From: a virus | Lineage: Duplodnaviria > Heunggongvirae > Uroviricota > Caudoviricetes | Reading direction: 5' to 3' (one strand) | IMG/VR virus record: IMGVR_UViG_2703718852_000002 | Location: 1 to 20,477 of that record | Length of the DNA stretch: 20,477 bases | The notes under the pieces: model-generated | The model's input: the letters and a program-made list of their open reading frames with translations, nothing else | Database searches by the model: none | Told to the model about the DNA's origin: nothing | Translations under genes and position numbers: made by a program | Shown here: piece by piece, positions 1 to 20,477 of the stretch | Layout: every line of letters starts with the position of its first letter | Position numbering within the stretch: the first letter of the stretch is position 1

Positions 1-1053
1 TTACGGGGTAATGCCAACCGCTGCCGCCACTTTGTCGCCACTTGGCAGCGTTGCCAGAGGATTGAAACGGAGCGCCGTTTCCAGATGATCCGGTGCCAGA
101 TGTGCGTAACGCATAGTCATTTTTATATCGTGGTGTCCGAGAATTTTTTGTAAGGCCAGAATGTTTCCACCCGACATCATGAAGTGCGCCGCAAACGTAT
201 GGCGCAGAACGTGTGTGAGTTGACCGCGAGGGAGCACGATAGACGTTTTTTCCATCACGGATAAAAATTGAAAATAGCAGTCTGTGAAGAAATTGAACCC
301 ATCAAGCGCCATGATCTCTTCGTAAAGCTCTTTACTGATAGGGATGCTTCTGTTTTTCTTCCCCTTCGTTCTTACAAAGGTAATTCGGTATTTGGTCACC
401 TGTGAACGAGTAAGATTTACGGCTTCTCGCCAGCGTGCGCCTGTGCTTAAGCATATCTTAACTACCAGTGCCAGAATTGGGTCCTGACGTTTGCAATCAG
501 CCAGTAATTCAACAATCTGCTCATGGGTAAGCCATGCCATCTCTTTTTCTGCGATGGTGAATTTTCGCATGTTCTCCAGTGGGTTCGGATACGACCATTC
601 GCCCAGGCGGGATAGTTCGCTAAAAACACTACTTAGATAGCTTTGCTCCAGGTTAATGGTGACCGGGCTTGCTCCTTTCTTCCATTTCTCGCTGAAGTAG
701 ATCTCACCTGTCAGGCGTTTATCTCGATAGTGGGCAAACATTTTAGAGGTTAGATCAGTTGCAAGGGGATTGCCCAGAGCGTCAACCATCAGCAGCAATT
801 TGTCATAGACATGCTGCCCAGCAGTCAGTGATTTACCATGTAGTTTGAACCATAGCTCAACCACGTCTTTCAGTGTTCGACGATCCACTGATTCACCTAG
901 CCAGGGCTTTGCTTCGGTTTCTTCCATCGTGTGACGCTCAAAAGCCAGTGCTTCGCCTTTGGTGGCGAATTGTTTACGCACACGACGCCCACTACGTCCG
1001 GCGGGGTAACATTCGCAAAGCCATTTTCCTGTGGTGAGTTTTCGTACAGCCAT
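1..1053 (-). CDS. int: Tyrosine integrase, P2/186 family
   Basis: Translation from MAVRKLTTGKW... is integrase-like, with a C-terminal catalytic region (LRHTFAAHF ... HHDIKMTMRYAHL). GGAGGG RBS lies 7 nt upstream of the ATG at 1051-1053. The ORF-track start at 1131 is judged an upstream in-frame extension. Stop codon is at 1-3. Confidence 0.9.
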   Translation of the reverse strand: MAVRKLTTGKWLCECYPAGRSGRRVRKQFATKGEALAFERHTMEETEAKPWLGESVDRRTLKDVVELWFKLHGKSLTAGQHVYDKLLLMVDALGNPLATDLTSKMFAHYRDKRLTGEIYFSEKWKKGASPVTINLEQSYLSSVFSELSRLGEWSYPNPLENMRKFTIAEKEMAWLTHEQIVELLADCKRQDPILALVVKICLSTGARWREAVNLTRSQVTKYRITFVRTKGKKNRSIPISKELYEEIMALDGFNFFTDCYFQFLSVMEKTSIVLPRGQLTHVLRHTFAAHFMMSGGNILALQKILGHHDIKMTMRYAHLAPDHLETALRFNPLATLPSGDKVAAAVGITP

Positions 1054-1241
1054 AAAAAATGCCCTCCAATAGAGAGCATTTTTACTGTATGTATAACCAG
1101 TGTCAATGTATGAAATCCTGCGACCATACATCTCACTGAAGCCATAATGAAGTAGGCTATTCTTTTTGCTATGTGATCATGTAACTTTTGCGGTTAACCT
1201 GTGGCTCATTTTTATTTTAGGCGCAGATATAAAAGCAAAAG

Positions 1242-1433
1242 TTATCGTGAGTTTTTAGTACAGATTTTTTTGGATTTACTAATAGTTCCATCATTGCAAA
1301 CGAATTTGCCATCAGAGGTACAGTGAGAAACACCTCCCTTTTTCCCTGAGCAGGGATAATTTCTAGCATAGGTAGCTAGTGGGTTTAATAACAAAGAACA
1401 TGACAAAACCACAAAAAATACCTTACCAAGCAT
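1242..1433 (-). CDS. Small exported cysteine-rich protein (63 aa) with predicted signal peptide; moron between cI and int
   Basis: ATG at 1431-1433 preceded by GGAGGA RBS. Hydrophobic N-terminus [23 protein letters not shown], then a 40-aa tail with 4 Cys. Region is AT-rich relative to int. Confidence 0.5.
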
Positions 1434-1448
1434 AATTTCCTCCCGGTA

Positions 1449-2018
1449 CTATTTAACATACTTGACTGTTAAACTTATAATTTTACCAATTATTTCAATG
1501 TCTTCTATCTTACATTCAAAGGCTCTGTTTCCACCCTCGACGAAGATTCTTCCACCGGGTAAACGAGTAATGTCACGGATCGTTATTTCGCCATCAATAC
1601 TTATTACCCATTTACCATCACGTATATCATCAAATTCCTTATCACAAATAAATTCAGAATTATTATCTGTGATTACAAAAAGATTCTTGAATGCCGACGG
1701 TAGAAATTCTCTATCGAAAATATAAAAACCGTCTTCACACAAGGCCCCATCAGATAATACATATTTAGCAACTTCCATAGTATTTGTATTACCTGAAGTT
1801 TGCTTTGAACCATGCCCGGTTGTGAGCCAATTAAGCGAGGTGCCTGTTTCAAGGGCGCACTGGATTACCCATTCTGCTGGGAATGAGTCACGCATGTAGC
1901 GTGTGGCGAGTGTACTTTTAGAGATTCCTAAATGATCGCACAACGCCTGTCGAGTCTTGAATCCATAAGCTTCTACCATGCGCTCTATGGCGCCTCGTCC
2001 GCCTTTCTCCAAATTCAT
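1449..2018 (-). CDS. cI: CI-type immunity repressor, phage 186 CI-like (about 189 aa)
   Basis: Size and position match 186 CI (192 aa), transcribed divergently from apl/cII and upstream of int. GGAG RBS lies 5 nt before the ATG at 2016-2018; the GTG at 2022-2024 is an alternative start. Confidence 0.8.
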   Translation of the reverse strand: MNLEKGGRGAIERMVEAYGFKTRQALCDHLGISKSTLATRYMRDSFPAEWVIQCALETGTSLNWLTTGHGSKQTSGNTNTMEVAKYVLSDGALCEDGFYIFDREFLPSAFKNLFVITDNNSEFICDKEFDDIRDGKWVISIDGEITIRDITRLPGGRIFVEGGNRAFECKIEDIEIIGKIISLTVKYVK

Positions 2019-2042
2019 GGTCACTCCAAGTGAACTTTTATC

Positions 2043-2071
2043 TTGACGATTTCACCGTGCGATCGTATGTT
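2043..2071 (+). promoter_or_regulatory. Putative lytic promoter (pR-like): -35 TTGACG, 17-bp spacer, -10 TATGTT
   Basis: TTGACG at 2043-2048 and TATGTT at 2066-2071 with a 17-nt spacer, about 70 nt upstream of the apl ATG, inside the cI-apl divergent switch region. Confidence 0.4.
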
Positions 2072-2143
2072 TATGGTGTTCACAAAATACAAACGATCCG
2101 TATTCGTCCTGATTAATCATCATTAAACGAGGAATGTTGCATC

Positions 2144-2365
2144 ATGAGACCTAACATTTCAATCACTCTTACCACGCCTCATGTGACTATTGAACGCTAT
2201 AGCGAGCTGACAGGGCTATCCATCGATACCATCAATGACATGTTGGCTGATGGACGCCTTATCCGTCACCGTCTGCGCAAAGATAAAAAACGCGAAAAAG
2301 TGATGATCAACATAGCAGCAATGACCGTTGATGCGCTTTCAGAATGCAATCTAAACCTTAATTAG
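2144..2365 (+). CDS. Apl/Cox-like excisionase and switch regulator (73 aa)
   Basis: First gene of the rightward operon opposite cI, the position of 186 apl / P2 cox. Small basic protein ([15 protein letters not shown]). GAGGA RBS upstream of ATG at 2144. Confidence 0.6.
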
Positions 2366-2397
2366 TTCGATTCTGAAATACATCAGAGGCATTGACC

Positions 2398-2907
2398 ATG
2401 TTTGATTACCAAGTTTCCAAACATCCACATTTTGATGAAGCCTGTCGTGCATTTGCACTGCGCCACAATCTGGTGCAACTGGCAGAACGTGCAGGCATGA
2501 ATGTGCAGATTCTGCGGAACAAGCTGAACCCAGCTCAGCCTCATTTATTAACCGCACCAGAAATCTGGCTGCTTACCGATCTGACTGAAGATTCAACGCT
2601 GGTAGATGGTTTTCTGGCACAGATTCATTGTCTGCCATGTGTACCGATTAATGAGGTGGCAAAAGAGAAACTGCCACATTACGTCATGAGTGCAACCGCA
2701 GAGATCGGGCGTGTTGCTGCAGGTGCGGTGTCTGGCGATGTAAAAACCTGTGCCGGTCGTCGTGATGCTATCAGCAGCATTAACTCTGTAACACGACTGA
2801 TGGCGCTGGCGGCTGTTTCATTGCAGGCCCGTTTACAGGCTAATCCTGCGATGGCGAGTGCAGTTGATACCGTGACTGGCCTCGGTGCTTCATTTGGTTT
2901 GCTGTGA
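2398..2907 (+). CDS. cII: CII-like lysogeny-establishment activator (169 aa from the ATG)
   Basis: Position directly after apl and length of 169 aa match phage 186 CII. ATG at 2398 is preceded by a GAGG RBS; the ORF-track start at 2392 is TTG. Confidence 0.7.
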
Positions 2908-2914
2908 GGTGCTT

Positions 2915-3115
2915 ATGCTGACGAAAGAACCATCATTTGCATCGCTGCTGGTTAAACAAAGCCCGGCAATGCATTACGGTCACGGCTGGATCATGGGGGA
3001 GGATGGTAAACGCTGGCATCCGTGCCGTTCACAAGATGAATTGCTGGCAGAACTATCTACGAAAAAACGGGGGAACAAATGGCTATTGAAGGCACTGCGG
3101 CGACTGTTCCATTAA
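2915..3115 (+). CDS. Small protein at the 186 fil position (possible Fil-like cell-division inhibitor)
   Basis: ATG at 2915 preceded by TGAGGTG RBS that overlaps the cII stop. Position matches 186 fil. Sequence-level assignment is from memory and uncertain. Confidence 0.4.
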   Translation: MLTKEPSFASLLVKQSPAMHYGHGWIMGEDGKRWHPCRSQDELLAELSTKKRGNKWLLKALRRLFH

Positions 3116-3420
3116 GCCCCGGTGAACGCCTGAATGGACTTAATCACATTGCGGAGTTAAGGGCGAAAGTTTTTGGCCTGAATATTGAGTCAGAGCTTGA
3201 GCGGTTTATTAAAGATATGCGTGATTCACGGGATATTAATAGCGAACAAAATAAACGGGCACTGGCTGCCATATTCTTTATGGCAAAAATTCCAGCTGAA
3301 CGTCATAGCATCAGCATTAATGAGCTGACCACTGACGAAAAGCGGGAGTTGATTAAAGCAATGAATCATTTTCGTGCAGTGGTGAGCTTATTTCCCAGAC
3401 GGCTAACCATGCCGAATTAA
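3079..3420 (+). CDS. Hypothetical early-operon protein (113 aa)
   Basis: ATG at 3079 with G-rich RBS. Lies in the early rightward operon between cII and gene A. Function not recognisable from sequence. Confidence 0.5.
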   Translation: MAIEGTAATVPLSPGERLNGLNHIAELRAKVFGLNIESELERFIKDMRDSRDINSEQNKRALAAIFFMAKIPAERHSISINELTTDEKRELIKAMNHFRAVVSLFPRRLTMPN

Positions 3421-3487
3421 CCAACTAATGAAATTAATGGCGTAAACCCGCCGGGCATCCCTTTATCTAAATTCAGGAGAATTGATT

Positions 3488-3721
3488 ATGCGTAATATTG
3501 AAACCCTCTCGACCAAAACCGGACCGGATGACGCAGGGCTTAATATTTTACTGACAGAGGCTCGTCTGGAAGAACGCCGGGCAAGGGCTGAAGCAATGGC
3601 AGCTCGCCTTGATAGCCTGGCGTGTCATATCACATCCCGCCAGCTAACCCACGTCGAAGCGGCAGAACTGCTTCGTGTGACTGCTGAAGCAATCCAGAAC
3701 GAAGCGCAGGAGATCCACTAA
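3488..3721 (+). CDS. Hypothetical early-operon protein (77 aa)
   Basis: ATG at 3488 preceded by AGGAGA RBS. Its TAA stop overlaps the start of the next gene (TAATG at 3719-3723). Confidence 0.5.
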   Translation: MRNIETLSTKTGPDDAGLNILLTEARLEERRARAEAMAARLDSLACHITSRQLTHVEAAELLRVTAEAIQNEAQEIH

Positions 3722-3948
3722 TGGCTGATGCAATGGATCTCGTACAGCAGCGCGTTGAAGAAGAACGCCAACGCCATATCCGTGCTGCCCGTGCCAAAAC
3801 GCCGGGCGTGTCCCGCGTGCTTTGCATTGAGTGTGAAGCGCCAATTCCGCCAGCACGCCGCCGTGCCATTCCGGGTGTGCAGCTTTGCATTACCTGTCAG
3901 GAAATCGCAGAGCTGAAAGGCAAACATTACAACGGAGGTGCTGTATGA
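3721..3948 (+). CDS. TraR/DksA-family C4 zinc-finger protein (75 aa)
   Basis: Two CxxC pairs (CIEC ... CITC) spaced as in TraR/DksA-type zinc fingers. Translationally coupled to the upstream gene and to dam (ATGA overlap at 3945-3948). Confidence 0.7.
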   Translation: MADAMDLVQQRVEEERQRHIRAARAKTPGVSRVLCIECEAPIPPARRRAIPGVQLCITCQEIAELKGKHYNGGAV

Positions 3949-4802
3949 GCACCATCCTGAAATGGGCGGGAAATAAAACTGCCATAATGTCCGAACTGAA
4001 AAAACATCTTCCTGCTGGCCCGCGACTGGTTGAACCTTTCGCGGGTTCCTGTGCTGTGATGATGGAGACGGATTATCCCAGCTATCTGGTTGCGGATATT
4101 AATCCTGATTTAATCAACCTCTATAAAAAGGTTGCCGCTGATTGTGAATCGTTTATATCTCGCGCCAGAGTTTTATTTGAGATCGCAAACAGGGAAGTGG
4201 CTTATTACAACATAAGGCAGGAGTTTAATTACTCAACTGAAATTACTGATTTCATGAAAGCGGTATATTTCCTGTATCTCAATCGTCACGGTTACCGTGG
4301 TTTATGTCGCTATAACAAGAGCGGGCATTTCAACATTCCCTACGGTAATTATAAAAATCCGTATTTCCCTGAAAAAGAAATTCGCGCATTTGCAGAAAAG
4401 GCCCAGCGAGCAACGTTTATCTGCGCCAGCTTTGATGAAACGCTGGCGATGTTGAAGGCGGGGGATGTGGTGTATTGCGATCCGCCGTATGACGGTACGT
4501 TTTCCGGCTATCACACTGACGGCTTCACTGAAGATGACCAGTATCACCTGGCATCTGTTCTTGAACATCGGTCATCAGAAGGACATCCGGTCATTGTTTC
4601 TAACAGTGACACATCCCTGATCCGTTCGCTGTATCGCAATTTTACTCACCACTACATCAAGGCAAAACGCAGCATCGGTGTGGCAGCTGGCGAGGGTAAA
4701 TCAGCAACAGAAATCATTGCTGTTTCCGGGCCGCGCTGCTGGGTGGGATTTGATTATTCGCGTGGCGTGGATAGTTCTGCCGTGTACGGAGTACGTGCAT
4801 GA
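3945..4802 (+). CDS. DNA adenine (N6) methyltransferase, Dam family, orphan
   Basis: N-terminus [12 protein letters not shown], AdoMet motif PFAGSCAV and catalytic DPPY (YCDPPYDG). GGAGG RBS upstream of ATG at 3945. No adjacent restriction endonuclease gene. Confidence 0.85.
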
Positions 4803-7213
4803 GTCATGCCGATATGAACAACTGCTGCGGCTTTAACGAAGCTGCCGCATCGTTCTCATGGAACAGCTCGAAAAAGGCCATTAACCCTTATCTGGACCCG
4901 GTGGAAGTTGCGCCGGTTTCTACGCTTTCAAACCTGATCACTCTGTACGCTGCCGATAACGAGCAGGAACAGCTGCGCCGTGAGGCGCTGAGTGATCAGG
5001 TCTGGGAGCGTTATTTCTTTAATGAATCCCGTGATCCTGTCCAGCGCGAAATGGAACAGGATAAGCTCATTAGTCGGGCAAAGCTGGCGCATGAGCAGCA
5101 GCGTTTTAATCCGGATATGGTCATTCTGGCGGACGTCAACGCCCAGCCTTCCCATATCAGCAAGCCGCTGATGCAACGTATTGAATACTTCAGCAGCCTG
5201 GGCAGGCCAAAGGCTTATTCCCGCTATTTACGTGAGACGATTAAGCCATGTCTGGAACGACTGGAGCATGTACGCGACAGTCAGCTATCTGCATCTTTTC
5301 GCTTTATGGCAAGCCATGAAGGGCTGGACGGCCTGCTGATCCTGCCTGAAATGAGTCAGTTTCAGGTGAAACGCCTGTCCACCCTGGTAGCTGCGCATAT
5401 GAGTATGTGCCTTGATGCCGCTTGTGGCGATTTGTATGCCACCGATGACGTTAAGCCAGAAGAAATCCGCAATACATGGGAAAGGGTGGCAGCGGAAACC
5501 CTGCGTCTGGATGTCATCCCGCCTGCGTTTGAGCAACTCCGTCGGAAAAGAAACCGCCGTAAACCCGTGCCCTATGAACTCATTCCGGGTTCGCTGGCGC
5601 GTATGTTGTGCGCCGACTGGTGGTATCGGAAATTATGGAAGATGCGTTGCGAATGGCGGGAAGAGCAGTTGCGTGCTGTCTGCCTTGTCAGCAAAAAAGC
5701 ATCTCCCTATGTCAGCTATGAAGCCGTGTTGCATAAACGTGAGCAGCGCCGTAAGTCGCTGGAGTTTTTCCGTTCTCATGAACTGGTGAACGAAGACGGC
5801 GACACGCTGGACATGGAGGATGTGGTAAACGCCAGCAGCAGCAACCCTGCGCATCGCCGCAATGAGATGATGGCCTGTGTTAAAGGTCTGGAGCTTATCG
5901 CGGAAATGCGCGGTGACTGCGCCGTTTTCTACACCATCACCTGTCCGTCACGTTTCCATTCCACGCTAAATAACGGCAGGCCCAACCCGACCTGGACAAA
6001 TGCGACGGTAAGACAAAGCAGCGATTATCTGGTCGGTATGTTTGCTGCATTTCGTAAGGCGATGCACAAAGCCGGGTTGCGCTGGTATGGCGTGCGGGTG
6101 GCTGAGCCGCATCACGACGGCACAGTTCACTGGCACCTGTTGTGTTTCATGCGCAAAAAAGACCGCCGCGCCATTACAGCATTGTTGCGTAAGTTTGCTA
6201 TCCGTGAAGACCGCGAGGAGCTGGGCAATAACACGGGGCCGCGCTTTAAGTCTGAGCTGATTAACCCGCGCAAAGGAACGCCGACAAGCTACATAGCGAA
6301 ATACATCAGTAAGAACATTGACGGGCGTGGTCTGGCTGGCGAGATCAGCAAGGAAACGGGTAAATCTCTGCGTGATAACGCTGAATACGTGAATGCCTGG
6401 GCGTCTTTGCATCGTGTTCAGCAATTCCGCTTCTTTGGCATTCCGGGGCGTCAGGCTTACCGTGAACTGCGATTGCTGGCTGGTCAGGCGGCAAGGCAAA
6501 AGGGGGACAAAAAAGCAGGTGCGCCGGTACTGGATAACCCGCGCCTTGATGCCATCCTGGCTGCTGCTGATGCTGGTTGTTTTGCCACCTACATCATGAA
6601 GCAGGGCGGCGTACTGGTTCCCCGTAAATATCACCTCATCAGAACCGCTTATGAAATCAACGAAGAGCCGACCGCCTATGGCGATCACGGCATTCGTATT
6701 TATGGCATCTGGTCACCCATTGCAGAGGGCAAGATCTGCACTCATGCAGTGAAGTGGAAAATGGTTCGTAAAGCCGTTGACGTTCAGGAGGCGGCAGCCG
6801 ACCAGGGCGCTTGCGCCCCTTGGACTCGTGGCAATAACTGTCCCCTTGCTGAAAATTTGAACCAACAGGAGAAAGATAAATCAGCTGATGGGGACCCCAG
6901 AACGGACATTACCAGCATGGATGACAAGGAGTTGCACGATTACCTGCACAGTATGAGCAAAAAAGAGCGCCGGGAACTGGCAGCAAGGTTACGCCTGGTG
7001 AAACCGAAACGGCGTAAAGACTACAAACAGCGAATTACAGACCATCAGCGACTGCAGCTCGTGTATGAGCTGAAGTCCAGAGGATTTGATGGCAGCGAGA
7101 AAGAGGTCGATTTACTCCTTCGCGGAGGCAGTATTCCGTCAGGAGCAGGCCTGCGTATCTTCTATCGGAACCAGCGTTTGCAGGAAGATGATCAGTGGCG
7201 GAACCTGTATTAA
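4799..7213 (+). CDS. Replication initiation protein, P2 gpA-like rolling-circle endonuclease (804 aa)
   Basis: HUH-type motif ([15 protein letters not shown]) and paired-tyrosine motif (YIAKYISK) typical of RCR initiators. Size and position match P2/186 gene A. ATG overlaps the dam stop (ATGA at 4799-4802). Confidence 0.9.
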
Positions 7214-7307
7214 TTACGCGGGTTAACAATTCGTGCTCTTAATAATACCAGGCATATCAGGCTGATGAACGTAAAAAAACGTTTTACATCAGTAAGATTA
7301 TTATATA

Positions 7308-7323
7308 CTGTAAATATAAACAG
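7308..7323. promoter_or_regulatory. LexA box (SOS operator) CTGTAAATATAAACAG upstream of the tum/DinI-like operon
   Basis: Exact CTGT-N8-ACAG palindrome with an AT-rich centre and TA/TG flanks (tactgtaaatataaacagtg). Overlaps candidate -10 TATACT at 7304-7309; candidate -35 TTTACA at 7283-7288. Confidence 0.7.
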
Positions 7324-7366
7324 TGGTTATACATACAGTATTGCGTGTGGTGTCATAGGAGGAAAG

Positions 7367-7555
7367 ATGCAGGACTATTTTTTGGAGTCTTTGAAGCTCC
7401 AGCGCATTGATTTTTTTCTTAAGCTTGTAGCGGCTAGTGAGTGTAGTGATGAAGAGAAGGGGCTGGCTCTGCAGTGGGTTTCTGAATTGACTGATGAACT
7501 CATGGCAAAAATCAGAACCCACGAATACAACCGCTCAATGGATGTCATCAGCTGA
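7367..7555 (+). CDS. Hypothetical 62-aa protein, first gene of the SOS-controlled operon (possible antirepressor N-terminal module)
   Basis: ATG at 7367 with a strong AGGAGG RBS, about 45 nt downstream of the LexA box. The ORF-track start at 7265 would include the operator and is rejected. Confidence 0.5.
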   Translation: MQDYFLESLKLQRIDFFLKLVAASECSDEEKGLALQWVSELTDELMAKIRTHEYNRSMDVIS

Positions 7556-7565
7556 GGTGACTTTT

Positions 7566-7799
7566 ATGCGCATTGAAATAATGATCGATAAAGAGCAGAA
7601 GATTAGCCAGTCTACCCTGGACGCCCTTGAATCCGAGCTTTACCGCAATCTGCGCCCCCTGTATCCCAAAACGGTAATTCGCATTCGCAAAGGTAGCTCT
7701 AACGGTGTGGAACTAACCGGACTGCAACTGGACGAAGAAAGAAAACAAGTGATGAAAATTATGCAGAAGGTGTGGGAAGACGACAGCTGGCTGCATTAA
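7566..7799 (+). CDS. DinI-family protein (77 aa), as in the C-terminal part of 186 Tum
   Basis: MRIEIMIDKEQ... aligns by eye with E. coli DinI (MRIEVTIAK...; conserved W-E/D-D..W near the C-terminus). AGGTGA RBS upstream. Sits under the LexA-box promoter. Confidence 0.8.
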   Translation: MRIEIMIDKEQKISQSTLDALESELYRNLRPLYPKTVIRIRKGSSNGVELTGLQLDEERKQVMKIMQKVWEDDSWLH

Positions 7800-7933
7800 G
7801 AAACGTTGCTGGCGTCTGAACTTGCTTCTGGCGTCAGCAAGGTTGAACAACGAGCCCTTGCGAGGCGTTAGCTCTGTAGTGCATGTCTATGCCGCATGAG
7901 ATCGCATGATCGTTTGAGGATCGTTTTTGCTAA

Positions 7934-7958
7934 GGCCCGCCAGAACTGGCGGGCTTTT
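7934..7958 (+). terminator. Rho-independent terminator closing the early/SOS region
   Basis: GC-rich stem ggcccgccag / ctggcgggc with a short loop, followed by TTTT at 7955-7958. Confidence 0.6.
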
Positions 7959-8196
7959 GCGTAGATCATGCAGGTGCATGAAAACCACTACATAAAGCGG
8001 GCAGGCGTGGCGGGGATACGAGCGCGCGCTGATAGGGTAATCGTCAAAACAGGCATCAGCTAGGTTGAGTTGTAGCGGTGCTTAAGTTTGCTCGTTGTTT
8101 GATAGAGCTTAATGTATGTAATTGCCTACAGCTGTGGTTATCTATTAACATGTAAGGATAAGGTCACTTGCTCGCTGCCATTAGAAGAGGAACTGG

Positions 8197-8667
8197 ATGT
8201 CTATCGAGGAAAAATTTTTTAGTGATATCGATTTAAAAGATCCGTTTTTTAACAGCCTAAGAGCTGATTATGAAGGATTTGATGTTTGGTTTCTCTCAAA
8301 AGGTAAAAATAAGGCGTTTGTATCACGTAATGAATTAGGTGAAATCGATGGTTTTCTCTATTTGAAAATAGAAGATGAAGAGTTGAGTGATATGACTCCA
8401 ACGTTTCCAAAGATGAAGCGAGTAAAGCTTGGCACATTTAAAATCGATGCTCATGGAACCAAACTTGGAGAGCGTTTTATTAGAATTATGTTTCAATTTG
8501 CTATGAGAAACAAACTAAAAGAAGTATATGTTACTATATTTGATAAGCATTCAGGATTAATTCGCTTATTAACTAAATATGGTTTTGTTTTAAAGGCGAG
8601 GAAAAATCTTTCTACGATTAATGGGCAAGAAGGTGTATACTTTAAAAACTTGGTATGGAAGGAGTAA
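8197..8667 (+). CDS. Cargo protein 1 (156 aa), unknown function; weak GNAT-like resemblance in the C-terminal half
   Basis: ATG at 8197 with AGAAGAGG RBS. AT-rich codon usage. Segment KLGERFIRIMFQFAMRNKLKEVYVTIFDKHSGLIRLLTKYGFVL is reminiscent of an acetyltransferase core but does not fit the canonical motif cleanly. Confidence 0.6.
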   Translation: MSIEEKFFSDIDLKDPFFNSLRADYEGFDVWFLSKGKNKAFVSRNELGEIDGFLYLKIEDEELSDMTPTFPKMKRVKLGTFKIDAHGTKLGERFIRIMFQFAMRNKLKEVYVTIFDKHSGLIRLLTKYGFVLKARKNLSTINGQEGVYFKNLVWKE

Positions 8668-8670
8668 AAA

Positions 8671-9252
8671 ATGAGCTATGCTAATTATCCCTTAGTCAAA
8701 TTGCAGGGGAGAAATTATTTATTAAGTATTTATCCTGCATGGCATACACGTCTTTTCCCTGAGTCAAAACTCCACAATGAGAGTGCTGGTATCATCGCTG
8801 ATATATCACATACCAACAGTATTGAAAAAGTATACTTAACAAAAATGCATGGGGTAGCCAGCCTAAAGCCTGGAGATAATTTGCTTATTTATCGTACTTC
8901 AGATGGACAAGGTCCAGCTCGGTTTAGATCTGTTGCAACTTCAGTGTGTGTGGTTCAGGAAATTAAAGATATTCACGATTTCTTAACTTATGAGGAATTT
9001 AAGAATTACTGTGAACCTTATAGCGTTTTTGATGAAGATGAGTTACAGCTTCTATATATGAAAAAAAATTATCCGATAATTATACGGTTTACTTATAATT
9101 TCCCTTTGGAAAAAAGAGTTATTCGTGATGAAATCATGAATATTACAGGTTATACCAATAGTGATTATTGGGGTTTTTTACCACTAACTGATTCAGCATT
9201 TAAGCAGATTGTCTTACAGGGAGGTGTTGATGAAAGTTTTATTATCGATTAA
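8671..9252 (+). CDS. Cargo protein 2 (193 aa), unknown function
   Basis: ATG at 8671, 3 nt after the stop of cargo 1, with GGAAGGAG RBS. Overlaps the start of cargo 3. No recognisable motif. Confidence 0.6.
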   Translation: MSYANYPLVKLQGRNYLLSIYPAWHTRLFPESKLHNESAGIIADISHTNSIEKVYLTKMHGVASLKPGDNLLIYRTSDGQGPARFRSVATSVCVVQEIKDIHDFLTYEEFKNYCEPYSVFDEDELQLLYMKKNYPIIIRFTYNFPLEKRVIRDEIMNITGYTNSDYWGFLPLTDSAFKQIVLQGGVDESFIID

Positions 9253-9601
9253 GCCAGAGTATGCAGAGAGTATACTTTCTGGTAAAAAAAAATATGAGTT
9301 TCGGAAAAATATTTTTAGAAATAAAAATGTTGATACGATAGTTATTTACGCAACGATGCCGGTTGGCAAAGTAATAGGTGAATTTAAAGTAGGAGATATT
9401 CTTGCTCTATCCCCTTCAGAATTGTGGGATAAAACGAAAGCTCATGCAGGAATTACACATTCTTTTTTTAAAGATTATTTCCACCAAAGAGAAAAGGCTT
9501 TTGCTATTTCCATCAAAAGCCCTAAAAGATATAAATTCCCTGTCGACTTAAATGAGTTGATTCCCGGCGGCGTCGCCCCACAGTCTTATCGTTATTTATA
9601 A
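9230..9601 (+). CDS. Cargo protein 3: ASCH-domain (PUA-like) protein (123 aa)
   Basis: ATG at 9230 preceded by GGAGGTG RBS. N-terminal MKVLLSIKPEYAESILSGKKKYEFRK carries the ASCH signature GxKxxExR seen in E. coli YqfB (GRKTITIR). Confidence 0.65.
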   Translation: MKVLLSIKPEYAESILSGKKKYEFRKNIFRNKNVDTIVIYATMPVGKVIGEFKVGDILALSPSELWDKTKAHAGITHSFFKDYFHQREKAFAISIKSPKRYKFPVDLNELIPGGVAPQSYRYL

Positions 9602-10141
9602 TGTTGTCTGGGCATGTTTCTTAACCATGCCCAGTTTTTCTAGGGCAATAGATAAATCGTTTGTTGTTGGGGATTCTAAGATAATTAATGGTACATTGAT
9701 TTTATTTGTAACATATTTTGCGTTTTCTCTTTCAGCTTCCATCAGCTTATTTAAATCATAAGTAATATCACTCCCATCTCGTTTCATTATTCGTTCTCTA
9801 ATTGTATCGGGAGACTCCTCAACTAAAATTACTCCATCTAGCCCCATTTCCTCAAATACTTCTTGCTTGAGAACTTCAATATCTCCATTTTTATTTATTA
9901 AGGTAAAATGACCATCCAATAAAATATTGGATACCTTTAACTTTAATGCATTAAGTGCCGTAAGTAATATTGATTGGTTTTTATCAGGTGTGGCCGTTAA
10001 CTTACTGTTATCAAATTTAATATTAGAATTATTTTTTATAAGTTCGCTTGCGCTTACATGAGTTACCCCGAAATCATCTTTTGCAAATGAACACAAGTAA
10101 CCTTTGCCTACACCATGAACACCTGCTATGAAAATTAACAT
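9596..10141 (-). CDS. Cargo protein 4: small P-loop NTPase / nucleotide-kinase-like protein (181 aa)
   Basis: Walker A motif at the N-terminus (IFIAGVHGVGKGYL) and Walker B-like hhhhDG (ILLDGHF). ATG at 10139-10141 with GGAGG RBS. Convergent with cargo 3; the 3' ends overlap by 6 nt. Confidence 0.7.
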   Translation of the reverse strand: MLIFIAGVHGVGKGYLCSFAKDDFGVTHVSASELIKNNSNIKFDNSKLTATPDKNQSILLTALNALKLKVSNILLDGHFTLINKNGDIEVLKQEVFEEMGLDGVILVEESPDTIRERIMKRDGSDITYDLNKLMEAERENAKYVTNKINVPLIILESPTTNDLSIALEKLGMVKKHAQTTL

Positions 10142-10206
10142 AGTATTACCTCCGTTTATTTATTTATGTTAGAATGTTATAGCCTTAGCATAGTAGAGGA
10201 TAGAGC

Positions 10207-10584
10207 ATGAAGTTTCAAGCTATATCGATTTTGACTCCAGCGGTAGAAAATATTATAAATGGTTCTAAATCTATCGAAATACGGTCGTGGTATCCTGAAA
10301 CGATACCATTAAAAAACGTCATTCTTGTTCAGAATGATAAATATCTTAAAAATCAAAGCGATATAGATCATGGGGTGGCTATGGCTATTGTCGATTTTGT
10401 TTCAGTTAGAAATTGGTCATATGAGGATTACTTAAAACAAAACCAAGAAACAACTCTTAATAAGCCTTGGTCTCCAGGTTATTATGTGTGGGAAATTAAA
10501 AATGTTAGAATTTTAAAAAAATCTATTCCTTGTGTGGCGAGGAAAGGTATTTATACAATAGATTTAAATATGGATTATATATAA
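10207..10584 (+). CDS. Cargo protein 5: second ASCH-domain (PUA-like) protein (125 aa)
   Basis: ATG at 10207 with GAGGA RBS. Motif NGSKSIEIRSW fits the ASCH GxKxxExR signature. Divergent from cargo 4. Confidence 0.65.
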   Translation: MKFQAISILTPAVENIINGSKSIEIRSWYPETIPLKNVILVQNDKYLKNQSDIDHGVAMAIVDFVSVRNWSYEDYLKQNQETTLNKPWSPGYYVWEIKNVRILKKSIPCVARKGIYTIDLNMDYI

Positions 10585-10595
10585 GGTATTGTGAG

Positions 10596-11387
10596 ATGTG
10601 TGGTGCCATTCTTCGAAATATTAAGCGTTATGCCATTATTTATTCACTGTTGTTTTTGGCTTTTATTTTAATGCTGATAGTGTTTGTTAGCTATGTTTGT
10701 AAATTTGGAGTGTATTCATGGAGTGATTCCGTAGAGAAATGGGGACAGTTTGGCGATTATATTGGTGGTGTACTGAATCCTGCTCTGGCCTTTATCTCTA
10801 TCATGCTTGTTTGTTTCACACTATATTCTACATCTAGGCAGTCATCTATTCAGTCATTCGAGTCTGTGTTATTTGAGTTACTAAGATTTCATAAAGATAA
10901 CTTATCAGAAATTAAAACAACGTATTCAGATGGAAAAGTGTATGTAGGACGGGAGGCTCTTTCATTATACATTACCGAAGTGAAGTTTAACCTACTTAAT
11001 ATTGTGGATGATTCACTTCCTTTGGATGAAAGGTTAGAGCTTTCAGTTAATATGGTTTATCTGGAAGGTGACAATTTTGCGAATGTGGGACATTATTTCA
11101 GGAATATTTACCATATTTTTAAACATATCAATGACTCTAACTATTTGACTGAGAAAGAAAAAACCAAGTATGCGAAATTAGTTAGAGCACAAATATCTTC
11201 TATAGAATCTGGCGCGATGCTATTAAATGGTTTTTCATCGGTAGGAAAGCCTGCCAAGAAATTTATTGAAAAATATTCTCTCCTTCAGGGGTTTAGTTTA
11301 AGTAAGGAATTCAAGCAGCAATTACATGATTTAGGTGCCTTAAAATTATACGATGACGTTGCTTATGAGGATAAAAAAGGGCATTAA
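10596..11387 (+). CDS. Cargo protein 6: membrane protein with two N-terminal TM helices and a cytoplasmic C-terminal domain (263 aa); candidate effector
   Basis: ATG at 10596, 12 nt after the cargo 5 stop. Hydrophobic segments IIYSLLFLAFILMLIVFVSYV and LNPALAFISIMLVCFTLYS. The ORF-track start at 10530 is TTG inside cargo 5 and is rejected. Confidence 0.6.
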   Translation: MCGAILRNIKRYAIIYSLLFLAFILMLIVFVSYVCKFGVYSWSDSVEKWGQFGDYIGGVLNPALAFISIMLVCFTLYSTSRQSSIQSFESVLFELLRFHKDNLSEIKTTYSDGKVYVGREALSLYITEVKFNLLNIVDDSLPLDERLELSVNMVYLEGDNFANVGHYFRNIYHIFKHINDSNYLTEKEKTKYAKLVRAQISSIESGAMLLNGFSSVGKPAKKFIEKYSLLQGFSLSKEFKQQLHDLGALKLYDDVAYEDKKGH

Positions 11388-12230
11388 ATGCCCTTATCTT
11401 GGTCAAGGATGTAGTCATTAAATGACACAATATTTTGATTTATCCAGGTGTTTAGCTCAACTAGTCTTTTCTGCAAAGGAACCAACTCATTTCTGACAAA
11501 AACCTTCGCGGCTTTTTCCACATCCCCAAACCCTCCAACATTATTAGGCATAATCCCCATCATTTGCGGCGGCACGCGGTGCGCAGCCATCATGTCATCA
11601 CGGCTCACGTTCTTGATATTCAGAAACTCATCCTTCGCCGCAACTTCTGACAATGGGATAATCTGAAGCCCGTCCTTTTTGCCGTTAGGCGAGTACATAA
11701 ACAGGTTGCGGAAGTTGCCCGGACCTTTGGCGCTTTTCATCGCATTGCGGAGGTTGTTCACATCTTCCTGGTTCTGCGCGGCATCGGTCATGTACATGAT
11801 GAAGCCTGCATGACTGCCGTTAATGTAATACTTCCGGCGGAACAGCGTGGCGGACTCGTTGAGCAGGGCTGACGGAATGGCAGAAAGATAACCTGGCAGG
11901 CCGTAGATCTCCTGGTTGATGTCCGGTTCCATCAGATGAAAAATGCTGCCTTTCGTGAACTGATACGGCTGGGTTGTCATACCGTATTGCACAAACCAGT
12001 AGGTATCCAGGTCTAACCCGCGTCGGGTATATTTTGCCAGAGCAGGCTCAAGGGCGATAACTTCACCGAAGCGGTTCGTGCGTTTCTCCAGGTAGGCGTT
12101 ACCAAATACCAGATAGTCCTGCACAAAACGTGAAAAAGCCTGCTGGCTGAGCAGCGGGTGAGGGATGTAGGTACTGGTCAGAATGTTGCATTTTACTGCA
12201 ATCGGTGACCGGAAGCAGAGCCGGTAATGG
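11384..12230 (-). pseudogene. Q: Portal protein gene remnant (P2 gpQ-like), 5' part deleted
   Basis: The C-terminal ~270 aa of the 317-aa ORF read as a P2-family portal (...AAHRVPPQMMGIMPNNVGGFG...FNDYILDQDKGI). The N-terminal ~30 aa of the ORF are antisense to the J remnant and not portal-like. Upstream boundary is approximate. Confidence 0.6.
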
Positions 12231-12439
12231 CAGCGGCAAAAGCCAGTCTGCAGAAGTACATTGCCAGCCAGACGAGGCTTGGTCGGGATATTCGCCGTAG
12301 CGCCATCTTTGCTGCTCTGCATGTTGAGGGTGTTCAACGTGTGGAACTGGCTTCTCCGCTGGCGGATGTGGTCCTGAACAAAACACAGGCGGCATCATGT
12401 ACGCAGTGGAGCGTAACCAACGGAGGAACGGATGAATAG
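12227..12439 (+). pseudogene. J: Baseplate protein J gene remnant (3' end only)
   Basis: A 70-aa ORF ending 5 nt into gene I, where the gpJ C-terminus would sit. No full-length J upstream; abuts the portal remnant. Confidence 0.45.
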
Positions 12440-13037
12440 TCTGCTGCCACCGGGTTCAACTTCACTGGAGCGCCGACTGGCGCAAACCTGTAGCGGGATT
12501 TCTGATTTGCAGGTGCCGCTGCGTGACTTGTGGAATCCGGCTACCTGTCCGGTCAGCTTCCTGCCTTATCTCGCCTGGGCGTTCTCTGTGGATCGCTGGG
12601 ACGAGGGCTGGACAGAAAGCGTCAAACGCCAGGTAGTGAAGGATGCTTTTTATATTCATCAGCATAAAGGAACCACCAGTGCCGTGCGGCGGGTGGTGGA
12701 ACCGTTCGGATTCCTGATCCGCATTATTGAGTGGTGGCAGACCGGAGAAACACCGGGCACGTTTCGCCTGGATATCGGCGTGCAGGACCAGGGCATCACT
12801 GAAGATACCTATCTGGAACTTGAGCGACTGATAAGCGATGCCAAACCATGTAGCCGCCACATGATCGGCATGTCCATCAATCTGCAGACCAGCGGCCCGC
12901 ATTGGGTGGGAGCCGCCAGCTATCTTGGCGAAGAAATCACGATCTATCCGTATATCAACGAAACGATTATTTCCGGTGGCACCGCGCATGAAGGCGGGGC
13001 GGTCCATGTTATTGACACAATGAGAGTGAATCCATGA
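12432..13037 (+). CDS. I: Baseplate/tail protein gpI (201 aa)
   Basis: LRDLWNPATCPVSFLPYLAWAFSVDRWDEGW...GTFRLDIGV matches P2 gpI as recalled. GGAGGA RBS. Stop overlaps the H start. Confidence 0.8.
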   Translation: MNSLLPPGSTSLERRLAQTCSGISDLQVPLRDLWNPATCPVSFLPYLAWAFSVDRWDEGWTESVKRQVVKDAFYIHQHKGTTSAVRRVVEPFGFLIRIIEWWQTGETPGTFRLDIGVQDQGITEDTYLELERLISDAKPCSRHMIGMSINLQTSGPHWVGAASYLGEEITIYPYINETIISGGTAHEGGAVHVIDTMRVNP

Positions 13038-14480
13038 GCACAAAATTTTATACCCTGCTGACGGATATTGGCGCGGCGAAACTTGCCAGCGCCGCCGCGC
13101 TCGGTGTGCCGCTAAAAATTACCCATATGGCGGTGGGCGATGGCGGTGGAGTATTGCCAACGCCGGACGCAAAGCAGACGGCACTGGTAAATGAGAAACG
13201 CCGGGCTGCGCTGAATATGCTTTATATCGACCCGCAGAACAGCAGCCAGATTATTGCCGAACAGGTGATCCCTGAAAACGAGGGCGGTTGGTGGATACGT
13301 GAAGTGGGCTTGTTTGATGAGTCCGGGGCATTGATTGCCGTGGGCAACTGCCCGGAAAGCTATAAGCCGCAACTGGCTGAAGGTAGCGGGCGCACTCAGA
13401 CCGTGCGCATGGTGCTGATTACCAGCAGCACGGACAATATCACCCTGAAAATCGACCCTGCTGTAGTGCTGGCAACCCGCAAGTATGTGGATGACAAGGC
13501 ACTGGAGCTGAAGGTGTACGCGGATGATCAGATGGCAAAACATCTTGCCGCACCGGACCCGCATTCACAGTACGCGCCAAAAGCCAGCCCGACATTTACC
13601 GGAACCCCCAAAGCGCCAACGCCAGCGGCGGGGAATAATACCACGCAGGTTGCGACCACTGCGTTTGTACAGGCGGCACTGACGGCCCTTATTAATGGTG
13701 CGCCAGCCACGCTGGACACGCTGAAAGAAATAGCCGCAGCCATTAACAATGATCCGAATTTCAGTACCACCATTAACAATGCGCTGGCACTAAAAGCACC
13801 GTTGTCGAGTCCGGCACTCACCGGAACGCCAACAGCCCCCACGGCGGCGCAGTCGGTCAACAATACACAGATTGCCACTACGGCTTTTGTGAAATCGGCG
13901 ATTGCAGGAATGGTGGGTTCTGCACCTGCTGCACTGGATACACTGAACGAACTGGCGGCGGCACTGGGGAATGATCCGAACTTTGCCACGACAATGCTTA
14001 ATGCGCTGGCAGGTAAACAACCGCTGGACAATACGCTTACCAATTTGAGTGGAAAGGATGTGGCTGGTCTTCTCGCATACCTTCAATTGGGAGAAGCGGC
14101 AAAACGGGATGTCGGAACCGGTAATAATCAACTCCCGGACATGTCCGCATTTGGTATGTCGCGAAACGGACAAACTGCCTGGGATATTCTCCCAAATGGT
14201 ATGATTCGACAGGCTGGCACTGTGACACTGACACCAGTTGGTAACTTCAACGAAATTGTTCTTGGTGGAGTGACGTACTACACCCATTACTACAGGGTTA
14301 ATTTCCCCAGACAATTCCCAAATGCACAAATAGCAACGCTGGCAACACTAGCGAGCTCAGAGTTTTCGAAACAGACAACAATGGCCGGAAAATCACTGGC
14401 AACGCATCGCGATACTGATTCTGGCACTGACGTATCAAGAACGCGATTCACTGTGGCGTACGGCAGCAGTAACTCGAACC
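13034..14480 (+). pseudogene. H: Tail fiber gene H, N-terminal ~480 codons, 3' part deleted and fused to the T remnant
   Basis: MSTKFYTLLTDIGAAKLASAAALG...MAVGDGGG...ESYKPQLAEGSGR...LDTLNELAAALGNDPNFATTMLNALAGKQP is P2 gpH-like. After about 14470 the frame reads low-complexity Cys/Arg-rich text, and no G/tail-fiber-assembly gene follows. Confidence 0.7.
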
Positions 14481-14489
14481 AGCAGCGCG

Positions 14490-15734
14490 TTGTCCTGGCT
14501 GGCTGGCGCACCACTGGCACTGCTGCGACGCGGGCTTGCTTCATCGGGCAACGCCGCAGGTTTACTTACTGCGCCGTTGTCGTCTTTGCGCCGCACGGCA
14601 TCACTGACGGGAAATGTCCTGAAAACTGTAGCAGGTGCGCCGGTTGCACTTTTGCGGTCTGGATTATCCGGTTTACGTGCTGTTGCTGTGATGTTTATGA
14701 ATCCTCTGGCGGTACTGCGCGGTGGACTGGCCGCCGCAGGCACGGTGCTGCGAGTACTGGCATCTGGTCCACTGGCGATGCTGCGCGTTGCCCTGTATGC
14801 CATATCTGGTCTGTTAGGTGCTCTGCTCAGTCCGATAGGTCTTGTGGTTACTGCACTGGCGGGCGTGGCGCTGGTTGTCTGGAAATACTGGCAACCCATC
14901 ACCGCATTTCTCGGTGGCGTGGTGGAAGGATTCAAAGCGGCGGCAGGTCCCATCAGTGCAGCGTTCGAACCGCTTAAGCCCGTGTTCCAGTGGATTGGCG
15001 ACAAAGTGCAGGCGCTGTGGGGCTGGTTTACTGATCTGCTGACGCCCGTTAAGTCGACCTCTGCCGAACTGCAGAGCGCAGCGGCAATGGGGCGGCGATT
15101 CGGGGAGGCACTGGCGGAAGGGCTGAATATGGTCATGCATCCGCTGGACTCCCTGAAATCCGGCGTTTCCTGGTTGCTGGAGAAGCTCGGCATTGTCAGT
15201 AAAGAGGCCGCAAAGGCAAAACTGCCGGAAAGCGTGACGCGTCAGCAACCTGCGACGGTGAATGCAGACGGTAAAGTGATGATGCCATCGGGTGGTTTTC
15301 CATCATGGGGATATGGCTTTGCGGGGATGTATGACAGCGGCGGGTATATCCCGCGCGGGCAGTTTGGCATCGTCGGTGAAAACGGGCCGGAAATTGTTAA
15401 CGGCCCGGCAAATGTGACCAGCCGGAGAAATACAGCTGCACTGGCTGCCGTTGTTGCCGGAATGATGGGCGTTGCTGCCGCGCCAGCAGAGCTTCCACCG
15501 TTGCACCCTTTGGCACTTCCCGCGAAAGGTGGAGAAGCAATTGTGAGTCGCGCAGCCACTGTGCCGCTCGTTCAACGGATTGAGGCACCGACGCAGATCA
15601 TCATTCAGACGCAGCCAGGACAAAGTGCGCAGGATATTGCGCGGGAGGTGGCACGCCAGCTTGATGAACGTGAACGCAGGCTGAAGGCAAAAGCCAGGAG
15701 TAACTACAGCGATCAGGGGGGATACGACGCATGA
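14490..15734 (+). pseudogene. T: Tail tape-measure gene T, C-terminal ~414 codons only
   Basis: Ala/Gly/Leu-rich tape-measure-like sequence ending directly before gpU (ATGA overlap at 15731-15734). The ORF-track start at 14490 is TTG; this frame is open back to a stop at 14349-14351. The N-terminal half of T and the genes for sheath, tube, E and G are absent. Confidence 0.65.
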
Positions 15735-16216
15735 TGATGGTGCTGGGATTGTACGTGTTTATGCTGCGCACCGTTCCGTATCAGGAACTGCAGTATCAAC
15801 GCAGCTGGCGACATGCGGCAAACAGTCGGGTAAACCGACGTCCGTCCACGCAGTTTCTGGGACCGGAAAACGACATGCTGACGCTTTCCGGTGTTCTTAT
15901 GCCGGAAATAACAGGCGGCAGGCTGTCGTTGCTGGCACTGGAGCAGATGGCAGAACAGGGGAAAGCATGGCCCCTGATTGAAGGCAGCGGCACGATTTAC
16001 GGCATGTATGTGATTGAGGGACTGAATCAGACTAAAACGGAGTTTTTCCGCGACGGTATGCCGCGCCGGATTGAGTTCACCCTGTCGCTCAAACGAGTGG
16101 ATGAATCCCTGTCCGATATGTTCGGTGATCTCAGTGCGCAACTGAATAATCTGCAGGACACGGCAACGTCTGCCTTAAGCGATATCAGTAAAACGGTGGG
16201 AGGGCTGCTGTCGTGA
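15731..16216 (+). CDS. U: Tail protein gpU (161 aa)
   Basis: Position between T and D, and size close to P2 gpU (159 aa). ATG overlaps the T stop. Confidence 0.75.
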   Translation: MMMVLGLYVFMLRTVPYQELQYQRSWRHAANSRVNRRPSTQFLGPENDMLTLSGVLMPEITGGRLSLLALEQMAEQGKAWPLIEGSGTIYGMYVIEGLNQTKTEFFRDGMPRRIEFTLSLKRVDESLSDMFGDLSAQLNNLQDTATSALSDISKTVGGLLS

Positions 16217-17313
16217 ATTTCAGCTCTGAACTGCTTAACAAAGGCAACAAAACTCCCGCATTCAGCATCAGTATTGAGGGCAGGGATATCACCACTGTGC
16301 TGGATAACCGCCTGATGAGTTTGACGCTGACGGATAACCGGGGCTTTGAAGCGGACCAGCTTGATCTGGAGCTGGATGACGCTGACGGAAAAATCGTGCT
16401 GCCGCGCCGTGGTGCGGTTATTACGCTGGCGCTGGGCTGGAAGGGGCAGCCGCTTTTCCCGAAAGGGGCATTCACAGTGGACGAGATTGAACACACTGGC
16501 GCACCGGACCGCCTGACTATCCGGGCGCGAAGTGCTGATTTTCGGGAAACGCTGAATACCCGCCGTGAAAAATCGTGGCATAAGACCACCGTCGGGGAAG
16601 TGGTGAAGGAAATAGCCGCGCGGCACAAGCTGAAGATGGCACTGGGTAAAGACCTGTCGGATAAGCCCGTGGAGCATATAGACCAGACTAATGAGAGTGA
16701 CGGCAGTTTTCTGATGCGGCTGGCGCGACAGTACGGTGCCATCGCGTCGGTGAAAAATGGCAATCTGTTATTCATCCGGCAGGGGCAGGGCAAAAGCGCC
16801 ACTGGTAAACCTCTGCCAGTGATCACTATCACACGCAAGGACGGCGACAGTCACCGATTTACCCTGGCAGATCGCGGAGCCTACACGGGCGTAATTGCCA
16901 GCTGGTTGCATACCCGCGAACCTGCGAAGAAAGAAAGCACCACGGTGAAGCGTAAGCGCAGAACTAAGAAGCAGAAGAAAGAGCCAGAAGCGAAGCAGGG
17001 CGATTACCTGGTGGGTACGGATGAAAACGTGCTGGTACTTAATCGCACTTATGCCAACCGGAGCAACGCCGAACGAGCGGCGAAAATGCAGTGGGAACGC
17101 CTGCAACGCGGCGTTGCGTCATTTTCGCTACAACTGGCAGAAGGGCGGGCAGATCTCTACACGGAAATGCCTGTGAAGGTCAGTGGTTTTAAACAGCCGA
17201 TAGATGATGCGGAATGGACCATTACGACTCTGACACATACTGTCAGCCCGGATAATGGTTTTACGACCAGTCTGGAGCTTGAAGTGAGGATTGATGATTT
17301 CGAAATGGAATGA
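16213..17313 (+). CDS. D: Tail protein gpD (366 aa)
   Basis: Resembles P2 gpD (...LTLTDNRGFEADQLDLELDD...TIRARSADFRETL...RLARQYGAIASVKNG...). GTG start overlaps the U stop (GTGA). Confidence 0.8.
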   Translation: MNFSSELLNKGNKTPAFSISIEGRDITTVLDNRLMSLTLTDNRGFEADQLDLELDDADGKIVLPRRGAVITLALGWKGQPLFPKGAFTVDEIEHTGAPDRLTIRARSADFRETLNTRREKSWHKTTVGEVVKEIAARHKLKMALGKDLSDKPVEHIDQTNESDGSFLMRLARQYGAIASVKNGNLLFIRQGQGKSATGKPLPVITITRKDGDSHRFTLADRGAYTGVIASWLHTREPAKKESTTVKRKRRTKKQKKEPEAKQGDYLVGTDENVLVLNRTYANRSNAERAAKMQWERLQRGVASFSLQLAEGRADLYTEMPVKVSGFKQPIDDAEWTITTLTHTVSPDNGFTTSLELEVRIDDFEME

Positions 17314-17403
17314 TTCTTCGCAATGGAGAACTTTTAAGTTTGCAAAATGGAATAATGCGGTATCATTATTGTGAATTTAGCAAAAATGGGGAGAGCTCGA
17401 AAA

Positions 17404-17622
17404 ATGATGATTTGCCCACTGTGTGGAAGTGCCGCCCATACTCGCAGCAGTTTTCAGGTATCTTCATTGACCAAAGAGCGTTACAACCAGTGCCAGAACA
17501 TTAACTGCAGCCATACTTTTGTTACCCATGAAACTTTTGTTCGTTCGATTGCAACGCCAAAAGAGTCAAATCCGGTTCAGCCGCATCCAATGAAATCAGG
17601 ACAGGTGGCGCTCTCTCTTTGA
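17404..17622 (+). CDS. ogr: Late-gene transcriptional activator Ogr (186 B-like), C4 zinc finger
   Basis: MMICPLCGSAAHTRSS...ERYNQCQNINCSHTF matches the P2 Ogr zinc-finger pattern (CPLC...CQNxNC). ATG at 17404 chosen over the ORF-track start at 17371. Confidence 0.85.
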   Translation: MMICPLCGSAAHTRSSFQVSSLTKERYNQCQNINCSHTFVTHETFVRSIATPKESNPVQPHPMKSGQVALSL

Positions 17623-17644
17623 CGCTGCCGCCATTTTGTCGCCA
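17623..17644. repeat. Right copy of the 22-bp att-core-like direct repeat (attR candidate); left copy at 19-40
   Basis: cgctgccgccaTtttgtcgcca at 17623-17644 versus cgctgccgccaCtttgtcgcca at 19-40 (21 of 22 identical). The right copy starts immediately after the ogr stop; the left copy lies inside the last codons of int. Confidence 0.6.
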
Positions 17645-17702
17645 TCGTTAAAAAACAGTGTTTCTAACATCATGATTTTAAACAGCTTAAATTTCAGGCA
17701 AC

Positions 17703-17745
17703 AAAAAACCCATCAACCTTGAACCGAAATGGCGGGGTTGATGGG
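17703..17745 (-). terminator. Putative ybjL terminator: hairpin followed by a T-run on the minus strand
   Basis: cccatcaacc / ggttgatggg 10-bp stem with a ~17-nt loop, followed on the minus strand by TTTTTT (plus-strand aaaaaa at 17703-17708). Confidence 0.4.
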
Positions 17746-17857
17746 CTCCACAAAATGGGGACATCAAAGAAAAGCAGTGGCACTAATTAAGACTGATGCC
17801 CTGCGGAAAAGTTCTGCGGTTGTGCAAAAAAATTTCATTTTCAGGGCAACTTCAGTT

Positions 17858-19543
17858 TTATCCTAATCCTGGCCATACCATGACGATGATTGTCCCTGCC
17901 AGCGTCAGCAGGACGTTGGCGATTGCATAGGTGCCCGCATAGCCCAGCGCCGGGATGTTACTGCGAGCTGTATCACTGATGATCTCCATTGCCGGCGCGC
18001 AGGTACGTGCGCCCATCATTGCGCCGAACAACAGCGCGCGGTTCATTCGCAATACATAAGCACCGAACAAGAAACAGATAACCACGGGCACCAGACTGAC
18101 AATCAATCCGGCAATCAACATCTGACCGCCAATCGCGCCCAGGCCGTTATTAATACCGCTACCGGCGCTCAGACCAACGCCTGCCATAAACACCATCAAG
18201 CCGAACTCTTTCACCATGCTTAATGCACCCTGCGGAATGTAACCGAAGGTCGGGTGGTTAGCACGCATAAAGCCCAGCATAATTCCGGCGAATAACAACC
18301 CGGCAGCGTTCCCCATGCCGAAACTGAATGTGCTGAACTGGAAGGTGATCATCCCGATCATCAGCCCAATAACAAAGAAGGCGCAGAATGCCAGCAGGTC
18401 AGTGACCTGGCTGTGAATCGAGATAAAGCCGATGCGATCGGCGATGGTTTTTACGCGGCGGGCATCGCCGCTGACTTGTAAAACGTCACCTTTGTTAAGC
18501 ACGACGTTGTCATCTATCGGCATCTCAATCTGGCTACGAATGACGCGGTTAAGGAAGCAACCGTGATCGGTCAACTTCAGTTGTGCGAGACGTTTACCTA
18601 CAGCGTTATGGTTTTTAACGACCACTTCTTCAGTGACGATACGCATGTCGAGAAGGTCACGATCGAAAACTTCTTTACCGTTACGGAAGCTGGGATCGAG
18701 TCGGGCATGGGCGTCGGGATAGCCTACCAACGCTATTTCATCGCCCATTTGTAGCACGGCATCACCGTCTGGATTTGCCAGAATCCCGTTACGTCGAATA
18801 CGTTCAATGTAGCAGCCGGTTTGTCGATAAATACCCAGTTCACGCAGATTTTTGCCGTCGGTCCAGGCCACCAGTTCCGGGCCGACGCGATAGGCGCGGA
18901 TCACCGGTAAATAAACCTTACGGTTGGCATCAGTGTCCAGGCCACGTTCGCGGGCGATTTGCTGGGCGCTGGTCTGTAAGTCCTGATGCTGCAATTTCGG
19001 CAAGTAACGCGCACCAACAATCAAACTCACCAGACCGATTAAATAGGTTAAGGCATACCCGAGGCTCAGATTATCCAGTGCCAGTGAGAGCTGCCTGCTT
19101 TCCATGCCGGAATGACGCAGTGTATCGCCAGCACCGACCAGAACCGGTGTCGACGTCATAGAGCCTGCTAACATACCGGCCGTCAGGCCAATATCCCAGC
19201 CAAACAGCTTACCTAACCCTAAGGCGATCACCAGCGCACTGCCAACCATCACCAGTGCTAACATTAGGTAATTTTTCCCATCGCGAAAAAAAATGGAAAA
19301 AAAGTTCGGTCCGGCTTCGACCCCGACGCAGAAAATAAACAGCATAAAGCCAAGATTAAGCGCATCGGTGTTAATGCTGAAATGTTGTTGGCCTAATAAC
19401 AGCGATACGACTAAAACGCCAATGGAATTACCCAGTTGGATCGAACCAAGTCGTAACTTTCCGAGACATAGCCCAAGCGCGAGGACCACAAATAATAACA
19501 GAATGTAATTCCCATTTAACAATTCGGCGACGTTTATATTCAC
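17858..19543 (-). CDS. ybjL: Putative transport protein YbjL (561 aa)
   Basis: Full-length ORF recognised as E. coli YbjL ([33 protein letters not shown]...), with N- and C-terminal membrane domains and central soluble repeats. Confidence 0.85.
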
Positions 19544-19812
19544 GGAGGCTAACTTCTTGTTTACTAGTAAGCTGTTGAAAGAAATGGTAATTTACGATAA
19601 TGTTTTTTACCAGAATTCAGGGCGCAGATTCATTCAGCGCACCTAAACGATAGTAAAGTAACAATATATTTTACTAGTGTAATCACATTAGGTATCAACG
19701 GCTATATGAATTGCGTTGGCCTATATTAGCATGGAATGCGAAGCGGCTTTATCTTACTGAACGCCACACTGGCGAAAAATGTGTTCGATAGACGCAGTGT
19801 CAGGAGGAACGA

Positions 19813-20190
19813 GTGAAACATAAACAACGTTGGGCGGGGGCAATCTGCTGTTTTGTCCTCTTCATTGTGGTGTGCCTTTTTCTGGCGACGCACATGAAAG
19901 GCGCTTTTCGGGCTGCCGGGCATCCTGAAATCGGCTTGCTATTTTTCATTCTTCCTGGAGCAGTCGCCAGCTTCTTTTCACAGCGTAGAGAAGTCCTGAA
20001 ACCTCTGTTTGGCGCAATGCTGGCGGCACCCTGTTCGATGCTCATTATGCGGCTGTTTTTTTCACCGACGCGCTCATTCTGGCAAGAGCTGGCATGGTTA
20101 CTAAGCGCGGTGTTCTGGTGTGCGCTGGGGGCACTGTGTTTCTTATTTATCAGTAGTTTGTTTAAACCACAGCACAGAAAAAATCAGTAA
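19813..20190 (+). CDS. ybjM: Inner membrane protein YbjM (125 aa)
   Basis: GTG start at 19813 with AGGAGG RBS. Hydrophobic 125-aa protein in the conserved position between ybjL and grxA. Confidence 0.75.
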   Translation: MKHKQRWAGAICCFVLFIVVCLFLATHMKGAFRAAGHPEIGLLFFILPGAVASFFSQRREVLKPLFGAMLAAPCSMLIMRLFFSPTRSFWQELAWLLSAVFWCALGALCFLFISSLFKPQHRKNQ

Positions 20191-20210
20191 AGCCCTCAAC
20201 GCGAGGGCTT
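20190..20210. terminator. Hairpin between the convergent ybjM and grxA genes, possible bidirectional terminator
   Basis: aagccctc / gagggctt stem with a 5-nt loop between the two stop codons. T-run is weak on both sides. Confidence 0.35.
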
Positions 20211-20219
20211 GTCAGACGA

Positions 20220-20477
20220 TCAGGCGTCCAGATTTTCTTTCACCCATGCAGCAAAATCGGTATAGCCGCCGATATGTTGCTGATCGACAAAAATCTGCGG
20301 CACGGTTTCTACGGGTTTACCTGCCTTTTGTTGTAGATCTTCTTTAGTGATCCCTTCCGCACGAATATCTACATACTGATACTGAAAATCATCGCGTTCA
20401 TTGCTCAATTTCTCAGCCAGATCTTTTGCACGCACACAGTAAGGGCAACCCGAACGACCAAAAATAACGGTTTGCAT
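20220..20477 (-). CDS. grxA: Glutaredoxin 1
   Basis: 85-aa ORF with the CPYC active site (MQTVIFGRSGCPYCVRAKDLAEKL...), matching E. coli GrxA as recalled. ATG at the window end (20475-20477). Confidence 0.9.
   Translation of the reverse strand: MQTVIFGRSGCPYCVRAKDLAEKLSNERDDFQYQYVDIRAEGITKEDLQQKAGKPVETVPQIFVDQQHIGGYTDFAAWVKENLDA

Follow-up and report, generated by a model that had tools for sequence, protein, structure and literature searches.

A YdcA-family gene for a predicted exported, cysteine-rich peptide as optional cargo between cI and int in 186-like Escherichia coli prophages

The interval between the repressor gene cI and the integrase gene int of the virus analysed here (IMG/VR record IMGVR_UViG_2703718852_000002; the window is the whole stretch of 20,477 nt, in which all positions are given) contains a small gene of the YdcA family, ydcA, which is conserved and under purifying selection. 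The gene is an optional cargo of the cI-int slot, that is, a moron in the broad sense, and the same slot carries defence genes in sister prophages. The best overall explanation, which we consider moderately probable, is that ydcA would encode an exported cargo protein, read from the cI message, with an exclusion role at the cell envelope. Nothing in this is surprising in kind, as the position behind the repressor is a classic site of lysogenic-conversion functions.

The ORF (63 codons, 63 aa) occupies positions 1242-1433 on the minus strand (Table 1). Its start codon (1433-1431) is separated by 15 nt from the cI stop codon (1449-1451); the cI start is placed by RefSeq at the ATG at 2018. These coordinates confirm the initial annotation, which had described a 63-aa ORF on the cI strand, 15 nt downstream of cI, with a strong ribosome-binding site (RBS); the latter was located within the gap, and its GGGAGG is unchanged in eight diverged copies. 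The segment had also been called AT-rich. The low GC content is real (0.36 in the ORF) but not specific to the ORF, the spacer to int (0.36) and the C-terminal half of cI (0.33) being likewise low; the values for the N-terminal half of cI and for int are 0.47 and 0.48, respectively. As a sign of cargo, base composition is therefore equivocal, the low-GC tract extending beyond the gene on both sides.

Table 1. Features of the cI-int region: positions in the window, strand and basis of each assignment.
Feature	Position	Strand	Basis and remarks
cI repressor gene, 186 type	1449..2024	-	Pfam Phage_CI_repr (2.8e-33), Phage_CI_C (2.7e-27); annotated as phage repressor protein CI
RBS of the small gene, GGGAGG	1439..1444	-	read from sequence; 5 nt upstream of ATG, within the 15-nt gap between cI and the ORF
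Predicted Sec signal peptide, codons 1-23	1365..1433	-	hydrophobicity profile and (-3,-1) rule; begins MLGK, ends NPLATYA
Mature 40-aa basic YdcA domain with four conserved Cys, codons 24-63 and stop	1242..1364	-	NF007463, phrog_6000, PF27300, dN/dS
Inverted repeat, weak AT-rich hairpin	1182..1244 (arms 1182-1191, 1235-1244)	-	perfect 10 bp; overlaps the ydcA stop codon; no U tract
CII-operator-like inverted heptamers, ATGTATG-N12-CATACAT	1106..1131	-	edge of the conserved int module
Promoter-like site for int	1078..1106	-	-35 TTGACA (1106-1101), 17-nt spacer, -10 AAAAAT (1083-1078); promoter scan 10/12
SOS-box-like palindrome, CTG-N10-CAG	1100-1085 (20-mer 1102-1083)	-	inside the int promoter spacer
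Terminator-like hairpin, 13 pairs	1054..1083 (stem 1055-1083)	-	overlaps the U6 tract 1054-1059
Tyrosine integrase gene int, P2/186 type	1..1053	-	Pfam Int_N and Phage_integrase; RefSeq annotation

The homology search proposed for the peptide placed it in the YdcA family: the protein scores above the curated threshold of NF007463, an NCBIfam equivalog model (114.6 bits against 93, E 1.3e-33), and matches phrog_6000 (E 3.1e-34), and PF27300 is listed among the precomputed matches of the identical protein. PF27300 is newer than the local Pfam library, in which the sole match was a chance GULLO2-like one (E 0.076). The gene is already annotated in RefSeq as encoding a "YdcA family protein". YdcA of E. 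coli K-12 (b1419) belongs to the same family (PRK10040 / NF007462-4, PF27300, phrog_6000), is 57% identical, and shares the signal peptide and the four-Cys motif; however, the K-12 gene lies between rydC and hokB, whereas the gene considered here is prophage-borne, follows cI directly and belongs to the NF007463 equivalog. K-12 YdcA has been described as having a signal sequence and as predicted to be periplasmic (PMC11340327).

Poor conservation of the ORF was looked for, and the opposite was seen. Eleven synonymous and two non-synonymous differences from the copy in E. coli B yield a dN/dS of about 0.04, and 26 near-identical variants differ at five sites in the ORF (four of them synonymous) and at 24 in the spacer, which has the same length. 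Between species, synonymous differences are saturated (pS 0.87), with pN at 0.14-0.19. In alignments of 30-57 homologs the N-terminus varies freely yet is always hydrophobic, and the mature part is almost invariant. It carries the family motif PCSGxKGG(V/I)SHC...F(V/I)CNDG(T/S)xSxSKKxC, the four cysteines of which (C28, C38, C46, C58) show no change, or at least 90% conservation, when 30, 57 and 149 members are aligned; Ala at position -1 is invariant among 30 sequences and at least 90% conserved among 57. We regard it as practically certain that the ORF is a genuine gene.

The claim of a signal peptide followed by a four-Cys mature region also stood. By a rule-based reading, the N-terminus is signal-peptide-like, with one lysine, a 12-residue hydrophobic core (Kyte-Doolittle about 2.5) and T-Y-A at -3 to -1; the mature part comprises 40 aa with four cysteines and a net charge of +7, a fifth cysteine lying within the signal peptide. 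Export to the periplasm is accordingly predicted with high confidence, and the four cysteines most likely form two disulfides; both the location and the bonds are read from the signal peptide and by analogy with the disulfides of the Legionella protein Dis2, discussed below. Small exported superinfection-exclusion proteins encoded by phages include the periplasmic T4 Sp and the outer-membrane lipoproteins T5 Llp and phi80/N15 Cor, which possess signal peptides and act on incoming phage from the periplasmic side. The protein described here is also tiny, phage-encoded and equipped with a predicted signal peptide, but it is unrelated to them in sequence. An outer-membrane lipoprotein of the Llp/Cor type was rejected, as there is no lipobox: the predicted cleavage falls between LATYA and RNYPC, with the first mature Cys at +5 and no L-(A/S)-(G/A)-C. 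A secreted bacteriocin-like peptide was rejected as well, because no export or immunity genes were present in the loci examined and a Sec signal alone reaches only the periplasm.

Of 5426 complete E. coli genomes, 592 possess the cI-ydcA-int module, so that about one genome in nine has a prophage copy of ydcA. Its carriers include E. coli B strains (AS19, NEBExpress Iq, B-DolR) and a laboratory stock of E. coli HS; E. coli HS is also the host of the model phage DuoHS. Phage 186 lacks ydcA, its int start following the cI stop without a gap. Of 80 loci whose Int is at least 99% identical, 45 contain ydcA; in the remaining 35, cI and int are 1-2.3 kb apart. Alternative cargo was recorded at the slot in loci L003-L006 and L178. 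Homology to sister prophages ends at about 1112 or about 1141. The presence or absence of the gene in related 186-like prophages, a check suggested by the initial annotation, thus agrees with its proposal of a lysogenic-conversion moron: ydcA is missing from phage 186 and replaced by other genes in sisters with near-identical int. Six alternative cargo proteins were compared with PADLOC (PADLOC-DB 2.0), and three of them matched PDC-S20 (KAP NTPase) or PD-Lambda-1, whereas for the 63-aa protein no PADLOC-DB 2.0 family was found at E <= 0.01. A cI-int defence hotspot has been reported in Vibrio P2-related (K139-like) phages (Rousset et al., 2022; PMC9122126), and the hotspot of P2-related phages described as lying "between integrase and primase" (NAR 2026) is the same repressor-integrase slot; sister E. 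coli prophages carry PDC-S20 and PD-Lambda-1 there, but ydcA is no recognised defence gene. More generally, the region downstream of cI is a mosaic known for gathering morons (PMC7067206). YdcA is unmentioned in the main text of PMC13586616, and a literature search found no papers on phage-borne YdcA. The interchangeability of ydcA with defence genes offers a genetic handle on the protein in an inducible prophage.

Outside E. coli, homologs directly follow cI in Yersinia and Haemophilus P2-like prophages. The gap between cI and ydcA is 47 nt in Yersinia, and Haemophilus phage HP2 has an unannotated ydcA-homolog ORF whose start overlaps the cI stop. Across 80 species, family members have the phage CI repressor as upstream neighbour more often than any other gene (7/80). 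Other contexts include the cybB-ydcA arrangement in the K-12 chromosome, small and large plasmids, and tail-gene clusters of Moraxella phages. Plasmid matches, among which one locus was inspected, are mostly to small Acinetobacter plasmids and rhizobial megaplasmids, with no T4SS pattern noted. A megablast search of positions 1000-2100 against deposited phages gave matches to Klebsiella phages that were confined to the 112 nt nearest int; hence, no cultured phage in that collection has the cI-ydcA module.

As cI is immediately followed by ydcA on the same strand, and the gap could accommodate neither a promoter nor a terminator, it is natural to assume that lysogens express the two genes together. 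A promoter scan found no promoter-like site in the 15-nt gap, and co-transcription of ydcA with cI is considered likely; from its position behind cI we infer that the gene would be expressed in the lysogen. A classical moron has its own promoter and terminator, and ydcA differs from it in this respect, the hairpin after its stop codon being without a U tract. Lambda rexAB and Salmonella BTP1 bstA are likewise located directly downstream of cI and read from the cI promoter in lysogens, as ydcA is presumed to be; however, those two are abortive-infection systems from lambdoid phages and reside in the cytoplasm or membrane, whereas ydcA belongs to a P2/186-type phage and encodes a predicted 40-aa exported peptide.

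The initial annotation had placed the gene within a cI-int operon. The part concerning cI holds, ydcA being on the same strand directly behind it, but int is preceded by a conserved promoter-like leader of its own and a terminator-like hairpin. The leader (1054-1131) contains CII-operator-like heptamers; this pattern occurs in the window only at 1106-1131 and at the cII start/pE site (2398-2424), with 0.00 expected. Compared with the 186 CII operator (about -35 to -62 of the activated promoter), each half-site has one symmetric change and the spacer is one base shorter; the Yersinia copies, ATGTTTG-N13-CAAACAT, have the exact phage 186 form. The spacer of the promoter-like site contains a candidate LexA SOS box, CACTGGTTATACATACAGTA (positions 1083-1102), matching the LexA consensus at 16 of 20 positions, with CTG-N10-CAG, an A/T-rich centre and overlap with the promoter. 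None of the 34 distinct variants has lost CTG or CAG, and agreement with the consensus reaches 18 of 20 positions in the Yersinia copies. ACTG-N10-CAGT was found twice against 0.17 expected, and a 17-mer here is identical to 7324-7340, recurring beside the SOS-operon box at 7306-7340. A literature search for LexA-controlled int promoters in P2-like phages found none.

The hairpin that follows contains the int RBS GGAGGG (1062-1067) in its 3' arm, and its U tract runs right up to the int ATG (1053). Its predicted folding energy is -21.1 kcal/mol (z -5.9), it is 100% paired in 23 sequences, and in other lineages the stem sequence differs with pairing retained. A strict terminator scan did not flag it. 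Covariation tests of three hairpins in close relatives gave no compensatory changes in any helix; the divergence among these relatives is too small, and support for the int hairpin therefore comes from the cross-lineage comparison. As int has its own promoter-like leader and a terminator-like hairpin, cI-ydcA and int may be separate transcription units. Lambda CII activates integrase expression (PMC7708051). The CII-activated int promoter pI of lambda invites comparison with the int leader, which would likewise be a separate promoter directly upstream of int, with a repeat resembling a CII operator at about -35 to -60; the sequences are unrelated, and the leader described here differs in its SOS-box-like palindrome in the spacer and predicted RBS-sequestering hairpin. 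If confirmed, this arrangement would show how 186-like phages retain integrase control while swapping the cargo between cI and int.

In the explanation we favour, ydcA would accompany one particular cI immunity allele at the slot between cI and int of 186-like prophages and, having no promoter of its own, would be read from the cI message, i.e., from pL in lysogens and from pE during establishment, so that lysogens should make YdcA continuously. Removal of the signal peptide (residues 1-23) from the pre-protein would free a 40-residue, strongly basic periplasmic domain with its four cysteines paired as two disulfides. Within the cell envelope, the domain would have as its target either a polyanion outside the cytoplasm, with DNA the most plausible candidate, or a machine associated with the outer membrane, and the lysogen would thereby be protected from incoming foreign DNA, i.e., by superinfection exclusion. 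The cI-ydcA transcript would probably end at the hairpin before the int start codon, or be translationally silenced by it, and int appears to be driven by its own promoter.

Of these steps the function is the most tentative, and a role of YdcA in exclusion or DNA handling is put forward as a possibility only. Besides the net charge of +7 of the mature domain, the leads to a function include domain fusions: among 149 cluster representatives, in a family of 444 clusters, the catalytic domains fused to the YdcA domain are Endonuclease_NS (three), SNase (one) and PLD-like (one), and no others, that is, secreted nucleases of three unrelated folds in 5 of the 149. Proteins with two and three YdcA repeats also exist. 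Guilt by location is a weak argument for a 63-codon gene, and, given the chromosomal, plasmid and Moraxella-phage contexts, exclusion of phages and a general role in the envelope are equally likely. The best, and only plausible, relative of solved structure is Dis2 of the Legionella Dot/Icm T4SS (Lpg0823; PDB 7MUC/7MUD), with marginal support: its segment CCSKMGGINYC..RLVCNNGFYS aligns with a 22-residue stretch of YdcA. Dis2 is exported and disulfide-rich, as YdcA is predicted to be, and adjoins the outer membrane; however, it consists of two lobes and forms part of the T4SS cap, whereas YdcA is a single 40-aa domain. Dis2 was reported in the Legionella papers to have no homologs outside Legionellales. 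Together, the nuclease fusions and the resemblance to Dis2 suggest testable ideas, namely binding to DNA or to envelope machines.

A competing possibility, to which we give about one chance in four, is that YdcA is a host-fitness or envelope-stress factor like its chromosomal counterpart, with no role against phages or foreign DNA, the extra prophage copy helping the lysogen, e.g., by acid or organic-acid tolerance. A ydcA deletion in E. coli W is sensitive to 300 mM 3-hydroxypropionate, and ydcA has been reported to be acid-induced under YdcI (PMC7642389). The identity of 57% to K-12 YdcA, the wide occurrence of the family on plasmids and in non-phage loci, and the lack of a PADLOC match point in the same direction. 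However, the phage-borne type forms a separate NCBIfam equivalog, the protein scoring 68.5 bits against the cut-off of 118 for NF007462, which we take to be the K-12 YdcA type. Moreover, the slot otherwise holds defence-type genes, the nuclease fusions suggest nucleic acids rather than acid stress, and the 3-hydroxypropionate phenotype is a single report with no mechanism.

A wider proposal, rather speculative and improbable in its full extent, would make the YdcA domain an unrecognised extracytoplasmic, disulfide-stabilised module binding polyanions or DNA, which phages would express constitutively against DNA entry, with int uncoupled from cI. Bacteria would attach the domain to secreted nucleases and build it into the T4SS cap; P2/186-type and other temperate phages would use YdcA from the repressor transcript to block superinfecting phage, conjugation or transformation. 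The int gene would then have a composite promoter, consisting of a CII operator and a LexA box, and the terminator hairpin would hide the int RBS only on read-through transcripts.

It is quite improbable that YdcA serves a machine spanning the outer membrane (T4SS, secretin or pilus) as an accessory subunit or modulator, in the manner of a one-lobed Dis2. Dis2 is the top match both by sequence profile and by Foldseek, and is built of two similar lobes with five disulfides near the outer membrane (PMC8486379); YdcA proteins of two and three repeats are known, the UniRef cluster is named "Conjugal transfer protein", and one homolog is located beside traD on a 3.9-kb MOBQ plasmid. Against this, the similarity to Dis2 is marginal, the UniRef name is probably an automatic annotation, and Dis2 is dispensable for the assembly and function of its machine (PMC12716638). 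T4SS genes are absent from the prophage, none being seen among the window ORFs examined, and from most other contexts examined.

The 10-bp inverted repeat at 1182-1244 is perfect and spans the ydcA stop codon, as the initial annotation had noted; its suggested effect on int expression did not hold up, since the pairs decay without covariation. In the window, 1.3 perfect inverted repeats of at least 10 bp with a loop of at most 60 nt are expected by chance, and five, three of them distinct, were found; when the local 395 nt are shuffled, such a repeat should arise in about 3% of cases. Chosen post hoc, it is mildly non-random. Besides its local improbability, the fold (-15.3 kcal/mol, z -3.0) and a few C-to-U changes that retain G-U pairs would favour a functional RNA element (stabiliser, processing site or attenuator) setting int expression. 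However, only three of the ten pairs are G-C, and there is neither a U tract nor an Rfam match in 900-2200 beyond a chance miRNA-shaped one (E 0.39). The E. coli B/ACN002 and 806883 lineages have two arm substitutions each, all four pair-breaking, and the E. coli B version (z -1.4) folds no better than shuffles. Among 23 distinct sequences, no compensatory, both-sided change was found, the covariation score equals that of shuffles, and five pairs have broken combinations. In variant L004 the segment is replaced with ydcA and int retained, and the int-proximal elements at 1054-1131 are far better conserved. By these comparisons, a regulatory role of the repeat appears largely refuted and very improbable.

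Finally, the reading of the ORF as an accidental frame or the remnant of a gene in decay, which its mere 63 codons, AT-richness and lack of a known function might suggest, is already refuted by conservation and retains hardly any probability, given the curated family match above cut-off, the dN/dS of 0.04 and hundreds of intact copies, with homologs in alpha-, beta- and gamma-proteobacteria.

At its left end the window carries, on the minus strand, the lysogeny module of a P2/186-type prophage (see table). Behind cI lies a 63-codon ORF, ydcA, which the initial annotation described as a gene for a small secreted cysteine-rich peptide; its sequence statements on this ORF and on an adjacent inverted repeat were all correct on rechecking. 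The ORF starts 15 nt past the cI stop codon behind a strong ribosome-binding site (GGGAGG, 5 nt ahead of the ATG). The N-terminus of the product is signal-peptide-like (MLGK, a 12-residue hydrophobic core, and NPLATYA) and fits a predicted cleavage after Ala23, leaving a mature region of 40 residues with four cysteines and a net charge of +7. The AT-richness noted for this segment is real but not particular to ydcA: the tract takes in the ydcA-int spacer as well as the C-terminal half of cI (GC 0.33), and therefore does not single the ORF out. Within cI, the C-terminal domain (1449-1800, GC 0.33) is as AT-rich as ydcA and the spacer, compared with 0.47 in the N-terminal DNA-binding domain (1800-2024). 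The low-GC block crosses a domain boundary within cI, suggesting that ydcA and the C-terminal domain of cI are together of mosaic origin.

Features of the window, and related features of other phages and prophages
Feature	Position	Strand	Remarks
int	1-1053	minus
Hairpin, 13 pairs	int leader	minus	-21.1 kcal/mol, z -5.9
-10-like AAAAAT	int leader	minus	promoter scan
SOS-box-like palindrome CACTGGTTATACATACAGTA	1083-1102	minus	CTG-N10-CAG at 1085-1100, in promoter spacer
-35 box TTGACA	1106-1101	minus	perfect
CII-operator-like inverted heptamers	1131-1106	minus	ATGTATG-N12-CATACAT
ydcA	1242-1433	minus	63 codons
cI	1449-2024	minus	RefSeq start 2018
apl-like gene	2144-2365	plus	divergent from int, ydcA and cI
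cII	2392-2907	plus	divergent from int, ydcA and cI
SOS box TACTGTAAATATAAACAGTG	7306-7325	plus	near-consensus
YdcA-family ORF of Haemophilus phage HP2 (L001, NC_003315.1)	locus 2944-3126; record ~2486-2668	minus	intact, 60 aa, signal peptide
KAP-family NTPase			alternative cI-int cargo, with or without ydcA homolog
Second CI-like protein and KAP NTPase			alternative cI-int cargo
320-aa membrane-protein-like gene			alternative cI-int cargo, behind longer CI
DUF4041/T5orf172 protein			alternative cI-int cargo

ydcA is a real, previously annotated gene of a known family. In homology searches its product matched NCBIfam NF007463 (114.6 bits; curated cut-off 93) and phrog_6000; Pfam PF27300 is assigned to the identical protein in a large protein collection, and the recent RefSeq name is "YdcA family protein" (WP_001513672.1). 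Of 5426 complete E. coli genomes, 592 carry the cI-ydcA-int stretch at a coverage of at least 80%; among them are derivatives of E. coli B and a laboratory stock of E. coli HS, the host of the P2-like phage DuoHS (PMC12055606). Substitution patterns clearly point to selection on the protein. The gene differs from the E. coli B copy by 11 synonymous and 2 non-synonymous changes (dS 0.31, dN 0.014, ratio 0.04), and 26 close variants have 5 variable sites in ydcA (4 of them synonymous) against 24 in the equally long spacer. In comparisons between species, the mature domain shows saturation at synonymous sites (pS 0.87) and a pN of 0.14-0.19. In family alignments the signal peptide varies freely, Ala at position -1 is invariant or nearly so, and the mature domain is nearly invariant from Enterobacterales through Moraxella and Herbaspirillum.

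The proposal that ydcA is a lysogenic-conversion moron agrees with its distribution among related prophages, and its optional presence between cI and int is well supported. No gene separates the two in phage 186, where the int start abuts the cI stop. Among 80 IMG/VR loci with Int at least 99% identical to that of the window, ydcA is present in 45, being the sole gene of the slot in 40 of these; in the remaining 35, 1-2.3 kb of sequence separates cI from int instead. In E. coli prophages with the same int, similarity to the window ends at ~1112 (~1141 in one variant). Since ydcA always adjoins cI of one immunity group, the two genes travel as a pair. The alternative cargo includes matches to PADLOC defence models, namely PDC-S20 for the KAP NTPases and PD-Lambda-1 for the DUF4041/T5orf172 protein; a PADLOC search with the ydcA product gave no matches. 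P2-related phages of Vibrio are known to have a defence hotspot in the cI-int interval (PMC9122126). The main text of PMC13586616 contains no mention of YdcA. ydcA is a small accessory gene of an ordinary kind behind a prophage repressor.

Among species-representative genomes, the order cI-ydcA-int was found in Escherichia, in Yersinia alsatica, Y. aldovae and Y. nurmii (cI 38% and Int 47% identical), and in Haemophilus parainfluenzae and a Pasteurellaceae MAG (cI ~32%); in Buttiauxella ydcA again follows cI, with no int detected nearby. Haemophilus phages HP2 and S2 encode a 60-aa homolog, unannotated in the deposited records, which begins on the final base of the cI stop codon. The present analysis thereby ties the YdcA family to repressor-adjacent sites in three P2-like lineages. 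Over 80 species, the commonest upstream neighbor is a phage CI repressor (7/80), followed by cytochrome b561 (6/80), the latter representing the chromosomal cybB-ydcA locus. Homologs also lie within the tail-gene cluster of Moraxella siphophages, beside Mu Gam at one locus and Mu GemA at one, possibly different, locus, and on small Acinetobacter plasmids and rhizobial megaplasmids; its behavior is that of a promiscuous accessory gene on mobile elements. The 3916-bp Acinetobacter pittii plasmid pApiMCR53a (L179), a mobilisable MOBQ plasmid, devotes one of its five genes to a YdcA homolog (728-904), directly after a traD-like gene.

On function, published work describes the 57-aa K-12 YdcA as having a signal sequence and being predicted periplasmic (PMC11340327), and reports that an E. 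coli W ydcA deletion is sensitive to 3-hydroxypropionate (PMC7642389). The present analysis adds two leads, Dis2 and nuclease fusions. The family profile matches one solved protein, the Legionella Dot/Icm T4SS component Dis2 (Lpg0823; E 1.7e-4), and Dis2 was again the top Foldseek match (probability 0.95, 39% identity, E 0.13) of an AlphaFold model with a mean pLDDT of 78 (>85 across the mature core). As the profile match drops to E 0.0035 when the signal peptide is removed, with LDL-receptor repeats close behind, homology of YdcA to Dis2 is probable rather than established. Dis2 has two lobes pinned by five disulfides and adjoins the outer membrane; no structural relative was identified by its authors (PMC8486379), and it is regarded as Legionellales-specific (PMC12716638). 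Some members of the YdcA family (444 clusters at 50% identity in an exhaustive search) have two or three tandem domains; P0079, P0080 and P0082 are examples, in an arrangement like that of the two Dis2 lobes. Among the best 149 of the 444, every catalytic domain placed behind a YdcA domain is that of a secreted nuclease, with three unrelated folds represented in five proteins (three with Endonuclease_NS, one with SNase and one with a PLD-like domain). A PBCV basic adaptor domain is present in two more members. Family proteins P0114, P0169, P0194 and P0210 have the YdcA domain behind a signal peptide, fused to one of these nuclease types. Together with the strong positive charge, the fusions suggest, on thin evidence, that YdcA is a small extracytoplasmic module binding DNA or another polyanion.

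No promoter-like or terminator-like site was found by scanning the 15-nt gap between cI and ydcA, so ydcA is probably read from the cI message. The 188-nt ydcA-int spacer, taken as RNA, folds much better than shuffled sequences (z -4.8), owing to three hairpins. One was proposed in the initial annotation to affect int expression. Its inverted repeat, overlapping the ydcA stop codon, is indeed perfectly complementary (taacttttgc, 1182-1191; gcaaaagtta, 1235-1244), and its hairpin has an energy of -15.3 kcal/mol (z -3.0). A role as conserved regulator of int is not supported, since two arm substitutions in the E. coli B/ACN002 lineage and two in the 806883 lineage all break pairs (z -1.4 for the E. 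coli B version), 23 distinct sequences contain no compensatory changes and score for covariation as shuffles do, the hairpin lacks a U tract, and at comparison locus L004 the segment is replaced outright, ydcA being followed by a KAP NTPase.

The int-proximal 80 nt (1054-1131) are part of the conserved int module: they are retained with each of the cargo types examined and also in Klebsiella phages, and Yersinia prophages show the design as well. The inverted heptamers resemble the annotated CII operator of phage 186 (ATGTTTG-N13-CAAACAT), the exact form of which precedes int in the Yersinia prophages; CII of the window and of 186 are 69% identical. The pattern ATGTWTG-N12/13-CAWACAT has two sites in the window (chance expectation 0.00), one in the int leader and one at the start of cII, corresponding to the position of the 186 pE site. 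The palindrome CACTGGTTATACATACAGTA shares 16 of 20 positions with the LexA consensus (18 of 20 in Yersinia copies), and its CTG-N10-CAG is kept in 34/34 distinct variants, the center varying. The 3' arm of the 13-pair hairpin contains the int ribosome-binding site GGAGGG and leads into a U6 tract that reaches as far as the int ATG; a strict terminator scan did not flag it. In other lineages the stem changes in sequence and keeps its pairing (GCUCUC/GAGGGC, GCCCUC/GAGGGC, GUCCUC/GAGGAC, CCCAAG/CUUGAGG). From these sequence features we infer a scheme in which int transcription would start ~7 nt past the -10, within the 5' arm, so that the hairpin could form only in read-through transcripts from cI-ydcA. 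These would be terminated or translationally masked, and in those initiated at the int promoter the ribosome-binding site would be free. A literature search found no published account of such an int promoter; this composite leader is an addition of the present analysis.

The 17-mer TGGTTATACATACAGTA of the SOS-like box upstream of int has an exact copy at 7324-7340, at a GTG-N10-CAG that shares one base with the preceding SOS box TACTGTAAATATAAACAGTG. This site follows the replication gene and precedes a small ORF (ATG 7369, phrog_698) and a DinI-like ORF (7494-7799); we regard the region as corresponding to the SOS (tum) operon of phage 186. Between it and the portal gene (11384-12337, minus strand), several non-core ORFs occupy 8197-11387, the classical P2 cargo/defence hotspot between gpA and gpQ: acetyltransferase-like phrog_13728/6345, phrog_30943, phrog_3193, phrog_8999, and, on the opposite strand, a thymidylate-kinase-like ORF (9596-10141). 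Finally, a 561-aa ORF (17858-19543, minus strand) matching phrog_4489 over its full length, on the strand opposite to the presumed late genes at ~12.4-17.3 kb, may be another cargo gene.

Follow-up and report, generated by a model that had tools for sequence, protein, structure and literature searches.

Is a tum locus that reads as two open reading frames a natural pair of genes, or a single gene broken by a frameshift? The question is raised by a stretch of 20,477 nucleotides from a tailed-phage record (IMG/VR record IMGVR_UViG_2703718852_000002; Caudoviricetes), called the window here, in which two short open reading frames, ORF1 and ORF2, follow one another behind a LexA box. The initial annotation described them as an SOS-controlled module resembling tum of coliphage 186, and this description is supported by the LexA box and by the relationship of both ORFs to Tum. 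The locus in the window is a natural two-gene operon and not a frameshifted tum, and the split state is the normal and long-standing one in the Fels-2/DuoHS-type lineage. The locus is very likely the operon for SOS induction that belongs to a 186-like prophage (Peduoviridae) of the Fels-2/DuoHS type; its form is the two-gene one, tumA/tumB.

The SOS promoter and its operator

The gene for gpA ends at 7213 and cos lies at 8004–8022; the SOS promoter is found between them. Its elements are:

7273–7288, plus strand: A-tract (7273–7279) and -35 element TTTACA (7283–7288) of the SOS promoter, which by conservation and analogy is the candidate equivalent of 186 p95
7306–7325, plus strand: LexA operator, core CTGT-N8-ACAG at 7308–7323; its first six bases, TACTGT, form the candidate -10 hexamer
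7321–7340, plus strand: conserved region with a second ACAGT arm (7335–7339), exactly 15 nt past the first arm

The LexA box at 7308–7323, which the initial annotation had placed over a candidate -10 element, is borne out. It is exact (CTGTAAATATAAACAG) and is the sole CTGT-N8-ACAG in the 20.5-kb window, where 0.12 are expected by chance and 12 of 100 shuffles contain at least one. The 20-mer around it (TACTGTAAATATAAACAGTG, 7306–7325) has three mismatches to the LexA consensus, a score equalled in none of 100 shuffles, and it is identical in Fels-2 and in the DuoHS prophage of E. coli HS. The 36 related loci come from many enterobacterial genera; in 34 of them, the arms of the box are constant and the central spacer is variable.

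Where does transcription start? A generic sigma-70 promoter scan detected no promoter at the operon, because the -10 hexamer is weak: TACTGT (7306–7311) agrees with TATAAT at three of six positions. The placement of the promoter rests on conservation and on analogy with p95 as annotated in phage 186. In the 186 record, TACTGT is annotated as the -10 of p95, and the LexA site begins with these same six bases; there, it is preceded by TTCACA at a distance of 18 nt, and in the window by TTTACA at 17 nt. In an alignment of 35 ORF1-type loci, AAAAA...TTTAC is kept throughout. By this analogy, the segment 7283–7311 is a candidate equivalent of p95, and the window has the arrangement of a 186-type SOS operon, with a LexA operator over the -10 between gene A and cos.

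The second ACAGT arm sets these promoters apart from those of the 186 type. The pattern CTGT-N8-[AC]CAGT-N10-ACAGT is present in 23 of 35 ORF1-type loci versus none of 81 186-type loci. The 20-mer at 7321–7340 has five mismatches to the LexA consensus, with a left arm of GTGG instead of CTGT. The arm is possibly a weak, overlapping LexA-like site or an element of the 5'-UTR.

Two proteins related to the two halves of Tum

The promoter is followed by two genes:

7367–7555, plus strand: ORF1, a tumA-like antirepressor gene of 62 aa, homologous to the N-terminal half of Tum (ATG at 7367, TGA at 7553–7555)
7566–7799, plus strand: ORF2, a tumB gene of 77 aa and of the DinI family by Pfam match (ATG at 7566, TAA at 7797–7799)

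The Shine-Dalgarno sequence of ORF1 is AGGAGG at 7357–7362, and that of ORF2, GAGG at 7554–7557, overlaps the stop codon of ORF1.

The DinI-like nature that the initial annotation had given to the 77-aa ORF was confirmed by a match to Pfam DinI (PF06183) above the curated threshold (81.3 bits against a cut-off of 24.2; E 6.6e-23), which covers the full domain (profile positions 1–63 of 63). ORF2 is 78% identical to TumB of PSP3 and 41% identical to residues 71–145 of 186 Tum (75 aa, E 3e-24), and is thus a homologue of the C-terminal half of Tum. It also matches the structure of E. coli DinI (1GHH; E 2.7e-6), to which it aligns over the full length, including the acidic C-terminal helix. The chromosomal DinI differs in having 81 aa, whereas ORF2 is phage-borne and would be co-transcribed with an antirepressor gene.

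The relationship of ORF1 to the N-terminal half of Tum is more distant. BLASTP found no similarity between ORF1 and either 186 Tum or PSP3 TumA, and PSP3 TumA alone matched the ORF1 profile weakly (8.7%); the homology of ORF1 and Tum therefore rests on profiles. When the ORF1 family was aligned by hhalign with the family of the 186 Tum N-terminal half, the match had a probability of 96.5% (E 8e-10) and was colinear over residues 1–43, compared to 0.1% for a reversed control and at most 3.3% for column-shuffled controls. Closer relatives are found among phages of the split type that have been characterised: ORF1 is 98.4% identical to STM2728 of Fels-2 and shares 61 of 62 residues with ECHS_RS04495 of E. 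coli HS, and is orthologous to both.

The 62-aa gene occurs in 1144 of 5426 complete E. coli genomes (about 21%), and it is labelled 'hypothetical protein' in all annotated RefSeq and phage records inspected. No match was found for ORF1 in Pfam or PADLOC, and it falls into phrog_698, which PHROGs labels 'unknown function'. AlphaFold2 predicts a helical hairpin (pLDDT 89), for which neither Foldseek against the PDB nor a profile search among PDB sequences returned a meaningful match. Both genes are under strong purifying selection, with a dN/dS of 0.066 for ORF1 and 0.076 for ORF2.

Two genes rather than a broken tum

A gap of 10 nt parts ORF1 from ORF2, whose frame is +1 with respect to that of ORF1; there is no single polypeptide of about 146 aa containing both modules. 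Two ORFs at this distance and in different frames make the locus a split tumA/tumB variant and not the fused form of 186. Separate antirepressor and DinI-family genes stand behind one LexA-controlled promoter, in a layout that matches Fels-2 and DuoHS. Both genes are present in 23 related loci and are separate in all 23, with spacers of 8–12 nt and in all three relative frames; 13 further related loci have ORF1 without a DinI gene. The length of ORF1 is constant at 62 aa across relatives, and the Shine-Dalgarno sequence and ATG of each ORF are kept across many genera. No fusion to DinI was found among 66 representatives of the ORF1 family drawn from 1.84 billion proteins. The long proteins that resembled fusions in this exhaustive search were upstream-extension calls, chimeras or low-complexity sequences, and none was a DinI fusion.

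Could the two ORFs nevertheless be the pieces of one tum, broken by an indel, with at least one of them a non-functional remnant? The frame of ORF2 is open for 25 codons 5' of its ATG, so that, formally, one indel towards the end of ORF1 would be enough to join them, and a single 146-aa ORF is present in phage 186 and in its 79 nearest relatives among those sampled. Decay by frameshift is excluded by the dN/dS values of about 0.07 for both ORFs, by the constant length of ORF1, and by the split in 23 of 23 loci in all three frames. The conserved translation signals and the lack of any fusion within the ORF1 family point the same way, and the ORF1 orthologue is functional in E. coli HS, which makes a broken tum scarcely credible. 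The initial annotation had offered both a natural two-gene arrangement and a frameshifted tum, and the selection on the two ORFs and the 23 split relatives decide for the former. It had also envisaged a conserved two-ORF layout with neither ORF related to Tum; the layout is indeed conserved, yet each ORF is related to a half of Tum.

A different objection concerns ORF1 itself, which might be an unrelated small protein in an operon that serves as a LexA-controlled modulator of RecA (a moron) and not as a prophage inducer. This would agree with the negative BLASTP result against Tum, with the lack of a Pfam or PADLOC match and of a PHROGs function, and with a predicted fold that is a generic helical hairpin without a significant match in the PDB. 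It is most improbable, however, given that the profile homology to the N-terminal half of Tum withstands its controls, that ORF1 and the LexA box persist together in the 13 loci without a DinI gene, and that E. coli HS lost induction when only the 98%-identical gene was deleted. In that strain, mitomycin C no longer caused lysis or virion foci once ECHS_RS04495 ('tum') had been deleted in frame, and lexA(Ind-) had the same effect (Ortiz de Ora et al. 2025, PMC12055606).

If the two-gene operon is the normal state in this lineage, how did the fused Tum of 186 arise? The 186 record annotates a nested 77-codon tum product with a GTG start, to which ORF2 corresponds, and the N-terminal half of 186-type Tum also exists alone, as a 63-aa protein. 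The 146-aa Tum of 186 is probably a derived fusion that has retained, within the gene, a ribosome-binding site and a GTG start that serve its DinI half. A terminator-like hairpin reported by the scanner over the ORF1 stop codon and the ORF2 ribosome-binding site (7544–7561) was considered as a device for translational coupling and rejected, being unconserved and of unremarkable stability (z = -1.1).

Related SOS operons

The two-gene SOS operon is already known, both from the split in Fels-2 and PSP3 (PMC3121763) and from the 'tum' knockout in E. coli HS (PMC12055606). A near-identical relative is DuoHS, which has the same chromosomal site and gene order as the element in the window (rcdA, prophage, ybjL) and carries tum (ECHS_RS04495) followed by the DinI-like ECHS_RS04500, as ORF1 is followed by ORF2. 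The -35, LexA box, Shine-Dalgarno sequence and 10-nt spacer are identical to those of the window, as are all 189 residues of CI and, as noted above, 61 of 62 residues of ORF1. In contrast to the element in the window, DuoHS is a complete, inducible phage and has one more gene, located after tumB and before cos. The window element lacks the portal-baseplate segment of about 9.6 kb and most of the tail module, and carries other cargo past cos.

According to PMC3121763, tum is split in two by a stop codon in both Fels-2 and PSP3, and in PSP3 the antirepressor activity is in the upstream gene. Fels-2 STM2728 and STM2726.1 repeat the layout of the window: an ORF of 189 nt, a gap of 10 nt and a DinI-family ORF of 234 nt. 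Fels-2 differs in having a third gene, STM2726, past tumB, and a CI of 210 aa that is 70% identical to the CI of the window in the N-terminal domain and 26% in the C-terminal domain. The PSP3 record annotates adjacent tumA and tumB genes behind a LexA box and downstream of gene A. However, its 60-aa TumA has no BLAST similarity to ORF1 and only the weak profile match given above, and the two genes are in frame, with a spacer of 3 nt and a single stop codon parting tumA from tumB.

In coliphage 186, the SOS operon (p95-tum-t95a-orf97-t95b) likewise lies between gene A and cos and has its LexA site over a TACTGT -10. The N-terminal half of Tum resembles ORF1 at the profile level and the C-terminal half is 41% identical to ORF2, but both halves are in one 146-aa polypeptide, where the window has two genes. 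The window also lacks orf97, and has a hairpin without a U-run where 186 has the canonical terminator t95a.

The dinI-gfoA/gftA operons of Gifsy-1, -2 and -3 are comparable in logic, being LexA-repressed and encoding a DinI homologue and a small antirepressor that acts against a non-cleavable repressor (PMC3121763). In these lambdoid phages, dinI comes first and the repressors are unrelated. The window operon, in which the order is reversed and which belongs to a P2/186-like prophage, is not of the Gifsy type.

Downstream of the operon

Four features follow the last stop codon of the operon:

7802–7844, plus strand: 17-bp stem-loop directly past the stop codon, with covariation
7845–7871, plus strand: junction motif GAACAACGAG...GCGAGGCGTTAG, conserved in relatives
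7935–7958, plus strand: probable intrinsic terminator (GCCCGCCA-GAAC-TGGCGGGC-TTTT), read from the sequence and conserved in relatives
8004–8022, no strand assigned: cos cohesive-end site GGCGTGGCGGGGATACGAG, aligned to the point where the right and left ends of the 186 genome meet

The stem at 7802–7844 is paired in 92% of cells, versus 32–50% when the partner strand is slid. Compensatory changes occur at seven pairs, and the covariation score was reached in none of 500 shuffles; the G-U pairs favour an RNA of the plus strand. The likeness to t95a, a partial terminator in 186, is one of position only, since the stem-loop has no U-run. An Rfam scan of 7000–8300 gave no credible match, the hairpin included. 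In relatives, a third, variable gene starts with an ATG 7–9 nt past the GAGG of the junction motif; this gene is present in E. coli HS and Fels-2 and absent from the window.

The SOS transcript probably ends just before cos, at the predicted terminator at 7935–7958, which the terminator scanner missed because it has only four T. The cos site of 186 is annotated at 1–19, and that of the window is the right-hand limit of the phage early region. A candidate defence cassette adjoins cos.

The repressor and the state of the prophage

The presumed target of ORF1 is encoded on the opposite strand:

1449–2024, minus strand: CI immunity repressor (Pfam Phage_CI_repr and Phage_CI_C)

The type of ORF1 goes with the class to which the CI N-terminal domain belongs (26 to 1 versus 1 to 67), an association that is inflated by shared ancestry. 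It persists even at about 30% identity in gpA, which is encoded between the two; one locus (L107) is an exception, with an ORF1-type gene and a 186-class CI. The association is at the class level only, as ORF1 and CI show no fine-scale covariation (Spearman about 0). Among ORF1-type loci, the N-terminal domain of CI is 56–95% identical and the C-terminal domain only 25–42%.

The prophage in the window is defective, with two internal deletions relative to DuoHS of E. coli HS. It has lost the head, lysis and most tail genes. Its int, CI, Cox/Apl-like gene, CII and gpA remain intact, as does the SOS operon, at 97.9% identity to HS. Because the prophage is defective, the operon cannot give virions in the genome of the window.

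Does the module then still serve to induce its own phage, or is it an inert remnant, or one kept for some other purpose? Co-resident prophages whose CI has an N-terminal domain of the same class could be targets of TumA in trans, host RecA could be modulated by TumB, and SOS-triggered expression of the early genes and the replicase could alter host survival. Such roles would fit the survival of the regulatory and replication genes and of the SOS operon despite two deletions, the conservation of the CI N-terminal domain over the C-terminal one among ORF1-type loci, and the trans-acting antirepressors documented between prophages for Gifsy and Fels-1 (PMC3121763). Against this, nothing suggests that selection has had time to act on a remnant since the deletions arose, the near-identity to functional prophages means that conservation here reflects recent ancestry, and no co-resident prophage is visible in the window. 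On balance, we consider the loss of the inducing role somewhat unlikely. A bolder proposal, to which we give little credence, is that TumA of the Fels-2/DuoHS type recognises CI by its DNA-binding domain, the conserved N-terminal one, and could relieve repression in trans across Fels-2-like prophages despite the 25–42% identity of their CI C-terminal domains, so that a defective remnant co-induces intact neighbours, and that the second ACAGT arm and the covarying 3' hairpin add layers of regulation absent in 186 (extra LexA occupancy, transcript processing, or read-through into the variable third gene).

A model for induction

The preferred reading, an SOS induction operon of the tumA/tumB form, suggests the following course of events. 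In the undamaged cell, LexA would sit on the operator over the -10 hexamer and block transcription. After DNA damage, active RecA would lead to the self-cleavage of LexA, the promoter would fire, and one SOS transcript would give two proteins. ORF1 would act as an antirepressor, inactivating the CI encoded 5.5 kb upstream and turning on the early lytic operon, probably by binding CI and blocking its binding to the operators. Direct binding of ORF1 to CI is suggested by analogy with 186 Tum, for which the biochemistry comes from Shearwin et al. (1998), as cited in PMC3121763. ORF2, as a stand-alone protein of the DinI family, would most likely bind RecA filaments and tune the SOS signal, a role suggested by its family membership. 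It would be dispensable for the antirepressor function. As regards this putative role of TumB, deletion of dinI homologues in Gifsy prophages caused no significant change in induction (PMC3121763).

For the window itself, sequence features, homology, conservation and purifying selection are directly established. The step to function leans on DuoHS, where tum and a cleavable LexA are both needed for induction by mitomycin C (PMC12055606); its antirepressor is 98% identical to ORF1, and its CI and operator are identical to those of the window.

Implications

The antirepressor and the DinI module are found fused (186), adjacent (window) or uncoupled, which indicates that they are independent units. 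The biology of the two-gene operon is established and little in it is new; the double deletion, the covarying 3' hairpin, the second ACAGT arm and the candidate defence cassette, all side observations, are of more interest than the operon. The practical value lies in annotation. The profile link to the N-terminal half of Tum and the knockout in E. coli HS together lead us to annotate the ORF1 family as TumA-type antirepressors. The 62-aa gene now labelled 'hypothetical' is the one on which the response of these prophages to DNA damage depends.

Prophage setting of the SOS operon

The SOS operon lies in a 186/Fels-2-like prophage of the Peduoviridae with a complete early region, which also carries genes for Cox/Apl-like, CII, Fil, DUF5347 and DUF2732 proteins, a DksA-type zinc finger and a Dam methylase. 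As in the phage 186 record, the operon is placed between gpA and cos; the latter was located from an alignment between the window and the two phage 186 genome ends joined together. The main features are:

1-1131 (-), integrase
1449-2024 (-), CI, the prophage immunity repressor
4799-7213, gpA replicase
7367-7555 (+), ORF1, tumA-like
7566-7799 (+), ORF2, tumB-like
7935-7958, probable intrinsic terminator upstream of cos, GCCCGCCA-GAAC-TGGCGGGC-TTTT
8004-8022, cos, GGCGTGGCGGGGATACGAG

The terminator scanner gave no call for the probable terminator at 7935-7958, and small ORFs at 7868-8063, across the terminator and cos region, were rejected as spurious. A conserved 63-aa ORF between int and CI (1242-1433, -) belongs to phrog_6000 ('unknown function') and has an annotated counterpart in E. 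coli HS, ECHS_RS23290.

The stretch 42-7797 matches E. coli HS at 97.9%, and the immunity and SOS modules are intact. The prophage is defective (regions 11384-12440 and 13497-14459). Its portal gene is truncated and fused straight to the end of the baseplate J/gpI region, a junction at which about 9.6 kb of the E. coli HS prophage DuoHS, with terminase, capsid, lysis and baseplate genes, is missing. A second missing stretch begins at the tail fibre and its assembly gene and takes in most of the tape-measure gene, up to its end. Because of these structural-gene losses, the SOS operon can derepress early genes here but cannot yield virions.

Between cos and the portal remnant there is low-GC cargo, in which the PADLOC candidate defence system PDC-M11 was matched at 8197-9601, with the M11A gene split across two ORFs:

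8197-8667, M11A, part 1 (profile positions 11-160 of 357)
8671-9252, M11A, part 2 (profile positions 166-357 of 357)
9209-9601, M11B, ASCH-domain protein
9596-10141 (-), AAA_17/thymidylate-kinase-like protein
10207-10584, ASCH-like protein
10530-11387, 285-aa protein with a putative AbiC abortive-infection domain

LexA box and promoter

The exact LexA box at 7308-7323 described in the initial annotation was confirmed as the only CTGT-N8-ACAG in the window (CTGTAAATATAAACAG; chance expectation 0.12). The surrounding 20-mer (7306-7325) has at most three mismatches to the LexA consensus, and an equal match was found in none of 100 shuffles. The promoter scanner reported no promoter. In the phage 186 record, TACTGT is annotated both as the -10 of the SOS promoter p95 and as the start of the LexA site; the same hexamer lies at 7306-7311 in the window, with TTTACA 17 nt upstream, which by analogy supports the proposed overlap of the box with the -10 element. 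When 35 related upstream regions are aligned, conservation is seen in an A-tract, TTTAC, TATACTGT, AAACAGT, the ATG and its Shine-Dalgarno sequence. The 8 nt at the centre of the box change freely from region to region, as is expected of a LexA operator.

A second ACAGT arm is found at 7335-7339 (element 7321-7340), exactly 15 nt past the right arm of the box. It is kept in 23 of 35 loci carrying an ORF1 homologue (ORF1-type), compared with none of 81 carrying a 186-like Tum (186-type). As a LexA site the element is poor (left arm GTGG, five mismatches), and the arm could serve as a weak operator overlapping the box or as an element of the 5' UTR.

Relation of ORF1 to Tum

Is ORF1 related to Tum? 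BLASTP gave no alignment of ORF1 with 186 Tum or with PSP3 TumA. Its family was sampled as 484 clusters by a word-indexed search and, when 1.84 billion proteins were scanned exhaustively with HMMER, as 66 representatives at 50% identity. Members are nearly all 50-100 aa long, and no DinI fusion occurs in either collection. When the family alignment was compared by hhalign with that of the 186 Tum N-terminal half, the probability was 96.5% (E 8e-10), colinear over residues 1-43 in both, with a conserved Cys and a LAL-x-[WL]-x-x-E motif in register. Controls were clean: the reversed target alignment gave 0.1% and 30 column shuffles gave at most 3.3%. At the level of sequence families, this profile match identifies ORF1 as homologous to, though diverged from, the antirepressor half of Tum, and the tum-like character proposed for the module is upheld. 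AlphaFold2 predicts a two-helix hairpin (pLDDT 89), for which a structural-neighbour search returned nothing informative.

Gene callers often lengthen ORF1 to 84-109 aa and ORF2 to 101 aa (regions 7265-7555 and 7494-7799); one example is a 96-aa ORF1 from an ATG at 7265, which starts upstream of the promoter. One UniRef cluster and a few phage records name ORF1 'levan regulatory protein'. The extended calls and this label look like annotation artefacts.

A natural pair or a frameshifted tum?

The two-ORF layout was borne out: products of 62 and 77 aa, encoded 10 nt apart in different frames, each ORF with its own Shine-Dalgarno sequence. The initial annotation left open whether this is a natural two-gene arrangement or a frameshifted tum. 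For comparison, 33 ORF1-type loci (one genome per species) and 80 186-type loci (viral contigs) were retrieved; with the 186 record itself, 81 186-type loci were scored. A fused tum, as in 186, was found in 79 of the 81. ORF1 is 62 aa long in almost all ORF1-type loci, and the DinI-family gene that follows it is a separate ORF in 23 of 23 loci, the window not counted, with spacers of 8, 9, 10, 11 or 12 nt and all three relative frames. Relative to the window, dN/dS is 0.066 for ORF1 and 0.076 for ORF2. The natural arrangement is favoured by the purifying selection, the universal split and the three frames, which speak against a frameshift; the split is the stable state of the ORF1 lineage.

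The antirepressor half also occurs without the DinI half. ORF1 and the LexA box lack a DinI-family gene in 13 of 36 ORF1-type loci (L091, L095, L101, L105, L109-L116 and L118). In L120/L121 the N-terminal half of the 186-type Tum stands alone: the 'Tum protein' there has 63 aa, and unrelated cargo, a DNA methylase, comes after it. Both lineages can thus do without the DinI module, and these standalone and uncoupled forms indicate that the antirepressor and DinI modules are independent units. In the 186 record, a nested DinI-like product of 77 codons still has its AAGGAGG and GTG start. The fusion in 186 is probably the derived state, a direction that we infer.

The proposed target of ORF1

The LexA-box architecture, the homology, the selection and the genetic need for tum and a cleavable LexA are established here or elsewhere. 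By analogy with 186 Tum, ORF1 would bind CI and block its binding to DNA; for Tum, both activities were demonstrated biochemically (Shearwin et al. 1998, as cited in Lemire et al., PMC3121763). Indirect support for binding comes from the co-occurrence of the ORF1 type with one class of CI N-terminal (HTH) domain (26 to 1 versus 1 to 67), a table inflated by shared ancestry. Six loci keep the association even though their gpA is only ~30% identical to that of the window. CI N-terminal identity to the window CI is 56-95% in ORF1-type loci and 33-48% in 186-class CI; the C-terminal domain is at 92% in L086, a close relative, but only 25-42% identical in the other ORF1-type loci. A direct interaction would more likely be with the N-terminal domain of CI. 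No fine-scale covariation between ORF1 and CI was found. One exception to the association is L107 (Pantoea stewartii ATCC 8199), where the gene is of the ORF1 type, the CI is of the 186 class and the LexA box has a mismatch (ACCAG).

ORF2 and the operon end

That the DinI-like domain resides in a separate ORF is clear: ORF2 scores 81 bits against Pfam DinI (cut-off 24) and also matches the solved E. coli DinI. It is 41% identical to 186 Tum residues 71-145 and 78% identical to PSP3 TumB. Its role would be modulation of SOS, the weakest step, drawn from DinI family membership and the 186 record note 'modulates SOS induction'. We argue that ORF2 is accessory, since the DinI gene is missing from a third of loci and Gifsy dinI deletions had no phenotype (PMC3121763).

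Directly 3' of the last stop codon there is a 17-bp hairpin (7802-7844) with strong covariation (92% paired, seven compensated pairs, score reached by 0 of 500 shuffles). Its G-U pairs favour an RNA from the sense strand. A U-run is absent, and Rfam gave no match. In relatives the hairpin sits after whichever gene ends the operon, and phage 186 has the partial terminator t95a at this position. After the hairpin comes a conserved motif, GAACAACGAG...GCGAGGCGTTAG (hairpin and motif, 7802-7871); in other loci, its GAGG lies 7-9 nt before the ATG of a variable third gene. Hairpin and motif together look like a conserved cassette junction or an attenuator.

Known relatives and significance

Similar operons have been described. 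The PSP3 GenBank record lists tumA as 'similar to 5' end 186 tum; UV induction of prophage' and tumB as 'similar to dinI and 3' end of 186 tum'. According to Lemire et al. (PMC3121763), a stop codon divides tum into two in both Fels-2 and PSP3, and in PSP3 the antirepressor activity belongs to the first of the two genes. Fels-2 STM2728 is 98.4% identical to ORF1, in the same layout (189 nt, 10-nt gap, 234 nt). The strongest prior evidence is from DuoHS, which shares its chromosomal site with the window prophage (rcdA/prophage/ybjL, ybjM). The DuoHS gene ECHS_RS04495 ('hypothetical protein', 189 nt) encodes a product identical to ORF1 at 61 of 62 residues, with a DinI-like gene 10 nt later; the CI proteins are identical (189/189), and the promoters do not differ from the -35 through the Shine-Dalgarno sequence. 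In E. coli HS, neither lysis nor virions could be induced by mitomycin C once ECHS_RS04495, there called tum, had been deleted in frame, or in a lexA(Ind-) background; an SOS reporter remained active in the strain without tum (Ortiz de Ora et al., PMC12055606). Thus, ORF1 is already genetically established as a LexA-controlled inducer in an essentially identical element.

The operon is known and has been characterised by experiment in near-identical prophages. In practical terms, the chief outcome is a gap in annotation: ORF1 is a widespread gene, present in ~21% of complete E. coli genomes, and is still labelled hypothetical.

Follow-up and report, generated by a model that had tools for sequence, protein, structure and literature searches.

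The AT-rich island of the prophage contained in the window (the whole stretch of 20,477 nucleotides analyzed here) is, as far as sequence relationships indicate, a six-gene variant of a catalogued candidate acetyltransferase/reader/eraser cassette (PDC-M11; GevT/GevA) rather than an undescribed locus. The preliminary description had recognized none of the six proteins as a described defense system, a view that is not borne out: ORF1–3 match the A and B components of PDC-M11, the operon has been published, homologs are annotated as GevT and GevA, ORF6 carries a putAbiC domain, and Table S5 of Rousset 2022 lists the exact arrangement of the island with the same WP accessions. The PADLOC run on the island thus returned a match for ORF1–3, a candidate system in its turn, and the term undescribed could not be kept. 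The reading we favor, to which we give a probability of about 0.55, is that the genes form one co-inherited phage cargo cassette, which would be expressed in the lysogen and act as a TA-type abortive-infection or superinfection-exclusion system through what we infer to be reversible nucleic-acid acetylation. The island is plausibly an anti-phage locus.

Setting and boundaries of the island

Bounded by the DinI-like gene and the portal remnant are six intact ORFs (Table 1), the same as RefSeq annotates at a locus 99.9% identical to this one, and all six are under purifying selection (dN/dS 0.03–0.24). The compositional break that had been claimed for this interval was confirmed in 500-nt sliding windows, the G+C content being 0.31–0.35 inside the island (approximately 8040–11395; measured over 8251–11500) versus 0.43–0.55 in the left flank and 0.52–0.56 in the right. 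Equally real is the terminator previously placed near 7934–7958: an inverted-repeat search found 15-nt arms at 7929–7943 and 7946–7960, separated by 2 nt, 87% complementary and followed by TTTTG. A consensus terminator scan did not pick up this hairpin because only four T residues follow it. The hairpin is part of the conserved phage backbone and directly adjoins the variable region on its left.

In 1,282 E. coli records, the match to window positions 7800–11500 stops after 238–248 nt, that is, at approximately 8037–8047, and the true left junction is therefore at about 8040, not at 7960. A promoter scan of the leader between this junction and ORF1 gave no strong sigma-70 match. At the right edge, the palindromic hairpin is terminator-like on the minus strand, with an 8-bp stem followed by a T-run.

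The island has replication gene A and the DinI-like gene on one side and the portal gene on the other. This is the interval defined by Rousset 2022 as the P2 old/tin hotspot (gpA–gpQ), which houses old/tin and validated defense systems, and the placement first proposed is thus correct. In other P2-like prophages of E. coli, this position is filled by different cargo; the earlier view of the island as horizontally acquired cargo at a defense hotspot stands. Compared with an intact prophage (locus L001), the window is 99.4% identical as far as position 12208, which falls within the portal gene, and then jumps to tail gene I; of the tail genes, the decayed prophage retains I, H, U, and D. That it also keeps the island is correct, but this retention is weak evidence for a host benefit, since the same island is present in intact prophages too.

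Table 1 Features of the island and its flanks (positions in the window)
Feature	Position	Strand	Basis
Intrinsic-terminator-like hairpin	7929..7960	+	Ends early operon 3' of DinI-like gene
Left junction and untranslated leader/promoter region of ORF1–3	8040..8196		Similarity break in E. coli records
ORF1, 156 aa, GNAT acetyltransferase domain (PDC-M11A/GevT N-terminal half)	8197..8667	+	Profile matches
ORF2, 193 aa, EVE/PUA-like reader domain (split GNAT–EVE C-terminal half)	8671..9252	+	PADLOC profile, AF2 model
ORF3, 123 aa, ASCH protein (PDC-M11B/GevA)	9230..9601	+	Pfam and PADLOC; 23-nt overlap with ORF2
ORF4, 181 aa, AAA_17-family P-loop protein, NMP-kinase-like	9596..10141	-	Pfam and PDB matches
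ORF5, 125 aa, second ASCH protein, EOLA1-like	10207..10584	+	Weak Pfam ASCH match, AF2 model, motif
ORF6, 263 aa, two N-terminal TM helices and C-terminal putAbiC	10596..11387	+	Pfam; start 12 nt after ORF5
Palindromic hairpin, right island edge	11377..11395		Between converging ORF6 and portal gene ends
Portal gene Q remnant, right backbone flank	11384..12337	-	Pfam Phage_portal, E 2e-16

Domain content of the six genes

The initial assignment of two ASCH proteins, a P-loop kinase-like protein, and a 2-TM protein held, whereas the two proteins called unknown turned out to be a GNAT (156 aa) and an EVE/PUA-like protein (193 aa), and the membrane protein to carry putAbiC. ORF1 matches the PADLOC profile PDC-M11A over positions 11–160 of 357 (E 1e-58) and phrog_13728 'acetyltransferase' (E 4e-52), and all PDB structures matched by its family profile are GNAT proteins (Naa50, 5e-5; PaiA, 7e-5). 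Pfam PF00583 is matched by 4 of the 13 family members, and the acetyl-CoA loop is a variant, with HGTKLG in place of R/QxxGxG/A; the dN/dS of the gene is 0.06, and its product is 41% identical to GevT. ORF2 covers positions 166–357 of the same 357-position PADLOC profile (E 6e-69), shares 49% identity with the C-terminal half of GevT, and adopts an EVE/PUA-like fold in its AF2 model (pLDDT 86). As read from the sequence, the two ORFs are in the same frame with TAA and AAA between them and an AAGGAG Shine-Dalgarno element inside the end of ORF1, and the split 193-aa form is kept down to 59% identity. The GNAT–EVE protein is here split at its interdomain linker into two probably translationally coupled halves.

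ORF3 matches Pfam ASCH (E 5e-9) and PADLOC PDC-M11B (E 1.7e-49) and is 54% identical to GevA. The structurally solved ZmASCH (5GUQ) is found with E 6e-12 by the single sequence and 7e-21 by the family profile, and itself matches PDC-M11B (E 1.5e-27); ORF3 is a family relative of ZmASCH. The ORF5 match to Pfam ASCH (E 1.7e-3) is below the curated threshold; its AF2 model (pLDDT 84.5) has the ASCH fold. The two proteins are barely alignable with each other (hhalign probability 19.5%). Each of their families has an invariant GKER octapeptide, the invariant positions being G18, K20, E23, R25, Y40, and a PQS motif in that of ORF3 and G19, K21, E24, and R26 in that of ORF5. ZmASCH, EOLA1, and other ASCH proteins strip ac4C from tRNA in vitro, for which the Lys and Glu of the octapeptide are needed; the same literature also discusses TmcA and YqfB. 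The ASCH chemistry in this cassette is nevertheless uncertain, because ZmASCH, initially described as an ssRNA RNase, left ac4C levels unchanged in vivo.

ORF4, convergent with ORF3 and overlapping it at the stop codons, matches Pfam AAA_17 (E 3e-18) and, in the PDB, adenylate kinase 1 (E 4e-6) and UMP/CMP kinase (E 7e-5), with GxHxVGK, LLDGHF, R117, and R121 invariant in its family. ORF6 exceeds the cut-off of Pfam putAbiC (PF16872) clearly (E 1e-18; 68 bits versus 22), and gives weak, partial PADLOC matches to AbiC (9e-6) and AbiP (3e-4). Its TM segments are predicted at 9–42 and 55–78, and GQFGDYIGG and GHYFRxxYH are conserved.

Inheritance and proposed function

The six-gene order is kept in at least 17 viral contigs as identity drops to 44–73%, and Klebsiella oxytoca has the five-gene core too, as does a lambdoid prophage of Aeromonas, the latter with SLATT_5, another 2-TM effector family, in the sixth slot, 8 nt after ORF5. 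At 59 of the 60 loci of the ORF4 kinase subfamily, A and B are also present, in several orders and orientations, and the second ASCH protein was seen in the locus census only where the kinase is present. The putAbiC protein joins the A/B pair in four architectures, one of them without the kinase and ASCH2, and in two loci (L086/L087) it forms a fusion with the kinase. These neighborhoods show one block inherited together, not freely shuffling modules, and this block forms part of the explanation we prefer; the two or three independent modules of the preliminary description find little confirmation in view of the co-inheritance across genera, the kinase residing almost only beside A/B, and the putAbiC–kinase fusion. 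The core itself does not require the kinase, ASCH2, or putAbiC, because 40 of 80 A-centered loci consist of A+B only.

A rival explanation, close to the modules of the preliminary description and in our view unlikely though worth serious consideration, is that two independent systems share the hotspot, namely the GNAT–EVE/ASCH pair (with or without the kinase and ASCH2) and a single-gene putAbiC Abi protein. ORF6 may be such a separate system, because ORF1–5 are all absent from the surroundings of approximately 50 among the 58 putAbiC relatives at greater distance in viral contigs and eight split-type five-gene cassettes end at ORF5, straight against the portal gene. Half of the A/B loci, moreover, hold nothing else, the island has strand switches, separate starts, and at least three transcription units, and the hotspot can take two unrelated systems, as in SopEPhi, where a GevTA-like pair adjoins a PRTase and DprA-like pair. 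However, ORF6 starts directly behind ORF5 and diverges in step with ORF1–5, and the four shared architectures, the kinase fusion, the SLATT_5 replacement in Aeromonas, and a kinase subfamily essentially never found away from A/B all argue against two independent systems.

In the single-cassette reading, the GNAT–EVE/ASCH pair would form the core, ORF4 and ORF5 an add-on, and the two-TM putAbiC protein the end of the cassette. A complex of ORF1 and ORF2 would be the toxic 'writer', acetylating a nucleic-acid target picked by the EVE domain, most plausibly a tRNA/RNA cytidine or aminoacyl-tRNA, alternatively DNA bases. ORF3 and ORF5, which carry the Lys/Glu octapeptide of the ac4C-deacetylating ASCH enzymes, would check the product of the writer by enzymatic reversal. 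Infection, the presumed trigger, would tip the balance between writer and erasers, and translation or replication would be halted. The kinase and the membrane protein may be accessory, the former perhaps in nucleotide handling and the latter as an effector at the membrane.

It is improbable, in our judgment, that the cassette serves the phage and not the host, either as a prophage-stabilizing addiction module, a role that TA pairs can play, or in counter-defense or takeover, with GNAT–EVE modifying host tRNA or nucleic acid and thereby blunting restriction or favoring the phage. Such a role would suit its occurrence in several temperate phage types (P2-like, lambdoid, and Gram-positive-like), and Bell et al. 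2020 suggested that GNAT–EVE in prophages might protect phages from host RM through host toxicity. The cassette sits, however, in lysogen-expressed exclusion-gene loci (the old/tin hotspot and downstream of cI), has abortive-infection-type membrane proteins (putAbiC and SLATT) as partners, and, in a prophage no longer able to make particles, has stayed intact with purifying selection acting on it. Most improbable is a metabolic moron with no conflict role, in which the acetyltransferase, the ac4C deacetylases, and the NMP kinase would do housekeeping work in nucleoside/nucleotide salvage or RNA modification. Free ac4C is indeed a salvage substrate of the ASCH proteins YqfB and EOLA1, and ORF4 resembles UMP/CMP and adenylate kinases; against this, the cassette is confined to prophages and viral contigs, occupies a hotspot with swapping cargo, has an EVE reader domain and membrane effectors as partners, and is annotated as TA, and the host already encodes TmcA, YqfB, and Cmk.

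Relation to known systems

The co-inherited cassette favored here is closest to PADLOC PDC-M11, ORF1 and ORF2 corresponding to the two halves of PDC-M11A and ORF3 to PDC-M11B, in adjacent and co-directional genes. It differs from that definition, itself of a candidate only, in that gene A is split in two and the kinase, the second ASCH protein, and putAbiC are extra. The same domain set is found in the (PIN)-GNAT–EVE + ASCH (+ AAA_17) operons, AAA_17 being frequent, which were described computationally by Iyer 2013 and by Bell, Wolf, and Koonin 2020; the portions of these papers on the operon interpret it as TA-like, in virus–host conflict, and give the PIN-less form as common in beta- and gammaproteobacterial prophages. 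Relative to the operons as portrayed there, GNAT and EVE are separate proteins in the island, the 'AAA+ ATPase' resembles an NMP kinase in the present data, and the attached second ASCH and 2-TM putAbiC/SLATT_5 proteins are not mentioned in those portions.

Homologs with 41–54% identity are annotated as GevT toxin and GevA antitoxin in Escherichia phage PhiR47_2 (GenBank PV340567.1), likewise a temperate coliphage with the pair in a lysogen-expressed accessory position and with the same 23-nt gene overlap. In PhiR47_2, however, GevT is a single 357-aa protein, the locus is without kinase, second ASCH, and membrane gene, and its place is immediately behind cI of a lambdoid phage (where lambda has rexAB), not at the P2 hotspot. 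A limited literature search did not find the study behind the GevT/GevA label, which is a database annotation, and no experimental work on the island, PDC-M11, GNAT–EVE, or putAbiC was found in the literature searched.

ORF6 resembles lactococcal AbiC/AbiP and the single-gene proteins of Pfam putAbiC in its above-threshold domain and two N-terminal TM helices, most of its relatives being stand-alone prophage genes; it differs in its weak PADLOC matches and in being placed in a multigene cassette, with kinase fusions in some relatives. For ZmASCH (PDB 5GUQ) and the GKER ac4C deacetylases (EOLA1, TRIP4-ASCH, and TthASCH), activity is reported from in vitro work; ORF3 and ORF5 are by comparison putative deacetylases. 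In DarTG, which defends against phage, the antitoxin enzymatically reverses the mark set by the toxin; the cassette has no sequence relationship to DarT or DarG. In the GNAT-type TA systems (TacAT/AtaRT), the antitoxin role falls to RHH/HTH binders instead of ASCH enzymes, and the chemistry of the cassette is by comparison a proposal; GNAT toxins are cited in Bell 2020. The resemblance to DarTG and GNAT-type TA systems is hence one of working alike and not of membership, in that the proposed logic is shared, with a toxin modifying nucleic acid or aminoacyl-tRNA.

Borders of the island and state of the prophage

The interval between the DinI-like gene and the portal gene is occupied by six open reading frames (ORF1–ORF6), and these are also the genes that RefSeq annotates in E. 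coli MLI104K1, at a 99.9% identical locus within an intact P2-like prophage beside rcdA/ybjJ. In a sliding-window analysis, G+C content is 0.31–0.35 across approximately positions 8250–11500, versus 0.43–0.55 in the backbone on the left and 0.52–0.56 on that on the right, bearing out the AT-rich compositional break from the flanking phage genes that had been seen in the preliminary description. Its placement at the variable hotspot of P2 also holds: the left flank consists of replication gene A, a small ORF and the DinI-like gene, the right flank is the portal gene Q, and the cargo differs among related prophages, as in two compared loci (L168 and L169), one of which carries two hypothetical genes at the same place and the other a PIN-domain protein. 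This gpA–gpQ interval is the cos-proximal hotspot that contains old and tin in P2, where a census counted 1,650 arrangements in 18,150 occurrences (Rousset 2022). The island itself is real, but its left edge, formerly put at 7960, is better placed at about 8040, because 1,282 E. coli records lose their similarity to the window after roughly 240 nt of the query.

The terminator hairpin proposed after the early region is likewise real, and a second hairpin lies at the right end (see the table below); apart from these two, the direct and inverted repeats in the island are short and chance-like. No Rfam match was found in 7700–11600 at E ≤ 1, so that nothing in this range points to a riboswitch or an RNA antitoxin. 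A promoter scan returned fewer sigma-70-like sites than expected by chance (7 versus 13.8 in shuffled sequence), so that no promoter was assigned. ORF3 and ORF4 converge with their stop codons overlapping by 6 nt and no terminator between them; the two transcription units must collide or yield antisense RNA. In other relatives, unlike the convergent ORF4, the kinase-like gene is co-directional.

That the prophage is degraded, as previously stated, is evident from the 99.4% match of the window to an intact relative, which stops within the portal gene and beyond which the tail genes I, H, U and D remain. In a search of 5,426 complete E. coli genomes the exact deletion junction at 12208 was absent, and the closest hit covered 77% of the query. 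Farther downstream, a 414-aa ORF with a TTG start and no Pfam match overlaps the 3' part of the tail-fibre gene in another frame, and is probably either spurious or a rearranged tail-fibre/assembly remnant.

Features of the island and of the adjoining prophage remnant (window positions)
Feature	Positions	Strand	Description
Early-region hairpin	7929–7960		terminator
ORF1	8197–8667	+	GNAT half of split GNAT-EVE
ORF2	8671–9252	+	EVE/PUA-like half of split GNAT-EVE
ORF3	9230–9601	+	ASCH protein
ORF3/ORF4 overlap	9596–9601		convergent stop codons
ORF4	9596–10141	−	AAA_17 P-loop protein
ORF5	10207–10584	+	second ASCH protein
ORF6	10596–11387	+	putAbiC protein
Second hairpin	11377–11395		between converging ends of ORF6 and portal gene
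Internal deletion	12208–12432		from end of homology to next gene
Tail protein I gene	12432–13037
Tail-fibre gene	13034–14977
414-aa ORF	14490–15734		TTG start

Protein families encoded by the island

ORF1 and ORF2 share between them the profile of PDC-M11A, the GNAT-EVE gene (hereafter A) of the PADLOC candidate system PDC-M11, ORF1 covering profile positions 11–160 of 357 (E = 1e-58) and ORF2 positions 166–357 (E = 6e-69), so that two ORFs stand here in place of one. The adjacent ORF3, which overlaps ORF2 by 23 nt, matches PDC-M11B, the ASCH gene (B), over its full length (E = 1.7e-49), and the island thus contains both an A-type match and a neighbouring B-type match. The two halves of A share a reading frame, with nothing but TAA and a single codon between them, and there is an AAGGAG Shine-Dalgarno sequence within the last codons of ORF1, 7 nt 5' of the ORF2 ATG. 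Homologues of ORF2 as a free-standing 193-aa protein, with identities as low as 59%, occur in Serratia, Enterobacter, Rahnella, Pantoea, Cronobacter, Klebsiella, Pectobacterium, Gilliamella and Aeromonas, whereas Legionella, Lysobacter and Paenibacillus have fused forms of 290–370 aa, named "N-acetyltransferase". We reject the idea that a fused gene was only recently broken into the two ORFs by a nonsense mutation, given the persistence of the split over this range of identity, the embedded Shine-Dalgarno sequence and the variable gap lengths.

The ORF1 family is an acetyltransferase family in PHROGs, and its profile matches only GNAT structures in the PDB (5e-5 to 0.08; Naa50 5e-5, PaiA 7e-5). 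PF00583 is matched by 4 of 13 family members and a long-form homologue exceeds the Pfam cut-off; ORF1 of the window gives no Pfam match alone. By these profile matches ORF1 is a GNAT protein, with a variant acetyl-CoA loop, HGTKLG. The EVE/PUA-like fold of ORF2 is a modified-base reader fold. In a long-form variant (loci L049, L051, L057 and L058), gene A encodes 512–547 aa and is extended at the N-terminus by about 150 residues lacking any Pfam match, gene B encodes 275–281 aa with an XRE-type HTH_3 domain preceding ASCH, and the kinase gene is adjacent.

ORF3 matches Pfam ASCH (E = 5e-9) and aligns over its full length with the solved ZmASCH (E = 6e-12 as a single sequence, 7e-21 with the family profile); ZmASCH in turn scores E = 1.5e-27 on PDC-M11B, placing a solved and biochemically studied protein within the ORF3 family. 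According to a 2026 preprint, 19 ASCH proteins, including ZmASCH, EOLA1 and TRIP4-ASCH, strip tRNA of N4-acetylcytidine (ac4C) in vitro, an activity for which the octapeptide GxKxxExR must retain its Lys and Glu; EOLA1 deacetylates free ac4C as well. The ASCH proteins of the island have the ASCH fold, as does the GKER group of ac4C amidohydrolases, and the octapeptide is invariant in both families (G18/K20/E23/R25 in ORF3, G19/K21/E24/R26 in ORF5). ORF3 also retains equivalents of ZmASCH Y47, K53 and S128. ORF5 has no PDB match by sequence, and just 40 of its residues align with the ORF3 family (hhalign probability 19.5%). ASCH-clan proteins recur in P2-like phages beyond this cassette: in E. 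coli KS-NP019 (L169), the early operon has a DUF3850 gene (2847–3149) flanked by TraR and Dam, a DUF3850/ASCH match is given by gene three of the P2 old-tin construct, and the hotspot census often lists "DUF3850/ASCH + hypothetical..." arrangements, with ASCH mentioned 143 times (Rousset 2022 supplementary files 4 and 6).

ORF4 matches Pfam AAA_17 (E = 3e-18), has the P-loop GVHGVGKG and resembles AK1 (E = 4e-6) and UMP/CMP kinase (E = 7e-5), the NCBIfam adenylate-kinase and UMP-CMP-kinase models giving 8e-8 to 6e-7, far below their cut-offs. GxHxVGK, LLDGHF, R117 and R121 are invariant in its family, and the last three fall, by sequence position, at the places expected of AK motifs. We assign ORF4 as an AAA_17-family P-loop protein with adenylate and UMP/CMP kinases as nearest relatives. 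Its match to the PADLOC VakA model is weak (E = 0.007), the corresponding value for a putAbiC-kinase fusion (L086, 4173–5519) being 3e-7. ORF6, with two predicted transmembrane (TM) helices (9–42 and 55–78), matches putAbiC (PF16872; E = 1e-18, 68.1 bits versus a cut-off of 22), is named "putative phage abortive infection protein" in RefSeq, and gives weak, partial matches to the PADLOC models of lactococcal AbiC (E = 9.4e-6) and AbiP (E = 2.8e-4).

Inheritance of the genes as a block

When the six proteins were mapped by tblastn on 20 viral contigs found via ORF2, the six-gene order and orientation persisted as identity fell to approximately 69–73% for ORF1–3, 44% for ORF4, 50% for ORF5 and 54% for ORF6. 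Klebsiella oxytoca and a lambdoid prophage of Aeromonas caviae likewise carry the five-gene core; in the latter, a SLATT_5 two-TM protein, encoded 8 nt after ORF5, replaces putAbiC. Around the Aeromonas cassette (L005–L007, 3500–10700) lie further conflict-type genes, among them HNH_2 and either Peptidase_M78 with DUF4411 or a Trypsin_2 protein, suggesting a defence-island-like accessory region. A kinase-seeded scan of viral contigs yielded 60 loci, with A and B adjoining the kinase in 59, in several orders and orientations, and with the sequence of the sole remaining locus ending 460 bp after the kinase; we therefore reject the kinase as an independent module. All six genes show dN/dS values of 0.03–0.24 against an 82–94% identical relative, indicating purifying selection.

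Gene content of the best 80 of 194 A-centred matches, a sample biased to relatives of the window
Arrangement	Loci
Fused A + B	40
Split A + B + kinase + second ASCH + putAbiC	17
Split A + B + kinase + second ASCH	8
Fused A + B + kinase	7
Fused A + B + kinase + DUF3850 (ASCH-clan domain)	4
Split A + B + putAbiC	2
Split A + B	1
A at contig end	1

Among these best 80 of 194 matches, biased as they are to relatives of the window, B stands beside A in 79 and is obligatory, the kinase, present in 36, is a dedicated yet optional add-on, and a second ASCH-like gene is found only where the kinase is present. The two or three independent modules suggested earlier are not upheld for ORF1–5, whose block order is kept, and which we read as one system. 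For ORF6 the suggestion may stand, as it could be an independent single-gene Abi: approximately 50 of the 58 more distant relatives recovered in a putAbiC-seeded scan stand alone. However, putAbiC joins the cassette in four architectures, in one of which a 448-aa protein combines two TM helices, the putAbiC domain and an intact kinase, and ORF6 is probably an effector recruited to the ORF1–5 system.

A possible writer/eraser mechanism

An acetyltransferase joined to a modified-base reader, beside one or two acyl-amidohydrolases, suggests from domain content a writer/eraser pair, in which the GNAT-EVE writer would be toxic and the ASCH erasers would neutralise it. The proposed logic is that of DarTG, in which a toxic modification is reversed by the antitoxin, but with acetylation as the modification. 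The writer might target tRNA/RNA cytidine, aminoacyl-tRNA, which is the target of known GNAT toxins according to Bell, Wolf and Koonin (2020), or DNA bases, as cited there from Iyer 2013. The reversal chemistry is tempered by ZmASCH, which had no effect on ac4C in vivo and was first described as an ssRNA RNase, and we hold reversible acetylation as the mode of action to be tentative and somewhat unlikely.

The fusion of the kinase with putAbiC and the replacement of putAbiC by SLATT suggest that kinase and membrane protein may form a joint output arm. We can picture, as an improbable extension, a single immune pathway of all six genes based on reversible acetylation of nucleic-acid bases, in which the split GNAT-EVE writer would mark tRNA/RNA or modified phage DNA at cytosines or at some other base, the two GKER-type ASCH enzymes would erase the mark and thereby protect the lysogen, and the NMP-kinase-like protein together with the two-TM putAbiC protein, interchangeable with SLATT, would convert the signal into membrane-level abortive infection. 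If true, this pathway would be the first defence system with an acetyl writer/eraser pair acting on nucleic acid, and would give prophage ASCH proteins their first biological role; should the cassette be no more than a toxin-antitoxin pair beside an unrelated Abi gene, it would add one further entry to the P2 hotspot catalogue.

Comparison with described systems

The preliminary description had taken the island for a candidate undescribed locus, a claim overturned by the PDC-M11 match of ORF1–3 and by three further precedents. According to Bell, Wolf and Koonin (2020), citing Iyer 2013, (PIN)-GNAT-EVE operons nearly always encode an ASCH protein and often AAA_17, PIN-less GNAT-EVE is common in prophages of beta- and gamma-proteobacteria, the predicted role is in toxin-antitoxin function or virus-host conflict, and none of the modules had been characterised. 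Table S5 of Rousset 2022 lists this very six-gene arrangement, with WP accessions identical to those of the MLI104K1 locus; the accessible part of its supplements shows no sign of cloning. Within the literature searched, PDC-M11 appears in a single paper, which lists it as a predicted system, the term "GNAT-EVE" is confined to Bell 2020, and no experimental study of PDC-M11, GNAT-EVE, EVE-linked acetyltransferases in anti-phage defence, ASCH antitoxins or putAbiC was found.

The third precedent is the lambdoid phage PhiR47_2 (PV340567.1), whose annotation gives the product name "GevT toxin" to a fused protein of 357 aa and "GevA antitoxin" to one of 125 aa; a limited literature search for the name "Gev" did not locate the underlying study. 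The two genes directly follow cI, on its strand (5404–6832 of the record), the place of rexAB in lambda. ORF1 and ORF2 are 41% and 49% identical to GevT, and ORF3 is 54% identical to GevA. Near its right end, PhiR47_2 (L248/L250) has a manganese transporter, sitABCD, as additional cargo. In the Salmonella phage SopEPhi (L249, AY319521.1, 3802–7091), the same gpA–gpQ hotspot is occupied by orf12, a fused GNAT-EVE gene, and orf13, an ASCH gene, followed by genes for a phosphoribosyltransferase (orf14) and a DprA/SLOG-like protein (orf15), a pair resembling the ShosTA-like system that Rousset 2022 validated; the hotspot of this phage thus houses two systems next to each other.

We conclude, with a probability of about 0.95, that the cassette is a GNAT-EVE/ASCH system of the PDC-M11/GevTA type, and consider its action in phage exclusion slightly better than an even prospect. 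Temperate phages of enterobacteria very commonly carry GNAT-EVE/ASCH cassettes, and the exact proteins of the window are present on at least 1,000 E. coli, Klebsiella and Salmonella contigs. The 2026 ac4C result on ASCH proteins, including the solved relative of ORF3, turns a guilt-by-association prediction into a concrete, testable writer/eraser hypothesis, and the locus is still a good experimental target, whose dedicated kinase, second ASCH and swappable membrane protein could reveal how the pair is wired to an effector. Like the operons of Bell 2020, the island has a GNAT domain, a separate ASCH protein (ORF3) and an AAA_17 partner (ORF4), but its EVE domain is not fused to the GNAT C-terminus. 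Altogether, the island is a real and coherent variant of an already catalogued kind, from which it is set apart by its split writer, second eraser and membrane protein.

Follow-up and report, generated by a model that had tools for sequence, protein, structure and literature searches.

A split-gene variant of the GNAT-EVE/ASCH cassette in the gpA-gpQ hotspot of a P2-like prophage

We analyzed a stretch of DNA of 20,477 nucleotides (the window), in which three ORFs lie between the gpA replication gene and the portal gene (gpQ) of a P2-like prophage (Table 1). A preliminary description had proposed three ORFs joined by a 3-nt gap and a 23-nt overlap, and the sequence contains exactly these junctions, with the gap at 8668-8670. 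The start codon of ORF3 was placed by homologue alignment rather than at TTG 9209, where the ORF list had put it. A purine run resembling a Shine-Dalgarno (SD) sequence can be read directly 5' of all three starts. No sigma-70-like site was found upstream of ORF1 by a consensus promoter scan.

Table 1. Features of the cassette and its surroundings, in window coordinates.
Feature	Coordinates	Strand	Details
gpA replication gene	4799-7213		PHROG 91, E 2e-288
Terminator-like GC hairpin + TTTT	7935-7958	+	GCCCGCC-AGAACT-GGCGGGC-TTTT, after DinI-like gene
SD-like GAGGA	8187-8191	+	precedes ORF1
ORF1	8197-8667	+	156 aa, ATG start; GNAT acetyltransferase half of split GNAT-EVE (PDC-M11A, N-terminal part)
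SD-like AAGGAG	8659-8664	+	precedes ORF2
Fission point	8665-8670	+	in-frame TAA (8665-8667) and one AAA codon; from sequence, frame arithmetic and alignment to fused homologues
ORF2	8671-9252	+	193 aa, ATG start; EVE/ASCH-like PUA-fold domain, C-terminal half of GNAT-EVE (PDC-M11A)
SD-like GGGAGG	9219-9224	+	precedes ORF3
ORF3	9230-9601	+	123 aa, ATG start; ASCH protein (PDC-M11B), GKER motif subgroup
ORF2/ORF3 overlap	9230-9252	+	ASCH start codon and SD embedded in conserved ORF2 C-terminal codons (G-G-V-D-E-S-F-I-I-D)
AAA_17 P-loop kinase-like gene	9596-10141	-	Pfam AAA_17, E 3e-18; convergent with ORF3, 6-nt overlap
Second ASCH gene	10207-10584	+	Pfam ASCH, E 0.0017
putAbiC membrane protein gene	10596 (RefSeq start)-11387	+	Pfam putAbiC, E 1e-18
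Portal gene (gpQ)	11384-12337		PHROG 68, E 2e-145; truncated

The three ORFs are part of a low-GC island (~8000-11400). GC content drops from ~0.47 to ~0.33 at a terminator-like hairpin, where the conserved early region of the phage ends and the low-GC cargo begins. A pattern scan missed this hairpin because it is followed by four T only. The position between gpA and gpQ is that of the variable hotspot of P2-like phages, a region documented as a defence hotspot (Rousset et al. 2022; PMC9122126; PMC9519451). In the homologous loci L001-L004 and L006, gpA likewise lies upstream of the cassette and the portal gene downstream. The prophage in the window is defective, its portal gene being truncated. 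The functional phage SopEPhi carries a fused version of the cassette in the same gpA-gpQ position.

When ORF1 and ORF2 were compared with their relatives, 119 of the 120 best homologues aligned to the pair over its full length, and each of these is one protein of ~350 aa. This alignment could have refuted the assignment of the two ORFs to a single family. PADLOC profiles matched all three ORFs: PDC-M11A matched the two halves (E 1e-58 and 6e-69) and PDC-M11B matched ORF3 (E 2e-49). A GNAT-like acetyltransferase domain is present, as the preliminary description had suspected from a weak core in the first protein, and an EVE domain of the PUA superfamily lies C-terminal to it. The two are not on one polypeptide here, as the in-frame TAA divides them. 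The profile searches, which could have returned unrelated characterized functions, returned PDC-M11A, PDC-M11B and ASCH. The three ORFs of the proposed operon are real, but two of them, ORF1 and ORF2, together make up a single GNAT-EVE gene that is normally fused, so the system hardly counts as one of three components.

For the GNAT half, a fold search returned generic matches only (N-terminal acetyltransferases, RimI) and gave no clue to a nucleic-acid substrate. ORF2 shares 46% identity with a segment listed in the published EVE census, and its loop at residues 33-49 is conserved but predicted with low confidence. The Pfam EVE model was not significant on ORF2 or on fused homologues (1 of 18 homologues, E 0.14), so a role for ORF2 as a presumed reader of nucleic acids or modified bases rests on fold similarity and on the classification of Bell et al. 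We also considered whether ORF2 and its ASCH partner are paralogues at the sequence level and rejected this, as hhalign gave just a weak collinear match (E 0.006, probability 6%).

This cassette is already catalogued. Bell, Wolf & Koonin (2020) described (PIN)-GNAT-EVE operons with ASCH and AAA_17, predicted a toxin-antitoxin role for them, named AAA_17 as a frequent accessory and noted that prophages of beta- and gamma-proteobacteria are where GNAT-EVE typically occurs (PMC7641849). The operon is also attributed to Iyer et al. 2013. In PADLOC, the GNAT-EVE/ASCH/AAA_17 operon is the phage-defence candidate PDC-M11, which has candidate status only. The locus in the window agrees with these descriptions in its proteins, including the ASCH partner and the AAA_17 accessory, and in lying in a gamma-proteobacterial prophage; it differs in that GNAT and EVE are separate and a PIN domain is missing. 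We conclude that it is very probably a split-gene variant of the GNAT-EVE and ASCH (+ AAA_17) cassette PDC-M11, which a P2-like prophage carries as cargo in its gpA-gpQ hotspot. We found no mention of a split form in the published descriptions of GNAT-EVE operons that we consulted, and the conserved division of GNAT-EVE into two polypeptides appears to be what is novel here.

ORF1 and ORF2 share one reading frame, with just TAA and AAA between them. The split falls in the variable interdomain linker of the fused homologues, and the same linker is split in Kosakonia, Pantoea, Providencia, Erwinia and another Enterobacteriaceae genome, at 59-76% protein identity. In L001-L004 and L006, the junction consists of TAA or TGA, then 0 or 1 codon, then ATG or GTG. 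Every split junction retains a start codon and an SD-like run, the stop codons and spacers vary, and the frame is preserved across the stop at all six. Because 119 of the 120 best homologues are fused and the split is conserved within an Enterobacterales lineage, the locus represents a fission variant and not a different family. This lineage very likely makes GNAT and EVE as two polypeptides through an in-frame stop-restart junction. Programmed read-through of the stop is an alternative. The stop contexts vary (TAA-A, TAA-T, TGA-A, TGA-T) and no junction lacks an SD and start codon of its own, suggesting that stop-restart would be sufficient.

An in-frame stop is also what a point mutation would yield, and the "three-gene operon" could then be a decaying pseudogene, inactivated by a nonsense mutation, in a prophage whose truncated portal gene already marks it as defective. 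In one strain, an A8 run in ORF2 is the site of an additional frameshift. Against such decay, the linker is split in six lineages with varied stops and spacers and with SD and start codons retained. Both halves are under strong purifying selection (pN 0.14-0.32 against saturated pS), and each half has a separate PHROG family. Each of the exact ORF1 and ORF2 proteins is present on 1000 or more contigs from E. coli, Klebsiella, Salmonella and E. albertii, and RefSeq annotates both as intact CDS. These data indicate that the in-frame split is old and maintained. Given the split across six lineages with varied stop codons and the purifying selection, we reject a nonsense pseudogene, whether fresh or decaying, as highly improbable.

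We examined how consistently the ASCH gene accompanies GNAT-EVE in a set of 80 loci that encode an ORF1+ORF2 homologue, drawn from many phyla with one genome per species. All 80 encode an ASCH homologue. In 76 of them, the ASCH gene starts before the upstream gene has ended, with an overlap of 23 nt in 65 loci and 29 nt in 11. The linkage of these genes is far beyond chance. The translational coupling proposed earlier for this operon is borne out, and the genes are co-conserved in homologous loci. GNAT-EVE/ASCH cassettes are spread over many bacterial phyla and are found in phage defence hotspots. Within E. coli the cassette is rare, occurring in 8 of 5426 complete genomes.

ORF3 was recognized from its SGKKKYEFRK motif as an ASCH protein, and this assignment holds: ORF3 matches Pfam ASCH (PF04266, E 5e-9) and the Zymomonas ASCH structures 5GUS/5GUQ (E 6e-12), ZmASCH being its closest solved sequence. 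The motif spans residues 17-26 (9278-9307). It contains the ASCH octapeptide GxKxx[E/T]xR, with its catalytic Lys and Glu/Thr, as G18-K20-E23-R25; among 81 partners, G18 is conserved in 95% and K20, E23 and R25 in 100%. E. coli YqfB and 19 other ASCH proteins remove acetyl from N4-acetylcytidine (ac4C) or ac4C-tRNA, the Lys and Glu of the motif are essential for activity in GKER-type members, and GKER-type proteins bind tRNA and act on it (PMC6972931; preprint 10.64898/2026.02.27.708502). ORF3 is presumed to be a hydrolase ("eraser") or antidote. It has the ASCH fold and the octapeptide in common with the ac4C amidohydrolases and tRNA erasers YqfB, TthASCH, EOLA1 and TRIP4-ASCH, as well as with ZmASCH. 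YqfB differs in being a housekeeping salvage enzyme of the GK[T/S]R type, whereas ORF3 is of the GKER type and its activity is putative.

ZmASCH has been reported to be a ribonuclease of ssRNA whose ac4C activity is weak. It showed no activity on free ac4C, and its overexpression in E. coli brought no significant drop in tRNA ac4C, though it acted on tRNA in vitro. ZmASCH (5GUQ) itself matches the PDC-M11B profile (E 5e-25). We asked whether it belongs to the same operon type and found that it does not, as the 375-aa product of the neighbouring upstream gene in Z. mobilis does not belong to GNAT-EVE (no PADLOC match; hhalign probability 0.2%). Since ZmASCH does not lie beside GNAT-EVE, its biochemistry should be transferred to ORF3 just cautiously.

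The preliminary description had paired an acyl-transfer enzyme with an ASCH domain that would bind or hydrolyse acylated nucleobases. This pairing agrees with published computational predictions and with recent ASCH biochemistry. The sequence data establish the domain identities, the split, the coupling, the co-conservation and the position in the prophage hotspot; the mechanism itself we infer, as we do its substrate, toxicity, reversal by ASCH and anti-phage role. Tentatively, and with somewhat less than even confidence, we propose a writer/reader/eraser module acting through nucleic-acid acetylation that may behave like a toxin-antidote or abortive-infection defence. The EVE-like subunit would pick a nucleic acid, possibly one with a modified base, and the GNAT subunit would acetylate one of its amino groups with acetyl-CoA as donor. 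Our best guess for the target is cytosine N4 in RNA or DNA, with the aminoacyl-tRNA amino group as the alternative. The ASCH protein retains the Lys/Glu dyad needed for ac4C removal in other GKER-type ASCH proteins and would, in uninfected cells, reverse or limit the mark. Coupled translation at a fixed ratio would balance writer against eraser, and phage infection would tip this balance; the AAA_17 kinase-like protein would be a non-essential accessory. As a counterpoint, Bell et al. 2020 prefer a DNA-binding regulator over an eraser for ASCH (PMC7641849). Taken together, the split PDC-M11 identity and this mechanism form our best overall explanation, to which we give nearly even chances.

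A stronger form of the proposal is an immune system based on nucleobase acetylation, which we regard as somewhat unlikely. Here the reader would recognize invading, possibly hypermodified, nucleic acid, the GNAT would block replication or translation by writing N4-acetylcytosine or an N-acyl mark similar to it, and the ASCH protein would erase the mark on self, with the split and the 23-nt overlap serving as stoichiometry control. In the literature we found no functional work on PDC-M11, GNAT-EVE or ASCH in defence, no experimental test of any member of the cassette, and no experimental report of anti-phage activity, toxicity, nucleic-acid acetylation or deacetylation by the ASCH clade of ORF3. 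With the recent finding that ASCH proteins remove ac4C from RNA, what was long a guess from domains becomes a concrete, testable hypothesis of writer and eraser. The natural split parts the acetyltransferase from the reader domain and offers an easy genetic handle on the role of each, in a cassette from E. coli and P2-like phages, for which phage panels and tools exist. If the proposal is true, nucleic-acid acetylation joins the chemistries of bacterial immunity; if it is false, the locus remains a clear case of a gene stably split in two and coupled by stop-restart.

GNAT toxins that acetylate aminoacyl-tRNA, of the TacT, AtaT and ItaT type, are well established. The GNAT half could be such a toxin, acting on the amino group of aminoacyl-tRNA, with the EVE-like half picking tRNAs by their modified bases and the ASCH protein regulating the system or binding nucleic acid instead of erasing a mark. 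Binding of tRNA is common among PUA-like domains, the tRNA binding and activity of GKER-type ASCH proteins would fit, and Bell et al. 2020 put this scenario forward (PMC7641849). Type II GNAT modules (TacAT, AtaRT, KacAT, ItaRT) resemble the cassette in that a mobile element carries a small GNAT whose gene is tightly coupled to that of a partner. However, their partner is an RHH/HTH antitoxin, whereas here it is a downstream ASCH protein, and an EVE-like domain is added; Pfam and PADLOC profile searches found no RHH/HTH antitoxin domain in ORF2, ORF3 or the neighbouring genes. Toxins of the four types are absent from the top fold matches of the GNAT half. We consider the aminoacyl-tRNA reading unlikely. 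A second alternative is that the cassette benefits the phage, either by acetylating phage or host nucleic acid to evade restriction or immunity, or as an addiction module that stabilizes the prophage. GNAT-EVE has been suggested to shield phages from host restriction-modification (Bell et al. 2020, PMC7641849), and acetylation of DNA bases was proposed by Iyer et al. 2013, as cited by Bell et al. 2020. Carriage by the functional temperate phage SopEPhi is consistent with such a benefit, and the persistence of the cassette in the decayed prophage here is what an addiction module might show. But the gpA-gpQ region of P2-like phages is known for exclusion and defence genes expressed in the lysogen (old, tin) and for many validated systems, many of the 80 loci have no obvious prophage genes among their recurrent neighbouring gene families, and pairing a writer with an eraser would be odd for a purely protective mark. 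A phage benefit therefore seems quite unlikely.

For the proposed writer/reader/eraser module, DarT/DarG is a working analogy only: there too the gene of a transferase that modifies nucleic acid lies directly upstream of, and is co-expressed with, a small hydrolase domain for that class of mark, and each system is found on mobile elements and within defence loci. They are unrelated in fold and chemistry, as DarT/DarG combines ADP-ribosylation with a macrodomain and the cassette combines GNAT acetylation with ASCH, and the activities here are predicted ones. Modification-dependent restriction enzymes with EVE/PUA readers (VcaM4I EVE-HNH, McrB N-terminal readers) have a nuclease effector where this cassette has an acetyltransferase; searches of Pfam, PADLOC and PHROG profiles gave no match to a nuclease family in the three ORFs or the kinase-like gene.

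The genes downstream of ORF3 raise the question of how far the system extends. GNAT, EVE, ASCH, AAA_17, the second ASCH and putAbiC could form one larger unit, with putAbiC as the killing effector. The six genes keep their order in Kosakonia, Providencia and Erwinia (the second ASCH and putAbiC being conserved beside the cassette in L001, L004 and L006), putAbiC lies directly 3' of ASCH in Pantoea, and a Bacteroides locus (L071) has a putAbiC-AAA_17 fusion ORF right after the pair. Across the wider set, however, putAbiC is beside the pair in just about 6 of 81 loci, and AAA_17 adjoins it in 18-19 of 80 (about 24%), on either side and either strand, so that a single six-gene system is improbable. 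The second ASCH and putAbiC may be functionally linked to the cassette, or they may form a second system that shares the hotspot but works independently. The AAA_17 protein gives PDB sequence matches to adenylate and UMP/CMP kinases (E 4e-6). In SopEPhi, the pair has other neighbours, a PRTase and a DprA-like protein, as would be expected if independent systems stack in one hotspot.

ORF1 and ORF2 are in one reading frame because their starts are separated by a multiple of three (8671 - 8197), and only a TAA and an AAA stand between them. Both ORFs align to one and the same PADLOC profile, PDC-M11A (PDLC04419, 357 positions), with ORF1 covering positions 11-160 (E 1e-58) and ORF2 positions 166-357 (E 6e-69). 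The joined ORF1 and ORF2 query recovered 1953 homologues, often labelled "GNAT family N-acetyltransferase" in their sources. Among the best 120 of these, 119 were single proteins of approximately 347-384 aa (most 349-351) with 98-100% query coverage, and the sole short match was ORF2 itself (99% identical). When aligned with homologues, the stop falls in a variable linker between two conserved blocks. These sequence comparisons show ORF1 and ORF2 to be a single gene split in two.

The AlphaFold model of the ORF1 half has a pLDDT of 93.6. The family profile matches GNAT structures by sequence (1tiq, E 5e-5), and Pfam Acetyltransf_1 matches 14 of 18 homologues. By position, the invariant HGTKLGERF and YGF segments of the alignment would correspond to GNAT motifs A and B. 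When the ORF2 model (pLDDT 82) was used in a fold search, the matches were ZmASCH, the Zymomonas mobilis ASCH protein (5guq, score 12.7), the EVE proteins 2gbs (11.7), 1wmm (11.3) and 2ar1 (11.0), human THYN1 bound to 5mC DNA (5j3e, 10.3), the 5hmC/5mC-dependent endonuclease VcaM4I (9.3), YTH domains (about 9) and McrB N-terminal readers (7.3-8.5). By fold, ORF2 is therefore a reader-type domain of the PUA superfamily. The Pfam EVE model had no significant match to ORF2 or its homologues. Over residues 58-193, ORF2 shares 46% identity (E 5e-40) with a segment from Bacillus cereus in the EVE census of Bell et al. 2020, placing ORF2 in their GNAT-EVE class. Residues 33-49, highly conserved and modeled with low confidence, are suspected to form an interface or substrate loop. 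ORF3 matches Pfam ASCH (E 5e-9) and the PADLOC profile PDC-M11B (E 2e-49), and its closest solved relative is ZmASCH (E 6e-12). Across 81 partner proteins, the K, E and R of the GxKxxExR octapeptide are invariant (100%), and its G is kept in 95%. The preliminary description was right about the ASCH protein, ORF3, and about the acetyltransferase-like core of ORF1, and the middle protein it considered motif-less is an EVE-like reader by fold and census match. We are highly confident that the locus is a split GNAT-EVE plus ASCH cassette, listed by PADLOC as candidate PDC-M11, a prior listing that the preliminary description had missed.

Scanning one genome per species yielded 231 confirmed loci, of which 80 were kept. 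All 80 encode an ASCH homologue, and in 76 its start lies within the 3' end of the upstream gene; 65 loci overlap by exactly 23 nt and 11 by 29 nt. Of the 76 overlapping genes, 74 start with ATG or GTG. The ATG is built from conserved (D/N)-E codons near the EVE C-terminus, with the Shine-Dalgarno sequence supplied by G-G codons just before. In the window, a Shine-Dalgarno-like run precedes each of the three starts by 5-6 nt. The overlap occurs in Proteobacteria, Bacillota, Bacteroidota, Acidobacteriota, Cyanobacteria, Chloroflexota and others. These data indicate that the ASCH partner is translationally coupled at a fixed ratio. The ORFs, the 3-nt gap, the 23-nt overlap and the coupling proposed for a three-gene operon are confirmed, but that description missed that ORF1 and ORF2 together make up a single known gene.

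A stop at the same linker position was found in five of the 80 loci, from Kosakonia (76% identity to the window protein), Providencia (72%), Erwinia (71%), Pantoea (64%) and Enterobacteriaceae (59%). The window junction is TAA-AAA-ATG, while other lineages have TAA-TTT-ATG, TAA-ATG, TGA-ATG, TGA-ATT-GTG or TGA-TTT-ATG, and a purine-rich run lies just upstream at every split junction. Between split lineages, pS is saturated (0.7-0.97) and pN is 0.14-0.32 in ORF1, ORF2 and ORF3 alike, indicating that purifying selection has acted on both halves ever since they were separated. In a neighbor-joining tree, the window and the first four of these lineages form one split clade beside fused relatives, and the Enterobacteriaceae protein clusters with fused proteins of E. 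coli and Cedecea. This topology means either that a single early fission was followed by re-fusions or that fission happened twice. PHROGs holds the halves as separate families, phrog_13728 (144 aa) and phrog_30943 (193 aa), and the fused form as phrog_6345 (352 aa). In E. coli, Klebsiella, Salmonella and E. albertii, at least 1000 contigs encode each of the exact ORF1, ORF2 and ORF3 proteins. Among complete E. coli genomes the locus is limited to 8 of 5426, and these copies are all at least 99.8% identical with both halves annotated as intact CDSs. The split is old and maintained. That it marks a pseudogene is essentially excluded by its conservation across lineages and the purifying selection on both halves. 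Among related loci, the linker region of a Granulicella MAG (L017, ~1214-2236) contains an independent TAG, in frame and with no restart codon close by, and codon 71 of locus L066 (~6001-7044) is an internal stop.

The window is a P2-like prophage, and ORF1-ORF3 are the first genes of a cargo island of ~3.4 kb between the DinI-like and portal genes, with a GC content of ~0.33 vs 0.45-0.55 in the surroundings.

Features of the prophage and its cargo island
Feature	Position	Strand	Remarks
Integrase	1-1131	minus	extends to window start
Repressor-like gene	1449-2024	minus	
Dam-like DNA adenine methyltransferase	3885-4802		PHROG 56, E 8e-124
Replication endonuclease gpA	4799-7213		PHROG 91, E 2e-288
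DinI-like gene	7494-7799		
ORF1 (GNAT half)	8197-8667		156 aa
ORF2 (EVE-like half)	8671-9252		193 aa
ORF3 (ASCH)	9230-9601		123 aa, from ATG aligned with residue 1 of all homologues
AAA_17 kinase-like gene	9596-10141	minus	Pfam AAA_17, E 3e-18
Second ASCH gene	10207-10584		after cassette; GxKxxExR as GSKSIEIR
putAbiC membrane protein	10596-11387		after cassette
Portal gene fragment	11384-12337	minus	PHROG 68, E 2e-145
Tail genes	past portal gene		

All split-clade loci lie between a gpA-like gene and portal/terminase genes. This site is the variable gpA-gpQ locus known from P2-like phages, where old and tin reside in P2 and where many defense systems have been validated (PMC9122126; PMC9519451). 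The sequenced P2-like Salmonella phage SopEPhi carries a fused 369-aa version and a 125-aa ASCH at the same site (L081, 5043-6591), followed by phosphoribosyltransferase-like and DprA/SLOG-like genes that probably make up a two-gene system of their own at the shared hotspot. In the window, the Dam-like gene immediately precedes gpA, with the PUA-type reader genes 3 kb downstream.

The locus joins a GNAT enzyme, a normally tethered PUA/EVE-type reader and an ASCH partner of the enzyme type at a prophage defense hotspot. Bell, Wolf and Koonin described (PIN)-GNAT-EVE operons with ASCH in "almost all" and an AAA_17 ATPase "often", reported GNAT-EVE without PIN as common in beta- and gamma-proteobacterial prophages, and stated that none of these modules had been characterized as of 2020 (PMC7641849). 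They credit a DNA-base acetylation proposal to Iyer et al. 2013; in their own scheme, ASCH binds DNA or acts as a regulator (PMC7641849). Our literature search found no functional study of the cassette, mere listings of the PDC-M11 name and, in the papers accessible, no mention of the conserved fission or the near-universal ASCH overlap. Among ASCH proteins, E. coli YqfB is an N4-acetylcytidine amidohydrolase (PMC6972931). A 2026 preprint (10.64898/2026.02.27.708502) reports that 19 ASCH proteins strip ac4C from tRNA in vitro and that the Lys and Glu of the GKER (GxKxxExR) type are essential in TthASCH, EOLA1 and TRIP4. In the same preprint, ZmASCH had no activity on free ac4C, and its overexpression in E. 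coli caused no significant drop in tRNA ac4C. ZmASCH, which has been crystallized, was earlier reported to be an ssRNA ribonuclease. It matches the PDC-M11B profile (E 5e-25), and the 375-aa protein before it (L082, 3825-5447) is unrelated to GNAT-EVE and has no Pfam or PADLOC match, so this ASCH clade is not confined to the cassette.

We tentatively infer a reader-guided acetylation system with an ASCH antidote. The reader would steer the acetyltransferase to nucleic acid, where the acetyl mark would harm replication or translation, and ASCH would strip the mark or otherwise neutralize the writer in uninfected cells, giving a toxin-antidote or abortive-infection defense. In the split lineage, writer and reader would join non-covalently. 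Such a mode of working would resemble DarT/DarG, but with different chemistry. Bell et al. themselves suggested a toxin-antitoxin role, possibly through acetylation of aminoacyl-tRNA (PMC7641849); this target, with ASCH as a regulator, seems unlikely to us for the present locus. A role in phage benefit or addiction is improbable.

It is likewise doubtful that the cassette belongs to a larger unit including the second ASCH and the putAbiC membrane protein. Both accompany the cassette in Kosakonia, Providencia and Erwinia, and in a Bacteroides locus (L071, 7420-8760) the GNAT-EVE/ASCH pair is immediately followed by a single 446-aa ORF in which putAbiC is joined to an AAA_17 kinase domain, which prompts this reading and hints at a functional link between these neighbors. 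An AAA_17 gene adjoins the pair in 18-19 of the 80 loci, with no fixed side or strand; the window copy matches adenylate or UMP/CMP kinases in the PDB (E 4e-6), and that of Kosakonia (L001, 7431-7927) appears frameshifted. The likelihoods of these readings were set separately, overlap and need not sum to one, and the larger unit concerns extent, not chemistry. With its predicted function, the locus offers a moderately interesting experimental entry point.

The prophage itself is defective (11384-12440 and 13034-15734). Roughly 70 N-terminal residues are missing from the portal ORF, which adjoins baseplate and tail-fiber genes, so terminase, capsid and lysis genes are absent. The C-terminal third of the 647-aa tail-fiber ORF, which overlaps a tape-measure-like ORF, seems to be out of frame. 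Homopolymer runs occur in ORF2 (A8, 9061-9068) and at the K19-K21 codons of the ASCH catalytic motif (A9, 9284-9292). In E. coli LD91-1, where the portal gene is full-length, A7 replaces A8 and cuts ORF2 to 135 aa, through either slip-strand inactivation or a homopolymer sequencing error.

Follow-up and report, generated by a model that had tools for sequence, protein, structure and literature searches.

An internal deletion joining portal and baseplate J gene remnants in a defective P2-like prophage beside ybjL in Escherichia coli

Defective (cryptic) P2-like prophages are known from E. coli, one example being the remnant in the B-lineage strain DL21, and a number of them (S3, E94, EC50, KBN10P04869 and ETEC1701) occupy the ybjL site. 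The element analysed here belongs to the same phage family and sits at this same site. It is contained in a window of 20,477 nucleotides (the whole stretch of DNA studied, IMG/VR record IMGVR_UViG_2703718852_000002). Like the described remnants, it has had morphogenesis genes deleted and keeps int, the repressor, early genes, cargo and ogr; unlike them, it has break points of its own, as does each remnant, and even the portal-J joint of S3 is independent and lies at other nucleotides. Joining of unrelated DNA ends has precedents outside this group. Working with pC194/M13, Michel and Ehrlich reportedly found in 1986 deletions that have one fixed end at the rolling-circle origin nick. Alternative end joining, dependent on RecBCD and ligase A, is said to have been described in E. 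coli by Chayot et al. in 2010. Gyrase-mediated (short-homology-independent) illegitimate recombination, studied by Ikeda and co-workers, also connects sites that bear no relation to each other, homology amounting to 0-2 bp.

The closest intact relative of the element is the prophage of E. coli MLI104K1 (L003), which has the same cargo genes and served as coordinate reference; the window matches it with 98% coverage and 98.5% identity. Comparison with phage Cartapus gave 88-97% DNA identity over homologous segments, in P2 order, so that both homology and gene order are P2-like (Peduoviridae). The layout is that of an integrated form, with int (positions 1-1053) at one end, ogr and the attR core (AACAAAAAACCCAT, at 17700) at the other, attL just outside the window, and the host genes ybjL-ybjM-grxA to the right of attR. 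The element is a 17.8-kb defective P2-like (Peduoviridae) prophage beside ybjL in E. coli. It keeps the integrase, the repressor/immunity region, the early/replication operon, cos, the cargo island and ogr, and it cannot build heads or tails, or lyse (Table 1). The Cartapus record annotates a P2-like cos. The cargo island encodes a putAbiC-family protein, two ASCH proteins, an AAA ATPase and two unknowns (Pfam families recorded on the identical L005).

Table 1. Features of the remnant prophage, in window coordinates (slashes mark break points)
Feature	Coordinates	Strand	Remarks
cos region, joined phage genome ends, retained	7972..8033		matches both ends of Cartapus record
Six-gene cargo island between cos and portal, intact	8197..11387		genes also in MLI104K1 and E94
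Portal gene (gpQ) 3′ remnant, P2-type	11384..12208	-	825 nt; C-terminal 274 codons + stop
Junction 1, GA dinucleotide in both parents	12207..12208		L003 12206-12207 and 22591-22592
Baseplate gene J 3′ remnant	12207..12439	+	233 nt; codons 227-302 + stop; colinear with L003 22591-22823
70-aa ORF, J C-terminal fragment from first internal ATG	12227..12439	+	ORF list; PF26079 Baseplate_J_C
Gene I for baseplate/tail protein I, complete at 201 aa	12432..13037	+	length equal in Cartapus and MLI104K1; PF09684
Tail-fibre gene H minus about its last 19 codons	13034..14460	+	left parent of junction 2 traced to H of Z226-5
Junction 2, TA common to H and T	14459..14460		H GGCGTA/TACGAC; T CCGT/TACGGC
Tape-measure gene T 3′ remnant	14461..15734	+	colinear with L003 from 31208; Pfam families on L005

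Window positions 1-12208 are colinear with MLI104K1 1-12207 at 99.4% identity (blastn), and the portal remnant is 99% identical to the annotated portal CDS of that prophage (11383-12426, minus strand; matched part 11383-12207). As colinearity ends at window position 12208, the remnant corresponds to this CDS minus its first 73 codons; the late promoter is missing as well. The remnant also matches the Cartapus portal at 920-1684 (blastn), and PF04860 is recorded on an identical gene in L005. On the other side of the joint, window 12189/12207-14145 is colinear with MLI104K1 22574/22591-24529, a stretch spanning the 3′ end of J, gene I (whose start overlaps the J stop) and the 5′ part of H. Both flanks are thus colinear with one intact relative and meet at a single break point, as in an internal deletion derivative. 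An earlier, sequence-only reading of the window had taken the ORF at 11384-12230 for portal-derived and had the minus-strand portal remnant directly followed by a J 3′ remnant and an intact I; the colinearity with the MLI104K1 portal CDS and the Cartapus match bear this out, and identities, orientation and order (Q, J, I) were all correct.

Base-by-base comparison of the two MLI104K1 sites showed the parental contexts at junction 1 to be ATCGGTGA followed by GCTG in portal and ATCCGGGA followed by CCGG in J. The only exact microhomology is the 2-bp GA, and there is no filler DNA; imperfect similarity reaches 7 of 10 bases between ATCGGTGAGC and ATCCGGGACC, and with GA alone exact the joint falls short of the 5 bp or more of perfectly repeated sequence expected of a microhomology-mediated deletion. 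The break had been predicted to lie between 12200 and 12245, where alignment to intact relatives indeed places it (12207-12208), and some of the microhomology to be looked for there is present, the exact match being just 2 bp. Relative to MLI104K1, 10,385 bp are missing (about 9.8 kb relative to Cartapus, a phage with less cargo): the portal 5′ end, terminase, scaffold, capsid, head completion, lysis, tail completion, V, W and most of J, none of which is found in the rest of the window. This agrees with the claim, made from the sequence alone, that roughly 10 kb carrying head, lysis and baseplate genes had gone. That they went in one event, as was also claimed, is the simplest reading but cannot be proved, and relatives such as L046 erode stepwise. 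The alignments show the portal-J joint to be a 10,385-bp internal deletion of the kind left by ordinary prophage decay.

The joint generates an in-frame TGA (12206-12208) at the start of the J remnant, and as a result the longest J ORF is the 70-aa fragment, matching the roughly 70 codons originally estimated. A protein identical to this fragment is recorded on 206 contigs. Carriers of the junction were located only via an exact-protein index, with one IMG/VR contig of a sister type in addition, and about 10 of the 24 contigs read have the architecture of the window. The window is identical, with zero mismatches over 18,251 nt, to GCA_002467335.1, and L046 is a further-eroded descendant in which the portal-J joint is accompanied by an extra deletion between dam and portal. 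Presence of the identical joint in at least 10 other public assemblies indicates that it is real and inherited. A chimeric joining of two contigs at a short repeat during assembly, for which the short common GA might speak, is vanishingly improbable. The joint between portal 12207 and J 22591 is absent from 5,426 complete RefSeq genomes (no complete RefSeq genome of E. coli has it), and the exact junction was not found in the GTDB species representatives or the metagenomes scanned, but identical sequence occurs in independent NCBI assemblies, in contigs of 271 kb and larger, and the joint is also carried by the derivative with the extra deletion.

A second deletion fused H to T, removing about 6.3 kb with the tail-fibre assembly genes, the invertase, sheath, tube, E/E′ and most of T; U, D and ogr are intact downstream of the T remnant. 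The invertase crossover site within H is intact at 14070-14095, and a location of junction 2 at this native site was rejected on that account. Inability to form particles, inferred earlier from sequence, is a consequence of the portal-J deletion and is strengthened by the second one.

The portal-J joint is very probably a functionless scar of prophage decay, produced by illegitimate, homology-independent joining of two breaks. Lack of a function of its own is suggested by a portal remnant without start and promoter and a J remnant that begins with an in-frame stop. One break would have occurred inside the portal gene and one inside J; the ends would have been joined on the 2-bp GA, dropping 10,385 bp. 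In combination with the H-T deletion, this leaves the 17.8-kb defective prophage. Double-strand breakage followed by end joining, rather than the action of a recombinase, is the probable route. A selected arrangement, with break points constrained such that the J C-terminal fragment, I and the 5′ part of H stay expressed as a domesticated module, is highly unlikely. An in-frame ATG with a purine-rich stretch does follow the joint by 18 nt, a J end-point used elsewhere (22161) is 6 nt upstream of another in-frame ATG, and gene I is intact in every lineage found. However, retention of I reflects ascertainment, all loci having been found via J or I sequences; no upstream promoter is kept, because the portal gene reads the opposite way; H is fused to T out of context; and selection could not yield coincidence to the nucleotide.

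Such coincidence was found among independently decayed relatives. At exactly one and the same nucleotide, the J end-point of the window (MLI104K1 22591) is joined to several left partners: portal in the window, scaffold at codon ~119 in L007, L008, L012 and L019, scaffold at codon ~59 in L010, and a gene adjoining dam in L009. That different junction types break at this very nucleotide of J is real. Further end-points are held in common at 22161 in J (AHB21 and C21), at 33950 in D (S3, KBN10P04869 and IMG/VR contigs) and at 16767 in M (LH10-b-1 and H3). No in-frame ATG follows the end-point in D.

Sharing of the J end-point with other junction types makes a two-step history possible for the window. 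An older deletion would have ended at the J site, as in the scaffold-J joint of L008, and a later portal deletion would have reached the old joint by way of TGA/CG.TGA similarity. Portal CGGTGA and the L007-type joint CGCTGA are equal at 5 of 6 bases, and stepwise erosion is apparent in L046, in L007 as compared with L008, and in E94, which has one deletion. Moreover, L009, whose right flank is 100% identical to that of the window and which has CGGTGA in common with it, may have been derived from a window-type ancestor by a secondary deletion of just this sort; by equal logic, the window type itself could be secondary. We consider this origin unlikely nonetheless. The J remnant of the window is a Cartapus-like allele whereas those of L007 and L010 are MLI104K1-like, and the first difference between the window and the L007 type lies 38 nt past the joint, so that direct descent of one from the other would call for one more recombination event in the close vicinity of the joint.

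Replication slippage (copy-choice) between two imperfect direct repeats, ATCGGTGA in portal and ATCCGGGA in J, the nascent strand leaving one copy and re-annealing at the other so as to skip 10.4 kb, is conceivable though doubtful. The two sites agree at 6 of 8 bases, ending in GA, and junctions of other relatives are clearly driven by microhomology (7 nt, GTGAATG, in EC50; possibly TGACG in LH10-b-1 and H3). Against this, exact pairing amounts to 2 bp at the 3′ end, which makes a 10-kb jump improbable, no unusual hairpin brings the sites together (z-scores -0.4 to -1.8), and slippage leaves unexplained why the same J nucleotide is met with unrelated partners.

Errors of origin nickases or recombinases classically leave one end fixed and the partners variable, and the J site forms an imperfect palindrome of 26 bp, the outer bases of which (TTCTC...) are reminiscent of invertase sites. 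Action of a phage-encoded site-specific enzyme at quasi-sites (a Gin-type DNA invertase, integrase at a secondary att, or the rolling-circle nickase gpA at a pseudo-origin) is extremely improbable all the same, and the sequence comparisons largely refute it. A serine invertase (Gin/Cin/Hin/Pin) quasi-site, with half-sites like TTCTCNNAAACC, was rejected: the core at the J site is GA as against the native AA/TT, the AAACC/GGTTT inner half is also absent, and by hand count the two halves of the portal site match invertase half-sites at 1/10 and 4/10 defined positions. The P2 origin nick, GCGCCTCG cut before GAGTCC, shows no resemblance, and gene A holds no copy of the J-site sequence; a gpA (HUH nickase) pseudo-origin was rejected, the P2 origin (GCGCCTCG before the nick, GAGTCCTGTCAA after it) having no similarity to any common end-point. 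The att core shows no resemblance either and is unrelated to the junction sequences, and integrase-made secondary-site (eduction-like) deletion was likewise rejected. The pC194/M13 nick deletions resemble the present case in combining a constant end with variable partners that have a few bases in common beside the nick; they differ in that the constant ends here are located within J, D and M and away from the origin of gpA.

Several other models were tested and rejected. Stopping of RecBCD at Chi was rejected, the prophage being without Chi and its Chi-like octamers not placed to protect the retained arms, as was stalling at hairpins, there being no significant structure at the four common end-points. 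Restriction sites (CCGG, GGWCC, W^CCGGW) are absent from the left partners. A CRISPR PAM (AAG adjoining the J site) would leave survival unexplained since the putative target is retained. Alternative end joining shares with the present deletions their large size, the 0-7 nt of microhomology and a prophage with no Chi to stop RecBCD, but it predicts scattered end-points, unlike the nucleotide-exact reuse seen here.

That end-points in P2-like prophages are nonrandom, a few exact sites being recut with varying partners by an enzyme with a sequence preference, is a tentative proposal. The most plausible candidate would be a type IIA topoisomerase, an ATACCG-like half-site signature being visible at many joints. 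Gyrase-mediated illegitimate recombination and gyrase interface swapping have been described (PMC11164529). The published E. coli gyrase cleavage consensus is GGCGGTAT-NNNN-ATACCGCC (PMC6379681), and the scores below refer to this consensus. In a discovery set of 39 junction arms, the mean match to ATACCG was 3.56 of 6 as compared with 2.83 at random positions (P<5e-5), a value that is optimistic because the motif was tested after TAC/ACCG had been seen in the data, as is true of the other P values from this set. ATACCG ranked 6th among the 4096 hexamers in these arms, and ACCG was present in 7 of 14 arms of the lineages using the J site (P<5e-5, corrected for motif choice). A hold-out of 8 new junctions (15 arms) showed no ATACCG enrichment (mean 2.93 vs 2.83, P=0.37). 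The likeness to gyrase recombination, namely arms resembling a cleavage half-site that is as far from the cut as expected, is a property of the discovery set, the hold-out being without signal.

Within the window, the arms fitting the half-site are CGGTGA (ending at the break) and GGACCG (starting from it) at junction 1, and GCGTAT and TTACGG, respectively, at junction 2. CGGTGA and GGACCG each match 4 of 6 positions at offset 0/-1 and the deleted arms match poorly; at each site it is the retained arm alone that resembles the consensus. Extended-arm scoring against the 133-bp gyrase consensus gave no sign of the 60-nt periodic wrap arms, with arm scores from the 14th to the 97th percentile and the J site at the 20th-33rd. 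The classic gyrase model religates swapped halves with a 4-nt stagger, a stagger that is absent here, and the CGGT-ACCG spacing is 0-1 nt where a simple subunit-exchange version predicts 8 nt. ExoVII takes off gyrase adducts (PMC11784200). Breaks might have arisen at preferred cleavage sites, possibly those of gyrase, Topo IV or another type IIA topoisomerase; the 4-nt overhangs would have been trimmed off before the ends were joined on 1-2 nt. We regard this version, too, as possible rather than likely.

The scar shows that the prophage is defective: it can still provide immunity and keeps its cargo genes, but particles are not possible. This is useful for annotation, and the element should not be counted as an inducible phage. 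If reuse of the same end-point nucleotides by independent decay events holds, whether prophages are inactivated by random deletion and selection or by site-preferred breakage becomes directly testable. Should the reading of enzyme-driven break sites be true, prophage disarmament would be partly predictable and possibly stimulated by quinolones.

Comparison by blastn with phage Cartapus (Peduoviridae, Elveevirus), together with a search of complete genomes, identified the window as a defective P2-like prophage with host flank at its right. Among 5,426 complete E. coli genomes searched, strain MLI104K1 carries an intact prophage (locus L003, taken as the reference parent; its coordinates are used for end-points). 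It aligns to 98% of the window with 98.5% identity and occupies the same site, beside ybjL-ybjM-grxA. The remnant measures about 17.8 kb and the intact prophage about 34.5 kb; the former retains int, the repressor, the early operon with intact gpA, cos, the cargo island, U, D and ogr. With heads, tails and lysis all lost, it can neither build heads or tails nor lyse its host, in agreement with the sequence-only reading that it cannot form particles. The window and L003 have in common the six cargo genes that separate cos from portal, and the E94 prophage has the same content as the latter. Other relatives carry DarT/Macro + AIPR, HIRAN and retron St85 at this position, which resembles the hotspot for anti-phage genes in P2-like phages.

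Features of the window and partners at shared end-points (end-points in L003 coordinates; a slash marks the joint)
Feature	Window position	Strand	Detail
Early/replication region	2395-7872		blastn alignment to Cartapus
cos (joined genome ends)	7879-8033		blastn alignment to Cartapus
Six-gene cargo island	8197-11387		putAbiC-family protein; two ASCH-domain proteins; AAA_17/18 ATPase on opposite strand; two proteins without family
Portal remnant	11384-12208	-	last 274 of 347 codons (L003 count)
Portal gene	11444-12208		blastn alignment to Cartapus
J 3' end, I, H 5' part	12189-14143		blastn alignment to Cartapus
Gene I	12432-13037		intact
T 3' end, U, D, ogr	14459-17534		blastn alignment to Cartapus
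J 22591, left partner portal			window
J 22591, left partner scaffold gene O, ~codon 119			L007, L008, L012, L019; ...GTTCGCTGA/CCGG
J 22591, left partner O, ~codon 59			L010; ...CTGCCGGA/CCGG
J 22591, left partner gene between dam and A			L009; ...TTGCGGTGA/CCGG; native continuation from strain UMNK88
J 22161	deleted		joined to gene A in AHB21, terminase in C21
D 33950	17201		joined to H in S3, terminase in KBN10P04869, head-completion gene L in two IMG/VR contigs
M 16767	deleted		joined to T in LH10-b-1, lysC in H3

Window positions 1-12208 are colinear with L003 1-12207 (99.4% identity), and those from 12207 onward with L003 from 22591 onward; relative to L003, exactly 10,385 bp are missing. 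Base-by-base reading gives ...GCAATCGGTGA/GCTGTG as the portal-side parent and ...CTATCCGGGA/CCGGAAGC as the J-side parent, the window itself reading ...GCAATCGGTGACCGGAAGC. The sole exact overlap of both parents is GA (window 12207-12208), and 7 of the 10 bases around the joint agree between them. The portal remnant is without 73 codons and the promoter, and the J remnant comprises codons 227-302 of 302. An in-frame TGA arises at the joint, with the result that the first usable start gives a 70-aa ORF at 12227-12439. These findings confirm what had been proposed from the window alone, namely a portal remnant beside a J 3' remnant of some 70 codons, an intact I after it and a loss of about 10 kb, and they place a 2-bp microhomology within the 12200-12245 interval to which that reading had pointed.

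This portal-J joint is absent from complete RefSeq E. coli genomes and did not turn up when metagenomes and species representatives were scanned by pattern. The exact 70-aa product of the window's J remnant is on record in 206 contigs, and about 10 of the 24 longest contigs read share the window's architecture; one of these, GCA_002467335.1, is identical to the window across 18,251 nt. Another contig, L046 (GCA_005396145.1), carries the joint plus an extra dam-portal deletion and is a descendant of a window-type element. The presence of the joint in many assemblies, and this derivative, indicate that the scar is genuine and inherited, and that it belongs to an ongoing erosion. The dam-portal deletion (L046 1056-1065) took gpA, cos, the cargo island and part of the portal remnant, leaving the portal-J joint unchanged. 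In E. coli E94/E92 (NZ_CP119740; L014 21028), phage and cargo are as in the window, 99% identical where aligned. The single deletion of this prophage is other than the window's, running from the start of V to T (11,033 bp, AT microhomology), so the same prophage type was independently disarmed by another route.

The window has a second joint at 14459-14460, a TA dinucleotide. Its left parent is the tail-fibre gene H, GGCGTA/TACGAC (strain Z226-5; L024 655-665), cut about 19 codons short of its end; the right parent is the tape-measure gene T at L003 31208, CCGT/TACGGC. H is fused to the last third of T in a chimeric 647-aa ORF (13034-14977), and the tail-fibre assembly genes, invertase, sheath, tube, E/E' and most of T are deleted. 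A Gin-type invertase crossover site (TTCTCGCATACC TT CAATTGGGAGAA, window 14070-14095) is intact within H, the invertase gene and partner site being deleted.

When the other contexts of the 70-aa ORF were aligned over their upstream DNA, J proved to be joined, at one same nucleotide (L003 22591), to different left partners. The exact-protein look-up detects break points solely within a certain distance upstream of the ATG; this distance is at least about 90 nt, as the gene caller uses the same ATG in frameshifted intact J genes too (L011), and coincidence of end-points within 1-2 nt is therefore not expected. Independence of the users is partial. The L009 right flank is 100% identical to the window's and CGGTGA is common to both; L009 may have arisen secondarily, by deletion on 6 nt of microhomology in a window-type ancestor, and descent from an L007-type ancestor is conceivable for L010. 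The J alleles of window type and L007 type differ from 38 nt past the joint. Whichever of these histories holds, breaks recur at this nucleotide.

For a less biased sample, complete genomes were queried with 20 short probes more than 1.25 kb apart, a spacing at which two probes are reported together only where a deletion has moved them close; a ranked sample was added. About 30 junctions and three further shared end-points emerged when these loci were mapped on L003 and viral contigs were scanned by pattern twice. Four end-points in all (L003 22591, 22161, 33950 and 16767) are nucleotide-exact across prophages with differing other ends; at D 33950, the flanks of S3 and KBN10P04869 are 97.9% identical. 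Among 19 right-hand ends whose detection did not involve the J ORF there are three coincident pairs, versus about 0.02 expected by our own estimate from break-point coordinates, assuming that ends may fall at any point of the 21-kb late region.

The shared ends bear no resemblance to the nick sequence of the P2 origin, the att core or the native invertase sites, all considered as their source, and they carry no hairpin out of the ordinary. The experimentally mapped P2 nick sequence (GCGCCTCGGAGTCCTGTCAA) has no match at up to 4 mismatches in the whole window, the gpA gene (region 4799-7213) included; hence, this phage clade must have an origin of different sequence. Exact Chi (GCTGGTGG) is absent from both strands of the 34-kb intact prophage (L003 1-34400); RecBCD that had entered through a break would therefore find no stop within it.

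Read outward from the joint, many arms start (T)AC(C/G)G. Arms with ACCG or TAC(C/G)G enrichment (L002, L007-L010, L014-L018, L021-L023 and the window) resemble the gyrase half-site ATACCG. ACCG occurs in 7/14 arms of lineages using the J site (P<5e-5, corrected for motif choice) and in 0/23 other arms. The published E. coli gyrase cleavage consensus is GGCGGTAT-NNNN-ATACCGCC, placing CGGT and ACCG two bases beyond the 4-nt stagger (PMC6379681). The best ATACCG match no more than 2 nt from the joint averages 3.56/6 over 39 unique arms versus 2.83 at random positions (P<5e-5); ATACCG ranks 6th of 4,096 hexamers, TTACCG being the top one. These matches would suit a scheme in which the DNA breaks at two topoisomerase sites, the tyrosine-linked 4-nt overhangs are taken off and the ends are joined on terminal T, TA or GA. 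Removal of such overhangs is reported for ExoVII, in work cited in PMC11164529, and both window joints are compatible with this picture. Enrichment is strong in the discovery set and weaker in arms that played no part in forming the idea. We treat topoisomerase breakage as a lead, rather unlikely to be right, and do not claim it, because a hold-out of eight additional junctions, selected once the idea existed, shows no enrichment in its arms (2.93 versus 2.83, P=0.37), the junctions do not match the 60-nt periodic arms that characterise gyrase wrapping, consensus likeness is confined to the retained arm at every site, and several junctions are plain microhomology events (e.g., 7 nt in EC50). 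Moreover, textbook gyrase subunit exchange would keep the 4-nt stagger, which the joints lack. A quasi-palindrome (TCGGTACAAATACCGC) resembling a near-complete gyrase-type site (CGGTA-N4-TACCG) lies at L003 14249-14264, in the P-O intergenic region deleted in the window; it sits between divergent late promoters, and the left deletion end of GF31 is 1 nt away.

End-point reuse, on the basis of a few dozen junctions, is much better supported than the topoisomerase reading. Taken alone, the portal-J joint is an ordinary deletion scar, of a well-known kind, that contributes to the defect of a P2-like prophage. Of interest to specialists is its J-side break, which belongs to a set of several break points reused in this phage family with nucleotide precision.

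Follow-up and report, generated by a model that had tools for sequence, protein, structure and literature searches.

We found that positions 14459/14460 of the window, by which we mean the whole stretch of 20,477 nucleotides that was analysed, mark the place where one internal deletion took 5,916 bp out of a degraded P2-like prophage, a reading to which we assign a probability of about 0.9. The window is a segment of the Escherichia coli chromosome in which this prophage (Peduoviridae, Wadgaonvirus-like) lies beside ybjL. Collinear flanks, a seamless join of low homology and recurrence in separate assemblies, as expected of a deletion scar, were all observed, and the phenomenon as such is ordinary, scars of this kind being already known from prophages.

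The reference used was L003, an intact P2-like prophage that E. coli Z226-5 (NZ_CP159644.1) carries at this ybjL site. Window positions 12189-14460 aligned with L003 12191-14461 at 97.2% identity, collinear with J'-I-H, and positions 14459-20369 aligned with L003 20378-26288 at 98.8% identity, collinear with T'-U-D-ogr-ybjL. In L003, the two blocks are separated by 5,916 bp (14462-20377) comprising nine genes or gene parts, with both the size and the gene content of the deletion being those read from a relative at 97-99% identity and not from the true parent. Since each flank matched at 97-99% identity (E = 0) loci lying 5.9 kb apart in intact relatives, a chance pattern is ruled out. In two megablast searches, one of 50,697 phage records and one of 5,426 complete E. 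coli genomes, the alignments broke at the identical two bases, 14459/14460, inside the interval 14350-14500 in which an earlier note, made from the letters alone, had rightly placed a deletion junction between H and T. The dinucleotide TA is the sole sequence common to the H and T parents at this junction. Specifically, the H parent reads GTGGCGTA/TACGAC, the T parent TTCCGTTA/CGGCAG and the window GTGGCGTACGGCAG; the corresponding longer sequences are CACTGTGGCGTA/TACGACACC, CCTTCCGTTA/CGGCAGCAG and CACTGTGGCGTACGGCAGCAG, respectively. Neither filler bases nor an IS sequence or its remnant was found at the join. The features of the window are listed in Table 1.

Table 1. Features of the degraded prophage in the window, in order of position.
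Feature	Position	Strand	Basis or remark
Integrase	1-1131	-	Window layout; CI-type repressor next
Early genes, Dam-like methyltransferase, replication gene A	Gene A, 4799-7213		Window layout
Cargo island	About 7.2-11.4 kb		Between gene A and portal remnant
3' portal remnant	11384-12337	-	Followed by tail end of J
Deletion junction 1, portal remnant to J 3' end	12207..12208	.	2-bp GA microhomology, compared by eye
Full-length gpI-like tail protein of 201 aa	12432..13037	+	Tail_P2_I, E = 1.5e-54; length equals that of L003 gene 12433-13038
H' native part, residues 1-476 of 494	13034..14460	+	BLASTP vs L003 H; Pfam
Orphan left crossover site, cix/gix-like, TTCTCGCATACC TT CAATTGGGAGAA	14070..14095	+	In H'
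Deletion junction 2	14459..14460	.	2-bp TA in both parents, no filler; BLAST segments overlap
'T 3' remnant, residues 602-1025 of 1025	14460..15734	+	BLASTP vs L003 T
T DNA read out of frame as a continuation of H	14461..14977	+	171 codons plus stop
gpU-like tail protein, intact	15731..16216	+	ORF; Phage_P2_GpU on identical L004 gene; ATG overlaps T stop
gpD-like late control/tail protein, intact	16213..17313	+	ORF; Phage_GPD on identical L004 gene
ogr/Delta-like zinc-finger late activator	17404..17622	+	Gene call and Ogr_Delta in L004, 100% identical to window

The layout to the right of the end of J is I, the H-like ORF, the T-like ORF, U, D, ogr and the host genes ybjL and ybjM. The H-like ORF (13034-14977) specifies 647 aa. 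A BLASTP comparison with the 494-aa H of L003 showed it to be identical at 465 of 480 positions (97%) and colinear as far as residue 476, beyond which the two are unrelated. Residue 476 is a tyrosine, and its codon (TAC, 14459-14461) was recreated by chance across the junction. The N-terminal Phage_tail_fib domain (PF12571, E = 6.7e-65), which spans residues 1-150, and the location right after gpI, whose gene overlaps the start of H, are those of gpH. The complete distal domain and the native stop are absent: Gp53-like_C occupies residues 386-469 and is cut at position 69 of the 84-position profile, and in place of the last 18 residues there are 171 codons read out of frame, with a stop at 14975-14977. 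Compared with L003 H, then, H' is missing 18 residues only, and most of the distal Gp53-like_C is present. The claim that only the conserved N-terminus remains and the receptor-binding distal part is lost thus proved wrong, probably having been measured against the 669-aa H of P2, for which the alignment is good no further than about residue 360. By contrast, the observation that the H-like frame is coherent to about 14470 and then reads low-complexity text agrees well with a match to intact H that ends at Y476 and is followed by 171 codons without homologue. The translation of these codons is rich in Gly, Arg, Ala, Cys and Ser, and no Pfam match was found past residue 469.

In the tape-measure gene, the retained part, 'T, is identical to L003 T at 415 of 424 residues (98%, BLASTP) and represents 41% of its length, and its DNA shares 99.8% identity with T of Escherichia phage 500465-1. 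The second frame that had been noticed, tape-measure-like, open from 14352 and ending at the start of U, was confirmed: it follows a TAG at 14349-14351, the match to T begins at its 37th codon (14460), and its stop (15732-15734) falls within the ATGA at 15731 with which U begins. Its openness upstream to 14352 is due to chance only, and the native start codon is absent. C-terminal gpT homology followed by gpU was found, and the full length, an own start, upstream E/E' and the N-terminal PhageMin_Tail domain (PF10145, residues 246-457 of intact T) were not, residues 1-601 having been lost. The earlier note was correct in that the 5' part of T is gone, but the loss is 59% of the gene and not the half.

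The codon phase of H runs from 14459 and that of T from 14460, and because of this 1-nt offset there is no H-T fusion protein; the description of H as fused to T goes too far. The 647-aa ORF is H followed by 171 junk codons and is a pseudogene. A continuous protein spanning both halves in intact phages, named beforehand as the finding that would speak for a genuine fusion gene and against a deletion scar, was not encountered: H-T adjacency was seen in none of 45 phage records, and none of 1,246 matching E. coli records covered both halves contiguously.

The 5,916 bp lost begin with the final 18 codons of H, followed in order by an invertible fibre segment, a DNA invertase gene, the sheath gene FI, the tube gene FII, E, E' and codons 1-601 of T. 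In L003, the counterpart of the first portion of this DNA consists of a 77-aa ORF, a reverse tail-fibre assembly gene, a reverse 169-aa ORF and a recombinase-family gene. An inverted-repeat pair at L003 14071-14096 and 15605-15630 flanks the reverse-oriented fibre-assembly gene, with the recombinase gene adjoining; the 26-bp inverted sites are TTCTCACATACC TT CAATTGGGAGAA in H and TTCTCCCAAACC AA CGTTTATGAAAA beside the recombinase gene, and the segment carries a small ORF and an alternative H C-terminus along with the tail-fibre assembly gene. The reverse-oriented block of L003 is a Cin/Gin-type invertible fibre segment and not the Z/fun of P2. The list of absent genes given in the earlier note is accordingly right for sheath, tube, E/E' and the 5' part of T, but not for Z/fun, in whose place L003 has the invertible segment and the invertase. 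In a consensus scan of the window, the crossover site in H' was the only match; the partner site and the invertase gene have been deleted.

The junction is real and not a mis-assembly. An exact-protein index placed the 647-aa chimeric ORF on 31 contigs, which are spread over 45 collection blocks of three sources (NCBI, ENA and Logan), the longest contig being of 4.89 Mb. For example, the contig from run SRR3971772 (L004) is 100% identical to window positions 3034-20477 (17.4 kb), and the contig from run SRR21939982 (L005) corresponds to the window with a third deletion, 2605-12057, while keeping junctions 1 and 2. No carrier seen falls below 99.99% identity. One might still suppose that an assembler had mistakenly brought together two separate contig ends, or collapsed a repeat, at 14459/14460, as the junction is absent from the 5,426 complete RefSeq E. 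coli genomes and exact 41-mer and 22-mer junction patterns had no match in species-representative genomes or JGI metagenomes. However, the species-representative collection holds one genome per species, making a null result there uninformative; the exact chimeric protein recurs across sources, an independent run shows this junction within surroundings that were deleted differently, and the flanks share 2 bp only, so there is no repeat to mislead an assembler. We regard an artefact as practically out of the question. The scar is vertically inherited in one E. coli lineage, in which a further deletion has taken place since. In E. coli records carrying the T region, that region runs uninterrupted across the breakpoint in 981 of 1,028.

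As to how the deletion arose, two ends sharing TA and joined without filler probably reflect RecA-independent illegitimate recombination at a 2-bp microhomology, with replication slippage or end joining as possible routes. The other two junctions are alike in this respect, with GA at junction 1 and TA at junction 3 (that of L005). In random joins, an overlap of 2 bp is expected in about 10% of cases and one of at least 2 bp with a chance of about 0.16 per junction; with three of three junctions having a 2-bp overlap, microhomology-assisted illegitimate recombination is mildly favoured, and use of microhomology at the three junctions is suggested.

The same dinucleotide overlap could be read differently, namely as the result of a Cin/Gin/Hin-type serine invertase having joined direct-oriented pseudo-sites, one close to where H ends and the other within T, at a TA core. 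The deleted segment did encode a DNA invertase, H contains a genuine crossover site, an overlap of exactly 2 bp is the size of an invertase core, and an independent deletion in another strain (L002) stops, on the H side, within the genuine site, although that break is 2 nt off the core and does not represent a precise exchange. Products of such enzymes (Cin/Gin/Hin/Pin) would have both breakpoints at the 2-bp core of crossover-like 26-bp sites, and those in the window do not. When every 26-mer from H through T was scored with a weight matrix built from eight half-sites of real crossover sites (L001 and L003), the breakpoint 26-mers scored -20 and -21, as compared to +29 and +32 for the real sites, ranked at the 72nd and 67th percentiles of the positions from H through T, and did no better when shifted by 1-2 nt. 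In addition, the real sites have TT and not TA as their core, and the same 2-bp signature is seen at junctions 1 and 3, neither of which is connected with the invertase. With breakpoints so unremarkable on the half-site matrix, the pseudo-site hypothesis was rejected, and an invertase-mediated deletion appears highly improbable.

An unequal or illegitimate exchange between co-resident P2-like prophages or between sister chromosomes, in place of an intramolecular deletion, would leave an identical scar. The best DNA matches of the two sides do differ, the variable part of H being 97.6% identical to the L003 type and the T part being 99.8% identical to phage 500465-1 vs 98.8% to L003; there are also up to nine matching places per genome, and some genomes contain several P2-like prophages. 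Mosaicism of P2-like phages through homologous exchange, however, predicts differing best matches in any case, and the order, orientation and chromosomal site are exactly those of a simple internal deletion, so we consider an inter-prophage exchange unlikely. A single internal deletion during prophage decay would have produced the out-of-frame H' that runs for 171 codons into T DNA and would have left 'T without its start codon and N-terminal domain.

Motifs of the Ogr-type late promoter (TGT-N12-ACA) were located in L003 at the expected intergenic positions, 4639 (P/O), 10547 (before V) and 16301 (before FI), and all three fall in DNA that is deleted from the window, with the late promoter of the F operon lying inside the segment lost at junction 2. 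The portal-to-J deletion and the deletion at junction 2 would together have removed every late promoter of this type. No TGT-N12-ACA motif was found in window positions 11428-19503, and no plus-strand sigma-70-like site was found upstream of I through D, the first one being that at 17339-17366, which precedes ogr. Since the late-promoter motifs are lost and no such sigma-70-like site is present, I, H', 'T, U and D are presumed to be promoterless relics and, judged from sequence, would be silent pseudogenes or relics, although read-through from upstream could still transcribe them. No secondary inactivating mutation was seen in I, 'T, U and D, which fits a recent deletion in carriers that are nearly identical; retention by selection is also compatible with it.

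These intact frames bear on a further possibility, that the 647-aa ORF, or a C-terminal T protein restarted at TTG 14490 or GTG 14922, is a new gene expressed for a host function. The ORF is long and uninterrupted, gene callers label it "phage tail protein", and 'T, U and D are free of secondary lesions. Against this, the join is out of frame, the 171 added residues have neither domain nor homologue, no intact phage carries such a gene, neither a late nor a sigma-70-like promoter is left upstream, and the high identity of the carriers means that recency explains the intact relics. We consider a functional new gene extremely improbable. The database label "phage tail protein" on the 647-aa ORF thus covers a pseudogene made of H and out-of-frame T DNA, and the downstream ORF of 270-414 aa may be annotated as a seemingly promoterless tape-measure fragment; beyond such annotation, the finding matters little.

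The remainder of the prophage has also been reduced. At junction 1, another 9.6 kb is missing between portal and J relative to intact prophages, window positions 11468-12208 corresponding to L003 1867-2607 (portal) and the sequence from 12189 onwards to L003 12191 onwards (J). The prophage is unable to build a tail or a head and should be scored as defective; it retains the integrase, the repressor, replication gene A and the anti-phage cargo island. The site of this island, between gpA and the portal, is a known defence hot spot of P2 (PMC9122126).

Independent deletions of the middle of the tail cluster were found in other E. coli strains (L002, H114 and H115), in which the 3' end of T and U-D-ogr are kept. 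It may be, although we view this as very unlikely, that the right arm (the C-terminus of 'T, U, D and ogr) is selectively retained; alternatively, this part of T could be a breakage hot spot. The T-side ends of the truncations are scattered over approximately 430 bp (L003 20378, about 20421, 20478 and 20809), two of them being 43 bp apart (window 14459 and a position equivalent to 14502). A hot spot in the form of a precise recurrent breakpoint was not found among the few truncations in the 1,028 E. coli records, a small sample with which a diffuse hot spot is compatible. If selective retention did occur, the arm could be of use to the host or to a P4-like satellite, for example through trans-activation by Ogr or through D/U acting as a decoy or exclusion factor.

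The closest systems for comparison are the intact Wadgaonvirus-like ybjL prophages (L003 and 500465-1, NC_049342), which occupy the same site, have the order J-I-H ... T-U-D-ogr-ybjL and match the flanks at 97-99.8% identity; the window differs from them in lacking the 5,916 bp that lead from H codon 476 to T codon 602. P2 itself (NC_001895) is more distant. The N-terminal approximately 360 residues of its H are 50% identical to those of the window, its distal part being unrelated, and its T has 815 aa vs 1025 aa in L003. U, D and ogr follow T in P2 in the same order as in the window, but P2, unlike L003, has Z/fun between G and FI and neither an invertible segment nor an invertase. An alignment with P2 H and T, proposed in the earlier note for mapping the breakpoint, did recover H to about residue 360 and T over P2 residues 586-736 (44% identity); since both proteins diverge in the relevant parts, however, P2 is a poor ruler for the breakpoint, and the intact prophage at ybjL took its place as reference.

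Invertases of the Cin/Gin/Hin/Pin type, such as Cin of P1, also recombine at secondary (quasi) crossover sites. The deletion resembles such events in the 2-bp overlap at the join and in the invertase gene and genuine crossover site of the parent, but differs in that its breakpoints have no similarity to the sites and its core dinucleotide is another one. Cryptic prophage remnants are exemplified by the P2 remnant ogrK-yegZ of E. coli K-12. Cryptic or "grounded" prophages decay via successive deletions (PMC6379469). The prophage in the window differs from these in being at an early stage of decay, with integrase, repressor, gene A and defence cargo whole and the relics without point lesions. 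It resembles them in that internal deletions have taken structural genes while the att-proximal genes and cargo stay, and in that the deletions are nested and stepwise, from the window to L005, thus offering a clean and datable example of stepwise prophage decay, with one lineage showing three nested deletions and a 2-bp microhomology at every one of them.

At junction 1 (window 12207-12208), the portal gene, at position 2607 of the intact P2-like prophage of E. coli Z226-5 (NZ_CP159644.1), is joined to the 3' end of J, at position ~12209, with the loss of ~9.6 kb comprising head, lysis and baseplate genes. The microhomology at this junction is a 2-bp GA, located within ~20 bp of imperfect similarity (overlap region 12189-12208). 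All three late-promoter motifs of the Ogr type (TGT-N12-ACA) in the intact prophage, at 4639, 10547 and 16301, lie inside the two segments deleted at junctions 1 and 2, and comparison of this motif over window 11428-19503 showed that no late promoter is left there for Ogr to act on. The ogr gene itself is retained, with a sigma-70-like site at 17339-17366.

One Cin/Gin-type crossover site, TTCTCGCATACCTTCAATTGGGAGAA, is left as an orphan in the tail-fibre remnant H'. Since both the invertase gene and the second site of the pair have been deleted, the fibre is fixed in one orientation.

We found that the hot spot for defence genes between P2 gpA and portal is occupied by a cargo island (window 8197-11387). 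Specifically, the A component of PDC-M11, a candidate defence system, is divided between two adjacent ORFs; the split could mark A as a pseudogene, or two genes may be its natural form. In addition, a gene for a Dam-like methyltransferase was observed within the early operon, immediately 5' of the replication gene A.

Positions of individual features (window coordinates unless stated otherwise; L005, SRR21939982)
Feature	Position	Remarks
Dam-like N6-adenine methyltransferase	3885-4802	Pfam MethyltransfD12, on the identical gene of SRR3971772
PDC-M11 A, first ORF	8197-8667	profile positions 11-160 of 357
PDC-M11 A, second ORF	8671-9252	profile positions 166-357 of 357
PDC-M11B/ASCH	9209-9601	
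AAA_17 kinase-like gene	9596-10141	minus strand
Second ASCH	10207-10584	weak match
putAbiC protein	10530-11387	
Orphan crossover site	14070-14095	inside H'
Junction 3	L005 9025-9026	window 2604/12058

The same prophage, with junctions 1 and 2 still present, was found in the sister assembly SRR21939982, in which a third deletion has removed window 2605-12057. Gene A and the defence island are thereby lost, together with a portion of the early region and the greater part of what remained of the portal gene. The microhomology at this junction 3 is again 2 bp, TA.

The prophage at the same ybjL site in NZ_AP027788.1 has degraded independently. In this locus, a 110-bp piece of H (11974-12083, equivalent to window 13973-14082), with J joined upstream, stops within the crossover site of the invertase, 2 nt short of the core, and the sequence continues in T from the equivalent of window 14502. 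The breakpoints in T of this prophage and of the window are just 43 bp apart. These findings could be a coincidence, could stem from a break that the invertase induced and that end joining then sealed, or could reflect a fragile stretch of T.
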